A stretch of DNA of 63,135 nucleotides, counting the filler, from Hausera hauseri (lineage: Eukaryota): the NCBI GenBank assembly GCA_046269625.1. It is 10 parts of 10 records of this genome, joined end to end, with 100 filler letters (N's around TTAATTAATTAA, not from the genome) between each part and the next. Parts side by side here need not be neighbours in the genome. Positions count along the whole stretch, not along the records: positions 11,179 to 22,868 come from JBJURY010078880.1; positions 22,969 to 33,372 come from JBJURY010191082.1; 8 more parts are not named here. One strand, written 5' to 3'. The notes under the pieces were generated by a model. That model was not told the DNA's origin. It did not search any database and was given only the letters and a program-made list of their open reading frames with translations. Position 1 is the first letter of the stretch. Every line of letters begins with the position of its first letter. Shown one piece after another: positions 1-63,135 of the stretch. A program made the position numbers and the translations under genes.

Positions 1-1891
1 TGGCCGTCGATGCGCTCTGACGTGCAGGCATGGGTTAGGCAGTGTGTGGCATGCCAAAAATACAAAGTTACTAAGCATTTAAAGCCAACACGATATCATT
101 TTCCCTGCACGTCTCGTTTCGAATCCGTTCGCATTGATCTTGTAGGCCCACTACCCTTAGACAACGGCCATCAGTTCATCCTCACAATGATGGACCGTTC
201 CTCGCGATGGCTAGAGGTTGTCCCGCTTCGGAGCAGCAACAAGAAAAAATCGCAGACGTTTTCATCCGCACTTGGATCAGCAGGATTGGATCACATCGCC
301 ACATCATTTCGGACCAAGGTCCACAGTTCGAATCCAACCTGTTTAAAGCTTCTGTCAATCGATTGGGAATTAACCACGTTCACACGTAACCATATCATCC
401 CCAATCGAATAGCTTTCTTGAACGCTTTCACCGAACGATGAAAACATCCCTCAAAATACTTGCTGAGTCCAATCTCAGTTGGACTAAACTTTTCCGTACG
501 TTCTGCTTGGCTGGCGGAACACACCATCTACTTCTACAGGCTGCTCACCTGCAGAAGCATTATTTGGCACTTCCATCATATTATTATTCGAGCTGGCTGA
601 GCTAAACAATATTCCTACAAATGAAACCATATAAGCGGCACAGAGACACTTCGTTGACATCAGCAAAGACTTATTTTGCAGACTGTTACACGGAAATAAA
701 CCTTACACACCCGGCGATTTATATACTGCCACGTTCGTTTGGTTAAAGAATCAGATGCCATGTGGATTTCAACCTCAGTATGTTGGCCCTTACAAAGTAA
801 TTGGTTTACACTCCCACAACATCATCATTGTCAAGAACGACAAAGAAGTAACAGTCTACATCAACAACGCTAAGCCGGCCTTCTTCATTGACGACACGTC
901 TCCCATCGAAACCACTTCTTCACGAACATCTTTACACGACACTCAGCAATCCAACAATCCACCTTCCATCTCTGTTCAATTTCTTAATCCACTTTTGCCT
1001 ACGCTTTCTCCCAAGACTTCTACTTCAATTTCTTCTGACAATTCAGCCTCTTTTTCCCCATCCGATTTTACACCTTCAAGCCTTTTTAACACCTCTTTCA
1101 TCCCCTGATAACATCCTGCTTTCTCCTTTTACAGTACTTCCTCCATCAAACACTACTTCGACTTCACAAATCTGTCCATCCATCCCTTTCATCATTCCAG
1201 TTTCTTGCATACCACTTTCCAATTACTTGCCTTCGCCTTCTCCATCTTCTTGTTCTCTTCCGTTTTGTACCTCTTCGCCCTTCTCTCACTCTTTTTTTCT
1301 CCTTCCACACTTTCCTCATCTTCGGCGCGTCCTTCCTCCCTCTCTCCTCACATATCTTTTACTCCTTTCACTTTCGCTTCACAACTGTCTCCTCACTTTA
1401 CTTCTATCCCTATTTCTCTTCCGCTCTCTACCACTACTTCTGTTTCATCTTCCACTTCCACTCTTTCACCCAATTCAATTCCAACTTCTGCTCCAACACT
1501 TTTCTCTTTTCCTTTATCCGCCACTACACCTTTTATCATTCCTTCCTATTCTAACACTCTTGAATATCTTGAACTATCCGTCTCCAACAATCCCTCTTCC
1601 TCCCTCACCTTCCTCTTCACTTCATTCTGACTCGCCTTTGCACAACACAACACTTACAACAAAATCCGACAATTTTTCCCCAACTTCAAACTCTGCAAGC
1701 AAACACACCGCATAAAGACAAAACATGCAGAGTCACATTCAGCAAGTAGAGCAGGGAAAAATCAGTAGAAGGCAACCAACGTTTTGTGCACACTAAGACC
1801 GACTGACACATACACTTTTTCGTTTAGCGCTTGTTTTTTCCCGCCTGTTTTAATCTTCATAGGTATCACTTTGCCACTGGGGGAGGGGTCA
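1..1891 (+). mobile_element. Ty3/Gypsy family A copy 1: degraded integrase, Ser/Thr/Pro-rich tail and PPT
   Basis: CVACQKYK, RFESVRIDLVGPLP, MDRSSRW, ISDQGPQFES and GPYKV integrase motifs with frameshifts; PPT GGGGGAGGGG at about 1879-1888. Confidence 0.93.
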
Positions 1892-2010
1892 CGTGGTGCC
1901 CACATCGGTCGGTAATCTTTGGCCCATTTGGTTGAGCACGGCCGGGCGTCTGTTGCCGTCGCGTCGGATCCATAGTCGGTTCCGATTTCCCCGCCTTAAG
2001 AATTTAATAC
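1892..2010 (+). repeat. 5' end of the 3' LTR of family A copy 1 (conserved GC-rich LTR head)
   Basis: CGTGGTGCC directly after the PPT; TGGCCCATTTGGTTGAGCACGGCCGGGC is shared with 36724-36830 (+) and 54690-54798 (-). Confidence 0.75.
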
Positions 2011-2593
2011 CGCTGCAGGTGCGACAATCAGAATCTCTGGCAGCATTTCAATACTAATGTGATCTCTCAACCGAATAACATTTTGTTATGCAGTAACCCG
2101 TCAAAACGATGTATGATTCGTTTCTCTGTACCAATTCCTATCTACCCAACGCATCATCGATTAACTCAGACATTATTCAGACGGACAAATTTCAAGGCAT
2201 ACCTCCGATAACTTCACAACACCTCACCGATCAACAGGAAAAAACTATTCGTTACATCTTCCAATGAACTCGCATCAACTCTCATCGTCGATCCTCGATT
2301 CACTGTGGTCCCTTTTCAGTCCCCGTTAGACGGTCTTTATATAAACGATTGTTTTACAATTTCATGAAGAACTTCAAGCAATGCAGATATAAAATTAGAC
2401 AAAGTTAAACAGGAGAGTCAGAAACCCTCAAACTACGAATAAAGACCTTACTAATATCAAAGACTGAGAGTCAGAAAATCAAACGGAAATTGGCAAGTTG
2501 AAAAGCAGTATTAAAGAACTAGAAAACACGAATATGTCGCTAAATTCGAAACTGAAACCTAGAGAAAATAAAATGTCATAAAGTGATACAAAA

Positions 2594-3268
2594 TTGAAGG
2601 ATCTCATTTCGCAGAAACAATCTCTATTTGATGAAAAAGAGAAACTGATTAAACAAATAGATGATTTAGAAAAATCAGCTCAAACCAAGGCAAGCATACT
2701 CGAATTTATATACGGCGATATACTCAGACATTTCACGGATACGTCCAGTGGTCAAACAACTGTAAACTATACCTACAAATGTTGCATCGACCATCTCTTT
2801 TACGAGGAGAAAAACACCACATCTCTGCGGCACCTCTTAAACAATTTGTTAAAAGTGGAAATTCATTCTTGTCATAACGATCTCAGTTCGAATATGTATC
2901 TCTCAGATTTCTTCCGTAATCATTTGCACCTATATGATGATCCCTCTGTTAATTTCATAACGAATCTCATTTCAGTTTCTGTGTCCCACTTGACGAATTC
3001 CAGAAATTTCGTGACCGATAAATCCATCGTAACAGAAATCCAAAACTCCTTCAATGGTTTTCTCAGCGTCGACATGCCGAATTTTACAACATCCATTCGT
3101 CAGATTTTAACTGATATTGCATATTTTGTGATTAAATCGAATGGTGCATCAGTTTCTTTGATAAATTGTCTGGATGAAAATCAACTCGTGACCAGTCCAT
3201 CCAGCAATCAATTTGTCGACGAAATTCTTGATGAAGACTCATTCAAAAAAAATTCCTCTTTCATTTAG
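2594..3268 (+). CDS. Hypothetical protein with N-terminal coiled-coil character (probable LTR cargo, disrupted upstream from about 2364)
   Basis: 224-aa ORF, K/E/L-rich N-terminus; family not recognised; lies downstream of the LTR head. Confidence 0.4.
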   Translation: MKDLISQKQSLFDEKEKLIKQIDDLEKSAQTKASILEFIYGDILRHFTDTSSGQTTVNYTYKCCIDHLFYEEKNTTSLRHLLNNLLKVEIHSCHNDLSSNMYLSDFFRNHLHLYDDPSVNFITNLISVSVSHLTNSRNFVTDKSIVTEIQNSFNGFLSVDMPNFTTSIRQILTDIAYFVIKSNGASVSLINCLDENQLVTSPSSNQFVDEILDEDSFKKNSSFI

Positions 3269-4339
3269 CTCAGGAATTAGACAAGAAATATCAAACAAAT
3301 ATGGAGGAGCAAATAATCCGACCTTCCTTTGTGACGGTGTTCAAGCACCTATCTCATATGAATTTACAAGATGTTTTCTATACTTTTGGAAGGATTCCAG
3401 AAGTGGCATATTTTGCAAACGCTAAATTTACTGTGTCAATCGTTTTGGTGCCAATTTACTTTCCAAAGATTTTGTGCATCGACTTTACAGAATATATACT
3501 TCTGGATCCCCAAACGATGAACAGGATGATCAGCAAACATTGAACTCCTTTTGCTTAAGTAATATGAATGTTCAATATTCTCTGGATATCCAAAAAAAGA
3601 CTTTCTTACTTTTTATATATGTAAATGTCGACATTTGCTCAGTTTACACAATCAAACTAGAAATTTGTCCACCGCATTTTGCGAAAAAACATTTCAGGAA
3701 ATAATAAGCTATAGCTAGTGCGTCACTGCATTCGCACAGGATAAATTTTTCAGTACAACAGGTGTGAAATCCAATCTATTATTTATTAGATGGAAACTTC
3801 GTTTAATGAAGATCTACTTAATATTATCAGCGATATATTGCGGACAATAAAACCAAAAGAAATGTTAAAAGTTCTAATATTCGTTGTTTGTACATATTTG
3901 GCTCGGTTTAAGTCGCAAAGGATGAGATAAGTGCGTACAAATGATGACTTCCGATTTCTAATGTTTAAATTTTGTAAATATCAAAATAAAAAAGTAGATA
4001 CATTTGAATTTTGAAAGTTTTTTTTCACTATTTTGGAAATTTTATTCGGTTGACTTTTGATCGATGGATATTGTGCAATTCTTAACTAATATCGGAATTT
4101 TCAAAGTCGACGTAAGTCTTCGAATTTTAACAGTGAAAGTCCACCATATAGATAGGTTTTTCTTTGATTATTTTGATGTCAATTCTCTTGGTGAACTGGT
4201 TGAGCGAATTTTCGAATTATTGTTTATCTTTTTATTGAACATAGCTTTAACGCTAAAGGTTGCCGAAGTTTTAATTAACATTTCAAAAAGAGCAGATTCT
4301 TCGAAACGAAGTGCATTTCTGTTTTATTCGGAAAATCTA

Positions 4340-5136
4340 TAGTCTAAATCCTGATTTCAAGCATCCATTGCTGACAGCAATACGGAATATGCGTCCCAAC
4401 ATTTATTCTAATGAGGAGATCGTCGTGTTTTGTGTCGGGAGTTTTACAAATCTAGTAAAGCCATTCCGGTCAAAAAGTCTCTTAAATTTGAACGAGAAAT
4501 TAATGGTTAATTTCCAGGATACCATCCTTGAAGTCTATACTGCAACGCTCAAGGTTTGTAAAAAATTTACCTTTGTCTTTGTCATCTTTGCTCCTACATG
4601 TCTAGTTTGGCATTTAACACATAGAGCTTCCGCTATCCGAGATACTTTATCTGCGTTTGTATGTTCACTGCCTGGACGAAATTGCAGCTGAAAATTGAAG
4701 GTGGCCATATCTTCAACCCATGTCTGGAATTGTGCACTTAAAGGTTTTGTTGATTATGTCATGAACACCAAAGCCTTATGATCTGTGTGGGCTACAAACT
4801 CTTTCCCATACAAATAATGTTTGAAATGTACCATAAACTCTCTTAGTGCGAGAAACTCTTTCCTAGTTAAACAGTATCCCTTCTCACGGTTATTCAGCGT
4901 TCTGGAACCATACGCCACCACGCGTTCGGTTCCATCATCTTGTACTTGATTAAGGACGCCTCCTATAGCTGAAAAGCTCGCATCTGTGTCAAGGATCATG
5001 GATCGGTCCGGGTTTAGAAAACATAAGACTGGAGTCGTCGTTAGTCGTTGTTTCAATTTTTCGAAGCTGGCTTGACACTCTTCCGACCAGTGGAAATTAT
5101 CCTTAGCTTTCGTGGCTGCATACAGTGGCGCCGCAA
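4340..5136 (-). mobile_element. Ty3/Gypsy family B fragment (RT connection/RNase H)
   Basis: ILDTDASFSAIGGVL, AYGSRTL, YCLTRKEFLA and TDHKAL; same type as 34062-34625. Lower-coordinate boundary approximate. Confidence 0.85.
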
Positions 5137-5236
5137 NNNNNNNNNNNNNNNNNNNNNNNNNNNNNNNNNNNNNNNNNNNNTTAATTAATTAANNNNNNNN
5201 NNNNNNNNNNNNNNNNNNNNNNNNNNNNNNNNNNNN
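5137..5236. other. Artificial contig linker N44-TTAATTAATTAA-N44 (same linker at 11079-11178, 22869-22968, 33373-33472, 38205-38304, 42502-42601, 46934-47033, 54276-54375, 58477-58576)
   Basis: Identical 100-nt spacer seen nine times; the 12-mer gives stop codons in all six frames; the flanking sequences are unrelated. Confidence 0.97.
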
Positions 5237-6210
5237 CATCACAAGTATGTCCCACTTGCGATTCCAAGTATGTCGAAGGTCTGATACGTTATGTATCACC
5301 TTTGGACATCGGCCGTGGGACTTGGCAAAAGCCCATTTCCCTAAAAGCAATAAAAATTAATTAATGTAACGCTATTACCTATTCCGCTAGCACCAAACAA
5401 GAGAGCAGTATTGCGATTGGTGCTAAAATCAAACGGAATTGGGTCAATCAGGAACTTGCATTCCGGATGGACCACCACTTCCTTTTGAAACTTTCCATAA
5501 AGGAAACTTTTTAATTGATTATGTCTGATGATATATTACTGCCGGTCAACTAAAGTTAAAATTAATTAAATATATTGCATATTAATTTGTTACCTTGAAA
5601 GATACTGTGTCAAGTGCCTCGTCATAAGAAGAAGCATCGGTGATTTGCCGATACATTGCCTTATTTGACGTTTTATCATTCATTATATCAATGGGGCAAA
5701 CGCCCCATTGAAGGACAGTCGCTCCACCAAACGTTTTTTTGAAATGGCTGCGGTAAATCTAGAAACAATAAAATTAATTACATTAAGAAAAACGATTACT
5801 TCATATAAGTCATCGTTTGTGGGAATTGCGTAGCTGGCACGAAATACATTACTGAAGGTATGTAGCCTCATCGGAGTTTTCAGATAAACCACGTGCCTTT
5901 TGGATTTACTTCTTCCTGTAATCGAACGTACGTAGCACGTTGCTCAAACACGCCACGCATTTCATTCATTTAATCTTAATAATCACCAAATATACTGGGA
6001 TCTCGCCGAAAAACTGTCATGTAATTTCAGCAATTTTCACGATGTTCTGGCTTCTAAAACAATAAAATAATACGGTAATAATAATTAACGTACAGGGACA
6101 TCTTTAACGGATTTCACGTATTTGGATTGCAGTGCACCCACGATATCTTCCGGATCTCCGCGAGATAATGAACTTTTCTGCTGCTCTTCGATTTGGTTGC
6201 AATGGATCAT
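5237..6210 (-). pseudogene. rep: Intron-containing geminivirus/CRESS-like Rep (HUH endonuclease + SF3 helicase), degraded, cut by contig end
   Basis: Minus-strand GT-AG introns at 6093-6054, 5799-5759, 5593-5550 and 5378-5341. Manual splicing gives NYMTVF (motif I position), YVRLQEEVNPKG/HVVYL (motif II region), SHFKKTFGGATVLQWGVCPID, AMYRQITDASSYDEAL, YIIRHNQL, Walker A LLFGASGIGKW, then FAKSH..P.VIHNVSDL..WDILVM leading to Walker B. Several stops and frameshifts. Confidence 0.72.
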
Positions 6211-6222
6211 CTGATCTATTGT

Positions 6223-6507
6223 TTGTGCAGAACATTTGAGGAAAGCTCCTTACTTAATTCCAAATTTCTTAAACATTATTAAATGTTATGCGATAAATAT
6301 TTATTGATAAATATTTGTAGGAACAATTATTTCAAGAATTTTGAAAGTAATTTCAAAATTTCGCCAAATTATTGTCTTCGAAAACAATTGTCATTATACA
6401 TTACCTCACTAATGTTGCTCCAATTAATTTCCGTATTGTGATAAACATTTACAATGGATAATTTGACAAATGTAGTTCCATTGGAAACAATACGAATTGT
6501 CTTAACA
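6223..6507 (+). repeat. About 285-bp direct repeat, second copy at 10791-11078
   Basis: Near-identical text TTGTGCAGAACAT..AAAGCTCCTTACTTAATTCC ... GGAAACAATACGAATTGTC in both places. Confidence 0.9.
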
Positions 6508-7131
6508 ATATCATTTCAAACAATCAAATGGCAAAAGTTTTATGTTTTCTGTCTGTTCCAATCCGTTTATTACGATATAACATCGAATAGTATTAATAGT
6601 AGTATGGTTGCAATGGCCTTCAAAAATTATTTTCTAGATACTATAAATATAATTTAAAAATAATTAGAATTTATTGGCAATTAATAACAGTTCGGTATTC
6701 ATATATTTCAACGAATAGGGTAAAAATGGGCATTGTGGCTCAGTGTTGAGGGATCCAGCAACGCGTTGTATTAGCTAATTACGAACTGCATTGAATTTAT
6801 CATGGTCATCGGTTTCATTTAAGCATGTTTGTACACATCAAGTAATACGTTATACACAAATGCATATTCTCCATTAATAAATAAAACATTATCTCAAGTT
6901 CAGCTATCACTTATTACATATTGCACTAAAGTTATTTATAAAATATTCGACATCCGATATTTGTATAATCAACAGTAATGTAGTGTACAACTATTACTGA
7001 TTTGACAAGGAATCTAATTTGGGTTGATGAAATAATGTGGAAGTTCCTGTTATCATAAATAAATGGATTGTTCAATTTTTACATATAGAAATAATCAGAG
7101 AGAGAGAGGCGTACAAAACATAATGCTGATA

Positions 7132-7465
7132 ATAACTGCGGCTAATATCTGACTTGTCCTAATAGCAATAGCCAAGGTTCGAAAGAAAATATTGTACCTG
7201 TATGTGATAAGTTTCTTATAGTAAATAAAATGAATTACATAAATCTATTTGCAATTATTGTTTATTGAAATTAAATTGATGATATAATAATTATATAACA
7301 ATGATGCAACAATGATAAATAAATCATATAATTCTAATTATTAACATTCATCCATTTCATTATAATACTATTTTCTAGTCATTATTTATCACTTATAGGC
7401 AAATTTTATTTTTTCAAACCTTGGCCGTTGCTGCTAGGACAAATCCGATGTTAGCCACAGTAATA
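7132..7465. mobile_element. MITE-like element with about 60-80-bp imperfect terminal inverted repeats
   Basis: CTGCGGCTAATATCTGACTTGTCCTAATAGCAATAGCCAAGGTTCGAAA matches the reverse complement of TTTCAAACCTTGGCCGTTGCTGCTAGGACAAATCCGATGTTAGCCACAG; AT-rich non-coding core. Confidence 0.7.
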
Positions 7466-7868
7466 TAAAAATACTTTTTCAAATCAAAGCCAAAATAACT
7501 CGATTGAAGATTTTAAACGTGGTAGCTTTTAGCCCTTGTTTAAATATACCCCACTACGTATAAGAATTTTATACTTTATCAAATTATCTGGAGTTTATAT
7601 TCTTTTCAAATTTGATTTATAAACTTTTTATCTTTTTGTTTTATGATTTTTTAACGTTTTGCCGAAATCAAACATTTTCGTCTAATGTTTAATATATAAT
7701 CTGTGGTTATTTATATGCGATTGTTAACGGACTCGGCCACGTCGTATATCAAACGAACGACAACGGCGACGCGGAAAGTACGCCACGGTTGAAATTCAAC
7801 ATGAACCCAGCGCACGAAGCCTAAATGTCTGTTTACTAAGCATAGGAGGAAAGAGCTTTTATGTTTTC

Positions 7869-8276
7869 ATGCTATTTTTCATCTTATCCAACATCAATTG
7901 TCTGAGGCACATAAAGAAGCCCAATCTTCCTCTGCAGCCGGTTTCAATTCCATAAGAAATCCCGACAGTGTTTTCTCATAATCCCGAATTCAGATTGATG
8001 ATTTTTCCTACCGGTAAATATCGAAGAATTGGTTGCAAACAGCCGCTTGTGAATCCAATTGTCCATGTCTCAGATTATGAGTTTACAGTTGTAATCAAAC
8101 GAATTCAATCAATAACGGTAACGTGTTGCCTACAGCGTTTAATAAACATTTATACACTGGCAACGAAGATTGACTGTATTTTTGAACCGGAATTATTTCC
8201 CTCACATATATTTAATATACACCTTACGTTGGGGAAAATGGTCATTGTCGGACTCAAATCGTTGAATTACGGTTGA
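7869..8276 (+). pseudogene. Compact, divergent TATA-binding-protein-like gene, intronless, one in-frame stop
   Basis: LSNINC.. / LMIFPTGKYRRIGCK / IQSITVTC..INI / FEPELFP / GKMVIVGLKS parallel the two TBP repeats (LIFxSGKxxxxGAKS, YEPELFPG). Confidence 0.65.
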
Positions 8277-9520
8277 ATTACCGTTCATAAAATAGTCAAT
8301 GAAACATTGGATGCTATTGTTTAAATGATTCAAAATTAAATCATTAGCAAAATGTGTATATAAACAACTTCATATTTCATTATTTTTCATTTTTCTAAAA
8401 AGAAGAGTAATAACGACAATGAAGCTCAATAATAATAATAATGATAATTTTTCAGACATCAATCCGATTGCGATAGCGAAGATATTAAATCATTAACAGA
8501 TTTTCTTAGTGACAATAATGTTGATAATAATAACAAATGTTATGCCTGCGCAATTTTTGAATCTACTTTTGTAATTGGCGAAATTAATTCATGTTTAATA
8601 TAATTTACAACGATATAAATTAAAAAACCATGAAATCATTATTTTCCTTGCGCTTAAAGCAATGGACGAAAAATCCACATTTATTCCAAGTCCAATTTCT
8701 GCATCGGCGTAGAATATTAAAACATAATATCGGAATAGGATATCTGCATGGAATATCTGTATGGAATATCGCATAGAACATTTTGCATTGACATAGGAGA
8801 TTCACGTCAGCATTGAATCTGGTCATGAATTTTCATTCATTATTTGTAAGTTTCTGTAACAGAAGTAATATGAAAGATTTATTTTAAATCCTGAAATCAG
8901 TTGAAATCAAAAATATAAACAAAAATTTAAATATTTTATCATATTTTCCTGGCAATATCTGATCCCTAGGGGTTTCCGTCAACTGTCTCAACGAGGAAAT
9001 TGATTTATTTACATATTTGTAAATTTTTTTCTACATTTTGGGGTTTTTCTCTTTTTCCATTTTGCATATTTGATAACAACTCTTCATTTGAACTGAACTT
9101 GCGCATAACAGTCAGAGATACTTAAATTTCACAAACTGTTTGAGCGACAGCATTTACTACAATCACTTAATCGAACGTTAGATTCAAGTTTTAACTAAAG
9201 TTCTGTTTAAATATATTGTGAGTAACGACGTAAATTATAATAGTAATTTTGTTATTTAAAATCCATATTCAGAAACAAATTAAATTCAATTCTTTCGAAT
9301 TGTTGTTTAATTTAATATTTCCAATGTCAACTTTAACGAATAATAAAATACCTGCAAAATTCTCGATAAAACGCATGCTGCATACATGCGTCCGCAGTGC
9401 ATTATATCAGCGTACGTGTTCATATCTAAAATATTGAACTATCCAATAAAAATAATAAAATCAAATTTTATTAAAAAATTCAATGCCATTTAATTAGGTT
9501 TGCTTATAGTTACTCATGAA

Positions 9521-10192
9521 ATGTACGATATTGGTTTTGACGTAATCACAGACTTAATGATGAGATTTAGTCTCCATATGAATTTGGAAATGCCACCAAG
9601 TGAAATGTTTTACACTCTTTGTAACATGTACTGGTATTATATTGACAAACAATTCAAGACAAGAAAGCCCGGTAAGGAAGATTTCCAAGACTTTTACAAA
9701 GATATCTGCCGCAAAGTTCCCAATATTTTTCCACATTTTATTGATATTAATAAAGAATATAAAAAATGGTTGCGTATGAGGTATACAGCTTCACGAGTTC
9801 AAACACTTCTAGTTGATCAAACAGGCAACAATTTTGTAGTATGTAAGTCGGATAATGATAAATATTGGACATTACCAGGTGGAAAAATTGAGGGAAAAGA
9901 CAGGTGTCCTAAAGATGCCGCGATACGAGAAACATATGAAGAAGTTGGATATGACATTAGTAGAAGTGTTAAACCTCAACTCAGCTTCGACATAAGATTC
10001 AGTCATTGTCATATTACATATTTTATCATTTTAAATATTAATATGAATACATGCTTTGCACCGCAATCAACTAAAGAAATTCAACAAGTAAAATGGATGA
10101 GTTTCAATCCGGACACTTGGACTGGTGATTCCGCACAATATACAATGCTAAGAGATGCAGTTGAGAAAGCTCGCAATATTTTAAACAAATAA
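9521..10192 (+). CDS. Dcp2-like mRNA-decapping Nudix hydrolase (Box A + Nudix, no C-terminal tail), intronless and intact
   Basis: Box A-like DLMMRF...MFYTLCNMYWYYID; Nudix box WTLPGGKIEGKDRCPKDAAIRETYEEVGYD; FAPQSTKEIQQVKW; AATAAA overlaps the stop codon. Confidence 0.85.
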   Translation: MYDIGFDVITDLMMRFSLHMNLEMPPSEMFYTLCNMYWYYIDKQFKTRKPGKEDFQDFYKDICRKVPNIFPHFIDINKEYKKWLRMRYTASRVQTLLVDQTGNNFVVCKSDNDKYWTLPGGKIEGKDRCPKDAAIRETYEEVGYDISRSVKPQLSFDIRFSHCHITYFIILNINMNTCFAPQSTKEIQQVKWMSFNPDTWTGDSAQYTMLRDAVEKARNILNK

Positions 10193-11178
10193 AAATTTAC
10201 TTTTAAAAGTTAATAAATGTATTTTTAACAGTTTCATTCTTTGTACTTTTTAACACAATAAACATTGATAAACAAGTACGAAAAAATAATTAACAATATT
10301 TTTAAAGAATATTAACAGAGGTTCAAAAAATGCATAGAATTTTTACATAGTTTGTAAAATAAATTTTATATTAAATTTATATTTTGTGTATAGAGTATAC
10401 TTCGAAAAACGGTTAAATGGTTTTGCAGTGTTAGTCTATTAAAAATAATTTATTATCAGTTCATGAATTAGTATTCGAGGCAATGACCAAATTGAGTAAA
10501 ACCTATTCATTACATACGTTTTAAGTACGTATCGGCCAAATTCATTTTCCAAAACTCATTTCGTTGAACACGTTATTGAATTTATTTGAATATGATTAAA
10601 AAATTCACTATTTTGATATTTAAATTACACCAATATTAAACAATTGAAACCGCCAAAGAAGTTTCATAACCACTCTTCCGGAATTTGTGTTTGATTTGTC
10701 TATTTTGATCTGCAGTAAAATATATCTTTGGGTCAACTGGAAATAATATCTTGAAATTTTCACTGGATGTTCTTTTGTTCAGAATCTTTGTTGTGCAGAA
10801 CATATGAAGAAAGCTCCTTACTTAATTCCAAATTTCTTGAATATTATTAAATGTTATACGATAAATATTTGTTGATAAATCTTTGTAAGGACAATTATTT
10901 TGAGAATTTTTAAAACAGTAATTTCAAAATTTCGCAAAATTATTGTCTTCAAAAACAATTGTCACTATACATTATCTCACTAATGTTTCTCCTATTAATT
11001 TCCGTATTCTGATAAATATTTACAATGGATAATTTGACAAATGTAGTTCCATTGGAAACAATACGAATTGTCATAATANNNNNNNNNNNNNNNNNNNNNN
11101 NNNNNNNNNNNNNNNNNNNNNNTTAATTAATTAANNNNNNNNNNNNNNNNNNNNNNNNNNNNNNNNNNNNNNNNNNNN

Positions 11179-14100
11179 CACGTTTTGTTCTTTGCCGTTT
11201 TTGAGTATTGAAATTGTGTGTGAAGTAATGTTGAGAATTTTAAACGGTCCTAAATTGTGCGGTTGAAATCCAGATGGTGACGGATTTTTCAACCATACGA
11301 ATTTTGCATTAAATAGGGAGTCAGGTAAATATGTTTTGTCGCCGTGTATTATTTTACAGAAAGAGTCTCGACTTAGTCGGTGTGTTGTCTACATCTGTCA
11401 GTTCAAAAAGTGCACGAATTGTGGTGCCAGAGTGCTTCAGCGGGTGCGCAACCGGTGGTGGTAGATGGTGTGTTGCGCCACCCGAGTAATACGAATGGAA
11501 GGATGGTAGTCCAGTTCGTATGTGTTTTGGCTAGAATTTTTAAGGAAATTTTAAGGGTTCGATGAAATCGCTCCAATAAGCCGTTCAACTAGGGATGGTA
11601 TGTAGTATGAATATGGTTTATGCCCAGTCGATAAACTAAGGATTTGAATAGGTTCGATTTGAACTGGGGGCCTTGATCTGTGATAATATAGCATGGTGAA
11701 CCGAACTGACTAATCCAAACCCTTATGAAGGCATCGGCGATGGAGTCAATGTTGATGGAGCGGAAGGGAACAGCCTCTGGCCAACGAGATGCGCGGTCCA
11801 TCATTGTTAAGACGAACTGGTGACCATTATCAGAAGGTAATGGGCCAACAATATCTAGGTAAACTGATTCGAAACGGGACGTACAGGGAAAATGAAATAA
11901 TGGTGGCTTAAAATGCTTACCTACTTTGAATTTTTTGGAAGCCATACATTGCCTAACTCAACTTTGTACATCGGATCTCATTGATGGCCATGTGACGTGA
12001 CGTTTGAGTAGGCGGAATGTAGCCTTTGAATTTGGGTGTTGCAATAAATGAATATGGTTGAATACTGTTTGTTGAAGAGAAGGTGCCAAAATTGGCAAAT
12101 GGTGCCCAGGTGTCGACGTGTCCATGGCTACGCCATCAATGATTTGGACAGATTTATATTATTTATGTATTTCAGTAGAAGGAGGATTCTAAACAAATTG
12201 TTCTTTAGAAAAAATAGGCATGGCGCTAATTGCACTAACCGATCGTGGCAAAAATTTGCTATTAAATTATCTGTGCCAGAAATATGACAGATTTTAAAGT
12301 TGAACGTTGACAAGTACGAAATATGACGTTCTTGTCGAAGTGATGGATGCTTCATGTTCATTACGTGAACGAGAGGCTTGTGGTCTATTTGAATGGTAAA
12401 AAACCGGGCGATAAGTAAATGTGAAAAATGTTTAAGAGCTAAAACGATGGCCAGGAGTTGCTTATCGAAGGTGGAATAACGGCATTCTTGTAGCTGGAGC
12501 TTACGTGAAAAGAATTCTAGTGGTTCGTTTATTCCTTGAGATATTTGATAAAGAACCGCTTCGACGGCTGTGGGTGATGTGTCGGTTGTCAGAATGAGAT
12601 CGGCATCAGGTTTTGGATAAGCCAAGATTTTAACGGTTTTAAGATTATTGCGGAGCTTATCAAACTGGTTTAGAAGTTCTGGTGTCTAATATAGAGGTTT
12701 CTTCTTTGGCCCTGCTCCTAGTTGAGCGAAAGGAGCGGTTAACTGGCTGCAGTGCGGGACGTACTTATGAACAAAATGCAGAATCCCGAGAAAGCTGCGC
12801 ATATAAGTTGTAATTTTTGGCAGCTCGATATTTCGTAATTGGTGAATCCTATCAAGCTGTGGACTGTGACCGTCAGGCGTGATGATGTACCCTACGAAGT
12901 TGACTTTCTTTTGAAAGAATGTGCATTTTGCGAAGTTAACCTGTAAGTTGTTGTTATGCAGGCGTTGGAAAACGAGCTTGAGATGTTCAGCGTGTTGCTT
13001 AGGTGAAGATGATGCTACCAATATATTGTCGATATACGGGTAAGCGAATGGTAGACGTGAAAGAATAGAGTCGATATGCCGTTGAAAAGTTTGGGCTGCG
13101 TTCTTTAAGCCAAACGGCATGAAGGCATATTCGAGGAGGCCAAATGGTGTTATTATCGCCGTTTTTTTGAATGTCTTTAGGCGCTATCGGTATTTTGGTG
13201 GTAGGCTTTTTCTAGATCTATAGTGGAGTAGATTGTAGTTTTATGCAACAAATATAAGATGTCCTTTATCAACGGTAAAGGGTAAGCATCTATGATGGTG
13301 ACATTATTAAGTTGACGATAATCGCCGCATATTCGGAATGTACCATCTTTTTTTGGTACCGCGTAAAGTGGTGAAGCTCAAGGTGACTTCGACCGGTGGA
13401 TTATTCCTGCTTGTTCAAGTAACGTAAATTCAGATCGGACTGTTTGTCGACGGCGTGGTGATAGTGGCCTGAGTTTTTGCCTGATGGGCCGAGGATTCTT
13501 GGTGATGATGTGATGGAATGTCGAGCTAGTTGGTCTAAAAGTTGGGTCTTTTGTGATCGTGTGGAAGCAGGACTTATTTATGTATTGCTGGATTTCTTGA
13601 CTTAATGAAGCAAGTGGCGTTGTTAATAAATTAGATGGTTGATCAATGACAGGACTGGATATGGTAGATATTGAACTGTCTAAATCGTCTTTGTCAACGT
13701 TTTTTACTTTGTTACCATTCGATGGAAATATAAAATTATCAAAATCAGTAGTGTTAAAATTTATATTTGCATTTAAATTATGTAATGACGTTTTTAGTAT
13801 AGGCATAACAAACGAGGTAGGCTGCGCAACCAATGGAGAGTTATCTGTATACGTTGCATCTATTTGATTGTTCCTAACTAATCTACTGTGCCTACAGTCT
13901 ACTAGGAGGTTGTAGAAAGATAAAAAATCGGAGCCAAGTATTCGTGACTGTGTGTCGGCTACAATGAAGGTCCAGGTGAAAACATCAGGAAAAGGCTGTA
14001 ACATGAACGATATTTTGGATATGCCGTACACAGTAATGATTGGCCATTAGCTGTATATAATTTCTTGGCTGACGGGGAAAGAATTTTAATTTTGGTAGAC

Positions 14101-15578
14101 AGGGGAAGAAGAGACACTGCTGCTCCAGAGTCGATTAAAAAATTAATCGATTGAGTGAGCTTACTTGTTATTAAGGCGTTTAGAGTAAATACGGCATAAG
14201 TACGGCTATTACGGTGGAGATATTTGCCTGTGCCAGCATGCGCCAAAACATCTGGCGGCTTTAGCTGTTTTTTAAAGCTACAGGATTTAAATTGTTGGAA
14301 GGAGTAGGCTGTGAGGAATTGGAACGGCCGATAAAGGTGCAACCTGCAATGCAGTTGTGCGCTTTGGTGTTAAATTTATTGCGGTATATACAAACGATGT
14401 CAGGTTGTCTGAAACTAGGCGCATAAAACCTACATCCTAAGCAACATTTATTAGTATTATTTTTGAATTTGGTGCAATAGTAACACACCATCGGTCGCGC
14501 AGGCGACCTCGCAAGTCTCGAATTTTGAGATTAAGTGCGGCTATGGCCCGCATCAAAATGATTCCGTCTCAGCATGTTCAGGGCATCTATTTTTGACGTG
14601 ATTAATGAGACTGTCTGATATATTGGCATTTTTGGTACGAAAAGAATTTATTTCTTTGTTCAGAGTTGATATTTTGTTAATCTGTTGTGTCGGTGCCCTT
14701 TGTAGCGTAGCAGCGACTAATGGCGGTGATTATGAACGTAGTATTTCGTGACTTTAATCAGCTAATTGTGCCAGTTTTTGTAGTGTCTCTGTGTTCTCGA
14801 TTATTGTGAGGAGTGCACGAATGTCTCTTGGTAGAGACTGCAAAAAGTATCTGCGTAGTAAATCAACGTTATTCGTCTGGTTGACACCCAAAGTGCTCAA
14901 CTGAGTTAATGCGGTCTGAAAAAACTCGGAAGGTTGTAAATTTCCTATAGTGTTATCATTAAAATACTTGTGGATGATATTAGCCAAAGACGGCTTTGTG
15001 ATTTTTAAGACCGAATTGAAGAGAAAATGGTATAGATCGCTGCTTTTAAAGACTTCTGACAAGTTGGAAATCTGCGATTTTGTGTGGGAGCAAGAGAATA
15101 AGAAGGATGTTTGCCTTAAGAAAAGCATCAATGATGTTGTTGGATTTTAGCCATAAAGCATGAAATTCCAGCCATGTTCGGCTGGGATGTTGTTAGTCAG
15201 CAAAGTATTCTACACAAGGTAAGTTGAAGGTAGATGACAAAGATGGAGCGGATTTTTGAGGTACGCTGATAGTGGTAACGTCGGCGAGGACTTTTTGGTC
15301 TTTAGGCGAGGCTTTCGGATCAAACCCGCCGAGTAGACAAACATGGATAGTTAGAAGAAGAGTTGACGATCTAGAAGTATAAGGTGCAAGGATTTCGGAT
15401 GACTGGAGAAAAATGCCCTTATAAGAAAGGCGGAAATTGGTAAAATTTGGTATGGTGTGTCAACACATCAGACAAGTTTTTGACCGCGGCTGTATAACTT
15501 GCATGACATTTGTGTACCTGTTGATTTTGAAAAAAGAAAACGAGTTGGATTAAATTGTCCAAAACGCCAGGGGAATAT
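11179..15578 (-). mobile_element. Ty3/Gypsy family A copy 2 internal region (gag, protease, RT, RNase H, integrase; degraded)
   Basis: Gag with two CHCC-type boxes (14261-14491), protease FLIDSGAAVSLL, RT MPFGLKNAAQTFQR/YIDN, RNase H TTDTS..LEFFSRKL, integrase DIVGPLP/TDQGPQF. Confidence 0.95.
14241..14273 (-). promoter_or_regulatory. Putative -1 programmed frameshift signal (gag to pol)
   Basis: A-AAA-AAC just before the gag stop, followed by hairpin CGCCA-gatgttt-TGGCG; same layout at 46879-46910 (A-AAA-AAC-TGA + GCCGT..ACGGC) and degenerate near 28225-28260. Confidence 0.7.
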
Positions 15579-15630
15579 TGTGGCACGCAGGGTGAAGGCA
15601 TCGCAGGCTCCCGGCAAAGTGGTTCCCGGT

Positions 15631-16218
15631 TTATCCAACCGAGAAACTAACCATCGAAGTCGAAATCGGACAATCCCTGCCCGTTAGTGTCGGGATTTTA
15701 GAATTCGAATTTTTGCTTATTGCTAGAGTTACTTTTGAATGATATTTTATGGCGTTAATTGCGATGTAAAGGGTATTTCTTTGGCCGTTTAATTTCTCGT
15801 CACCTGGTTTCGAGACAAGAATATTAGATTTTGATAATATCAAGAAAACTTCTAAAATACTGGTTACCTTTTTCTCGTAAGTTTGAACAATATGATGTCT
15901 CAGCGTTTGAGATTTTATAACCAAAATGCCAGTGAAAATGCGATTATGTTTGTTTTTAGTGGTTCGTGTATTTTTTAGAGCTTGGTGATTTAACACGTCA
16001 TTGCTCATGTTTCTCAGATTGTTCACATATGAAACTCCAAAATCAGTGCATCTATCCTGTAGTGAATCAAACCACTGAGAATTAAGAATGGGTTCAAATT
16101 TTAGCAAAACCAATGCATTATTTTCATGAGGCGAGACTCTAACGCTACTGATTTTTTGTCCAAAAAAACGACTAAGAATTTTGTGGTGGTCTATTTCTAG
16201 TGTGTTTGGAGAATCCAA
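15631..16218 (-). CDS. Hypothetical protein (cargo within putative LTR)
   Basis: 195-aa ORF, family not recognised. Confidence 0.3.
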   Translation of the reverse strand: MDSPNTLEIDHHKILSRFFGQKISSVRVSPHENNALVLLKFEPILNSQWFDSLQDRCTDFGVSYVNNLRNMSNDVLNHQALKNTRTTKNKHNRIFTGILVIKSQTLRHHIVQTYEKKVTSILEVFLILSKSNILVSKPGDEKLNGQRNTLYIAINAIKYHSKVTLAISKNSNSKIPTLTGRDCPISTSMVSFSVG

Positions 16219-16517
16219 TAATAAACTAAAATGTTAGAACCCAGCAACTGTTCAATGTAATGACTTCAAACGACACATCGAAATAGCTTTTTAAGCAATC
16301 CCAAAGGAGCCTTTCTTTTTCTAACGTTAACATGTAAAATTGTGTCAACCGAAATTTTTGTGGGCTGTTTGCTTTGGACGTGGCGGCGGGTTGTTTCCCT
16401 TTGATATTGCATAAGACGCAAAAGGCGTAGATAAAATACCCAAGAATTTTCGACGGAATATTATCAATTTTACACCTAAATGTCGTACCATGCGGTAAAA
16501 TTATAGAAATAGTCGCC

Positions 16518-18649
16518 TCAGTTAAAGGCCATATAATAGCTCAAATTACATGATAAACTCAACGAATGGCAGACGACCAGCGACTGGTGATCATTGTCAA
16601 CTTCCATGCACAAAGTTTCGGCAGCTCCTTTTTCAGTGAGCATATTAGCAATTTTGTTTTTTTCACAAGGAGTGATCTTGGTAAAATGCAGGGCATTAAC
16701 GTTCATTTCTTTTCTGTTCAACAGGGCTTCAATTATTTCCAAACTAACAGTATTATTAATAGCCAAGTGAAGTAACGTTTTACCTTGCGTTAAACCTGAT
16801 TCGTTTACTTCCATCATATATCTTCCATCTGAAGACTTCAGATTAAGCAACGTCTTTACGACTTCTCATAAATTGTTGATAACTGCGATATGTAGCAGCG
16901 AATGGTTAGTACTTTTTATTCTTCGTAGCGAATGAAGTTTTTGCTCTTATACATATTCCAATAAAACGTTCAAAATGGGTGAATTTTCATATTCGATGGC
17001 ATGTGAGACAGAATTTTTATTTATATCATCGCGAATATTAATATTACATTTTGTGTGTAGTAGCTTTTTGACAAATTCGGTTGATATATTACAAGCTGTA
17101 CTTACAATTAAAGGTGTATGCTCACTTATGTTAACCAAATTCAAAGCCCACGAACAATATGTGCATGCTATTACCAGAATTCTTTCCTCTTGTTTAATAT
17201 AACCTTTTAATACTGTGTTGTGTAATGGGGTCATTACGTCATCCTGTAGCGTAAACACCACTAGCAATTGCTTCTTAAATATTTTAACTGTTTGATAGTA
17301 AAATTTACCGAACGCGTATTTATGACCAATTTGTGCCACTTCGCTTGGACTTTTCTTCGTTTGCGTATTATTGTGACTTAAATCCAATTTACTATCGACA
17401 GGCCTTCTTTTCGGAGGGACAAATATGATTTCTTTTATTATTTTATTTCGTTTCCGTCGGTTTTTAAAATATTTGATATTTATATCACCGTTACTTTTAT
17501 TTTCCTCTTCGGAAAAGCGTTCTTCATAAACACTATCATCCTCTTCCGGAATGATGCACGCGGAATGAGAACCAAATCCGGAGTCCTGATCATAATATAA
17601 GTTAAATCTCCTCACTGTTGATATGGAAACATGTAGTTCATTTATGACGCAATCAGTTTCGATAATTGATTTAAAGGGTTGAGACTCCAACTTGGCCATT
17701 GAAAATATATTCACATAATGCTGTGTATGAATGAGTTTTTGCAATGGTGGTTCATGTAGAACTTGATTCATTGGTTCTTGTTTTCGTTGTTGAGTTCCTT
17801 TTGGTAAGAATGTATTTGTCCATTGATAATGGCTGTCGTTACAAACAATGACAAATTGGCATTTAACAATGAATGTTAACTTAACTGCAGGAAGTGGGGA
17901 AACAAATATAAGCCCATCTTGTTGTTCGCGTTGTAACGTTTTATTTCTATCAGTTATTGAGACATACGGATGAATATTATTATCACATTTTATTTTCTTT
18001 TGTAAAACAATAATTAAATGTTCGCCATTTTCGGCAACGTATTTCGAAGCCATGCACATTATTTCTATTTCGGTATTTTCTTTCGCATTTGCTACCGAAT
18101 GAATCTCAAAAAATTACCCGATATTCCCATCGATCATCGCCAACGAATTGTCATAGACAAAACACCGATATAAAAATCCAATATTCTTTGTGATATTAAT
18201 AGTAAATTTTAAATTTTAGGAATATAAAAACATAAAAAGTGCCGTGCATTACAGAATGAAGAATCCAATAACCCCACGCTGAATCGGAATGTCAGGTGGT
18301 CGAGTTGGTCCAAAAAGCATAATACAGTTCAGTGTGGTCTGTGCACATCCAAGTAGCCATGCGAGTATCGGGTGTCTGTACGGTTTTCCAAAAAGCGCTC
18401 GACTGAAAGCTTAGCCGGTTTCCTGAGTGAATTTGTCGGTAAATTCTGACAACATTGTCGGTTCTGTATGGTAAAATTACGGTGTTCCACCTTAGCTGCA
18501 TTAGAATAGTAAAATATAAAATTCATAACCGGTGCTTTTTGGTGCCTACGCTTAACTCCGACAATAAAAAGCTTCGGCACCGTAAACTTCTCCCAATCCA
18601 ATAGTAAGCAAAAGGCGTAAACATAAATATAATCAGAATAATCCAGCAT
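16518..18649 (-). pseudogene. Divergent Rel-homology/IPT + basic NLS + ankyrin-repeat gene (NF-kB p105/Relish-like architecture), disrupted
   Basis: Ankyrin motifs are clear (TPLHNTVLKG, HTPLIVS, GKTLLHLAINN). The upstream ANAKENTEIEIMCMASKYVAENGEHLIIVLQKKIK..QQDGLIFVSP resembles the RHD dimerisation (IPT) domain; basic KNRRKRNK lies between. The RHD call is by eye only. Confidence 0.5.
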
Positions 18650-19139
18650 TTGATTTCAGAGACCAATGATAATTGAACAAAAGTAAAAATGAAAGCGGAA
18701 AATCCACTGTATTTACAAAATGGCCAGCAATAAATTTAATTGAAAAAAATTTTTTGAAAAAAAATCACTCAAAAGTATATTAGTTAATTCAAACAAAAGG
18801 AGCGTGAATTGCTCACTCTGTAACGCCGGCACTTATAACAAACGTGATGAATAACTTTAACGATACGTTTTTACAAATATACTCGAATAAACATTTTCGT
18901 TTCAAGAAATACGTCGGTATTTCTTCCGTTTTCGGTTTGTTTTTATTGTCGTAACGAACGTTTTTTACCGTGTTCGAGAAAATGCAGTCGTTTCGATTTA
19001 TTGCATGGTTCGATGTCCTGATATGTTAAAGTACTTAAATCATCGGTTGATTTGCGCTTTTTGTTGTCGATGGTTCAATACCGGTTTGAGTTTAAAATTT
19101 TTCATAACGATTAGTAATATTGTGATCCATTATTAGTTT

Positions 19140-19490
19140 CCAATAAACTGTCGCAAGGTAGAATAATTTTCTCATAATTAATTTGCAGTGCATAAACGTG
19201 ATTGCTACTCATAGTTCAATTTCATACCAATTTTCGGCCAGAGTTTGTTAACGGTCACATGATCATAGCCGGCATTTTTACGAACTAATTTGTGTAATTT
19301 GTACGGATCTAGATGTCTTTGGTTGATATTTGGTACTTTCAATTTGTCGGATCCTTGCAATCGTATAAACTGGGATAATTTCGTCAGAAAATTCAATTTA
19401 ACTCGTGATTGGGCTTTCATTTCACAAAGGGTTTGTACTCTCGGTGTAAACTGAAGTGTGTTGACATTTGCAGAAAATGTCGGTTTAAGG
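19140..19490 (-). pseudogene. KDM5: KDM5/Lid fragment (end of JmjN + ARID), intronless
   Basis: KPTFSANVNTLQFTPRVQTLCEMKAQSRVKLNFL..LQG..LKVPNI..LDPYKLHKLV..W.KIG..YEKIILP matches KDM5 [22 protein letters not shown]. Confidence 0.85.
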
Positions 19491-19636
19491 AAAAAGCAAA
19501 ATCACTGGCTGAGCGGCAGCTAAACGAGCTAAGGACTGACCAAAAAGGACCACGACGGAGAGCGTTCCCGTCTACCGGTACCGGGTGACAGATAAATCTC
19601 CAGGCTTGTGGTGACGTCTACAGCCGCGGCACCACA

Positions 19637-22600
19637 TTACTCCCCCCATGGCAAAGATGACATTACGTACGGCAAAATCAAAATAAAAAGGATAAAAATG
19701 TGCCCGTGATCTCCTGAGTTTTTGTACGAACCAGACGTAGAACCATATCGATATTTTGTTCCCTGCTATATTTACTGAGGGTAACTGTCTTGCTTTGTTT
19801 GACGTGCTGTTTAACTGCTTGCTGAAATGGTTGGGGTGAAGTTATGTCTTGATTAGACATGTGGGGAAGTTGAAAACTGGTCGGTATGTTATTTAGTGTC
19901 TCTCTATGAGTTGGTGCGGATTTTAGGGTAGCAGATTGAAGTGTAGGCAGATTTCAAGAAGAATTGAAGGAGTCAAGAAAGGTTGGTGCAGACTCAGTCG
20001 AGGAATCCGGTGTGTCACTAACAAAGAACGCAGGTTTCACGTTCGTTTTGTGCAGGTTTCGTTCTTTGCCGTTTTCGAGTATTAATATTGTGTGTGAAAT
20101 AATGTTGAGAACTTTAAACGGTCTTAAATAGTGCGGTTGAAATCCATATGGCGACGGATTTTTCAACCACACGAACTTTGCTTTAAATAATGAGTCAGGT
20201 AAGTATGTTTTGTCGCCGTGTATTATTCTACAGAAAGAGTCCAAACTCAGCCGGACGAAATGATTTTGTGCAGACCTAATGGTCTCGTCAGTCGGTGTTT
20301 TGTCTAAATCGGTCATTTCAAAAAGTGCACGAATTGTAGTGCCGAAGAGTGCTTCAGCCGGTGGGCAATTGGTGGTGGTAGATGGCGTGTTTCGCCCCCC
20401 AAGTAATATGAATGGAAGGATGGTATTCCAATTCGTATGTGCTTCGGCTAGGATTTTTAGGAAAACTTTAAGAGTTCAGAGAAATCGCTCTAATAAGCCG
20501 TTCGACTGGGGTTGGTATGGAGTAGTATGAATATGGTTTATGCCCAGTCGGTTATCTAAGGATTTGGATAGGTTCGATACAAACAGGGCCTTGATCTGTA
20601 ATAATATAGAGTGGTGAACCGAACCTACTAATCCAAATCTTTATGAAGGCATCGACTATGGAGTGCAAGAGAGCGCAAGGGAACAGCCTTGGGCTAACAA
20701 GATGCGCGGCCCATCATTGTTAAGACGAACTGGTGGCCATTATCAGAAGGTAATGGGTCAACAATATCTAGGTGAACTGATTCAAAACGGGACGTACAGG
20801 GGAAATTGAATAATGGTGGCTTAAGATGCTTAGCTACTTCGAATTTGTGGCAAGCCACACATTGCCTAACCCAACCCTGTACGTTGGATTTCATTGATGG
20901 CCATGTGACGTGACGTTTGAGTATGCAGAATGTAGCTTCGAACCTGGGTGATGCAACAAATGAATATGGTTAAATGCTCTTTGTTGAAGAGAAGATGCCA
21001 AAATTGGTAAATGGTGCATAGGTGTCGATGTGTCCATGGCTACGCCATAAATGATTTGGACAGATTTATATTATTTAAGTATTTCAGTAGAAGGAGGATT
21101 CTGAACCAATTGTTCTTTAGAAAAAATAGGCATGACGCTAATTTTACTAACCGATCGTGACAAAAAATCCGCTATTAAATTACCTGTGCCAGAAATATGG
21201 CAGATTTTAAAGTTGAACACAAGTACGAAATATGACGTTCTTGTCGAAGTGATGGATACTTCATGTTCATTACGTGAACGAGGGGCTTGTGGTCTGTTTG
21301 AATGGTGAAAGACCGGGCGATAAGTAAATGTGAAAAATGTTTAAGACCTAAAACGATGGCCAGGATTTCCTTATCGAAGATGGAATAATGGAATTCTTGT
21401 GGCTGGAGCTTACGTAAAAAGAATTCTAGTGGTTCATTTACTCCTTGATATATTTGATGGAGAACCGCTCCGACGGCTGTGGTTGATGCATCGGTTGTCA
21501 GGATGAGATCGGCATCAGGTTTTGGATAAACCTAGATTTCAACGGTTTTAAGATTATTGCGGAGCTCATCGAACTGGTTTAGAAGTTCTGGCATCCAATA
21601 TAGAGGTTTCTTCTTTAGGCCTGCTCCTAGTTGAGCGAAAGGAGGAGTTAACTGGCTGCAGTGAGGGACGTATTTATGAACTAAATGCAAAGTCCCGAGA
21701 AAACTGCGCATATCAGTTGTGATTTTTGGTAATTCGATATTTCGTAATTGGTGGATTCTATCAGGCTGTGGGCTGTGACCGTCAGGTGTGATGATGTGAC
21801 CTAGGAAGTTGACTTTCTTTTGAAAGAATGTGCATTTTGCGAAGTTAACCTGTAAGTTGTTGTTATGCAGGCGTTGTAAAACAAGCTTAAGGTGTTCAGC
21901 GTGTTGCTTAGGTGAAGATGATGCTACCAATATATCGTTGATATATGGGTAAGCGAATGTTAGGCCTAAAAGGATAGAATCAATATGCCGTTGAAACGTT
22001 TGGGCTGCGTTCTTTAAGCCAAACAGCATGAAGGTGTATTCGAAGAGGCCAAATGGTGTTATTATCGACATTTTTTGGATGTCTTCAGGCGCTACTGGTA
22101 TTTGGTGGTAGGTTTTTTCTAGGTCTATAGTGGAGTAGATTGTAGTTTTATGAAACGAATGTAAGATGTCTTTTATCAAAGGTAAAGGGTAAGCATTTAT
22201 GATTGTGACGTTATTACGTTGACGATAATCTCCTTATGGTCGGAATGTACCATCTTTTTTGGGTACCACGTGAAGTGGTGAAGCCCAAGGTGACTTTGAA
22301 CCGTGGATTATTCCTGCTTGTTCAAGTAACGTGAATTCCGATTGGACTGCTTGTCGACTACGTGGTGATAGTGGCCTGAGTTTTTGCCTGATGAGTCGAG
22401 GATTCTGGGTGATGATGTGATGGAATGTCGAGCTATTTGGTCTAAAAGTTGGGTCCTTTGTGATCGTGCGGGAGCAAGACTTAGTTATGTATTGCTGGTT
22501 TTCTTGACTTAATGAAGCAAAGGGCGTGGTTAGTAAATTAGATGGTTGATCAATGGCAGAACTGGATATGGTGAATATTAAACTGTCTAAATCGCCTTTG

Positions 22601-22868
22601 TCAACGTTTTCTACTTTGTTACCATTCGATGGGAATGTAAAATTATCAAAATCAGTAGTGTTAAAATTCATATTTGCATTTAAATTAGGTAATGATGTTT
22701 TTAGTATAGGCCTGACAATCGAGGCAGGCTGCGCAACCGATGGAGGGTTATCTGTATATGTTGCATTTACTTGATTGTTTTTAACTAATCTACTGTGTCT
22801 ACAGTCTACTAGGAGGATGTAGAAAGATAAAAAATCGGAGCCGGGTATTGGTGACTGTGTGTCGGCTA
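19637..22868 (-). mobile_element. Ty3/Gypsy family A copy 3 (RT, RNase H, integrase, PPT; degraded)
   Basis: RT ORF 21532-22179, integrase fragments, PPT at 19637-19647; closely related to copy 2. Confidence 0.95.
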
Positions 22869-22968
22869 NNNNNNNNNNNNNNNNNNNNNNNNNNNNNNNN
22901 NNNNNNNNNNNNTTAATTAATTAANNNNNNNNNNNNNNNNNNNNNNNNNNNNNNNNNNNNNNNNNNNN

Positions 22969-23260
22969 TACCATTGGTGGTCGTTCTATAGATGTAACGT
23001 TCCATTTTGTTGATTCCAGTTACTTTCTAGTTAACAATTTCTTATTCCACAGTTTGTACAAATATTATAAAGTTATATGTAGTTTTTGTCTGTGCGCCTG
23101 TTAATTTTTGGGCAAGTCAAATGTTGATAACTATCAATTTCAATGTGTTTGTACGTGATTAGCTACGTTAAAAAATAATACAATTGATTAATCTGAAATT
23201 TTGAATTTTTTACTCTTTTTTCATTCTACCAAATGTCGGGATTATCGTTGGAACGACATT
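22969..23260 (+). repeat. Segment shared by the two LTRs of copy 4 (direct repeat of 32207-32500)
   Basis: TACCATTGGTG...GTTGGAACGACATT is near-identical in both copies, followed by abrupt divergence. Confidence 0.92.
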
Positions 23261-23388
23261 GTTGGAACATTATTTATCTAACGACTACGTTTCTTCAACA
23301 ATGCAAAGATTCAACCGAAGTTTTCATTACAGCGTACGACAATTTCCTCAAGTAAAACATTACATCAGTCACTAAAAGGAATCGAGAT

Positions 23389-26300
23389 TTGCAGTCTTTT
23401 TTGAAAAGAACGGATCCATTATTGAACACAGAAGATTTATCAAAGCTTTATCTGCTTGTTAAGTCATCAAGGCTCATTATGCCCTCTGATGGGAATTCAA
23501 CGAGCGACAAACGCATTCTATCGGGAAAAGATGCACTGTTAGTCGTTTGGAAGAAAATTGTTTTATGCAAAAAGGATAAACGATTTTATTATCTGGTTTA
23601 CAATTCATCATTAATTTACAACGAAATTATTAGAAATTTTTTGCGACCGAATCTCTACCAGTACTTGTGCAAATTTTTGGATCAAGTCTGTAAAGCATTG
23701 GAAGAGGTGAACGCATCAAATTATTCACGGAGAGCTGGACTATCATTGTACCTTTTACAGAGTCACACTGATGCTGGTCATACAGAAGAAATCGTTCAGT
23801 CATCCGATCCGACGGCCCTATTTGTTGAAAAATATGCTCCACATCTTCTTAAAGAACTACCGATTATTTTCATAAACAACAATATTGGAAAGGCCAAAAA
23901 ATACCGGTGGTATGCAAAGAATATCCCGGAAATGCAAATTTTTGTTAGAACTTGTCGACTTCGAAACAGGAAAGACAAGGGAAAAGACGACGGATCATTA
24001 TTACTAGAGGCTAAGAAAATATTCATGACTCTAACCGAAACCAATGAAACGGGACCGGCACCGGATGCCAAGTCAGATTCTAAACTATCTACTATCACTA
24101 TAAATAAGATATCTGTGGAACAAAGGTGCGCATGTTTGTTCGAATGGGCAAAAATCACTCCAGAAAATAATTTACAACGTCTGTACACACTGTATTAGTA
24201 AAATTCAAGGCATAGTCAATGAAGAAATGCTTTCAATTGCACAAGAAACTGTACTGATTAATTATGAATTGACGGTTTGCGAAGCTGATGGAAGTAACTA
24301 TAAAATTTCTCCGGCTCTGCTAAAAATCCGAATGGTAGCCCTGGAAAAATGCCACTTACTTGTCGATAATATTATTCAATCTGGAAATTCCAGATTAATA
24401 GAGCTCGGATGTTCAGCTCTGTGGAACCTCTGTCTGTCATTATTGCAAGCCAACTTGCAAAAGAAAACCACGGGCCATTTATTTTTGATTGCTGATTCCT
24501 TGGAAAATATTGGATGTCTAAATTATCCTTTCTCTTGCCAAGCTCACATTGAGGTAGCAAAATGTTGGGCAAGAACCGAACAATCGAGTAATGCCATCGA
24601 ATATTTCAAAAAAGCAATACTTTTTGACGAAACAGGAGAATATTCCGAAATAATTGATTTCTTTGTTAATAAAATTCAATTGCGTGAAAAGCTATACGAA
24701 ACCCCGTCTGATCCTTGTGATCATGCTCTTCAACTGTTAGAGCAAGTTCAACCGTCGATCACGACTGGCGAGGTTTCTATTCAAAAACTACAACCTTTGT
24801 TGGCTAAAATAGGTCATTGTTTCTCGCCAGATGATTTTAAGGTGGTGCTCGACAATGGCATATCCATTGAACAGTCGGTGGTGTTCGACGAGGTCCAGGC
24901 TAAATATTTGAAAATGTCTTTTTGGGAAAATGCTACAACTTGATTAAAGACATACCTACAGCGTATTGGAAACATTGATGATAAAAAGAGAATGAACGTA
25001 TGGTCGGATCTGGTGAAATTGTCTCGAAAACTCCAGTTATAGGATATTTGTTGAGTGGCCGGTCATTACGTTGTGTTATATGATGACTGCCAGTAAAAGA
25101 ATCAGTTCCAGACAAATATCGAAAGTGTGTCGGTAAAGGGATCACGAAATCCAGATAACGCTACGGTCAGTTAACCAAACACCTTACCGGTAGAACCACT
25201 AATGGTGGAGAATAAACTATTTGAACCATCAGATGATGCGAAATCCAAGAAAAGAGAAGACAGTGACAGTGCTGGTGGGGTCATCGTAAAACGTGGTAGA
25301 TATGAGAAAGAGTTAGTGAAGATCTTCGTTGACGTTTATTTCATTAGAGCAGAGGCTTTTGTACAGTCATTACGAAATGAAGGTGCCCAGCTATTTACGT
25401 TTCCAGAACAACCCAAAGATCTTAAGAAACATCCAAAGGGTTATGTAAAGATACAATGAAAGAAGACGCAGATTGGAGAAATTTTTGTGAGGTTTTGAAA
25501 AGAATTTTCGAAATGATCGTTAGCTGCTTTACTCAAACTGTAGCAATATCGATTGATCCCCAAGAACAGTGGATCACATGGAATGCAGCAACATACTTAT
25601 GGAACTATAGTATTCATATTATTACACTCGTCAAGCCTGAGATTCTCGCATCGAGTTTTCAGATTATTTATGACATAATTCGCCATGTCATGAATGAACA
25701 TGGCGGAACCTTTGGTTCAGTATGGCCTTATCTTGGTTAATGGAATGGTCCAACGATATATGCCGAATGTAAATTTTGCCATTACCTGAATTTTTAACGT
25801 TCCAATATCTGCTAATGCTGGCGATAAGAAAGGCAAGGAAGGACTAGATTCGCCGAAAACTTAAACAGTTTCACCTGCTGCACAGGTTGACCAGACGGCT
25901 ATTTTTCGGAAAACCATGGAAATTTGTAAATATCTTATGGACTACACAACATATGTCAATATACCGAATTTGGACAATGTTAATTCAGCGAATAATAGCA
26001 ATAAGGCAATTCTGTTCTCTAAATTGATTGATATTCAAGTAAAAGCTTGACTTGGTAAAATGTGGGCACAATATAAGTAAGTGTTACAACAAGGTATAGG
26101 TAGATAATTGGGCGTTGCTGATCCGGAATGTGAAAGCTGTAAGACAGGAAATATTCGGGCAATAACGGCAATAAATATGTTGTAGATTAGTCAAAACGAG
26201 TTGTACAAATTTTCGGATACTCCGAGTATCGATGAAGGCATTAAACTGGCGGAGAGTTGCCAATGGTCCCAGAAATCCTTTCCCATGCAACGTTTTCTTA

Positions 26301-26600
26301 AACTGTGTCATTACATAATGAACGTCGGTTTATCAAATACATTGGTAAAAAACAAGATAACTCGAAAAACTCACACCGATATTGTTTCACATCTTCATGC
26401 AAGCATCAATCAGGTGTTGATGCAATCACGAACATTGAGTCGGGGTTTTGTAAGATTTCGATTAAGGAAAATTACTTACTAACTATTGACAAACTGTTTA
26501 TGGAGCTCTCTCGCATATTCAGTTGTTTGCCACCAACGAAGAAAAAGCCGTTAGTACCAGATAACCGAATTCGAGCTAATATCGAAATTTTTTATGGTGA
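23389..26600 (+). pseudogene. CFAP46: CFAP46 (TTC40) N-terminal part, intronless processed fragment with stops and frameshifts
   Basis: RFYYLVYNSSLIYNEIIRNFL, LWNLCLSLLQANL, CQAHIEVAK, REKLYETP..D.ALQLLEQ and WITWNAATYLWNY match CFAP46 motifs; coding blocks are collinear with no evident introns. 3' boundary approximate. Confidence 0.85.
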
Positions 26601-26920
26601 CCTCAGAAGTGAAAGATTCATTATCAATACGAAAAAAGTGATGAATCGTCAAGTTCTCCAATTGTCGTTAAAGGTAGCTTGTTGCTTACTGAAAAAAAAC
26701 GACGCACCGGTCAATAAAGTCCAAATTACCGATCCCTCGGACTCGTCCATGTCGATTGTTCTCGTGCCATGCACTCCGCGGGAATATTTGAACCTCAGCG
26801 AATTCTCGGACATCGTCAATAAGGGTAATCCAGTCGAGAGAACATGTCATATTTGGCAAAATCCTGCAGACGTCTTAACGTCAGAGACATTCAGACAGGT
26901 TGAAGTTCTTTTTGCAGATT

Positions 26921-26952
26921 TTCGCCCACCAATGCGATCATTGTGCCACTAC
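26921..26952 (+). repeat. 3' terminus of the 5' LTR of copy 4 (inverted repeat of the LTR start at 31945-31984)
   Basis: TTCGCccaccaaTGCGATCAttgtgcCACTAC is an imperfect reverse complement of TGTAGTGcctgaaatgTGATCGCActgggggtttaGCGAA; AATAAA at 26713. Confidence 0.6.
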
Positions 26953-29900
26953 TCTGCGGGCGGCATGCTCAAACCTCTCCCTCATCCAAACAAAAATAGC
27001 TCATATTACCTCACAGCAATTTTCTTTTCTTGCTTTTAGCAATAACCAGCATATAAAAACCATAAGAGCTCCATTGAACAACAGTACAGCTCTTATACAA
27101 CTCTTTATCCTCCTTATTTAATACTTTTGACTTCTAGTTCACCTATCGAGGTCTTATTATACATTCTACCGACTCTTTACTGTTCTCATGTCACAAACAC
27201 CCGATCATCCATCTTACGCTTCACTTTCGCCTTCGGGGTAAATCGGAACCAAATCCATCTTTCTTGGACGAGACATCTACAAATACATACAATATCTATT
27301 GCTTACCAAATTCACAACAACCACGAACTTCGCTGAATCTACCTTGTGTGGATTTTTTTCTTGACAAAAACAATTCTATTAAACCATGACTCCAATTCCA
27401 CCAACAGTAATTAAAATATAACATCACTGATTATTTTGTGCGAGCCAACAATCTTTTAATTCTTCTGCCTACTAATGTTAAGCAGCAGATCAGAAACATC
27501 TCCGAACTGCTTCAATCCTCGACACCTTACGAAACACTCTGTGAGGTAGTACTCCACAACACGGATCCTCGATTGACAACATTATATAAAAATACTTCAC
27601 CGACCATGCTATAAGAAACCAAAAGCTATCCGATTTTCTTAAAACGGCCATTTTGCAGCTTAGCGCCTTAGGCGTAACGCCTACGAAAAACGCGGATTTA
27701 ATTAGCCATTATTTCTTGTCGCCTTTGCCCACCTCAATTAGAGCCTTGCTTGCCATTGTCGACGAGTCTACTGCTATTGAAAAACTGGCCATAATGACTA
27801 ATACATCCTTTAAATTCCTCCATTTTACAAGCTATAGACACAATATTCTTCACTCAACAGTTTTTAATGATTTGAACCATTATAGCAGTCAATTTCGGCC
27901 ACTACCACCCAACTGAACAATATTAAGGGGCCTCAGTAAAGTGAAGTCAGACCTTCAAGGAAGCGAAACACTTCAAGGCACTCTACGCGATCAATTTCAC
28001 CTGGCGGATGCATGGCTTGCTTCTATTATACGAGGTTTTGAAAGGATGCAAAAAAATATTTTTTGGGCTGCGGGTTCTACAGCGAATGATACACTGTGGA
28101 CAACCCTATTTGCATCTACCACAATAAGTTCCAGTCACAGGCTATATCATGTGTGCCTGGTTGCAAATATTACCAAAATAAATCTCTTCTTTTTTTCTCT
28201 CATTCTTATGTTTTTCCAAATCCTTCAAGAAACTAAGAAAGCCGCCAGATTTCATGGCACATTCTTCTATAGGCAGTACATTGAATTCTTCTGGCCGTCT
28301 TAATACCACCTCTGCAGTCTTTCTGTTGAAATCTGCAGTTTTCTCTGACAATTCATTAAATATAGACTTTCTCATTGACTCTGGGGCCGCCTTTTCCCTT
28401 TTATAGCTACCTTCCGCTACAACGTCCAACAATTTCCCTTCGCCTCAACTCTTCACAGCCAGTGGACATCCTTTGCACATTGTTGGCACCACAGAGCTCA
28501 CTTTTACCTTCCACCATTTACCAGACAAGTTTGTTTGGAAGTTCTTCATCGCTAACATAAATTCACCAATAATCAGCTAAAATTTCCTAGCCGCACACGA
28601 TTTGTTCGTTGATTGTAAATACGGCTATCTGCTGTGCAGGAACTCGATAGCAAATCCAATCAAATGTCTTACAGACAATATAGAGAGCAATGCATTTCAC
28701 TCCTCTATAAATATGTTAAACGTCTCGTCAACTATTGACAAAACCTTCGATAAAGTCTGTATTTCTTCAAATATGAATAGCAATTACAAATCTATTTTAA
28801 AACAAAATCCAAATTGGGTGTTGACAGTAGCAATGCCAGTTGCTTTTCGTCAATTACTGAAACTGCTTCTGATAATATGCATCAACCATTATTATCTCTC
28901 GACTCCGATCTTAGATCATACATCACAACGTCTTGCTTTTGCATAGTTAAAAGAGACATCAACTTCAAGCCTCCATCCTCAACTTATCATCATATAGTAA
29001 CAGAGCATCAGAGGCCTATCAAACAAAAGGTCAGACACATGTCGACACGCAAACATAAAGCTGTGAAACAGCAATTTAATAAACTGGAAAAGTCTGGCAT
29101 CATTCGGTGATTGAATTCACCTCGGGTTTCTCTTATTCATGTAGTAGCAAAGAAAGATGGTACTTATAGGCCATGTGGCGACTATCGACAATTAAACAAC
29201 CTGACCATTAGAGATGCTATCCACTACCACTCATTAAGGATATCCTTAATAACCTCAATAACACCGATATCTACTTTACCATTGATCTGTACAAGAACTA
29301 TCATCAGATTCCTGTTGCACATGATCACATTCCAAAAGCTGTTGTCGTAACACCATTTGGCCTTTATAAATTCATATTGATGCCTTTCGGCCTACGTAGC
29401 TCATCTAAGACCTTTCAACGCCATATTGACACCGTACTCTCAGGTCTTGATTTTGCTCATACATATATAGACGTCATACTAGTCGCTTCCACCTTTATTA
29501 AACAACATCATAAGCATCTCCAAATTATTTTCCGCAGATTGCATCAAAGCAACCTGCAAATTAATTTCTCCAAATGTAATTTCTTCCAGAAACGCATCAA
29601 CTTTTTGGGTCACATAATTATTCCCGATGGTCGTTCCCCCAGCTTGATCGCTTACAACAGTTGAAAAATGTGACATTACCAACTACTACTACCGACATTA
29701 GAAGTTTTCTAGGGACACTGCATTTCGTACACAAATATGTGCCACACTGCTCCAAACTGACGGCACCTTTCACACACCTCTCATACGGGAAGAAAAGACA
29801 ATTAATCTGCTGGATTCCTGATCTAATAAACCAATTTAATCGCCTTCGTGAAGGTCTATAAACCGTCAAAATCCTGGCTTTTCCAAAACCAAACGCGGAA

Positions 29901-31944
29901 CTAATACTAACCACCAATGCCTCAACTACAGTCACTAGTGCGATATTACGCCAAATATACAATGGTGTCGATGAGCCGTTAGAATTCTATTCCGGAAAGC
30001 TCACGCAACCAGAAAGCCGATACTCAACATTCGATCGTGAACTCCTGGTCATAGTTCTATAGGTAAAGCATTTCACGAATTTGCTTCTATCACGTCAATT
30101 CGTCATCCAAACCGACCATAAACCTCCACTTCATATCATGACGTTAAAACAGCCATCACCCAGACAAGAATGACAGATATCATACCTTTCGACATTTAGT
30201 TTTTCTATGAAATATATTTCAGGCACCAAAAATTTAGTCGCAGACTTTTTGTCCCTGTCGGTCAGCTCAATTGTAGTTCAGCCAGTTTTCTCCTCTGAAA
30301 TCCCGAGAAGTAATCAGCCATCATCTGATATCCTCCAAGCTTTTAAATATATTGAGATTATTAATGGCATTAATTACGACACATCTAACTCGACTAATAA
30401 AAAAGTCATTCTTGCTCCATCGTTACAAAAGACAGCTTTCACTCACTTTCACACTCTTCATTATCCGGGTTCGAAAGTCACATTTCGTCTACTGCAACGC
30501 CACGTTATATGGCCAACTATGCGTACAGACGTACAGGTCTGGGTTAAGGGATGTGTAGCATGTCAGAAATATAAAGTCCATAAACACCTAAAGACACCAC
30601 TTTACCACTTCCCTTGTACGTCTCGTTTTGACACCGCTCATTTGGATCTTGTCAGTTCTCTACCATCCGATAACGGCTATCAATACGTCTTATCTATAAT
30701 GGATCGCGCTTCTCGCTGACCGGAAGCCTTTCCTCTTTAATCAACCAATGCCGATTCGGTAGCAGATGCCTTTATCAAAATATGGATCAGCCGCTTTGGT
30801 TCGCCACGTCACGTTATAAAGGATCAGGGTCCGCAATTTGAAGCTGATCTTTTTAAATCTCTGGTAAAGCACTTGGGGATAGCCCATTTCCATACAACAC
30901 CGTACCATCCCCAAGCAAATGGTCTTCTTGAAAGGTTTTAACGTAAAATGAAAATTTCCTTGAAAATCTTGGCAAACAACAGTCATAACTGGACCTCAAT
31001 TCTTTCTCTTGCCCTACTCGTTTAGCGCAACATGCCATCCACCACCACACGTTGTGTTCCAGCTGAGGCTCTTTTTAAGAAACCAATTTGTGCCCTATTT
31101 GAGCTCTACAATCTCGATGAAAGTCCGTCAGATAAAGTTATTCGAGCGGCACAGTCTTACTTTGTAGATTTCAATTCAAACACCTTCTGCCGCCTTATAA
31201 ATAAAGACAAATCGTATATTCCAGAGAACCTATACTCAGCCAAGTTTGTATGGCTGAAGGATCCGTCACCTTCGGGTTTTCGGCCTCAGTACGTTAATCC
31301 TTATAAACTACTCAACCTTTCTTCGCAAAACGCTAATATTTTACGTAAGGACAGACCTCAAAATGTACACATTTCTAATCTTGAGCCAGCATTCTTCGTT
31401 GATGATGACCAGGACAACAGCCTGCCCTGTTTCAAATCTTAACTCTAACTTCTCTGCCCTCGGGCCATCGTCTACTGTCCGCGATGATTTTGATCCGTTG
31501 CAGCTGTCGCTATCGCGTCACAATCAGATCATTTCATTTCCTCCATCGTTCACTGCTCATTCGCCACTTACTTCGTCGTAATCGCCTGCAAATCCACCAC
31601 TCATTTCACCTTCATCGCATGATTCGCTTCAATCTTTAGTCTTGCTTTCTTCGCGTAATCCTTTTTTCTTTTCAGCTTTTCTTCCACTCTCACCTCTTCA
31701 TAATCATCCTCCAAAAACACCACAAAATTTATAGCATCTCTCCCTCGAACAACTCCACAAGAACCAGCAACATTTAACAGGTCACGCCAAGTGACATTTA
31801 GGACCTGCAGTAAGCAGAAGTTCTTAGATGGAATCTAACGTCTGACACATACCAAAACCGAATAGGTACAAGCTTCTCCTTTTCTTACGATATACTACGT
31901 TTATTTTTCCTTCTTTATAATCTTTATTTTACCACGGGGGGTGA
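26953..31944 (+). mobile_element. Ty3/Gypsy family A copy 4, full internal region (gag-pro-RT-RH-IN, degraded) with PPT
   Basis: FLIDSGAA, RPCGDYRQLN, MPFGL, YIDV, CVACQKYK, DQGPQFE; PPT GGGGGGTGA before TGTAG at 31945. Confidence 0.95.
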
Positions 31945-33372
31945 TGTAGTGCCTGAAATGTGATCGCACTGGGGGTTTAGCGAACTGGTAAGGAGATTTT
32001 CCCCGCCATGTGACTATAATATTAATTTCGTTACTTTTGATCGGAAGTAGTTTGATTTTATTGGTATTTTGTTTTCCTTGCAAAATTTGAAATTTTGTAG
32101 CATTTATTTGAATTTTTGTTCTCAACTAAGAATTTCATTTGGTGTATAGAATGTAAATAGTTGAGCCAGTTTGTGTTTGATGGCTTATTTAAATCCATTG
32201 TGATAGTACCATTGGTGATCGTTCTGTAGATGTAACGTTCCATTTTGTTGATTTCAGTTACTGTCTAGTTAACAATTTATTATTCGACAGTTTGTACATA
32301 TATTATAAAGTTATATGCCGTTTTTGTCTGTGTGTCTGCTATTGTTTTTGGGCAAGTCAAATGTTGATAACTATCAATTTCAATGTGTTTGTACATGATT
32401 AACTACGTTAAAAAATAATACAATTGATTAATCTGAACATTTGAATTTTTGACCCTTTTTTCATTGTACCAAATGTCGGAATAATCGTTGGAACGACATT
32501 TACAACTTACAATTCTTTGTAATTTCAGTCATTGCAGAATTAATCAACTTTTCTTTTCTGCGCAAAGCAGACAATTCTTGAGTCAGATATTAGAGGTTTT
32601 TTTTCTTCATTTTATAAGTTGGGCTTGTTTAATAGTTTTTCTGGTGGAAACACTTCAAATGTGATTATTAAGGTATTTTTGGACAAAACTGAATCCAATT
32701 TTCTTAGTTGATAAAAATTTGGAAAACCACTTGGAATGTTGCGTTCACTTTCTAGTTTCACGTAACATACCGATCTTCTATCCGTTTTTATTTTGTCTGA
32801 GCATATGACGTCACCTTGTTAATGCAGTAGAGACATTTGAATTATTCCACGAAAAGGCCATTCCAACGTTTCATAATCTTCACCTTTCACCAATGCAAGA
32901 AATACAGATAATTGTGTATATCTGCCAACACCGTCACCATCCGGATATACTGTAATACAGAATTGGTACTGTTGGATACTGAACGTACCACTGGTAATGA
33001 TTACATTGTTTTTTCTTTTTTCGTTGAAATTGGTTAATTTCCAAATGTAGGTATTCATAATGAATGAAATCAGTATATAGGTACATGCTTATATATACAA
33101 TATTGTAGCCGATCAGAGAGCAGGAAATTTACAGACTGTAACGTCTGTAAGCCACACTTTATTCCTATCTATCCAATGACGCTTGTCATCAAACGGGTCC
33201 AGCGCTTTCTTCTTTCCTTGTATTGTCATTTGTGAGGATATAATTGATAACAGAAGTTCTAAATTTAAATCAGATACAATTTTAAATTTAAATTGAGATT
33301 GTAATTTGGAATAATTTAGAAAAATTTAATTAATATTAATTAATTAAATTTTTTAAGGTAATATTGCAAATC
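31945..33372 (+). repeat. 3' LTR of copy 4 (truncated by contig end), carrying MATH cargo
   Basis: TGTAGTG directly after the PPT; contains the segment shared with 22969-23260. Confidence 0.65.
32612..33058 (-). pseudogene. Stand-alone TRAF-type MATH domain gene, one internal stop
   Basis: YIWKLTNF..SGTF..YQFCITVYPDGDGVGRYTQLSVFLALVKGEDYETLEWPF; the frame continues past the stop to GFPNF..NTLIITFEV; intronless. Confidence 0.85.
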
Positions 33373-33472
33373 NNNNNNNNNNNNNNNNNNNNNNNNNNNN
33401 NNNNNNNNNNNNNNNNTTAATTAATTAANNNNNNNNNNNNNNNNNNNNNNNNNNNNNNNNNNNNNNNNNNNN

Positions 33473-36400
33473 ATATATCTGCTAAACTGGTCTATGATGG
33501 CCAATATATATTTTTTCTTCCTCCAGGTTTCTTTTAACGGTCCGCAAATATCAATGTAGATCTTCTCGAGTGGTTCGTTTGCAGTTAGTCTCAGGATCTC
33601 TTTCTTCGTACCCGTTGTCACCGTCTTGTTTCGTTAACATGCCTCACAGCGTCCAATCACTTCCTTGACGGTGTCTTTTAGGCTAGTCATATCGTAGTTA
33701 CTGCTTATGTATTTTGTTAATTTTTCTATTCCGGCATGGGATAGCATGGCGTGGCGTATCCATATCTTGCTTTTTGTGTCTTTACTATGCCATTTTTTAC
33801 TATGAATTTCGAATTCTCTTTCTTTTAGATGTCTTCTTTTATTTCTTCAATTTCTTTGCTGTCTTTTTGACATGGATATGCTTCTGTCGATTCTACTGAG
33901 TTTATCCTTCGAGTCTTGATCTTATGGGTTTGGGCCTCTTCGTGAGCTAACATGCATTTGCTGCATGTGCCGCAATTGGTCCGGGATAACATATCGGTGT
34001 TTGCGTGATCTGTTCCTTTCCTGTATTCCAGTTTTACATCTAGACTTGATAAATAGTTTATTCAGGTTTGGAATTGTGCCGTTATTGGCTTTTTTGTTTT
34101 CAACATGAAGGTAATGGCCCTGTGATCCGACCTCAGTGTGAACCTTCGCCCATAGAAGTAGTGATTAAAATATTGACAGAAGTAATATATGGCTACCAAC
34201 TGCTTTCGTGTAATACAATAACCCTTTTCGTGATTATTCATTCCGTGTGATCCGTATGCAATCACCCTTTCATGTTCGGTGCAGTCTTTATGTGATAATA
34301 CTGCTCCAATCGTATCAAAGCTAGCATCGGTATCCAGAATAAATTCTTTCTTGAAGTCTGGGAACCCTAGTATTGGTGGGAACGCCAATGCCATCTTCAG
34401 TGCTTCAAATGCTTCGTTGCAAGACTCGGTCCATACCAGTTTTTTGTTGTTTAGTCCGCACATCTGTTCTAATGCCTTAGCTTTTGTGGCATACCCTTGA
34501 ATAAATCTCCTGTAGTAATTGCAAATCCCTAAAAAGCTTCTCAGGCTTTTTACGCATTTTGGTTTCTCGAACGATTTGACGGCGTCCAGCTTGGATTGAT
34601 CAGTTTGTATGCCTTTGTTATTCACAATGTGTCCGAAGAATTTTACCTCCTTTTTTAAGATGCGTCATTCTTCTGGATTTATTCTCAGTCCCGCCTTTTT
34701 GATTTGATTTAGTACTTTCTCTAATATTATGTAATGTTCTTCTAATGACTTCGAAAAGATCAATATATCGTTTAGGTATACTATAGTTTGTTCGATATCT
34801 CCCAGTACTTTGGTCATTAGTTCTTGGAATGTACCCGGTGTTGCTGTATACCAAAAGGCATTCTGTTGAAACAAAATTGTCCCTGTTTAGTTAAAAAATC
34901 TGTTTTCAACTTGGATTCTTCCTCTACTTCGACCTGGTAGTATGCGTTTCCCAGATCGATTGATGTGAAATATCTTGCCCCATATAGTTTATCCACCATT
35001 TCCATCATATTCGGCATGGGGTATGCTTGCCTTTCTGTGACGAGGTTCAACTGTCTAAAGTCTAGGCAAATTCTGACGTCGTTTTTCTCTTTCTTCCAGA
35101 CGCAAATCATCAGAGTATTCCAAGGTGAATTACATTTCTTGATATTGTTGTCCCATAAGTTTTGGATTGTCTCATCGATTTTACTTTCTAAATTCACTGG
35201 TTGTCTATGCGGTTTGATGTTACTTGGTGCACATTTTCTGTCTATTCTATGCTTGATCAATGTTGTACAGCCGATATCCCATTTGTCCGTCATAAAGACT
35301 TCTTGGTTATTCCGCACTATGTCCAATACGACTGAGTTTTCGTTTATCCGCAGAATCTCCTCTCTTTTGAATCGTTCTTAATTCGTCACTTTTCGACCAA
35401 ATTTTCCTTCTAAGTTGCATATATTATACTTTTCTTCTTCCTCTTCTTTCTGTCGCCAACATAATTCGATTCCAAGTCTTGTAATTCCATTCCTCCAATT
35501 ATTTCTGGTGATATGTCTGTCACTACTATGAAAGTTACGCGCTTCTGTACACCCTTGATTTCCACATTTACGGACAGTTCACCCATGCAGTCCAGGGGGC
35601 TACCATTTGCACAACGGAGTGTGATATCTGATTTCTCCAGCTGAACATCTATCAATCTTTCAAAAATCTTCCTACTCATTACGTTCTCCCGTGCCCCTGT
35701 GTCTAATAGGCAGTCTTCCAATTTATCTTGTATCTTTATTTTTATAATTGGCCGTCCTTGTAGTTTATTAAACGTGATCTGCTTTTCCGACAGTCCTTCC
35801 AGGGAAAAATCCCCTCTTCATGGAGGCTCTCGTTTTGACGTTCTGTAATTCGTACTTTTTTGTTTTTGTCTCCAAATGTTTCCTTTTTTATGAACCTCCG
35901 TACCTTTTCCTCTGTTCTTCCCTTCATTTCTTTAATGCCTTGTCCATTCTTTTGAATATTTTGGGAGCCTTTGGAGTTGTTTAATGTAGTGCCCAGACTA
36001 GCTCCACTTTTGTCGAGGCTCTGCCTTTTGGGTTTGTCGACTCTGTGATGGATTCTTTATAGTCCTCATCAATATTTGCAACGTATGCATGCCTTCTGTT
36101 CGCCCTTTCTCCACATCTTTTCTGACCATACCCCGCACGTTTAAAATTGTCGGTATACGTATTTTGTTCTCTTCTGCTTTTGTCCAATTTTGTATAGCAC
36201 TCTTCTTCCCTGTGCCCTCCATTGTGACATCGATTACATTTTATGTTTATGCAATTTCATCTTATGTGCCCTTGTTGACGGCACCAATAGCATACTACGG
36301 GTTTTCTTTCCGGGCAATTCCTGTTAATATGTCCTTCTTTCCCACAACCAAAACATCATGGTGCTTGTTGGAGGTTGCATGTCCGAATTGTATATCCGTC

Positions 36401-36723
36401 TTTCTGGCATGACCAGCATTTCATTCTACTCTTTACCTGCGTATTGTGCAGTATGAAATCCCTTCTTTCCTGTCACGGTTTATCAAATTTGTGTACTACC
36501 ACATCTCGATAATTCCGTCGACCCTCTCTAGTGTATTCTCTGACTGTGTTTATTTCTTCCGTCTTTGTTGCCACTTCGTGGACTTTTCGTATTTTCTCTT
36601 TGATTTGTTCGACGCTTTTTTCGTCACTGTGGTAGATTTCCTTTCTCATTTCTGAAATGTCGCAACAGGGGATCATTAATTCCTCTGTTAGAGCTTGCGC
36701 TGTTACTTTGTGGCTAAGGATGC
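33473..36723 (-). mobile_element. Ty3/Gypsy family B element (gag, protease, RT, RNase H, integrase start; degraded)
   Basis: LLDTGAREN, RICLDFRQLN, YLNDIL, LDTDAS, IYIDICGPL..IIDQFSRY; 5' end interrupted by a family A LTR. Confidence 0.92.
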
Positions 36724-36870
36724 TGTGATGTCCGTGGCGGCCGGCGCCCTCTGGCCCATTTGGTTGGACACGGCCGGGCTACCGTCACGTCGGACCCATA
36801 GGCGGGCCTCGATCTTCCGCCTCAAAAAAAATTTTCGACAGTTCCGATTTCCCGTCACTTAAGTTTAATC
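36724..36870 (+). repeat. Family A LTR head inserted into family B gag
   Basis: TGTGATG start; CGGCCGGCGCCCTCTGGCCCATTTGGTTGGACACGGCCGGGC homologous to 1892-1990 and 54690-54798; no PPT in front. Confidence 0.75.
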
Positions 36871-36890
36871 CCAGTAGTCAAACCTCACAA

Positions 36891-37511
36891 TTGTCATCCG
36901 GTAATTTCAGTTACAGCATTTACAACAAAAACAACCAAATCAATTATCATCAAATGTTTATGAAATCGGGGCATACCACTGGGCACACATCGGACCATAC
37001 AACAGAATTTTCAATTCAACAAGAAGATTTTCCAGCTCTTCCAGTTGCCAAAAATCCAGCATCCACTGTTGAATCACAACGATCCTCTTCTGCAGCTGGT
37101 TTAGTCATCACGACGTCCGACAATAGCATTTGTCATCCCAGTTCCAGTGGATTGTGGTCATTTTCTCATACTTTGTCCAGTCGGGTCAGTGTATCAGATT
37201 CCCACAATTCTCAGAAATATCCGAATTGCTGTGATTCACAGAGCCATAAGCAATTGTCCCATTTGTCGACAAACTCATCTGTTCCGTCGACAAATAACAG
37301 TTCCCAACAGAGTAAACATATACAGAAGAAAATTATTCTCCATCAGAACAATTATATCACTAATATTCCAAACGAAATGGTCTCAGATGCTTTCGGTCTC
37401 ATAGCCCTTGTCAAATTGATCGGGGTCAATGATACTCATGAAAATATGAATTTACTTGCGCCGGGTCTGGATTCATTGACGTTAAATCGAGAGTTAAGTT
37501 CTGCAAAGTAA
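36891..37511 (+). pseudogene. CNOT2: CNOT2 (Not2) internal fragment directly after the LTR head
   Basis: EFSIQQEDFPALP and ITNIPNEMVSDAFGLIALVKLI..LAPGLDSLTL match CNOT2 motifs; the NOT box is missing. Confidence 0.8.
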
Positions 37512-38339
37512 TCCTTTTGTTTATCTATATTTGGCACTTGTTTCATATTCCCATCTAGAAATTCGATACTTGTACTATGTTTTCTCGAAAAGTTTTGTAT
37601 GTACAAAATTTTCGGGGAAATCTAGAATAATTGCTGAGTTTGTAGGGGGGATACGACACAAGTACATTTTATTGTTTTAATTTTAATGTATCTCTGTTAT
37701 TATTTTAAATTGCATATGGGAATTTATATAAACTGCCTATTTTTCTGTCTGAATAATGAAAAAAAAAATGCATTATTTTCGCCAGACTATTTTATATTTA
37801 TTGATGGAGAACTGTTTTTGTTCAATCTTTTCAGCTATATCATAAATTTCGACAATATTTATTTATACATAGCGACTGAAACTTCAGAATTTTACAAATG
37901 TGCTGTCGCTATTCTAATATCGATTTAAAGTCGAACTAAAACCTACCCACTATTCATAAACTATTAATTTCTTTTGAATATCAGCGACGATGTTTGTGTT
38001 GGTCTGGTAAATGGCAAAGATTCAGAACTTTTTGGGGAAAATCTCATGATGATGATGATGATGATTTCGATTTTGATGATTTTTACCAGACGAAACCAAA
38101 CCATCGCGTGCGTTTTTCACCAACTTGCAATCGTCTGATCGTGAGGCGCTTATAATATGAAATGCTCAACTGCTTTTGGGCTATCTGCCGAAACAATTTC
38201 CACCNNNNNNNNNNNNNNNNNNNNNNNNNNNNNNNNNNNNNNNNNNNNTTAATTAATTAANNNNNNNNNNNNNNNNNNNNNNNNNNNNNNNNNNNNNNNN
38301 NNNNAGCTGGCTGTAAGCCTGCATCATTAAAGGGCTGCA

Positions 38340-38430
38340 GGGAGCCCGCAGGTGAACAGGAGAACACGTTGAGATCTGGAACCAGCACCCTCTGCTGTGA
38401 GGCAACAGCTGTCAAAGCCACTGTGTTAGA
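38340..38430 (-). mobile_element. Degenerate V-SINE-like head
   Basis: CAGTGG..TGTTGCCTCACAGCAGAGGGTGCTGGTTC..GTGTTCTCC resembles the tRNA-derived head and V domain of fish V-SINEs (from memory). Confidence 0.4.
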
Positions 38431-40109
38431 AAAATACTTTTAACTGATACAAGAAGAGAATAATGTATACTTTGGAAAAAATGGAATCAAATATTGTTTT
38501 TGTTTGTAAAATTGTTCGTGCATATCATGATGTCATCTGAGCTGCATGCTATGATAGAAAAACAGGTGAGGATAGTCTGTATAGGATTTCAAAACAAATG
38601 CAGCGAGCAACTCGTGTTCATTTGGCAGGAAACTGAGAATGAAATTAGCCACTTTCACCAAGAAGGACGTCCAGTTTGCTTTGGACCTGCCTTCTACAAA
38701 AATAACTCTAAGGTTCACACAGCCACAAGAAAAAGGGTCCAAGAGTTCATGCTATGTGAAGGTCAAGGAATGCCGTTTTTGATACAGTATGTGCTGGGAA
38801 TTACACTCTTCACGAGTGTCTGGTCATCAACTAACTAGACAGCAGAGCACTTACAGGTTAACGATGAGCCATGGTGCTGATTCAGAACTTATACTATTTA
38901 TACCTTTTTATCAAATGATCAAGTTTCCGTGCAAGCTGTTGCGTTGCCAGGATTTCCATAATTTGCATTTCCAATTTTAGCAATCCTAGGAGTGAAAAAA
39001 CCGCAGGCTAGATTATTTTAGGTTTTTCTTGACCTGTGACAGTTTTTTGTGATTTTACCATTACATTTCTGGGTCTAACCTCCTTTTCATTTCACCAGGG
39101 AGTCTACAGAAGTAACTGTTGTGTAACACTACAATTTTGGTGTTCAGTTTATTATCTCATTAACTGCCATTTTAACAGCTTTATTCCTTAGTTATTTCAT
39201 TGTTTCTAGCTACAGTTCTACAATGGGCGGTCCCAAGCCTGTCCTAATAAAGCAAAATGGATTGGGTTGAACCTGATTGTGAAATGCGTCTCAGAAAGTG
39301 GGTAAAACCATGAATCAGTCAGATAACCTGCATGAAGGGTGCAAGTGGGGCACACATGACATCAATCGAAAGTATTTAAGGTTAATCATCTGACTATCTG
39401 TCGGTTTGATTACAAAGAATGAAAGTAGACATTCTAACACACGGATGTGAGTCCAGGGCATTAACGTCATCTCATGAAAGTCAGCTGCAGACATCTTGAT
39501 TCTCGATTAGGAACCAGCATCATAGCACAAGGGACATTCCCATAAATTCTCCGCTCTTTGATCCAGCAGTAAACACAGCTGCAAACATCTGAAATGAGGT
39601 ACCCGAGGAAAGTCACAGACAAAATGAAAATGGATAAGATACAAAACCAAACCAAGAATATGCTGGACTGACAATATTGCAAAGGCTGTCAAAGGCCAAG
39701 GGCTAGAGTGGAATCAAGCCTGACTGGAAATTCTGGTGAGCCATCTGGGAGGCATCTTAAACTAAGCCATTGTCTTTGAAGGTAAGCCTACCTTTAAAAT
39801 CTGTACATTTGGAGCTAACTGTATGGAAAAGACATCTATCTTATGGAGTCCAGAGTAGGATTAGTCTTTCAGTAATCACGTAAAGAGGAGTCGCCAGACT
39901 CCTGTTCCTAAAAAGAGGAACAGTGTGCTATGAATAAAAGCCCTGAATGACTTATTGAGAACTTACCTGCTTCTGCTGTAGTTAATATTATATTATTAAG
40001 AGTTATGAGCTACACAGCTAGAGTGCCTTCAGCTTGGGATGTAAACAGTGTCGACCAAAACATCAACAAATAAGAGACTTAGAGGAACACCAGGTAAGAG
40101 GATAATAAG

Positions 40110-40418
40110 ATCTTTATTTAACCAGGGTTGAGAAATAGGCAGTATTGCCTGTTTCATTTCTGCCCTGGGGGTCGATTTTTCCTAGAATTTTTCCCGGACA
40201 GCGGCCATTAGGCTTACTCTTTTTCGATTTTCAACTGCTAAGGGATTTTTAACGTGCACGACAATGTACACAGACGTCCAATCTCACTATCCAGAGATCA
40301 GGGGAATTTTAAACTAGAAGATCCAGGATAAAAAATCCCACGTGGTTCCACCGGGATTTGAACCCTGTACCTCTAGCCCTCAAGGCGGACGTCTTACCTC
40401 GAGACCACTGAGCCCCCC
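40110..40418 (-). mobile_element. tRNA-derived SINE with Nin/Deu-domain-like core
   Basis: Minus-strand head with A box TCAGTGGTCTCGAGG and B box GGTTCAAATCC (40344-40418); GGATTTTTAACGTGCAC (about 40243-40259) resembles the Nin-domain core. Confidence 0.7.
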
Positions 40419-40659
40419 GCTGAGAATCATAGACAGTGCTTGTAAAGAAATAGAAATAACGACTAAATGGGTTTATTCACGTGCAGAATTTCGTATCAGA
40501 CCAAGGGTAGCAACCAGGTTGAGAAGCCATAGAGGTCTCATCTTAAGAAGGTCGAGTGGTGAACTACTGAACTCAGATATTTGAACTTTCTTTGTATATG
40601 TGCTTTTGTATCAGTCATTTGACGTAAATCGCGATTTTGCTGTGTTATGAAGAATTGTT

Positions 40660-42470
40660 GTCTTCTATCCTGTACACTTCTATCCCTCACTCAGATGGCC
40701 TCCGGACGGTCACTTTATTCCTTGACCGGGGGTCCCACCACACTATTGCCACTACAACCCTCGTCCGCCCGACTGAATTGGTCTTGACCCTGAACTCTTT
40801 CGAGTTCAACTGCCAGTTCTTTGACCAAATCAGTGGAGTAGCTATGGGGACTAAGATGGGGACTCCCCATATTGATCCTGAATCAGTCAACTTCCTTGAC
40901 ATCACTATCTCTATTCGAGCCTCCCTGATTACCACTTCTGTCTTTTACAAGCCCACGGATGCCCACAGTTACCTCCTGTACAACTCATCCCATCCTCGCC
41001 CCTGCGTCAACTCTCTCCCCTACTCTCAACTATTACGCCTTCGCCGACTATGCCAGGATGATGGGGATTTCCTCCAGCATGCTCAGGACATGTTAGACTT
41101 CTTCCGTAGAAGACTATATCCGGAAAAAGTTCTGACATCCGCCCTCCAACGTGTTCGCCGGATCTCTAGAGCCACAGCCCTCACATCCAGGCCCGTCAGC
41201 TCCTCTGATAGGGTTAAACTTGTTCTCACTTTCCACCCCCACAGCGCCTCTGTTAAACGGATTCTTTTCCGTCATCTCCCCCTTCTCCTCTCTGACCCCG
41301 AGACCCGGGAAGTTTTTCGTGATATGCCTCTCGTTGCCTATCGACGTGACCGTAACCTAAGAGACCTCCTTGTTCATAGCCGTCTCCGTACGACCAGTGG
41401 CGTCCCCCTTGGCACTTCACCGTGCGGGGAACCTCAATGCCACACCTGTCCCTATGTCCTCCAGACGGACTCGGTGCAGTTCCCCAACGGAACTTACACT
41501 ATACGGCACCGCTTTACCTGTTTGTCTCGGAATGTCATATACGCGCTTGTTTGTAGATCCTGCCCCATGCGTTACATAGGCGAAACTGGTAGGACTTTGA
41601 AAGAACGCTTTCGAGAACATTGGTTGAACATTGATCGGCGCAAAACCTCCATTATTGTGGATCACTTCAATGGCCCTAACCACTCTGGGGTCCGCGACAT
41701 CATGATAACTGCCATTCATTCATGCACCGCAAATACCAGGGCACGTCGATCTTCTGAGAATCACCTTATTTCGTTTCAACACGATCGTTCCACAGGGTCT
41801 GAACACGAATCTTTCAATCCTGTAACTCTGAGCCTCTCACTTCTTTGTCTCCCCTCTTCTCTACTGTCCTCACGGCTTCCCCATTCACCCTGTTCGGTTT
41901 TCTCTGCCCCCTCTCTCCTTCTTTCCCCCACCAAACCCCTCTTTACCTGCTCTCGTCTTCTGGTAATTTTCCATTCTACCTCTGTGCCGGCCTGTTTTCA
42001 CACCCCTTCTTCCCACGTGTTTCCCCCTTCTGTCCACAATCCATGCCTTGACCCTCGCACGCCTCATTGCGTCTCAATCTCTTGCAATCTCTTAACCAGC
42101 CGTGGAGCGTTCATTTCTATTGGACACATTCATCAGTTCAGCTAAGTCTATTGTTTTATATTTTTATTTGTGCCACTACCATTTTTCTCTTCATTCTTAT
42201 TCTTACTTATTACCATTATTACTGTTATTGCTCTTTCCTTCCTAGTATCTTCTGTTTCAGTCACTCGTCCATTGTTCTGTCCTTTATTCCAGTTGTACTA
42301 CTATCTCCCCCCACTAACTTCTTCTCACCATGTAAGTCGACTCTTCTTTCTCTCTCTCGATGTAGTTGTACCTGTTATCGTTCGTCGCGTCCTATATGCT
42401 TGTATACCTGATGAAGACCTTGTGGTCGTAACGTAGTGCTTGTTCTTTGTCTACTGGTAAGACCCTATAA
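40660..42470 (+). mobile_element. Penelope-like element, internally deleted (RT remnants + GIY-YIG endonuclease)
   Basis: LYTSIPH, QISGVAMGTKMG, FLDITI..YKPTD.HSYL..SSHP, NVIYALVCRSCPMRYIGETGRTLKERFREH. Confidence 0.92.
42405..42438 (+). ncRNA. Minimal type I hammerhead ribozyme motif of the Penelope terminal repeat (core variant GUAA)
   Basis: UAC-CUGAUGA-A-GACC(UUGU)GGUC-GUAA-CG-UA-GUG; GAAA is replaced by GUAA. Confidence 0.7.
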
Positions 42471-42601
42471 CCCCTTTTTGTTTTTTTTTCACACCCATTT
42501 TNNNNNNNNNNNNNNNNNNNNNNNNNNNNNNNNNNNNNNNNNNNNTTAATTAATTAANNNNNNNNNNNNNNNNNNNNNNNNNNNNNNNNNNNNNNNNNNN
42601 N

Positions 42602-43073
42602 CAATAACGGGTTACTTTGTTCAGCGTTCTCCACCGTAGCACTGAAATTGAAAAACGAATTAATCCCATTAACATTTATTGTAACCATTTAAAAAATTAT
42701 TGAAAATTTCGTTCTTTGTTATTGTGCATTTAAAACAAAGTCTATTACATCATAAAATCAGAAAGTTAATATAATCCGGCTTTTATCCAGGAACCCGCAT
42801 CAGTTGGTTAGTGCAATAATTTTTATATTATTAATCGGCATTATTAAACATAAGCAAAATTACATAAGTTTGTACATATATTGCGGTGAGAAATCATTGT
42901 GAACAAAAGAAAATTTCTAACACAAAATAACGACATAAAATATGTTACAAACTATACACAAACAAATAATTTACAACTGTTTCATAAAATTATGTACATG
43001 ACCTTTACGTGAGAAAACGCAGAGAAAAAGGAAAATGACAGGGGAAAAAGGGGAGCTTGGGAGGGACACTACA
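42602..43073 (-). repeat. Start of the 3' LTR of family A copy 5
   Basis: TGTAGTG at 43073 after PPT GAGGGGGTAT on the minus strand. Confidence 0.6.
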
Positions 43074-46000
43074 ATACCCCCTCACCACCCGTGGCTGAGT
43101 TGAAAACTGTAATGAAAAGATTGAAAGAAAATCCCGAGAAAAAACAGTATATTTTGTCTAATAAATTTTTGTGCGTACAAGACGTTGTACTCCTTCGTTA
43201 TTTAGTTGTCTACTAGAGGCACTGAAAGTAACTGATTTGCGATGTACCTTCACTGTAGTGTCTGAGCGCTGGTAGGGTTCAGCAAAAAAAACATTAGTTT
43301 TAGTATGATTGGGTGTTGTGTCTGGAGAGGGTAGTACAGAAGATGGAGAAGAGGTGATTGTACGTAAATTATTCCACTTTTCTTCAATAGTTTTTGAAGG
43401 TAATAAGTTGAGAGGGGAAGTAAAAATAAGCGAAGATATAGGAATAGGGTGTGGAGCAGAAGTAGTGATAAAATTAGGAGAGGAAAATGCGGAAATTGGG
43501 GCAGAAATGGGATTGGGAGGTAACGATGTAGGCATAGAAACGGGGAAAGCGAAATGATGTGTGATAGACTGGGTAATTGAAGTCGGGGGAGAGTTGGATA
43601 CAGGAGTGAGGAATAAGGTTGATGTTTCGATTGGTGAGGTATCGTTGATGTAAAAGGCGGGTTTTAAATTAGTAATATTCACTACAACTTCTTTTCCGTC
43701 TTTGATGATAATAGCCTTGTGCGAATGCAGCTTCACTAATTTATAGGGTCCTAAGTACTGTGGATGTAAACCACAAGGTGCTTAATTTCTTAACCATACA
43801 ATCTTTACCGAATATAAGTCTTCTGGTATATAAGATTTGTCATTATGTAAGAGCCTGCAGAACAAATTCTTGCTCATTGTAACGAAGTGATTCTGTGCTG
43901 CTCGTATCCTCTTGTCTGTAGGAGTCTCTTCAAGAGCGGTTAGTTCTAATAGTGACCTACAGGGGTTCCAAATAGACCTTCCGTTGGTGCGCACCCTGTA
44001 GAAGTAGACGGAGTGTTCCGCCATCCAAGCAGAACGATTGGGAGAAGAGCAGTCCAATTGGTTTTGGACTGTGCAAGGATTATAAGTGATGTTTTCAATA
44101 TTCGGTGGAAACGCTCATGAAGGCCATTTGATTGTGGATTGTAAGGCGTTGTATGAATGTGACTTATTCCCAATTGATTGACTAGGGATTTGAACAGATT
44201 TGATTTAAATTGAGGACCTTGGTCTGAGATGATATAATGAGGAGACCCGAACCTACTAATCCACGTACAAATGAAAGTATCGGCTGTTGTGTCAGTGTTT
44301 GTGCTTCGCAGTCAGATGGCTTCCGGTCATCGTGAGGAACGGTCCATCATGGTCAGTATAAATTGGTGGTCGTTGTCTATTGGGCGAGGACCGACGATAT
44401 CAGTATGTATTGTTTCGAAACATGATGTGCAGGGGAAGTGGTATAATGGTGGTTTTAAATATTTTATAGTTTTATATTTCTGACAAGCCACGCACGCTTT
44501 AACCCATGCTTGCACATCGGAGCGCATGGACTGCCAAACTACCTGGCGTTGAAGTAAGCGAAAAGTTGCCTTGTCACCAGGATGATGTAATGAATGTGCA
44601 CTATCAAATGCTTTCTTCTGTAAAGATAGGGCAAAAATTATTTTGGATTGTCCTAATTTGGAAGTATCTAAGGCCACGCCATCAACGATGTGGTGAGACT
44701 TGAACGACTTGAAAATATCTTGAGATGGCTGATTTTCTTGAAGTTTTGTCTGAGTAAAAGTTGGTGAAAAATTGATTGATACGACTGATGTACCTAGAAA
44801 ATCGGCAACTAGATTGTCAACACCGTCAATGTGTTTAATGTCGAAGTTAAACGTGGATGAATATGAAATTTGTGGTTTTTGTCGATTTAAAGGGTGTTTC
44901 ATTGTCATTGTACTAATCAGCGGTTTGTGATTAGTCTGTATGACAAATGACGAGCTGTATGTAAATGGGAAAAATGTCTTAAAGCAAGAACGATTGCCAG
45001 CAGTTCCCAATCGAAAGTTGAATATCTAGTTTCGGGCAGCATTAATTTTCGGGAAAAGAATTTTAGGGGCTGATTTTCGCCTTTATACAGCTGTTGCAGT
45101 ACGGCGCCTACTGCGATGTTTGATGCATCTGTGGTCAAAATTAGCTCAGCGTCAGGCTTAGTAAATGCTAGTATTTCAACAGTCTTTAGTCCTACGCGTA
45201 GCCTATCAAATATATTAACCAGTTGTGGTGTTCACTGGATATTTTGGTGTTTTTTTCCTCAACTTAAGTGTACAAAAGGTGGTGTGAGTCTCGAACAATA
45301 TGGAATATATTTGTGGATGAAATGCAAGGTACCAAGAAAACTGAGCATTTCTGTGGTTGTCCTAGGTAGTTGGACGGTTTTAATAGTCTTAGCCCGATAA
45401 GGCTGTGGTGAATGGCTATTTGATGAGATAATATATCCAAGAAAATTTACGCGTTTTTGGAAGAAGTTACACTTTGCAAAATTGATCTGTAGGTTAAACT
45501 GATTAAGTCATTTGAAGATAGATCGTAACTGTTCCTCGTGTTTTTTAACAGAAGAAGAAGCAACCATGTTATCGTCAATATATTGATGCGCAAAAAGGAA
45601 GTCTGAAAGGTTTGAGTCGACATGTCGATGAAAAGTCTGCGCAGCATTCCGGAGACCGAAAGGCATGTACAAGTACTAATAAAGATCAAAAGGTGTGGTA
45701 ACTGCAATTTTCTCTATGACTTCCGGTGCGACATTAATTTGGTGGTAAGCTTTGGCTAAATCGATGGTCGAATAAACTGAAGTAGTTTTAATCCGATGTA
45801 ATACGTCTTTGATTAATGGTAGTGGATATGCATCCATTATGGTTAAAGTATTAAGTTGGCGGTAATCGCCGCAAGGTCGGAAGTATCCATCTTTTTTGTG
45901 CAACGTGGAGAGGCGAACACCATTTGGATTCATATTTACAGACAATACCTGATTGTTCGAGTTCAAAAAATTTCGCCACTACTGCCTGCATGCGACGCAG

Positions 46001-46933
46001 TGACAATGGGCGGACCTTTTGTCGAATTGGTCTTTGGTGTCGTGTAATCATATGGTTGTAAATGCCGTTTACAGGGGTGAAATTCCTATCTTTCTGAAGT
46101 ATACGAGGACAAGAAGTATTGGTAAATTGTTGTAAGCTTACGGGTAGTTGCAGGAATATTGGGAATGACGATGAACCAAGATTGCTAGAAGTACTTGGTG
46201 AATGTTGGTTTATTGTTGGTGGGAAATCGAGTGGAGTTTGATGTAGAATGGTCGTATCTGAGACCTTATTTTAGTAAGTGTTGATTTTCAATGATTTTCC
46301 TGAAGAAACAAAATCAGGAGTGACGATATTGAGCTGTGATTGACTATCAAAATTGTCCTTTGACAGCTTGCGAGGTAAAGCATGATAGTTAAGAGAATTA
46401 GTAACAGGTATTGATTGTTTTAAGATTGATTGTCTACTTACCGCTGGCTGTACTGTCGTCGGGTGTGCTACCTATTTCTGCATTACACTATTCAGGTGTA
46501 TTTGATTTCAGGCATCGTTGGTTACAATCGACTAGCAAGTTATAGTGTGACAGGAAATCGGAGCCAGGTATTGCCGTCTGGACGTTAGCGACTATGAAGG
46601 TCCAATGGAATGGTGAGGAAAATTTTGGGAGAGTGAAAGATAATTTTCAAGTTCCGGCAATATGAAATGGTTGACCGGAGGAGGTGTATAATGGTTTTGT
46701 TTTAAGTGAAGAATGCTGAACCGGAAAAGAAAGTGGTAGTAATGAGATCGCTGCACCGGTATCAATGAGAAAGTCTATGGATTGACTGTTATAAGTAGAG
46801 ATAGCAGCTTTTAGTGTAAAAACTGCAAAAGAAGTGTGTTAGCAAGAAGAATTGGGTAAGTTGCCTTTGGCAGATTCTGCCGTAAATACCGACGGCGAAA
46901 TCAGTTTTTTGGATTGGTGAATTGGGATGTTTA
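43074..46933 (-). mobile_element. Ty3/Gypsy family A copy 5 (end of gag to PPT; degraded)
   Basis: FLIDTGAA, RPCGDYRQLN, TTDASN..FFSRKL, CVACQKYK, Ser/Thr/Pro tail. Confidence 0.93.
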
Positions 46934-47776
46934 NNNNNNNNNNNNNNNNNNNNNNNNNNNNNNNNNNNNNNNNNNNNTTAATTAATTAANNNNNNNNNNN
47001 NNNNNNNNNNNNNNNNNNNNNNNNNNNNNNNNNTCTACTTACAACTTTATCAGTAACACAGCATCTTTATAAAATTTAATTACAAAAATATAAAATTTTA
47101 TAATTAAAATTTGACCTTGCAAACATACATACGTCATTCGCAATTTTTTGAGAAATAAGTATTTATTGTTGCAATCATCTTGCTTACATTTACTTTTTTT
47201 GCTCTTTTATATATATATATATATCTTTTCGTATGTATTTTCGTATTCGTCTAGTTTTATGTCAAATTTACGCCCCAAGTAGAGGATGAAATCGTAGTCT
47301 CCGGCGTCAGTTGCGTTCTTAATCCTTTCATCTATGAATTTAGGTTTGATATCCCATTTTTCAATGAGATAGTGCCAAATGCGTGGCCAATTTTCGTACT
47401 CTGTATAGTCTGCATGAGAAAACATTGCATTGAGATCGGTTTTGAGCTCTGTCAGCATCATTTTGCAATGTATGAATGTTAGAAAGCCTCAACACCGTTC
47501 TTCATTTCATTTTCAATGTCTTTAAGGACCAGGTCTACTAGGACAACCTTCTTATCACGTAGCTTATCAAGGAGTTTCTGGTCTAGGTACATGTGCTTGA
47601 GGATAAATAATATCGCATGCGTATCCGCCTCAGATATAGCAGAGTCCAATAACGCTTCCATTGTGCTTACTTAGCTTATGCGTAATATTGTTAATCTTTA
47701 ATACGGCACCGCGCGCCAGTGGTTCTAAGAATATGGCGGGGGTGCACTTGGCAACTCATGTTCCGTGAGATAATCT

Positions 47777-48451
47777 TCAGGATCTGAAGCACAGTCCCCA
47801 CTGACCACGGGACGTGAATGAGCAGCCGCAGCTCAGTGAGAAGTGAAAGTGGCCATGTGTTTTGCGAACTCGGTGCGAATTTCCTCCCGGCCCCGCTCCA
47901 TCCACTCCTTTTTGTGACACCTCATCAGCCGGTTTCCCGGAGCGCCTCTTAGACTGCATTTCATCCTTCATGGTCTGGTACCGATCTATCTCATCCGATA
48001 TGAGTTTGAACTCCTCAGCCGAGATTTTGCCATTGACCAACGCCTTTGATATCATTTGGTGGACCGAGGTCAGATTGGTTCTAGCCAACATCTCAACCGC
48101 GGTATGCTTAGCGGCCTTAGCTGTGCACTTGCTTGCAACTAAACCACAGGCCAAGTCTACAACAAAGGCCCCAGCCCCCAGGGCTGCCAGCACAATTCCA
48201 GGAAGCGCTCCATTTCCACTTCCCAGCAGCGCCAGCCAAGTGGCCTCCATTCCGAGGCCTAGAACCCTAACTCCAGTATTCACCCCTTGGGCAACTTTGA
48301 CAACGAGCCGATACTTCTTCTGTATTTTCCGTCGCTCCTCTGCTTCTTTTGCTAGGAAAGCATCTATCTCTGCGACACGATGGAGGTGAAAGCCGTCACT
48401 GGGGAGCCCCGACGCAACACCGTCAGGTGTTAATACAGGATAAAGAGGCAT
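47777..48451 (-). CDS. Conserved hypothetical protein with central hydrophobic hairpin (Maverick-like element)
   Basis: F.LHRVAEID.FL..E...R..IQKKY; hydrophobic GALPGIVLAALGAGAFVV; KH..V.MLA...L.SV...ISKAL.NG.IS.EEF.LI.DE..RY..MK. Confidence 0.6.
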   Translation of the reverse strand: MPLYPVLTPDGVASGLPSDGFHLHRVAEIDAFLAKEAEERRKIQKKYRLVVKVAQGVNTGVRVLGLGMEATWLALLGSGNGALPGIVLAALGAGAFVVDLACGLVASKCTAKAAKHTAVEMLARTNLTSVHQMISKALVNGKISAEEFKLISDEIDRYQTMKDEMQSKRRSGKPADEVSQKGVDGAGPGGNSHRVRKTHGHFHFSLSCGCSFTSRGQWGLCFRS

Positions 48452-49280
48452 ATGTCGAAACGGCAAGAAGGTAACTAAGAAGTATTCTCTAATTTTTCAA
48501 TTGCGAAATGAGTTGCTCGATTCGGTGCTTGCTGACCGGGCTGCAGGAGAACAAAAGCTGGACGAAGACAAAGGATAAGCCAAAGCTGATCTCGTCAACG
48601 CCGACTTCTTTGAGCTCCGCGATAACATCCTGCTCTGACGCGCGCGCCGCCCACTTCCAATCGGCTCCAGAGGTTACAACCAGCGCGATATGCCTACCTG
48701 ACTTCGCATCGGCAGCTGCGGCCCACTTGATGGAGACCCCGGGGAGGACAGGCTTAGGCTCCGTTTGTGCTGCTGGCGGAATGAAGAGTTCGATATAGAT
48801 AGTAGACCCTGGCGGAGGCTTTACAAGGTGAGCAAGGTCGGTATCAAACTCGGTTGCAGCTTTCATTCAGTATTTGACATTTGCTTTCATCTCTATCGCC
48901 CCCACCCCATAAATGAGAGCCTTGGGACTTTGAACTTTGAGAAAGCTCTGGGTAGTGGTAACTGGGGGTTGAGACCCCCGAACGATTGATTTGCATGCCT
49001 GATAACTCACGAGAAGCTTGCCTTGGTTCTCAAACCGGACAAGCATATGGTTGTGCTTGATGTACGTGAAACCACGACGGAGCTCGAGCTGGACGTCCCA
49101 GTCATCATCATCTGGGTGGTCGACAGGGGCTCGAGAGTAGTAGCCTTTAGAGTCCAAGCGGAGCCCGTATATCTTGTGGACGTCGCCAGGCTCTCTGAAC
49201 CCGACCGTATCACCGAGATCAGCGAGCGTTAGAGTGCTACATATGTGATGCGCGTGCCGCCCGGGCCCTTCTTGGTCTAC

Positions 49281-49937
49281 CATAGTAGTTGTTTGTTAGC
49301 ACGTCGAACCTCGAGAGTAAGACTGAGGTAGGCGAGTGGCAATTTATCACCCTCTACAGTAAGGGAAGAGACTTCAATTTGAGACAATGTCCCACTCTCC
49401 AGGCGTTTAAATGGGGCGTCGCGAATGTGAGGTGCCGCCCATCGTTGCATTTCTCCTGCCCAACTGGAATCGCTCTCAGAAGCGTCGATGGAAAACTATT
49501 GTGCCGGTTCTCGTACGTTGACAGCCCCGCTAGGTGAATGTAGATTTCCTTGTATACAGCGAGGCGAGGGAATTCAGACGCGGTAAAACGATCGCCCTTT
49601 CGATCGGTTTGTTTGAAGTTGTTAAACCCGAGAAGGGAACCTAGCCGGCCCAAATCTAGTGGCTTTGATAGGCTGCTTATGGAGACAAGCCCGGTTGCTG
49701 GGCTAAGTCTTAGAGTCAACCCGAGAGGGGTAAAAATCTCTTCGTTAAGCGCACAAACGTCCCAATAGCCATCAGGGATTTTAACCACCCACCCACCAGC
49801 ACTTCTGATATGTTTAGCCATGCGGGGTAGTAAAGGATCTCGCTGAGGGACACTTCCTTGTTTCTATCGCGATTGTCCAAGACCGGGTTGAGGGGGATGG
49901 GCATCCCATATTGGACGTTCGACAGTGTGATGAACAT
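49281..49937 (-). pseudogene. Minor capsid (penton)-like protein, frameshifted
   Basis: VSLSEILYYPAWLNISE, IPDGYW, LGSLLGF, IYIHL..STLLRAIP and F.RLESGTLSQIEV..SLTLEVR follow the Polinton penton pattern. Confidence 0.65.
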
Positions 49938-49970
49938 AGCCGTTGCGAAGCAATTCACGGAACGTGGATC

Positions 49971-51223
49971 ATGAACCAGCAAGCCTTTTCCTTCAACAAG
50001 GACACCGCGTACAAAGCCGGTGCCTTTCATGAGCCCCACGTGCCGGCAAAACTTGCAGTTGCGGGCCCTCTTAACATTGTAGTTAGCAACTCGATAATTA
50101 CCGACTCCTCCTTTCCACCAGCTTTCACAGCGAGAGTCCCCGACATCTTTTCCTCCTACAAGCTACCGAAGATCTCCAACAACCATATTGTGGATCTCTG
50201 GAGGTCCCAGCCGATGGGGTTTTTTTCAAAACCAGCTCAATTTCGCCGTATGGGCTGCCTCGACCGGATGCGGCGATTCAGCTACCCACCTGTCAACCCC
50301 GAAAGCGCGGCTCTACCGTCACAATCCACCTGGAGTGCTTATGAGAACCCATACGACAACACCGCATATATGCGTCTATGCCAAGAGTTCGGAGTCGACC
50401 CCCACACCGATTGGCGGCGGAAGTGGCTGCCTAACAATGGGCTGGGGGCGGTATACACTAACGGTCATCGTATAGGCGACAGTTGGTACTACCCCAACCA
50501 CGTGTTCGGATGGACCGGAAGGGGGGGGGGGGACGAACATTTGGCACGACCCTTACGCAAGCTCGGGTTGGTTTAAGGAGAGCTTTACAGAACCATGGGG
50601 AGACACTACAGTTCATGCAGACTATATCGAGCAGGACGACAACGTCGCAGCGTGGACCACCTTCATCCTAGACACAAGCGGAGGTTATATGCAGCCAGGA
50701 GTTGTCAGACTGAACGACAGCATTCGGACATACGTCTGGGCCATTCTCGCCGCCCAAGGGCAAACAAGGACTACGATCCTAGGCAGTGGCACAGCATTCG
50801 ACACCCAAAAGCAATTTCTAGCCAACCTCGAAGACGCGATCGCGACATCACATCGGCGATCGGTCGATACCAGGATGTACTCCGATACGCCGGAAGCAAA
50901 GTGGATTATGTATTTAGCATAGGTCTTTACATGCCCCCCAGCAACATGCTCCTTCGTATAGGGTGAATAGAAGGCTACAACACTGAGGTCGTCATCGCAT
51001 CGGACGGCATGGAGATCGGCTCCAACAACCACGTAAACACTACCCCTGTGCCGCCGGCTGCGCCTTATACTGGGAACCTTCGAACGCGCCAGCAAAGCTT
51101 GTTTTACCCACAACTGCACCCCACGAGAAAATAGCCGCGGACCAGCACGCGGGCGAGAAAACGGCTTTGATTGTAGGGATCGTCGCTGTGGGTCTAGTCC
51201 TTCTTTCTTTTAGAGGTCGCTAG
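49971..51223 (+). pseudogene. About 400-aa conserved hypothetical protein with C-terminal transmembrane anchor, frameshifted
   Basis: Across frames: QNQLNFAVWAASTGCG, NPYD..AY.RLCQEFGV, RLNDSIRTYVWAILAAQ, FDTQKQFLANLEDAI, RYQDVL.YA.SKVD, EKTALIVGIVAVGLVLL. Confidence 0.6.
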
Positions 51224-51618
51224 CTTCATAGCCATATAGTCACGAGCCGACAGATAGACAATTCCAACGATACCAACAACAAGGGCCCAGAGATTCTCGG
51301 CGAGCCACCCTACAGCCTTCTGAGCAGTGGATAGGAGCCACGAAACAATGCTTCCGACGATTCCTGGGAGCGCGGCAGCGGCTTTTTCAGCGAGCTATCC
51401 TAGGAGGCGCCCGAGATCTTGTAGGCGTTGCTTGACCCAATCCTTGATGCCGCCCTTGTCCGGAGGCGAGGGGGCGACATTGCCACCACTGCCGCCACCT
51501 CTGAAAGCGAGAACGATGGTCGAGATGATCCAGCCGAGCGCGGTCAAGATGGTCACAATTGTCACCCCCTGCTGCCGAAATAGTTCGCGAATTCTCTCTC
51601 CCCATGTCTCCTTGCTAT
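51200..51618 (-). pseudogene. C-terminal part of a multi-pass membrane protein of the Maverick-like element (not in ORF track)
   Basis: Manual translation: ERIRELFRQQGVTIVTILTALGWIISTIV..WVKQRLQDLGRLLG*LAEKAAAALPGIVGSIVSWLL..VGWLAENLWALVVGIVG. Confidence 0.65.
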
Positions 51619-54275
51619 TGTGAACAAGGTCATGCTGGGCTGAATGTGTATGATCAGTTCGTCACGCATCAGGCTCGTTACGAGTGAATGTAACATACCT
51701 GAACCCAGATTTAGGTCAATTTGGTTGTTTCTGGACTGTAAACAATACTATTGAAGTACTTGGTCTTATGAGAGAATTTTTGAATAGCCAGCGGTTGAGG
51801 AGAAAATGTATTGTTGAAATATTCAACGTGTAAAATATAAAGTCTTTGTTGAATGAGAATCGATATCTTGACTGTGCAGAGAGAAGTACACAGTAGAGGT
51901 ATATTGCGAATTGTCTAGAGCAACTGTAGTTATTTTGGAGAGAGATTTAAGAAAAAGGAGATTGATATTGTGAGAGTAATGTCTTTGTGAAGCTGTCAGA
52001 AGAGTTTATTCAGAATCAATGCTATAACTTTATGTTCAAAGAGAGGCGTTTTGTCAAATTGTTCCAGATCAGGTTGATATTCAGCCACGTGCAAAACCCA
52101 AGATTCTCAGCTGTTATTCTGTTCGTCATCCATGTTTATGTTGAAGCCAACCATTAATTGAAGTCTGACACCCATCAAGAGATAACAATCATAAGTTGTC
52201 AGTTAACCTGGTTTCCAGTTCTGTTTTGTCAATTCTGTCGTCATGTCACCAGAGAATACATCGTTCGAGTTCCAGTCCAATTCGAGTATGTTATTCGTTT
52301 GAAGATGTTCCAGATGCTTCTTACTGTCTAACCACGTTCCAGAGTTCGGGCCTACTGTTCGTCTGAAGAGAGTCCAGTTCCAGTCTCGTGTATGCTGTTG
52401 AAGTCTTACCTGTAGTACAGTCTGTTCCCAGATATCCTGATCCAGTGAGCGGTTTGGTGGAGAACTATATCTCTTGCAGCAGCGTGAATTACTGTCTTTC
52501 GAGTATGAATTGGTTTTTGACTGAACTATTATTAAACAGTCCAAACAAAAGACTGAACTGTCGTGTTGAAGGAGTTCGATGTTACTTTGAAGAAGAATAA
52601 TTCAATTCAAGAAGAAGGAAGAATTCCTGCAGTGATCTGAGGGTAAAGTAATTGTGTTTATGTTGGTTTTGTTAACTTGATGTCTGTCTGTCTGATTCTA
52701 ATGTTATATTGTCAGTTTTCTATGAGATGATTAATTAATCATATTAAATTATGGTTGTTAAATGCAAGGCTTCTTGTCAGGTTCCTCCTATGTGGAGTTT
52801 TAAGTGTTCACCTTGTATGTGGTTGATGCCTGTGTGCTAGGACAAGTTTAAGCAGGATATCCTGTATCCTCAGCAGTCACGTGGGTTGATTCGTCACAAC
52901 GGGACATCGAAGTACGAGGATCACGAAAGCCACGAGTGTGTGTCACTAAGTTTAGGAGTGACATTGTCCAAACCAGTTTGGTGAGTTCGGTCACTCAACC
53001 TCACTATATCCGGCCCATCAACTCAATGGAGTGATAGGGGTTCTATCACAAGTAGCTTTAAAATACACTGGTACCGCAGACAGTCACTGATCCGCAGAAA
53101 CCACACGCTCACCACAAGTGAACACTTGACAAGACAAGACAAGACGAGTTTGAGGCAAGACGAGTTTGAGACATTTCTAGAGTTTACAGAAGTTAAGATT
53201 CAGATTTTCAAAACTATCTAATCTTAAGCTACATATATAATTAAAGGAATAAGAGGGCAGTGGAAATATAATAGATAAGTGATATAGAGTTGGGATATTA
53301 GAAAATGGCAACTCCTAACCCCCCAGGTAGAAGAGAAAATGGTAATGGTACCTCAAAGGCAAATAGACACAATAACAGAAGAATATAATAATATGAGAGT
53401 AGCGTGTAATGAGATGAAAGAAATAGTTGAGAAATTACAATTAGGCAATCTTGAGCCCGGTAAGTGCGGTACTTGAAAAGCTATGGCAATAAAAGAAGAT
53501 CCTGTCAAGAAAGCGTTAGATACGATTGAGGCGATAGTTACGAAAAGGATTTAAACAGCACATATTAAAATGTCAGAGCCAATGTTCAGTCCTTCACGGG
53601 AAAGGAGCCGAAATTGTTCAAAGTCTGGATCAATCAAATCGAGCGTTTCGCACATTTTTCGAAGGCCTCTGATCAAGACAGAAAAGAAATTACTTACACG
53701 TCATCCGACGCTTTCGTGAATGATTTCATTCGCCGAAGATTGCACTCACACCCAAATGAAATATGGGACGAATTTAAGAAAACTCTGGCAAGTCGTTATG
53801 CCGAAGTTACCGACATGCAATGTGCGATAGCAGATTTGCGACGCATTCACCAAGACAAAGATGAAGCTCCGCAGTTGTACGGAAATCGATTTTTAAACAA
53901 GGCAGAATCTGCTTACGATACATCAGATCTTACGTCAGAAATGATTAGCAAGACCCTGATTCCCATCTTTACAGACGGTCTAAGGTGTAAGCGAACACGC
54001 ATCAAGCTGATGAAATACGAACCCACGTCTATTTATGCAGCAATACAGATCGCCGTTGATGAGGCAAACTTTTCGAAACGGGTTAACATGCGATTTGGCA
54101 GAGAAAGTGTTGATGATAGACAGGAAGATCCTATGGAAGTGGATCAGTTAAGACATAGAAGGTCAGATAGAACGCTTGAGCGCGATAGATACAGAGAGAG
54201 AGAGAGAACAGTGCATGGGCAAAGATTAGTTCAGGAAGTACTGAGCGACATACAATGCTATAGGTGCGGACAGTA
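51619..54275 (+). mobile_element. LTR retrotransposon family C: 5' LTR/leader and gag
   Basis: Starts TGTGA at the point where the Maverick gene breaks; gag ORF from 53614 (WINQIE..WDEFK..Q..DE..FTDGL..PMEVD..CYRCG). LTR end uncertain (52898 or 53067). Confidence 0.75.
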
Positions 54276-54636
54276 NNNNNNNNNNNNNNNNNNNNNNNNN
54301 NNNNNNNNNNNNNNNNNNNTTAATTAATTAANNNNNNNNNNNNNNNNNNNNNNNNNNNNNNNNNNNNNNNNNNNNAAAGAGAAAATTTAACACAAGAAAT
54401 GTTCCAGATGCATATCATAAAATGTCGAGTTGACTTGATAATTGTATTGTTTATCCTCCCACAAAATTTTATCATAAGAACTCTAACCAGTTTAATGATT
54501 ATAACGTATATATTATGCCGAAATTACATGACAAAATATCCATCATCTGCTACTATCGTCGGTGCTAAATATGTTGCGAAGGAACTGCTTCTGATCATAA
54601 GCGACTTCTAAACATATCCTAAATTGNNNNNNNNNN

Positions 54637-54798
54637 GTTTTGCTGACAGCTCATCTCGTAATCTTTCGTCCAATTCGGCGGGTAAAATCCTCGAGGCGGT
54701 GAGTCGAACCCGACTATAGATTTGACGCGGCGATAACGGACGCCCGGCCGTGCCCAACCAAAATGGGCCAAAGGGCACCGGCCGCAGTAGGCACCACA
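54637..54798 (-). repeat. Start of the 3' LTR of family A copy 6
   Basis: TGTGGTGCC at 54798 after PPT GGGGGTAA; conserved GC-rich head. Confidence 0.8.
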
Positions 54799-57700
54799 TT
54801 ACCCCCGTGGCAAGGTTAAAGCTATAAAAGAGCAAAATAGACAGAAATAAAATCGCCAAACGGAAAAATGTCTGTATCAATTGGTCTTAGTGTGAACAAG
54901 ACGTTGGGTACCTCTACTGATTTTTCCCTGCTATACATAGTAAATGTGACTCTTCGTGTTTTGTCTGTATGCGATGTGTTTGCTTGCAGAGTTTGAAGTT
55001 GGGAAAAAATTGTCAGATTTTGTTATGGGTGTAATGTCGTGCAAAGACAAGTTCGAAAGAAGGGAAGAAGAAAGTAAAGGAGGGAGAGAGATTGTTGAAG
55101 ACGGGCGGTTGAAGGTGTTCAAGAGAATGTTAGAAGACAAGAGATTGGAAAAAGACGTAGTGGCGGATGAAGAAGGATGGACGGAAATTGGAGTAAGGAT
55201 TGTTATTGTATTAGACGAAAGAGTAAAAGTAGAAAGTGAAACAAAGTTAGTGGTAGAGATAGGAACAGAGATAGGGGCAGAAGTGGAAAGTGAAGAAAGT
55301 GACAAAGCAGAACTAGGAGCAGAAGGAGGAGGTGGAACAGGTGTAGCAACAGGTGTAGCAACAGGTGTAGGAACAGCAGAAAGTGCAGGAGTGAGAAAAA
55401 TGGTCGACGTGTCGATTGGCAAAGTGTATTCGAGGAAAAAGGTAGGCTTTAATTTAGTAATATGCACTGTAAGTTCTTTGCCGTCTATAGAAATAATAGC
55501 GTTGTGCGAATGCAGCTGTACCAGTTTATAGAGCCCCAAATGCTGCGGCTGAAACTGCACGGCGTTTGATTCTTTAGCCATATGAATTTTGCCGAATGCA
55601 AGTCTTCTGGTAAATATGTTTTGTCTTTGTGAAGTAACCTGCCGAATAAATCTCTGCTGACCTTAACAAAGTGATTTTTCGTTGCCCGTATCGTATCATC
55701 TGTAGGTGAGTCGTCCAAGGCGGTTAGTTCGAATAATGATTATACAGAAGTTCCGAATGAGGATTCGTTAGGTGAGCATCCTGCAGAAGTAGACGGAGTG
55801 TTCCGCCAGCCATGCAAAACAAACGGAAGAAGGTTCGCCCAACTAGTATTGGACTCTGCAAGGATTCTTAGTGACGTTTTCAACGTTCTGTGGAAGCGTT
55901 CTAAAAGGCCGTTAGATTGGGATGGTAAGGCGTAGTATATATGTGATAGATCCCCAATCAGTTAACAAGGGATTTAAACAGTTTGGATTCAAACTGTGGA
56001 CCCTGGTCCGTGATGATGAAGCCAGGTGATCCAAACCTGCTAATCCATATATGAATGAAAACATCAGCTATAGTATAGGTATTTGTGCTCAGCAGAGGGA
56101 TGGCTTCTGGCCATCGCGAGGAACGGTCCATCATGGTGAAAATAAATTGATGACCGTTGTCTGGAGGAAGAGGGCCAACGAGATCAACATGAACAGACTC
56201 GAAACGTGATGTGCAAGGGAAATGATATAGTGGTGGCTTCAAATATTTGGTGGGTTTAAATTTCTGGCAGGCCACGCACTCCTTAATCCACGCTTGCACA
56301 TTGGAACGCATAGTCGGCCATATTACTTGCCGGTGGAGTAGGAGAAAAGATGCCTTAGCACCAAGATAGTGCAGTGAATGTACACTGCTAAACGCTTGCC
56401 GTTGTAAAGGTGGTGCAAGAATTATTACGGCATGACCTGGTTTCGAAGTGTCTAAAGCCACGCCGTCAACAATTGTAGAAGAATTAAAAGAATTAAGCAT
56501 GTCCTGAGGTGGCTAGTTCTGTTGGAGTTGTACTTGAGAGAAGACTAATGAAAAATTAATCGAAATAACCGACCTAGTTATAAAATCGGCAACCAAATTA
56601 TTAACCCCATTGATGTTTTTTGTCGAAGTTAAATATCGACAAATATAATATCTGTCATTCTTGACGTGAGGAAGGATGTTTCATAGCCATGATGTTAAGT
56701 AAAGGCTTGTGATCGGTTTGTATAGTAAAATGGCGAGCGACAAGAATGTGGGAGAAATGCTTTAAAGCGAGAATTATGGCTAATAATTCCAGATCGCACG
56801 TTGAGTATTTAGTTTCAGGGGGTATTAGCTTACGAGAGAAATATTCTAGCGGGTGATTTTTTCATTTGTGGATTTGGTGAAGCACAGCACCTACCGCGGT
56901 GGTTGAAGCATCTGTGGTAAGGATAAATTCCGCGTCAGGCTTGGAGATAGCTAAAATGTCGACAGTCTTAATTCCTTCGCATGGCTTATCAAACTTATCA
57001 ACTAATTCAGGTGTCCACTAAATTGGCTGATGTTTTTTTGCCGCCGTTTAAGTGTGCCAATAGTGCTGCCAGTTCAGAACAATATGGTACATATTTATAT
57101 ACAAAATGTAGTTTACCAAGAAAGCTTTGCATTTCAGTGGTCATACGTGGTAACTGAATATTCTTAAGGGCTTCAACTCGGTCTGCTTGGAAAGATTGGC
57201 CGTCTGGTGAAATAACATGGCCCAAAAAATTGATGCGCTTTTTGAAGAAATGGCATTTGTCAAAATTGACTTGGAGATTATGGTGATTAAGGCGTTGGAA
57301 TATTGTGCGGAGATGTTTCTTATGTTGTTTAACTAAAGACGAAATGACCAGAATATCATCGATGTAAGGGTGCGCAAACAGGAAATCTGAAAGAATTGAG
57401 TCAATATGTCTCTGAAAAATTTGTTTGGCATTTCGCAAACCGAATGGCATAAACAGGTACGCGTAGAGACCAAAAGGGGTAGTGACAGAAGTCTTTTTTA
57501 TGTCTTCGGGTGCCACCAAAATTTAGTGATATGCTTTGGCCAAATCGATGGTCAAATAAATTGCGGTTGAATTAAGGCGATCCAAGATATCCTTCATGGG
57601 TGGCAGGGGAACGCATCCATGATAGTCAAGTTGTTCAACTGTCGGTAGTCACCACATGGTCTAAAAGTTCCGTTCTTTTTTGTACGACGTGTAAAGGTGA

Positions 57701-58476
57701 CGACCAAGGAGATTTGGAACGGCGTATAATGCAGGGGTGTTTTAGTTCAAGAAATTTGGCTTCTACGGTATGCCTACGACGGAGTGGCAGTGGTCGTATC
57801 TTTTGGCGTATTGGTCGTTTGTGTTGTGTAACTATGCGATATAAAGTACTGTTTGCAGGAGTAAATGTACGATCTTTTTTAAGTACACGTGGGCATGATG
57901 TGTTGACGAATTGCTGCAAAGTTGTAGACAACTGTGAGGGATTCGGTGATGATGGTGAAGAAGCTTGAGTGGCAGCGGATGCAATTTGTAAATTTTTTGA
58001 TGATGTAAAGTCAATTGGTATTTGGTGCAAAACGATCGAATTAAAAATAGTGTTGGATAAAGGAATTTTGTCGAGTGAATTAACGTTGGTGACGGTACCA
58101 CAATTAACGACATCAAACTTCGACTGAATATAAATGTTATAATTTAAAAATTTACGGAATGAAATGTAAGTATTACCGAAATTCGAATTAATTTATGATT
58201 TCCTCAAAATTGATCTCCGCGTCCCGATCGACTGCGCGGTAGTCGAAATGCTATTTATGTGCTTACTAACGCTACAAGTGATGCCACTTCTCAGACATCG
58301 TTGACTGCAGTTAACCAATAAATTATAATGTAATAAAAAATCAGAACCTAGAATTGTCGTCTGGAAATTAGCAACTGTGAAGTTCCAGTGAAAAAGTAAA
58401 GGAAATTTTGGTAAGATAAAAGATAGTTTAGCCATGCCAGAAATGTGCAGCGGTTGACCCGAAGCGGTGTATAAAG
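54799..58476 (-). mobile_element. Ty3/Gypsy family A copy 6 (protease to PPT; degraded)
   Basis: ILGSDFL, MPFGLRNA, YIDDIL, CVACQKFK, VDLVGPLP, TDQGPQFES. Confidence 0.94.
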
Positions 58477-58576
58477 NNNNNNNNNNNNNNNNNNNNNNNN
58501 NNNNNNNNNNNNNNNNNNNNTTAATTAATTAANNNNNNNNNNNNNNNNNNNNNNNNNNNNNNNNNNNNNNNNNNNN

Positions 58577-60134
58577 AGGAAGCGTGGACAGAGTTCTTCT
58601 GCAGAAACATGTTGGAGTACATGCTCCAGTACCTGAAACTGGACGTGTACTTGTTAGCCGATGTGTTTCATTCATTTCGTGTTAAGGCGTTGTTGGATGA
58701 TAAGCTAAAGCCGCTAAACTTTTACTTTATGCCGGGGATGAGTTGGGCATCGGCACTAATTTCGCTAAACAGGGAAATTGAGCTGTTGCAAGATCTGGAA
58801 ATGTACTGACTATTTGATGTTGGTATTCGTGGCAGCATGACATTTGTCAACAAGCATCACGTAACCAGTGATGACTATGATACAACATCAATGTTGTACA
58901 TCGATATTAATAACCTGTACGGCTGGACGCTACCGCAACCCTTGCCGTACGGTTTTTTTGAATGGATAATGGACAAACAAGAACTGGGTACATTGCTGGA
59001 CAGCCTGCCAGCAGCAGCAAACACGACAGAAAGCAGCTCAGTAGGCTACTTAATGGAAGTCGATCTTTTGGTACCAGATGAGCTGCATGACGATCTGAAC
59101 AAATTATCCGTGGCACCAATAAGCCAATGTCCGTCCGGCACAAAAGTAAAGAAACTGCTCATGACGCATGAACTAAAATAGAATTACGTGGTTCATAGGC
59201 GTCTACTGCAGTTTTACATGCAGCTCGGTGTACGCGTCACATAGTTGCATCGCGCAATCCGCTTCAATCAGGCGCCAATAGTCAAGGCATACATTGACGG
59301 AAATTCGCAGAAACGAGCCGCAGCTCGTACAAAGTTCGAAAATGACCACTACAAATTGAAAAATAATTCTCTCTACGGCAAAACAGCAAAGAACCTCAAA
59401 AGCGACTCAATGTGCGCCTATGTAACAACGAAAAGTGGCTGATTACGTACATCAGCAAGGCTCAGTTCATGCGGTCAATGCACATTACCGATGGATTGGT
59501 TGCGATGCTGTTAAACCGGGAAGAAGTCGTTTTGGACCGTCCAAGTTACATCGGACAAGTGGTATTGGATTTGAGCAAGTTGCGAATGTACGAACTCCAG
59601 TATCGCGACTTGGCACGTTACCGGAAAATGTTCGACGACTGTGAGATCAGTATCGTTACCGGTGACACAGACAGCTTTTTCCTTGAGCCGGAAAACGTCA
59701 ATCGACACCAACAGCTCCAGAAAATGATGACAGATGGACTACTGGACATGTCTAACTACCCACCAGATCATCCGTTGTACAGCAGCGCGATTCCCAACAA
59801 AATCGGCTGTTTCAAGGATGAAAGTGAAGGTGGGATTCAGTATCGGGAATGTATATTCCTAGGTCCAAAGTTCTATAGTCTTCTAACGGATTGTGGACCG
59901 AAAATGCGGACAAAAGGAGTCCAACTGAGACAGACGGAAATCGACCATGGTGATTATCGCCGTATCTATAAAGAAGAAGGACAATCAATGGCTCTTGTGT
60001 CTCAAACGATCATCCGAACGATTGAGCACCAGCTGTATACGGTAAGGAATAAAAAGTCGCTATATCATGCAATGATGATAAGAGTAAGCAGATGGGGCGA
60101 AATAAAAGTTGGGCGTATGGATATTGGAGGTTGA
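58577..60134 (+). pseudogene. polB: Protein-primed family B DNA polymerase (Maverick/Polinton type), disrupted
   Basis: YLKLDVYLLADVF, LYIDINNLYG, KLKNNSLYGKT, RPSYIGQVVLDLSKLRMY, GDTDSF, IGCFKDE, GPKFYS, KGV. Confidence 0.9.
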
Positions 60135-60426
60135 AATAAAACACGTTTGGTGGTGTCAAATCAGATCAGATTAGATACAGATAATTCAATATTGTGACAA
60201 TTATTGACAATTATCTTTTGTACATAGTTTTATTTTAATGTTAATAACGTACTTTGTTCACTGTCTTTTGTGTTTTGTTTTCTGTTACTGACTTAACTTC
60301 TTATTTTTAAGTACGATAAGGTAAAACTAAAACAATAACCTTGCACGAGAAAATAAAATATGCAACACGAATACATTTATTTATTGATCGGCGAAAAACT
60401 AATATCACAAAAACACGCAAAGTCAG

Positions 60427-60894
60427 TTAAATCATAGTAAACTTTCCCATTTTCCATATTGGGGATTTGACGCCGCTCCTTTCTTTGAATCCTTTGAGCT
60501 TCAGTGTCAGGTAGCCTTTAGCTTCTTCCGGTAGAGAAACTTCTGCTGCTGCTGCTTTTTCTCCACCGCCATGTGAACTGACAATTTTCGCCATATTTCC
60601 TTTGAAAAAAATCGATGATGTATCTCGCATATCGTTACTCAACGCCAAATTACTGTCAACATTTCTAATTGTGTCGTCTATTGTATCCATATCATTGTCG
60701 CTGATCTTTTTCACCAATAGACCATATTTCACCGGTTTGATTTTGACCGCTTGCGTCAAGGGCAATTGAATAACGTTGCGTAGATAATGTAAGTTGTATC
60801 CATTATACCACCGAGTATGTCTGAGAGAATATTCGCTGAGGTGTGGCTTTTTTGAGAGACTGTCATCATCTGAATTGTTTTCTACCAAAGACAT
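60427..60894 (-). CDS. Hypothetical protein, intact; paralogue of 62704-63135
   Basis: 155-aa ATG ORF; shares HYLR..KY..KKIS and L.L.GFKE....SPIW with the second copy. Confidence 0.65.
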   Translation of the reverse strand: MSLVENNSDDDSLSKKPHLSEYSLRHTRWYNGYNLHYLRNVIQLPLTQAVKIKPVKYGLLVKKISDNDMDTIDDTIRNVDSNLALSNDMRDTSSIFFKGNMAKIVSSHGGGEKAAAAEVSLPEEAKGYLTLKLKGFKERSGVKSPIWKMGKFTMI

Positions 60895-61029
60895 TGTTTA
60901 AAAAAGAAAAACATAAACTGAAATTGCATCTCTATTTATATCAAAGGTTTGTTATCATTGCGAACAATAGATAGTTCGTGAGTATTGTCTCATATCACAA
61001 TGATACAAATTACCGCCATGTTACTGAAG

Positions 61030-61511
61030 TCATTCATAATAAATGTGTACAATTTCCTTTATAGCACATTTACAGTCCGGGCATTGGTTGGTTACTTTTG
61101 TGGTGGTGGAACACATTTCACAAACAACGAAATAGCCGTACATTAAGAGTACCGTATCAACTTTTCTTTGTTTACATAGTAAAAACATAAACTGACAGTG
61201 TCGTACTTTGTCCATTATTTTCTCTTTCAAGTTCTTTAATTCACCACGTACCTTTTCAACAATATTAAAGTAATTTAAACGTACAGTCGATGAATGTACA
61301 TTTGATTTAATACAATAATTAGATTTTCTATAGAGCTGCAATCTATTGTTGCCGTCATCAACGCTTCTGACGCTAAATCTTCTTTAAATTCAAAATCACC
61401 TGCTGCTCTCGCAACCAGCTCACTATCAAGTACTTTCTACCATCGTATCAAGTCTGAAATTGATAATTCATCAAAATTTTGCAACTCTTTCAGTTGATTA
61501 ACTATTTCCAT
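61030..61511 (-). pseudogene. C-terminal RING-finger protein (IAP/MDM2-type RING), degenerate
   Basis: LCKQRKVDTVLLMYGYFVVCEMCS...CPDCKCAIKEIVHIY at the C-terminus; stops and frameshift upstream. Confidence 0.65.
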
Positions 61512-61609
61512 GATATTAATATTATTTCCTACCCATATTTATAGTTTTTGAATTATTCAACTGACCAACACGGAAAGAAAAAAAGAAACAAAGAAATACA
61601 TATATTTAT

Positions 61610-62093
61610 TTGCATGAAATATAGTCAATACAAAGCCGTAGACATTTTTTCTAAGCGCAGTGTGCTCCATGATCACGATATGGACATCAGATATTGTCAA
61701 GTACCATCACCAGCGAGCTATTTGATGTTGAATTCGTCGTCATTCGCACCTCGGGAAACTGTTATGGAGTTGTGTAAACTTTTGCCAGTGAATTTGATCT
61801 TTATTGTAAAATATTGTATTTTCAATGTCAAAACGATCACAAATCTCTCCCATAATACAAGTTTCACAGAAAATTGAATTGCCTTCATACCAATGAAGTC
61901 AATAAAGATGTCGGAAGAGAAATCCGTTTATAATTTTTGCTTTTTCCGTCAGGTCTTTCAACACAATACTGGGATTGAATATGAAAACAAGCGGTTCGAA
62001 AATGTTACCGACGTCCATAATGCATAATTCCTTTATTATGTACCGGGCATTATAATCCTCGAAAGCTTCAAAATCTATAAATCCTGTCGCCAT
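61610..62093 (-). pseudogene. DEDD-type exonuclease-like protein typical of Maverick-like elements
   Basis: FIDFEAF...YIIKELCI..F.F.P..N.FL.RH...W..G, plus C-terminal CPYRDHGAHCA..KC. Confidence 0.55.
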
Positions 62094-62165
62094 TACTTAT
62101 CATGTACAAAATCATTTTTTGTTTATAACACAAGCAAAACAACTAACTATTATTATCATCACAAA

Positions 62166-62607
62166 TCACTGAACATGGGTGGTTTTGTCCATATCACCAA
62201 AGCCATTTCGCGTCTATTTATTGGCACAAAACAGTCCCCATTGTTAAGGTGACATTACACTGAATTCCGCCTCTTCACGGCGAAGAAAAACAATTTATGC
62301 GGTAGCACTGCTTTTCAAAAAAGCATACGGTATGCCGGATTGTTTTTCCAGCAAGACCTTAATTTCATAATGAAAGTTTGAATCAATGACGCCGCCCACA
62401 ATCATCAGTCCGAGCTTTGCCAGTCCGCTTTTCGATAAAAGTTGGCCGTAGTAACCGGGTGGAATTTCCAATCAAATCCCTGTCGTTATGTATTTGATTG
62501 AATGTCGTATTGACATTGGAAAACACATCGTAACCTGCACTGTTTGCTGCAACACGTCTCGGTATAAAGGCATTTTCGTCTGTTAAGATAATCTTTACAT
62601 CATTCAT
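62166..62607 (-). pseudogene. dut: dUTPase, frameshifted
   Basis: AFIPRR..NSAGYDVFS, EIPPGYYGQLLSKSGL, GGVIDSNF, RNGFG across frames. Confidence 0.85.
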
Positions 62608-62703
62608 TATCATTATTCCTATGCCAATATTAAAATTGCACGTATATTTATACTCGTTAATTCGTTTGACGAAAGAAGAAAAAGAACGGTAAAACAACAA
62701 AAT

Positions 62704-63135
62704 TTAATGATAATTAAAATTTGCATCAGCTATACGCCAAATCGGGTTTTTTATATCGGCTTTTTCCTTGTATCCTTGCAATTCAATATTCAGTCGACAC
62801 TTTAAACCACGACCACTACCATTATCATCATCATCGGGTACATGAGACATTTCGCGACCGATAAAATTAAATAAATTTCGTTTTCTGCGCCGGTAAATTG
62901 ACAGATTGTTGTTGCACAGTCGTTTTGGTCAACTTTAAATCCACGTTTAATTGATGTAGAGCATCAGAAAGTTTATCCAAATTTTCACCAGAAAGTCGCT
63001 TTGCACGATAGCTGTATTTGGATGCACATAGAAACACGGGATCATTCAATGAAATCAGTACGGGTGTTCGCAAAAAATGCATTTCATATTTGCAAAAAGT
63101 TCGTTTCGGTAAAAATATCTGTGTTTGGCGTGCCC
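62704..63135 (-). pseudogene. Paralogue of 60427-60894, frameshifted near 62870, 5' end outside the window
   Basis: HFLRTPV..SKYSYRAKRLS.. then LNIELQGYKEKADIKNPIWRI. Confidence 0.6.

Follow-up and report, generated by a model that had tools for sequence, protein, structure and literature searches.

The closest described relatives of the gene reported here are the Gemini_AL1-type Reps of Repensiviricetes-like CRESS viruses (geminiviruses, genomoviruses and unclassified relatives), in which the central helical domain likewise leads into an SF3-type Walker A, with order and spacing as in the present gene. In mastreviruses and genomoviruses Rep contains a single intron. Reps composed of an HUH and an SF3 part can nick, unwind and rejoin single-stranded DNA, and roles have been assigned to their motifs (PMC5714925); splicing of Rep is on record for some viruses of the Gemini_AL1 type (PMC7758297, PMC6186406). 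Multicopy endogenous Rep-like sequences have been described from the salmon louse and Varroa, and a geminivirus-like TIR transposon from Tuber melanosporum (PMC3198968). As is proposed for the family described below, these endogenous elements comprise a Rep without a capsid in many chromosomal copies, and for high-copy Rep EVEs a self-mobilisation by Rep alone has been proposed; the main text of that report does not use the word 'intron' (PMC3198968). The Tuber element has separate transposases and 37-bp TIRs, neither of which was seen at our locus (PMC3198968).

Two kinds of eukaryotic transposon have to be considered as well. Replitrons possess a CRESS-related Y1 Rep, with introns inferred in some, and resemble our family in both respects, but they have no helicase (PMC10288648), whereas the Rep described here has an SF3-type Walker A behind its central domain. 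Helitrons combine HUH and helicase in one gene and spread by rolling circle in animals and other organisms; their Rep is of the Y2 type and their helicase is SF1B (PMC10288648), while the match found here is to a CRESS Y1 Rep with SF3, whose Walker A lies about 108 residues after motif III. No Pfam match to a Helitron family was obtained with the exon pieces or the unspliced frames. Viral Reps that are spliced once and endogenous CRESS Reps have been described before; what is new, and sets the present gene apart from Gemini_AL1-type Reps, is the set of four predicted introns of 38-44 nt, one of them inside Walker A. In the mainly open-access main texts searched, we found no Rep described as having several small introns, and passages of two more papers (PMC9615429, PMC12344493) contained nothing further on introns.

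The stretch analysed (the window, 63,135 nucleotides from Hausera hauseri) consists of ten contigs of 4-12 kb each with N-linkers between them. The Rep gene lies on the minus strand at the left end of the contig at 5237-11078, which has a G+C content of 0.30. The end of the contig (5237) truncates the gene just ahead of the acidic pair of Walker B. In the order of transcription its parts are:

6223..6592, minus strand: upstream block, probably part of the unit as its promoter or left end; recurs in other copies
6094..6210, minus strand: exon 1, open from a candidate ATG at 6210, no Rep similarity
6054..6093, minus strand: predicted intron 1, 40 nt, GT-AG, GC 0.20
5800..6053, minus strand: exon 2, where the HUH domain is expected; a motif-I-like NYMTVF near 6014, no motif II
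5759..5799, minus strand: predicted intron 2, 41 nt, GT-AG, phase 0
5594..5758, minus strand: exon 3, motif III position and start of the central helical domain, profile columns 104-135
5550..5593, minus strand: predicted intron 3, 44 nt, GT-AG, GC 0.14, junction out of phase in the window copy
5379..5549, minus strand: exon 4, which completes the central domain (Gemini_AL1_M-like) and encodes the first half of Walker A, profile columns 143-205
5341..5378, minus strand: predicted intron 4, 38 nt, GT-AG, phase 1, interrupting Walker A
5237..5340, minus strand: exon 5, which continues from the second half of Walker A as far as the hydrophobic run ahead of Walker B, profile columns 208-235

All four predicted introns start with GTA, end with TAG and have an AT-rich body and a T-rich 3' end. 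Their G+C content (0.14-0.21) is far from that of the five exons (0.40-0.48). A strict rule, set after the segments had been seen (GTA..TAG, 36-46 nt, at least 78% AT, T-rich end), recovered three of the four in the 974 nt of the gene. Applied to 2000 dinucleotide shuffles it returned no site in 1974 and one site in 26, and never more than one. With a looser rule ten sites were obtained on both strands of the 63-kb window, four of which were the predicted introns; another six turned up when both strands of 79 viral Rep loci (186,929 bases in total) were scanned, at most one per locus. The four intron-like segments are far above chance, and the minus-strand GT-AG introns of 40, 41, 44 and 38 nt described in the initial annotation stand at the positions given there. 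As for size, intron lengths in Gyrodactylus salaris have modes near 32 and 58 nt (PMC4040987) and those in myxobolids medians of 22-27 nt (PMC13644364); neither is an exact fit to the 38-44 nt predicted here.

A Walker profile gave 7.6 bits when intron 4 was removed and at most 2.9 bits when it was kept, and its removal is in frame, bearing out the earlier suggestion that an intron splits Walker A and splices in frame. Around intron 3 the profile selects the frames implied by splicing, yet the window copy is out of phase there; this is the one out-of-phase junction that had been noted from the start. Introns 1 and 2 join stretches without a profile match.

The Rep claim itself was examined with a profile of natural Reps. 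A phytoplasma plasmid Rep led to 31 relatives, and an alignment of eight to the best 150 of 8846 library matches; the final profile comprised 147 gemini-type CRESS Reps, 141 of them new (270-420 aa) and six from the earlier set. It was scored against the five window stretches joined by an X at each break, in 243 frame combinations, 205 of which received a score. In each of the top nine, exons 3-5 stand in the frames that splicing implies, and the scores are 29.4-29.6 bits (P 1.9e-11 per sequence). The next-best combination gave 18.3 bits; no unspliced frame scored above 4.4 and none of 1000 shuffles above 7.3. The collinear match covers profile columns 118-244, from the central helical domain via Walker A to just before Walker B, and the Gly, Gly and Lys columns of Walker A map to exon 4, to the junction at intron 4 and to exon 5. 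With a mid profile, exons 3 and 4 reached 19.5 bits (P 4e-8) in the frames expected from splicing and 8.8 in the next frame pair, and hhalign ordered exons 3, 4 and 5 along the profile, each weakly (P 0.021, 0.002 and 0.003). By these scores both a central oligomerisation domain (Gemini_AL1_M-like) and a Walker A are present. The residue after the Walker A Lys is non-canonical in the window copy, a Trp encoded in exon 5, where 94% of the profile has Thr. A score of 29.6 bits is borderline in a search of 1.8 billion proteins; it is the tests of frame, order and spacing that carry the Rep claim, and they support an origin of the central domain and Walker A from a gemini-type CRESS Rep. The gene had been called geminivirus-like, which fits the type of its central domain and Walker A but is too narrow a name: the best single protein among 178 was the environmental Rep P0154 (32 bits), with Gemini_AL1 and AL1_M (PF00799 and PF08283).

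The HUH half of the window copy, in contrast to that of Gemini_AL1-type Reps, is not recognisable. For exon 2 an N-terminal profile gave -1.9 bits at best, and hhalign gave P 0.18 and 0.44 for its two stretches; the motif-I-like NYMTVF has a fitting spacing and no profile match. The profile test of the spliced protein, which had been set beforehand, was thus positive for the SF3 Walker A and the central domain and negative for HUH, and of the Rep-ordered motif blocks aligned by eye only the central domain and Walker A are matched by profile, those of motifs I to III being without a match. Spacing offers a further guide. Once the introns are taken out, 108.7 codons separate the motif III position from the Walker A Lys that follows it, against a median of 108 in the 147 natural Reps. 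At this position stands a His (5746), 34 codons past a break at 5890-5901, where natural Reps have 37-45 residues between the second His of motif II and motif III. From the spacing in natural Reps it appears that motif II is missing at this break and that a His occupies the position of the motif III Tyr, which is present in 146 of 147 natural Reps. The replacement of the Tyr proposed in the initial annotation agrees with this in part; another Tyr lies three residues earlier.

Direct searches returned little. Pfam, queried with the five exon pieces and three unspliced frames, contained no Rep family match, and the PDB sequences none to two unspliced frames. In the protein collection none of 1048 candidates at 185-590 aa and none of five at 30-128 aa was a match. 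Nothing matched a profile built from 31 Reps, most of them from phytoplasmas, the best score being about 0 bits. IMG/VR yielded no relative with exon 4, exon 3 or a 21-nt pattern, nor with the phytoplasma seed. MAFFT could not place the exon pieces, and the best E value of tblastn against the 79 viral Rep loci was 0.027. Two plasmid matches of exon 3 in tblastn were both attributed to chance. A metagenome locus (L002) was rejected on the same ground, its 28-residue match lying in a stop-ridden frame with no Rep-like ORF around it.

The window copy is a pseudogene, with four stops (6029, 5978 and 5972 in exon 2, 5538 in exon 4), two frame breaks (5890-5901 in exon 2 and one near 5606 in exon 3) and motif II missing; the presence of stops had been noted before. 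Related copies were found in two runs, X1 and X2, which have different organism labels and neither of which is recorded as RNA. Their contigs are 70-900 nt long, and contig depth is not equivalent to copy number. In X1 an exact window copy is present (5862-6130, no differences, depth 5.5; flanks at depth 8-14) beside variants of the Rep gene at depths of 78-168 or 4-7. In X2 the variants have depths of 2-13 and the flanks 2.5-3.3. One high-depth variant is near-identical in both runs and exceeds the flanks about 8-fold or more in X1 and about 3-4-fold in X2. The X1 variants show 0, 19, 28 and 46 differences from the window and those of X2 18-26. On exon 2 at least four distinct variants occur across X1 or X2, with depths of 78-121 in X1 for variants other than the exact copy. 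Several diverged copies, as looked for in an HUH transposon, were thus found. Exon 1 could encode an N-terminal extension or be untranslated in part. Other copies can be aligned over 6094-6144 or as far as 6216, and at 6144 one high-depth contig departs from the window sequence.

Each predicted intron is bridged by diverged copies: intron 1 by record 3 of X1 and record 12 of X2, intron 2 by record 1 of X1 (5623-5968, 46 differences), and introns 3 and 4 by record 9 of X2. The intron positions are thereby conserved among paralogues. Of the sequence-level findings that the initial annotation had named as refuting its reading, a missing profile match and introns that paralogues do not share, neither was obtained. 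Among the 8 + 1 joints listed (12 of 37 indel entries) none skips 38-44 nt. Intron 1 varies in length by 1 nt and 3 nt among copies, intron 4 is 4 nt longer in other copies, and intron 3 has at least five differences among those listed, none of them at GT or AG.

The defects of the window copy, by comparison, are largely private to it. All three exon 2 stops (6029, 5978 and 5972) differ in other copies and are sense there, while no difference at 5538 occurs among those listed (40 of 297 and 40 of 66). Contigs of both runs depart from the window sequence at 5889 and 5902, on either side of the break at 5890-5901. Other covering contigs of both runs have an indel at 5606, the position of the break that puts intron 3 out of phase, and covering contigs of both runs differ at 5334 as well, at the unusual residue that follows the Walker A Lys. 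Because the other copies differ at three of the four stops and at both breaks, the window copy is a decayed member of the family, and its odd motifs therefore tell little about the family as a whole. In the case of His 5746 no difference in its first two bases is found among those listed (40 of 297).

Substitutions were counted in 5237-6144, where at least 45 occur among the differences listed (40 of 297 and 40 of 66). Thirteen of the 45 lie in introns, which make up 18% of the length (p 0.049, marginal), and none on GT or AG. Leaving out one exon site behind the 5606 break, the 31 listed exon substitutions fall into 28 codons, of which 10 are synonymous, 15 non-synonymous and three are stops in the window that are sense elsewhere, with none in the reverse direction. 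Among the sense codons 10 of 25 are thus synonymous, against 27% expected; the wrong frames gave 7 of 28 and 2 of 27. Since a wrong frame yields as many as 7 of 28, purifying selection is only weakly indicated.

The remainder of the contig contains the following features:

7132-7464: MITE-like element, 333 nt, with inverted arms of 96 nt (73%) and a very high depth in X1
7956-8273, plus strand: TBP-like piece, broken and strongly diverged (PF00352, E 3.8e-7)
9521-10192, plus strand: Dcp2-like gene, intact, intron-free, 223 aa, with DCP2 box A and NUDIX
10640..11076, minus strand: second upstream-block relic, 92% over 286 nt (10791-11076)

In the upstream block next to Rep, 6227-6285 and 6436-6592 are covered by contigs at depth 78 in X1 and 13 in X2, which diverge from the window sequence beyond 6592. 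The second relic fades into an exon-1-like stretch with no Rep behind it. There a different ORF of 55 aa follows on the minus strand, starting with MFCT, and a 43-aa ORF at 6235 starts with MFCT as well. One X1 contig joins 6850 and 10645 on opposite strands. The TBP-like piece has several related contigs in X1 and X2. The Dcp2-like protein, for which the IMG/VR scan gave no relative, may derive from a host gene, a retrocopy or a large-virus gene. With the MITE-like element, the TBP-like piece, the Dcp2-like gene and the second relic, the contig looks chromosomal.

A capsid gene or a nonanucleotide stem-loop had been suggested as something to look for beside Rep, and neither turned up in 5237-11078, a contig that is missing the 3' side of the gene. 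Tblastn of 231 ORFs from the 79 viral Rep loci gave no capsid-like match on it (capsids diverge fast), and its three nonamer-like sites have stems of 1-4 bp and form no nonanucleotide hairpin. Element termini, a target-site signature or an empty site were not seen on the short contigs, and the 3' side that is cut off may hold a capsid. Rfam gave a single sub-threshold match, taken as chance. No further Rep piece was found elsewhere in the 63-kb window, where gypsy-like relics occur on most of the ten contigs. Among these relics lie long ORFs without a Pfam family together with ankyrin-repeat pieces (23356-24940 and 26302-27036 on the plus strand, 14757-18113 on the minus strand). An ORF with GIY-YIG at 40628-42142 (plus strand) is Penelope-like. 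At 47034-54275 and 58577-63135 capsid-like and protein-primed-polymerase-like ORFs were recognised by eye, with no such Pfam match; these pieces we take to be Polinton/adintovirus-like. A RING finger is located at 61033-61383.

What kind of unit, then, is this gene part of? Tentatively, and at slightly less than an even chance, we favour a multicopy CRESS-derived Rep family that spread as DNA, likely a mobile element resident in the chromosomes of a small-intron eukaryote. The host spliceosome would remove the four predicted introns. Since they are common to all copies examined, the introns predate the divergence of the copies, and they would have been gained most simply during long residence in the chromosome. 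Multiplication would have taken place at the DNA level; retrocopying was rejected as a route of spread because the copies keep their introns, which a spliced mRNA would have lost. Working copies would encode an HUH endonuclease and an SF3 helicase and no capsid. Their Rep might act on the ends of the element itself by nicking, unwinding and re-joining single-stranded DNA, in a rolling-circle or peel-and-paste manner, the nucleophile being either the Tyr three residues ahead of the expected place or the His at that place.

The nature of this nucleophile bears on a second explanation, according to which one old CRESS Rep insertion gained host-type introns, lost nicking and gave rise to a domesticated host gene family by ordinary duplication. 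We regard this as rather unlikely. A family-wide loss of nicking, with His for Tyr, would favour domestication over a mobile element, and the His at the motif III position by spacing points this way. Against it can be held the alternative Tyr three residues upstream and the HUH relaxase MobM, which uses a His as nucleophile (PMC6736028). It is also in keeping with domestication that the HUH half is too diverged for a profile while the central and ATPase parts match, that four introns in about 900 nt amount to a host-gene-like density, and that no element ends or origin are seen in 5237-11078. Transcribed and duplicated endogenous geminiviral reps under purifying selection are documented in plants (PMC7758297), but purifying selection is only weakly indicated in our data. 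Many diverged and broken variants, together with a near-uniform high-depth variant that has its own upstream block, look more like a burst of copying. Were the family domesticated, its intact members could be DNA-binding, oligomerising ATPases, for example dominant-negative decoys against related viruses, and the window copy would be debris of a birth-and-death process.

A near-uniform high-depth variant is also expected from an episomal virus. On this third explanation a CRESS virus of the host would carry four host-sized introns in Rep, the high-depth variant would be viral DNA, either free or latent, and repeated integration would have left the window copy and the other low-depth variants as endogenous fossils. 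The near-identity of the high-depth variant in X1 and X2, with an excess over the flanks that differs between the runs, fits such a virus. So does the size of the unit, at least about 2 kb if unaligned contig tails are counted, as in such a genome, and spliced Reps are known in CRESS viruses (PMC7758297, PMC6186406). However, none of the 79 viral Rep loci has more than one intron-like site, and the 4.8 kb upstream of the gene contain no capsid-like match or origin hairpin. IMG/VR gave no relative by protein or DNA pattern, and the divergence of this Rep far exceeds that of the viral Reps in the profile. We consider a virus unlikely. Finally, that the gene is a misread relic of an unrelated P-loop gene, or AT-rich insertions in junk DNA, could be argued from the empty Pfam, PDB and protein-collection searches with unspliced frames or single exons, the empty phytoplasma-dominated profile and the weak scores of single exons, but this is very improbable, as the frame-combination profile test largely refutes it: the collinear match at columns 118-244 appears in splice-implied frames only, the spacing from motif III to Walker A agrees, and the shuffle controls and the introns kept in diverged copies speak the same way.

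A mobile CRESS-derived Rep family, the explanation preferred here, could be taken one step further. It is conceivable, though we would call it less than probable, that such elements join Helitrons and Replitrons as a third group of eukaryotic HUH transposons, in which a CRESS-virus Rep without a capsid has kept its SF3 helicase, gained four host introns and copies itself in the chromosomes of small-intron invertebrates, possibly nicking with a His. A Rep with four introns escapes ORF-based and translated searches, as the empty results from Pfam, PDB and the protein collection illustrate, so such families may be widely missed. If the family is domesticated, it would show four introns recently gained by a gene whose foreign origin is known. 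If it is viral, it would represent an unusually intron-dense single-stranded DNA virus, with the intron size pointing to its host. If it is mobile, it would provide the long-proposed step from a single-stranded DNA virus to a rolling-circle transposon, with the viral helicase still attached.

Follow-up and report, generated by a model that had tools for sequence, protein, structure and literature searches.

The window analysed here is a 63,135-nucleotide stretch (filler included) of the Hausera hauseri assembly GCA_046269625.1, in which 10 parts are joined by linkers. Two of these parts, contig 3 (positions 11179-22868, JBJURY010078880.1) and contig 4 (22969-33372, JBJURY010191082.1), flank a genuine linker (22869-22968), as the original prediction had stated. 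They carry elements whose ORF translations give the pol order DSG protease, RT, RNase H and integrase, as in Ty3/Gypsy, with gag upstream. Homologs of the family integrase carry PF00665 and PF17921, and the nearest integrase in the protein database is 51-59% identical. A CX2HX9CX3C Gag knuckle is exact at 28111 and degenerate at 28018 and 14485. The CsRN1 5′ motif TGTGGYG is exact in two of six LTR starts (heads) and has a single mismatch in the remaining four. The family is probably a CsRN1-like Gypsy with short LTRs (~120-160 bp, and 554 bp in contig 4). It shares the knuckle, the 5′ motif and a GPY-like integrase motif with the CsRN1 clade as described in PMC2582038 and PMC3601003, where the clade has a tRNA-Trp primer binding site (PBS), a mean LTR of 330 bp and, in the descriptions compared, no cargo. 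The LTRs found here measure 117-554 bp, possibly 4 kb, and no tRNA-Trp PBS was detected at either leader with the search motif used, both elements being decayed. The best near-match, TGGTGACC at 26595, was rejected because it is expected by chance, has no preceding CA and lies in low-copy DNA. Neither flank of the cargo showed any other clear PBS in contig 3 or contig 4, and a search for self-priming gave at most six complementary bases. In viral and metagenome contigs the head pattern had no match, and the pol/integrase queries returned 6, 178 and 19 candidate stretches, none of which was confirmed.

All five family elements having a 3′ end show a polypurine tract (PPT) and a head. The heads that follow the G-run PPT fit [T/C]GT[A/G]GTG[C/T]C at 1892, 19636, 31945, 43073 and 54798; a TGTGG/TGTAG-type start had been noted at all of them, but 1892 begins with CGTGG. 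A sixth head, at 36724 (TGTGATGTC), has no PPT. Two heads after a PPT open 135-bp units that end at the same offset, with CGACA at 1892..2026 (+ strand) and with CGAAA at 54664..54798 (− strand). The sixth opens a 117-bp unit (36724..36840, +) adjoining a truncated gag of a different Gypsy family. The two outer ends of an element never lie on the same contig, hence target-site duplications (TSDs), of 4 bp in the CsRN1 clade, could be checked only at this 117-bp unit, which has none. Multi-kb LTRs had been proposed for the family, but these three heads close as 117-135-bp TG...CA-type units. The head at 43073, one of the six, has no CGACA-type end within 472 bases. The probability of CGACA ends at three of five heads is ~0.001-0.003, a value that is too favourable because three heads are homologous and the 5-mer was picked after contig 4 had been inspected. 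A tRNA-like nature of the heads was rejected: ARAGORN found 0 genes, Rfam gave nothing relevant and double changes occur in just 2 of the 29 pairs of a consensus fold of three heads.

Contig 4 starts inside a 5′ LTR, whose 3′ part (22969..23258, +) is 92% identical to positions 32207-32498 of the 3′ LTR (31945..32498, +; 554 bp, TGTAG...CGACA) that follows the PPT at 31936..31941 (+). This TG...CA pair, the only visible terminal direct-repeat pair, ends with CGACA in both copies and brackets in direct orientation a CFAP46 piece and the broken leader, gag and pol (26951..31935, +). The CFAP46 piece (23259..26350, +) covers the front ~1,000 residues in sense and is placed between the 5′ repeat and gag. 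Its predicted identity is borne out by an E value of 1e-22 and by profile positions 106-976, collinear over 23527-26317; homology of 23233-23526 and 26302-27036 to CFAP46 was not significant. The piece has 14 stops and two frameshifts; its offset drifts by 175 nt along 2.8 kb, with no space left for introns. An in-frame ATG at 23233, near profile position 8, falls inside the repeat, part of which would then be cargo as well. Most of CFAP46 is uncovered in the public-run set X2, an observation that we take as proving nothing. The cargo ends with a low-copy open frame (26351..26950, +; depth 28) that has no significant match and is not firmly CFAP46. Depth climbs from 28 to 705 over the cargo/leader edge at 26951.

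Behind the 3′ repeat lies unrelated repeat DNA, in which a TRAF-MATH piece is found in antisense (32615..33325, −). It has a 45-nt GT-AG intron (33088-33132) whose excision clears two stops. Database matches bear out the domain as originally named, but the piece sits in a distinct repeat of very high copy number (depth 8,033 and 192,222) and is flanking DNA, not element cargo.

In contig 3 the same family is read on the minus strand. Element A (pol and 3′ UTR, 19648..22868) and element B (leader, gag and pol, 11179..15578) are both broken, the latter by stops and frameshifts, and both are cut by the contig ends. They are 88% identical; outside RT their differences are spread mostly evenly among the codon positions, the pattern of decayed copies. 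The PPT of element A (19640..19647) is followed by its head, with a candidate 159-bp LTR ending in CGACA (19478..19636); a perfect 7-bp inverted repeat bounds the first 30 bases (19607-19636). Three host-like or open frames, all on the minus strand, lie between this head and element B. The first is a JmjN-ARID piece of KDM5 (19208..19486) in sense, whose predicted identity was confirmed by PDB (E 6e-19, KDM5A residues 48-138) and by Pfam ARID, and whose match begins one codon ahead of the CGACA at offset 159. The second is a 108-codon frame (18332..18655) that had been reported as having no recognisable identity and likewise matched nothing in Pfam and other database searches. The third is an ankyrin-repeat piece (16521..18113), a 388-codon open frame followed by a frameshifted continuation. 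It had been named Rel/ankyrin: the ankyrin repeats are established by Pfam, but neither Pfam nor PDB found a Rel domain, and an NF-kB/Rel-like origin is probable from an ESM Atlas lead (0.95, 183 shared features). A conserved 14-base tail ending in CCACA (15579..15592, −) closes the span and is a candidate either for the end of an extended LTR or for the 5′ edge of the family leader.

Assemblies of public runs contain both joints of this span. An X2 contig (19163-19516) crosses from the LTR into KDM5, and an X1 contig of depth 555 links 15592 directly to 17346, within the ankyrin piece, deleting 1,753 bases and retaining the last 14; another X2 contig ends at 15588. The span is multi-copy, with a summed depth of 162-1037 against ~1350 for leader and gag in two studies. 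Between the PPT and the next leader it has a single head and a single tail, with no second short repeat. The LTR here could be 30, 159 or 4,058 bp long, and only one LTR position is in view.

These features bear on the proposal that the LTR itself is several kb long. Its head and its tail of 10-14 bases would be fixed, and template switches in strong-stop synthesis would load the host pieces that separate them, to be copied afterwards to both ends. Only contig 3, with its 4,058-bp span, which is multi-copy and represented by a high-depth deletion variant that keeps the last 14 bases, behaves as a possible long LTR would. Depth in the contig-4 3′ LTR is high in the first few dozen bases only (1345, then 74), an 18-fold drop right behind the head that such a model would explain by variable LTR interiors. 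However, the ~4-kb LTR and the identical cargo in both LTRs foreseen for contig 4 did not materialise: the repeat pair is 31945-32498 and the 5′ remnant 22969-23258, and the 3′ copy lacks CFAP46, terminating with CA at the very point where its 5′ counterpart enters that gene piece. Both CCACA at 15579 and CACTAC at 26952 (followed by T) exist as described but are not confirmed as LTR ends. Neither has a PBS behind it, and the sole boundary sites with CA followed by TGG come after the short ends 19607 and 23258. The two tails match the CsRN1 3′ motif at six and five of seven positions, and full matches are expected by chance ~10 times per 4 kb. Together with the common offset at which the short units of three heads close, and with the loss of TRAF as cargo, this makes multi-kb LTRs as the general design somewhat unlikely.

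A third joint is found behind the 117-bp unit, where a CNOT2-like piece in sense (36841..37507, +) ends at a donor-like AA/GTAAT. The CNOT2 assignment stands, but weakly (PDB, E 0.003, residues 3-52 of 201). KDM5, CNOT2 and CFAP46 each start at the terminal CGACA in sense, and at each of these three joints the pentamer lies within the open frame of the host piece. The four identified cargo pieces are all in sense, both contig 3 and contig 4 have gag and pol behind the cargo, and the distance from cargo to the first gag motif is alike (345 and 375 bases). Behind the 1892 unit a decayed sense frame (2582-3265, +) gave no identity in database searches, Pfam among them, in agreement with its earlier description as an unknown coiled-coil ORF. 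A decayed integrase read by eye at 2000-4550 was discarded, the integrase profile being blank there and in every cargo span.

All pieces had been described as intronless, which agrees with the CFAP46 piece but not with TRAF; KDM5 and CNOT2 appear, by eye, to retain one intron each (GT..AG, 61 and 51 nt). The KDM5 frame ends at GT where the Pfam ARID match halts (position 64 of 89), and the putative 61-nt intron (19148..19208, −) inside the ARID domain is followed by a continuation recognised by eye only. The CNOT2 frame likewise stops at GT, with an AG 51 nt further on. Database tests downstream of both putative introns were blank. Small introns of 38-44 nt occur in contig 2; a stringent search for small introns of the AT-rich GTA type, which would miss the KDM5 and CNOT2 candidates, found three there and none in the four cargo spans. 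No poly(A) remnant was seen at the cargo ends, and word-based searches with the CFAP46 and ankyrin pieces returned nothing.

Capture and shuffling of host fragments by the element, as originally proposed, is supported by pieces that adjoin LTRs, lie in sense, differ between loci and are multi-copy in contig 3, but the apparent introns of KDM5 and CNOT2 fit poorly with capture of mature mRNA only. The cargo has the LTR on one side and leader/gag on the other, the latter belonging either to the same element or to the next one. It is quite possible, and this is the explanation that we tentatively prefer, that host pieces were joined in sense at the right end (CGACA) of the LTR of this CsRN1-like Gypsy by read-through transduction, a route listed in PMC5131818. 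We infer that the element would integrate in sense within a gene, fixing the joint at its terminal CA, and that transcription would pass the LTR into the gene to yield a chimeric RNA, spliced or partly spliced. In the course of reverse transcription the minus strand would then leave a normal element RNA at its leader and jump to the chimeric RNA. The product would be either LTR-host piece-leader-gag-pol-LTR, as in contig 4, or two elements in tandem that have one LTR in common, as in contig 3; tandem LTR retrotransposons with a common LTR are described in PMC11899658. Further rounds would stack pieces, and priming downstream of the cargo would copy it into both LTRs of the next generation, of which the 4-kb span of contig 3 may be an outcome. 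Read-through is favoured because both copies of the contig-4 repeat terminate in CGACA and enclose CFAP46, leader, gag and pol, because heads close at CGACA or CGAAA after 135 (1892, 54798), 117 (36724) and 159 bp (19636), because an intronless CFAP46 beside GT-ended KDM5 and CNOT2 is the mix expected of partly spliced RNA, and because both contig-3 joints occur in public runs. The absent PBS counts against it, leaving the priming of cargo-bearing copies without explanation, as do the 43073 head, the missing TSD of the 117-bp unit, the ambiguous LTR end in contig 3 and the in-frame CFAP46 ATG inside the contig-4 repeat.

The layout proposed under read-through would also result from a microhomology-guided template switch onto mature host mRNA during the second strand transfer, in which the terminal LTR bases pair with a matching pentamer of the mRNA copy, a retroposition of the type of Tan et al. 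at an unusual site. The position of CGACA within host frames agrees with it, although five open bases are weak evidence, and so do the uninterrupted CFAP46 and ankyrin frames and the microsimilarity reported at 25 of 29 junctions in PMC5131818. The apparent retained introns and the lack of poly(A) remnants speak against such a switch, which we consider quite unlikely.

Equally little probability is given to there having been no capture, short-LTR elements having inserted amid repeated gene fragments and the LTR before the leader having been lost by deletions or short-read assembly errors. The TRAF flank shows that gene-bearing high-copy repeats can adjoin elements, no public-run contig listed spans a whole locus, PBS and TSD were not found, and the even spread of A/B differences suits decayed copies. 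Against this stand the direct repeats enclosing CFAP46, the recurrence of both contig-3 joints, and the uniform orientation (three of three joints) and spacing of the cargo. A bolder extension, in our view unlikely, is that fixed tRNA priming has been lost and capture at the LTR end has become routine, each capture becoming an extended LTR one round later. Contig 4 would then be a first-generation capture and contig 3 an amplified 4-kb LTR, in a stack of cassettes that resembles an integron but is operated by reverse transcriptase.

Partial comparisons with known systems are possible. The LTR-mediated retroposition of Tan et al. (2016, PMC5131818) also puts partial, sometimes multi-gene host pieces into LTR retrotransposons that can move again, across animals. 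In those elements a retrocopy takes the place of some of the internal ORF sequence, whereas the family here keeps gag and pol and carries cargo that starts at the right end of the LTR, ahead of the leader, and that may have retained introns. In retroviral read-through, an integrated copy gives run-on RNA that recombines with RNA of the element, and the joint lies at the LTR end; it is rare in retroviruses, while here it apparently recurs within a single Gypsy family and the cargo precedes gag. According to PMC6431247 and PMC5131818, Ogre has long LTRs (1.9-6.5 kb) and extra ORFs, planarian Burro has captured MATH and ankyrin domains and maize Bs1 is a multi-gene mosaic, but their extra genes are stable and internal, whereas the cargo found here is broken, varies between lineages and sits at the LTR joint. 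The tandem elements of PMC11899658 share the order internal region-LTR-internal region with contig 3, without host cargo beside the common LTR in the descriptions compared.

Gene capture itself is known; a fixed joint behind the LTR and before gag would be an unusual variant, and its fixed position makes the mechanism easily testable. All observed cargo is broken, and we claim no benefit to host or element. Annotation software would misread such elements as genes or as LTR-less elements. If capture at the LTR end were routine, an animal genome would have fragments of its core genes (chromatin, immunity, cilia, mRNA decay) copied and shuffled at a high rate, and these would land directly behind an LTR promoter.

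Of the ten contigs that N linkers join in the window, a single Gypsy family occupies contigs 1, 3 (two copies, elements A and B), 4, 7 and 9, with 63–88% identity in pol; every copy is broken by stops. Its Gag has at 28111 the CX2HX9CX3C knuckle that defines the CsRN1 clade according to PMC2582038, and the family heads (the LTR starts that follow the PPT) agree with the 5′ motif of this clade, TGTGGYG, as given in PMC3601003. The tRNA-Trp PBS of the clade was looked for in the window elements and not found, so the family, as judged by its motifs, is labelled CsRN1-like. Gag seems to have two tandem CHCC-type knuckles (28018–28164 and about 14485). A second Gypsy family adjoins the ends of the first in opposite orientation in two contigs (4550–5136, 33473–36723).

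The PPT and a 9-base head were found at all five 3′ ends of the family; the head at 1892 begins with C and not T. Six heads, two tails (proposed LTR ends at 15579 and 26952) and the start of contig 4 were compared pairwise against shuffles. Four of the 36 pairs scored far above these: three among heads 1892, 54798 and 36724, plus the contig-4 repeat. The three heads (1892–2005, 54685–54798, 36724–36830) are GC-rich with A-box/B-box-like stretches by eye; they gave no tRNA or Rfam match and little covariation. By motif the two tails are weak as LTR ends, scoring by eye 6/7 (15579) and 5/7 (26952) against the published CsRN1 3′ motif, to which full 7/7 matches turn up about ten times in every 4 kb.

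The probable right end of the LTR is the motif CGACA, and host sequence starts there. Two heads end at a common offset of 135 (CGACA for 1892, CGAAA for 54798) and head 36724 at offset 117; CGACA lies at offset 159 from head 19636, and no end of this type occurs within 472 bases of head 43073. The chance probability of a common right end was computed as 0.001–0.003, a figure that is too good, since CGACA was chosen on the basis of contig 4 and the three heads are kin; it is fairer to count two cases as independent, each with a probability of about 0.07. The KDM5 match starts one codon ahead of CGACA. CNOT2 begins at 36841, directly after the 36724 unit; the match covers only its last 50 residues, and we take its front motif to be that of CNOT2. 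The CFAP46 piece begins at 23259, behind the end of the 5′ LTR copy. All four identified host pieces are in sense orientation.

The evidence came from the window sequence, protein homologs and contigs of two public runs, X1, possibly the source sample and giving no independent support, and X2, from another study. In contig 4, segments 22969–23258 and 32207–32498 differ by 24 substitutions and one 2-base gap and both end in GGAACGACA. This match and common end define a 554-bp TG...CA unit (31945–32498), and contig 4 starts inside its 5′ partner. The original prediction of multi-kb LTRs thus does not hold here: the repeat pair is the 554-bp unit, with CFAP46 after the 5′ copy. Each copy closes with a 25-bp unit (23234–23258, 32474–32498) bounded by 5-bp inverted ends, TGTCG...CGACA. 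Against a plain LTR pair, an in-frame ATG at 23233, inside the repeat and near the expected CFAP46 start, hints that the repeat could include the 5′ end of the CFAP46 mRNA; the N-terminal homology was not significant in any of six tests. CFAP46 profile positions 106–976 are collinear at 23527–26317 with a drift of 175 nt, much of it explained by one in-frame low-complexity insert, and the piece is damaged by 14 stops and two frameshifts. Its X1 summed depth of 21–50 (exact pieces 7.5–8.5) suggests a few copies, although summed run depth is not copy number, as the tool itself warns. Both frameshift sites differ from the window in other X1 copies, one of which may be the parent gene. X1 depth climbs to 705 in the leader of the element and drops from 1345 to 74 immediately after the 3′ head. 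TRAF, also proposed as cargo, lies antisense behind the 3′ LTR, has a 45-nt GT-AG intron (two stops disappear when it is spliced out), and shows X1 depths of 8,033 to 192,222. This stretch (32685–33372; summed depth 192,222 in X1 and 2,196 in X2, far above Gypsy pol) is a very high-copy repeat separate from the element, and it is flank rather than cargo.

Contig 3 is ordered as element A, PPT, 4,058 bases, then the element B leader and gag; a second short repeat is lacking between the PPT and that leader. The span holds KDM5, one frame without a database match and an ankyrin gene, placed near NF-kB by Atlas (a lead only). In three regions the differences between A and B are spread evenly across the codon, while in RT most fall at third positions (14/6/26). 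X1 depth over the span is 162–1037, and about 1350 in the leader and gag; X2 covers 30 of its 30 bins, and an X2 contig spans the head-to-KDM5 joint. An X1 contig (depth 555) joins 15592 to 17346 with the last 14 bases before 15579 kept, and one X2 contig ends at 15588; these joints are among the 15 listed of 59. Given span depth, X2 coverage and recurring joints, the contig-3 cassette is amplified and 15579–15592 is a conserved edge. That the cargo is flank, as TRAF is, or chimera is quite improbable. Long cargo LTRs as the family norm would suit contig 3 but not the 554-bp pair of contig 4, and we consider them unlikely. The contig-3 LTR may be 30 bp, 159 bp or 4 kb long. The 30-bp candidate (19607–19636), directly after the PPT, has perfect 7-bp inverted ends and last bases similar to the 15579 tail; four bases and TGG follow it (TGGA, as also after the contig-4 LTR end).

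The cassettes had been described as intronless, which stands for CFAP46 and the ankyrin frame, fails for TRAF and is doubtful for KDM5 and CNOT2. The ARID match of KDM5 ends at position 64 of 89 with the frame ending at GT and an AG 61 nt downstream; in CNOT2 the frame runs out at AA|GTAAT and an AG lies 51 nt downstream. By eye, both domains presumably resume after these candidate introns; database tests of the short downstream pieces gave no matches. Introns of 38–44 nt occur in contig 2, taken as the same organism, and host CFAP46 shares ~30% identity with proteins from molluscs, amphioxus and fish; both mark the host as a fast-evolving animal. Microhomology switching on mRNA, which the intronless pieces would allow and the candidate introns would not, has little probability.

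The joint at the LTR terminal CA, the sense orientation, the mixed splicing and the pre-leader position are as expected from read-through transduction at the LTR end, which we prefer tentatively, at somewhat under even chances. An element would insert into a host gene, a read-through RNA would be made from the LTR into the gene, and reverse transcriptase would jump from the leader of the normal RNA onto it. Were priming to take place on the downstream side of the cargo, the cargo would be copied into both LTRs in subsequent rounds, and this would fit contig 3.

Contig 2 has a 283-bp direct repeat (92%; 6223–6505 and 10791–11076), whose first copy interrupts an intron-bearing gene. The pair encloses a TBP-like fragment (7956–8273), an intact intron-free Dcp2/NUDIX frame (9494–10189) and a 330-bp palindrome (7132–7464), and is possibly another gene-carrying element. 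Polinton-/adintovirus-like frames (B-family polymerase, dUTPase, RING finger) were seen by eye at 47034–52600 and 58577–63135, with a Pfam match for the RING finger only; the GC-rich stretch 47034–52600 may come from another organism. An RT and GIY-YIG frame at 40628–42142 is of Penelope type by eye.

A literature search, mainly of papers outside subscription, turned up no description of host cassettes with a fixed place at the LTR end, and the part available of PMC3286476 held nothing on cargo. Capture of genes by LTR elements is reported in PMC5131818, PMC6431247 and PMC7175516, and in maize for 425 elements with gene fragments (PMC2774510). Gene capture by LTR elements is already known, and cargo fixed at the LTR end would be a new variant of it.

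Follow-up and report, generated by a model that had tools for sequence, protein, structure and literature searches.

A diverged direct repeat, a templated seam and a possible cargo-bearing LTR in a Gypsy retrotransposon of Hausera hauseri

The window, the whole stretch of DNA that was analysed, is 63,135 nucleotides from Hausera hauseri (assembly GCA_046269625.1), in which 10 contigs are linked by N's. The region considered here, positions 22969–33372, is one of these contigs (JBJURY010191082.1). It contains the 5' part of a CFAP46 gene, a Gypsy retrotransposon and a MATH-domain gene, together with two copies, A and B, of a 292-bp direct repeat. The features in order are:

22969–23260, + strand: copy A of the repeat, 30% GC, its left edge being the contig edge
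23232–23260, + strand: hairpin in copy A, a 7-bp stem (arms 23232–23238 and 23254–23260) with a 15-nt loop (23239–23253)
23261–23291, + strand: templated patch, in which pieces of 8, 5, 5, 6 and 4 bases are re-copied from 23241–23257 (loop and 3' arm)
23292–26350, + strand: 5' part (about 40%) of CFAP46, broken and intron-free, with firm homology over 23530–26314
26351–26874, + strand: open frame in sense orientation that separates CFAP46 from the LTR tail, no Pfam match, a possible second cargo piece
26875–26952, + strand: candidate LTR tail that repeats the LTR head, inverted and imperfectly, and has CCACTAC at its end
26953–27332, + strand: leader, to which related contigs align from about 27010
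27333–31440, + strand: gag, protease, reverse transcriptase, RNase H and integrase in Gypsy order, with stops and frameshifts
31936–31944, + strand: polypurine tract
31945–32025, + strand: LTR head, beginning TGTAGTG, its first 66 bases 52% GC
32036–32206, + strand: AT-rich stretch (27% GC) between the head and copy B
32207–32500, + strand: copy B of the repeat, containing a hairpin
32471–32501, + strand: hairpin in copy B, an 8-bp stem with a 15-base loop
32612–33055, − strand: broken MATH-domain gene, antisense to the element, with many related contigs in run X1
33113–33325, − strand: short frame without Pfam match and an AT-rich palindrome, with very many related contigs

Copies A and B are 91.8% identical over 294 columns, 24 of which differ (K2P 0.080), and they are 9238–9240 bases apart. 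In both, the matching ends after CGACATT, at 23260 in A and at 32500 in B. The preliminary description had reported this pair and its shared endpoint at the base of a hairpin, and what it says of the sequence holds. The 24 differing columns mean that this is not a collapsed repeat. The first base of copy A is also the first base of the contig, which makes the left end seen here an assembly edge, a point that the preliminary description misses. No third copy of the repeat was found in exact-pattern scans for the hairpin in viral contigs and for the repeat core in metagenomes. A likeness between copy B and the LTR at 43073 was dropped (p 0.27–0.33).

The gene after copy A had been named as CFAP46, which phmmer and a PDB match confirm. 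There are 67 phmmer matches at E ≤ 0.001 among 1.84 billion proteins, the best of which (E 6.5e-22) carries the name CFAP46 at source, and the single PDB match is CFAP46. The closest matches, at about 30% identity, are from molluscs and an echinoderm. The piece is sense to the element and colinear with its homologs (codons 99–1027 against profile positions 107–987). For the open frame that follows it, atlas matches are below 0.9 and lean to bridge-like lipid transfer proteins, which is a lead only. The antisense MATH gene described after copy B is likewise present (PF22486, E 1.6e-23); word-index homolog searches bearing on the end of the MATH protein gave no match. The short frame beyond it is presumably similar to the terminal part of a DNA polymerase B of the Polinton type.

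Between these genes lies a Gypsy retrotransposon, now dead, in which the Pfam domains RVT_1, RT_RNaseH, Integrase_H2C2 and rve are in the Ty3/Gypsy order. Its 3' LTR starts where the polypurine tract gives way to TGTAGTG, an arrangement that is the same at four other elements in the window. Protein scans for relatives in viral contigs produced 21, 21 and 334 pattern matches, of which none was confirmed, and exact-pattern scans of viral contigs and metagenomes found no further copy of the LTR-head family. A bacterial promoter scan of the window was empty or at chance. The element may belong to the Mag lineage, which it presumably resembles. Its 5-kb body and short GC-rich head are like those of the Mag elements of Culex, described in the available part of PMC3286476 as mostly 4–6 kb with LTRs of 119–304 bp.

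The inverted match between the LTR head and the candidate tail is specific. None of 400 shuffles reached its score at 60 and 90 bases, and at these lengths the tail matches none of five other heads. There is no primer-binding TGG within 3 bases of 26952, which counts against the reading of an expanded LTR given below; a tRNA scan found no tRNA genes in the window and so none for primer comparison. A short direct LTR pair at 26860–26955 and 31945–32045 was tried and dropped (p 0.27).

The repeats had been described as the two LTRs of one element. Their placement is that expected for parts of two LTRs of one Gypsy element, but the 290 bp are not the LTR proper, since the LTR starts at 31945 and the repeat is rare in related contigs. 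Copy B begins 262 bases into the LTR, and copy A stops 3.7 kb before the tail. In run X1, a single run that contains 57% of the words, no RNA run being among those listed, contig depth, which is a sum over related contigs at 80% likeness and not a copy number, is 36 for copy A and 80 and 242 for copy B, compared with 549–8442 over 14 bins of the element body. The repeat is thus not as common as the body, which shows that most members of the family do not share it. AT-rich, rare and 262 bp past the LTR start, it is not itself the LTR proper. The repeat may instead be a passenger within an expanded LTR. On the same summed scale the depth is 21–50 for CFAP46, 8263 for MATH and 192806 for 33032–33372, where there is an AT-rich palindrome at 33304–33371.

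The 1.4 kb after the head contain no tail, and the 4 kb that precede the tail contain no head (at best 7–8 mismatches of 20). An expanded LTR explains both absences without deletions. The 9238–9240 base spacing and a body of 4992 bases would give the left LTR a length of about 4.25 kb, and its layout may be head, passenger, cargo and inverted tail. Neither LTR is seen whole, as both run off the contig, and a counterpart of the AT-rich stretch 32036–32206 before copy A would fall outside it.

Elsewhere in the window, Gypsy copies likewise have intron-free pieces of host genes, in sense orientation, behind their heads. The contig at 11179–22868 has two Gypsy bodies in tandem (K2P 0.105), separated by one feature:

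15579–19636, − strand: spacer of 4.1–4.4 kb containing a head, a KDM5 piece, an ankyrin-repeat gene and other frames, all sense

The KDM5 piece (E 6e-19) starts about 135 bases past the head at 19636, there are no micro-introns in the spacer, and at 15570–15585 on the + strand a purine run followed by TGTGG is like an inverted polypurine tract plus head. As the place where the neighbouring element's LTR ends, ACCACTA at 15270 was dropped in favour of a better candidate at 15579. The KDM5 piece and the layout of sense frames behind other heads count for the LTR-cargo reading; in four regions past heads, the codons in long frames are 422:0, 1012:88, 1054:132 and 305:0, sense to antisense, and the orientation of such frames is antisense only after copy B. 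Against the expanded LTR, the head of this spacer and the candidate tail at 15579 are not significantly alike (p 0.09–0.14). The head at 36724, in one of the four regions, abuts the gag of a different Gypsy. The CNOT2 match behind it is weak (E 0.003) and the orientation of the segment is assumed, both of which count against the LTR-cargo reading. The GC-rich heads at 1892–2050, 36724–36890 and 54637–54798 are related, with some 130–160 bases in common.

Other features are scattered through the window. There is a direct repeat at 6223–6505 and 10791–11076 (91.6% identity, 4.57 kb apart). The DNA between its copies has no Gypsy but includes a TBP-like piece and a Dcp2-like frame that is intact and free of introns; copy two reaches the contig end. 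A 505-codon frame at 40628–42145 has a GIY-YIG domain (E 1e-4) and is possibly from a Penelope-like element. The decayed frames at 58577–60134 and 47400–51700 we take to resemble Polinton or adintovirus polymerase and structural genes, and those frames of the two regions that were scanned have no Pfam match.

The gene at 5237–6200 on the − strand has AT-rich GT-AG introns of 38–41 bases, which points to a compact genome. Filtering for introns that are short and AT-rich gives no candidate in the 3090 bp of CFAP46, compared with three in a 964-bp gene on another contig, and none in seven regions totalling 11,720 bases, CFAP46 among them. About 1000 codons of CFAP46 are therefore without introns, by a detection benchmarked on one gene. 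The Dcp2-like frame, in a contig without Gypsy, is also intron-free, so that a lack of introns may be usual for genes of this host, which counts against capture of CFAP46 as RNA.

The two junctions at the end of the repeat are not alike. Re-copying of GTTGGAAC at 23261 had been noted, and it is indeed there; the extent given for it falls short, as the patch reaches to about 23291, beyond 23268. The longest direct re-copy after A is 8 bases, a length that 0.09% of the positions in the contig attain. Of the 30 bases after A, 24 fall within 5-mers that also occur in the 40 bases before, a cover that 0.14% of the positions attain. After B the best is 3 bases direct and 5 inverted (4.9%), with nothing significant. 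Residual homology between A and B past the junction was rejected (p 0.02–0.08 over 140 bases, 0.09–0.44 over 340). These results support the seam after copy A as a real non-homologous junction. That the patch follows A only suggests that A is the derived seam and B the older continuation. The 15 of 60 joints, 6 of 1161 loose ends and 8 of 9647 pieces listed for run X1 include none at 23260 or 32500.

A templated patch is also a signature of DNA end joining, and does not point to reverse transcriptase. In synthesis-dependent microhomology end joining, which involves polymerase theta, break-adjacent repeats are re-copied by loop-out or snap-back, with local secondary structure steering the outcome, according to the available part of PMC5728401. 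The 9.24-kb unit 23261–32500, made up of the CFAP46 pseudogene, the Gypsy and the passenger, could on this basis have been tandem-duplicated at a broken fork or double-strand break, with copy A as the end of the upstream unit, the patch as repair seam, B as the original and the repeat unrelated to LTR replication. The repeat, the seam and the asymmetry would then come from one event, loop-out synthesis of the kind described in that source yielding such patches. Diverged direct repeats of similar age are present in two other contigs (K2P 0.079 and 0.105), one of them without Gypsy, and in run X1 the related contigs depart at many sites from the CFAP46 of the window, so that there are further copies. 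However, a tail only on the left and a head only on the right are left unexplained by duplication, as are the sense, intron-free CFAP46 and the sense gene pieces behind other heads. End-joining junctions share re-copied bases with the seam after A, but they reflect a repair pathway and not a feature of the element, and the patch alone does not separate end joining from reverse-transcriptase stutter. Duplication is the main rival of the reading preferred here but is considered unlikely; if it were right, this would be an ordinary repair seam within a pseudogene-rich region.

The reading frame across the seam has a bearing on whether the repeat could be native to CFAP46. The 5' arm of the hairpin in A contains an ATG, at 23233, whose reading frame agrees across the seam with the first frame of CFAP46. 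This frame is open over 23200–23352, running on as CFAP46. The homologs predict an N-terminus about 8 codons upstream of this ATG, although setting the start codon from them was abandoned, as the registers conflict and the homologs are too distant. An ATG in frame and near the homolog start fits native continuity and counts against RNA capture. The repeat would then be the native 5' flank of CFAP46 with its first codons, captured whole into both LTRs, the 3' LTR later being cut at 32500 and joined to MATH, while A is continuous save for a micro-duplication. The similar summed depth over A (36) and CFAP46 (21–50), and the 5-base fold-back extension in B (4.9%), are in keeping with this. On the other hand, the patch at B's breakpoint would be a coincidence (0.1%), the corresponding frame in B meets a stop at codon 4, and no N-terminal block of CFAP46 rises above background in any frame (best score 16.4, against 15.1–24.5 in 18 background windows). 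A native start is judged quite unlikely.

The stem of 7–8 bp reported at the breakpoint is borne out, with 7 bp in A and 8 bp in B, where 5 more pairs are gained beyond a bulge. The breakpoint is at the 3' base of the stem, immediately after the 3' arm CGACATT, which is the side that reverse transcriptase reaches first on sense RNA in minus-strand synthesis. The chance that a perfect stem of at least 7 bp with a loop of up to 20 ends at a given position is 0.3–0.4% (in the contig and in its CFAP46 part), or 1.2–2.8% of positions if 2–5 bases of slack are allowed, for a coincidence that was selected post hoc. The fold itself is weak and depends on its context. Folding energies are −7.3 kcal/mol in A and −7.8 kcal/mol in B, with z −0.88 against shuffles in A (32 of 200 as good) and −2.21 in B (8 of 200), and 3.1–3.5% of the 31-base windows in the contig fold equally well. 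Stability beyond chance is therefore not seen, and in six contexts the mean pairing probability varies between 0.90, 0.47, 0.51, 0.04, 0.05 and 0.00 in A and between 0.99, 0.00, 0.01, 0.73, 0.97 and 0.00 in B. There is no match to Rfam families in the window.

It had been proposed that the hairpin is a hotspot of reverse-transcriptase template switching or of recombination, a cassette entry site. On this reading it would stall or attract reverse transcriptase or recombination, and CFAP46 and MATH would have been joined independently at one base. A breakpoint at the stem base is a coincidence of 0.3–3%, the 3' base is met first in minus-strand synthesis, the re-copied pieces derive from the loop and 3' arm, and the stem in B is extended by 5 pairs past the bulge, all of which would fit. 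Yet two copies make one breakpoint and cannot demonstrate reuse, only A has a junction signature, the stem is weak, lost in several contexts, equalled elsewhere in the contig and picked after the fact, and MATH is antisense, unlike all other candidate cargo. At the one other internal repeat boundary that could be tested, 6223/10791, there is no stem of more than 4 bp and no re-copy. The proposal is unsupported and is judged improbable. With the signature in A alone, one event at the hairpin is needed and not two, and at most the hairpin guided this one landing.

The MATH side of the breakpoint might also be due to a second mobile element that carries MATH, which either moved into B at this base or moved out of A and left an 8-base duplication, if the contig is not simply mis-joined. 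MATH and the region behind it have far greater summed depth in run X1 (8263 and 192806) than the repeat (36–242), and an 8-base direct repeat equals the size of the target duplication made by hAT elements. There is, however, no terminal inverted repeat or Helitron-type end visible at 32500, the patch consists of five pieces and not one, and a mis-join is opposed by the 24 of 294 columns at which A and B differ. These possibilities are together very unlikely.

The explanation preferred here, although it falls a little short of an even chance, is that a switch of reverse transcriptase brought CFAP46 mRNA into the LTR and that the element is a recombinant of two copies. In the starting LTR, passenger DNA, the 292-bp repeat, would have stood between a short head rich in GC and an inverted tail. 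During first-strand transfer, minus-strand strong-stop DNA would have jumped to a co-packaged host mRNA, where a further piece would be copied first and then CFAP46 towards its 5' end. The nascent DNA would next have moved to element RNA in the absence of homology, and would have settled at the hairpin's 3' base once several brief false starts on its loop had left the 30-base patch. The product would be a 4.25-kb LTR consisting of head, passenger, patch, CFAP46 and tail. Recombination or tandem insertion may have joined this CFAP46-bearing copy to its parent, after which the ends would differ, the right end retaining the older state of passenger followed by antisense MATH. The earlier suggestion of a recombinant between copies is thus kept as the best reading of the unlike ends. 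The asymmetric junctions, the specific match of head and tail and the sense, intron-free CFAP46 count for capture. The need for two events, capture and then recombination, counts against it, as does the incomplete state of both LTRs in the contig.

LTR-mediated retroposition in animals is known to fuse partial, intron-free pieces of mRNA to LTR elements, with multi-gene chimeras and, at a few junctions, 2–26 de novo bases (Tan et al. 2016, PMC5131818, in the part available). The locus is like these retrocopies in that an intron-free partial host mRNA would be joined to an LTR element, and a 30-base templated patch is present at the putative switch point. As far as that part describes them, the retrocopies replace part of the internal frames between matching LTRs, mostly with microsimilarity, whereas here the gag-pol layout is complete and the cargo, which precedes the LTR tail, is apparently between head and tail, on one side only. 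The retrocopy layout, in which cargo replaces internal frames between LTRs, is therefore not what is found.

Elements in tandem provide a second comparison. The accounts of Tf1 tandems formed by integrase-independent cDNA insertion (PMC11042837) and of Triticeae complexes in which elements share an LTR (PMC1950507) give, in their available parts, the order body, LTR, body with ends from two parents, as in the contig at 11179–22868 and as would be the case here; no host genes are described within the shared LTR in those parts. Strand invasion at the bases of hairpins in retroviruses concerns, in the part of PMC3187697 available, strong hairpins, whereas the hairpin here is weak. Kilobase-sized LTRs are on record (PMC3485330, in part), and those of Ogre reach 1.9–6.5 kb, a length that the available part of PMC6431247 does not attribute to captured host mRNA. 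Judged by titles and the starts of abstracts, the open literature that was searched lists no Gypsy of an animal whose LTR contains host mRNA, which speaks weakly for novelty.

What deserves further attention is the LTR that may carry cargo. The claim made for the hairpin is not proven, and the hairpin is of little weight unless further copies break there. A wider reading, which is rather doubtful, is that the LTR serves this animal Gypsy lineage as a cargo bay, head and inverted tail enclosing kilobases of host mRNA pieces (CFAP46, KDM5, ankyrin and perhaps CNOT2) that arise from errors of strand transfer, so that autonomous copies with gag-pol whole amplify and shuffle host genes. In its boldest form, with the hairpin as a reused landing site, it is highly improbable. 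In the LTR-driven retrocopies known from animals, the element's own genes are replaced (PMC5131818, in the part available). If cargo is carried inside the LTR, the element would stay autonomous, and the cargo would be doubled in each cycle and placed behind the LTR promoter, which would be a gene-shuffling route like that of Pack-MULEs.
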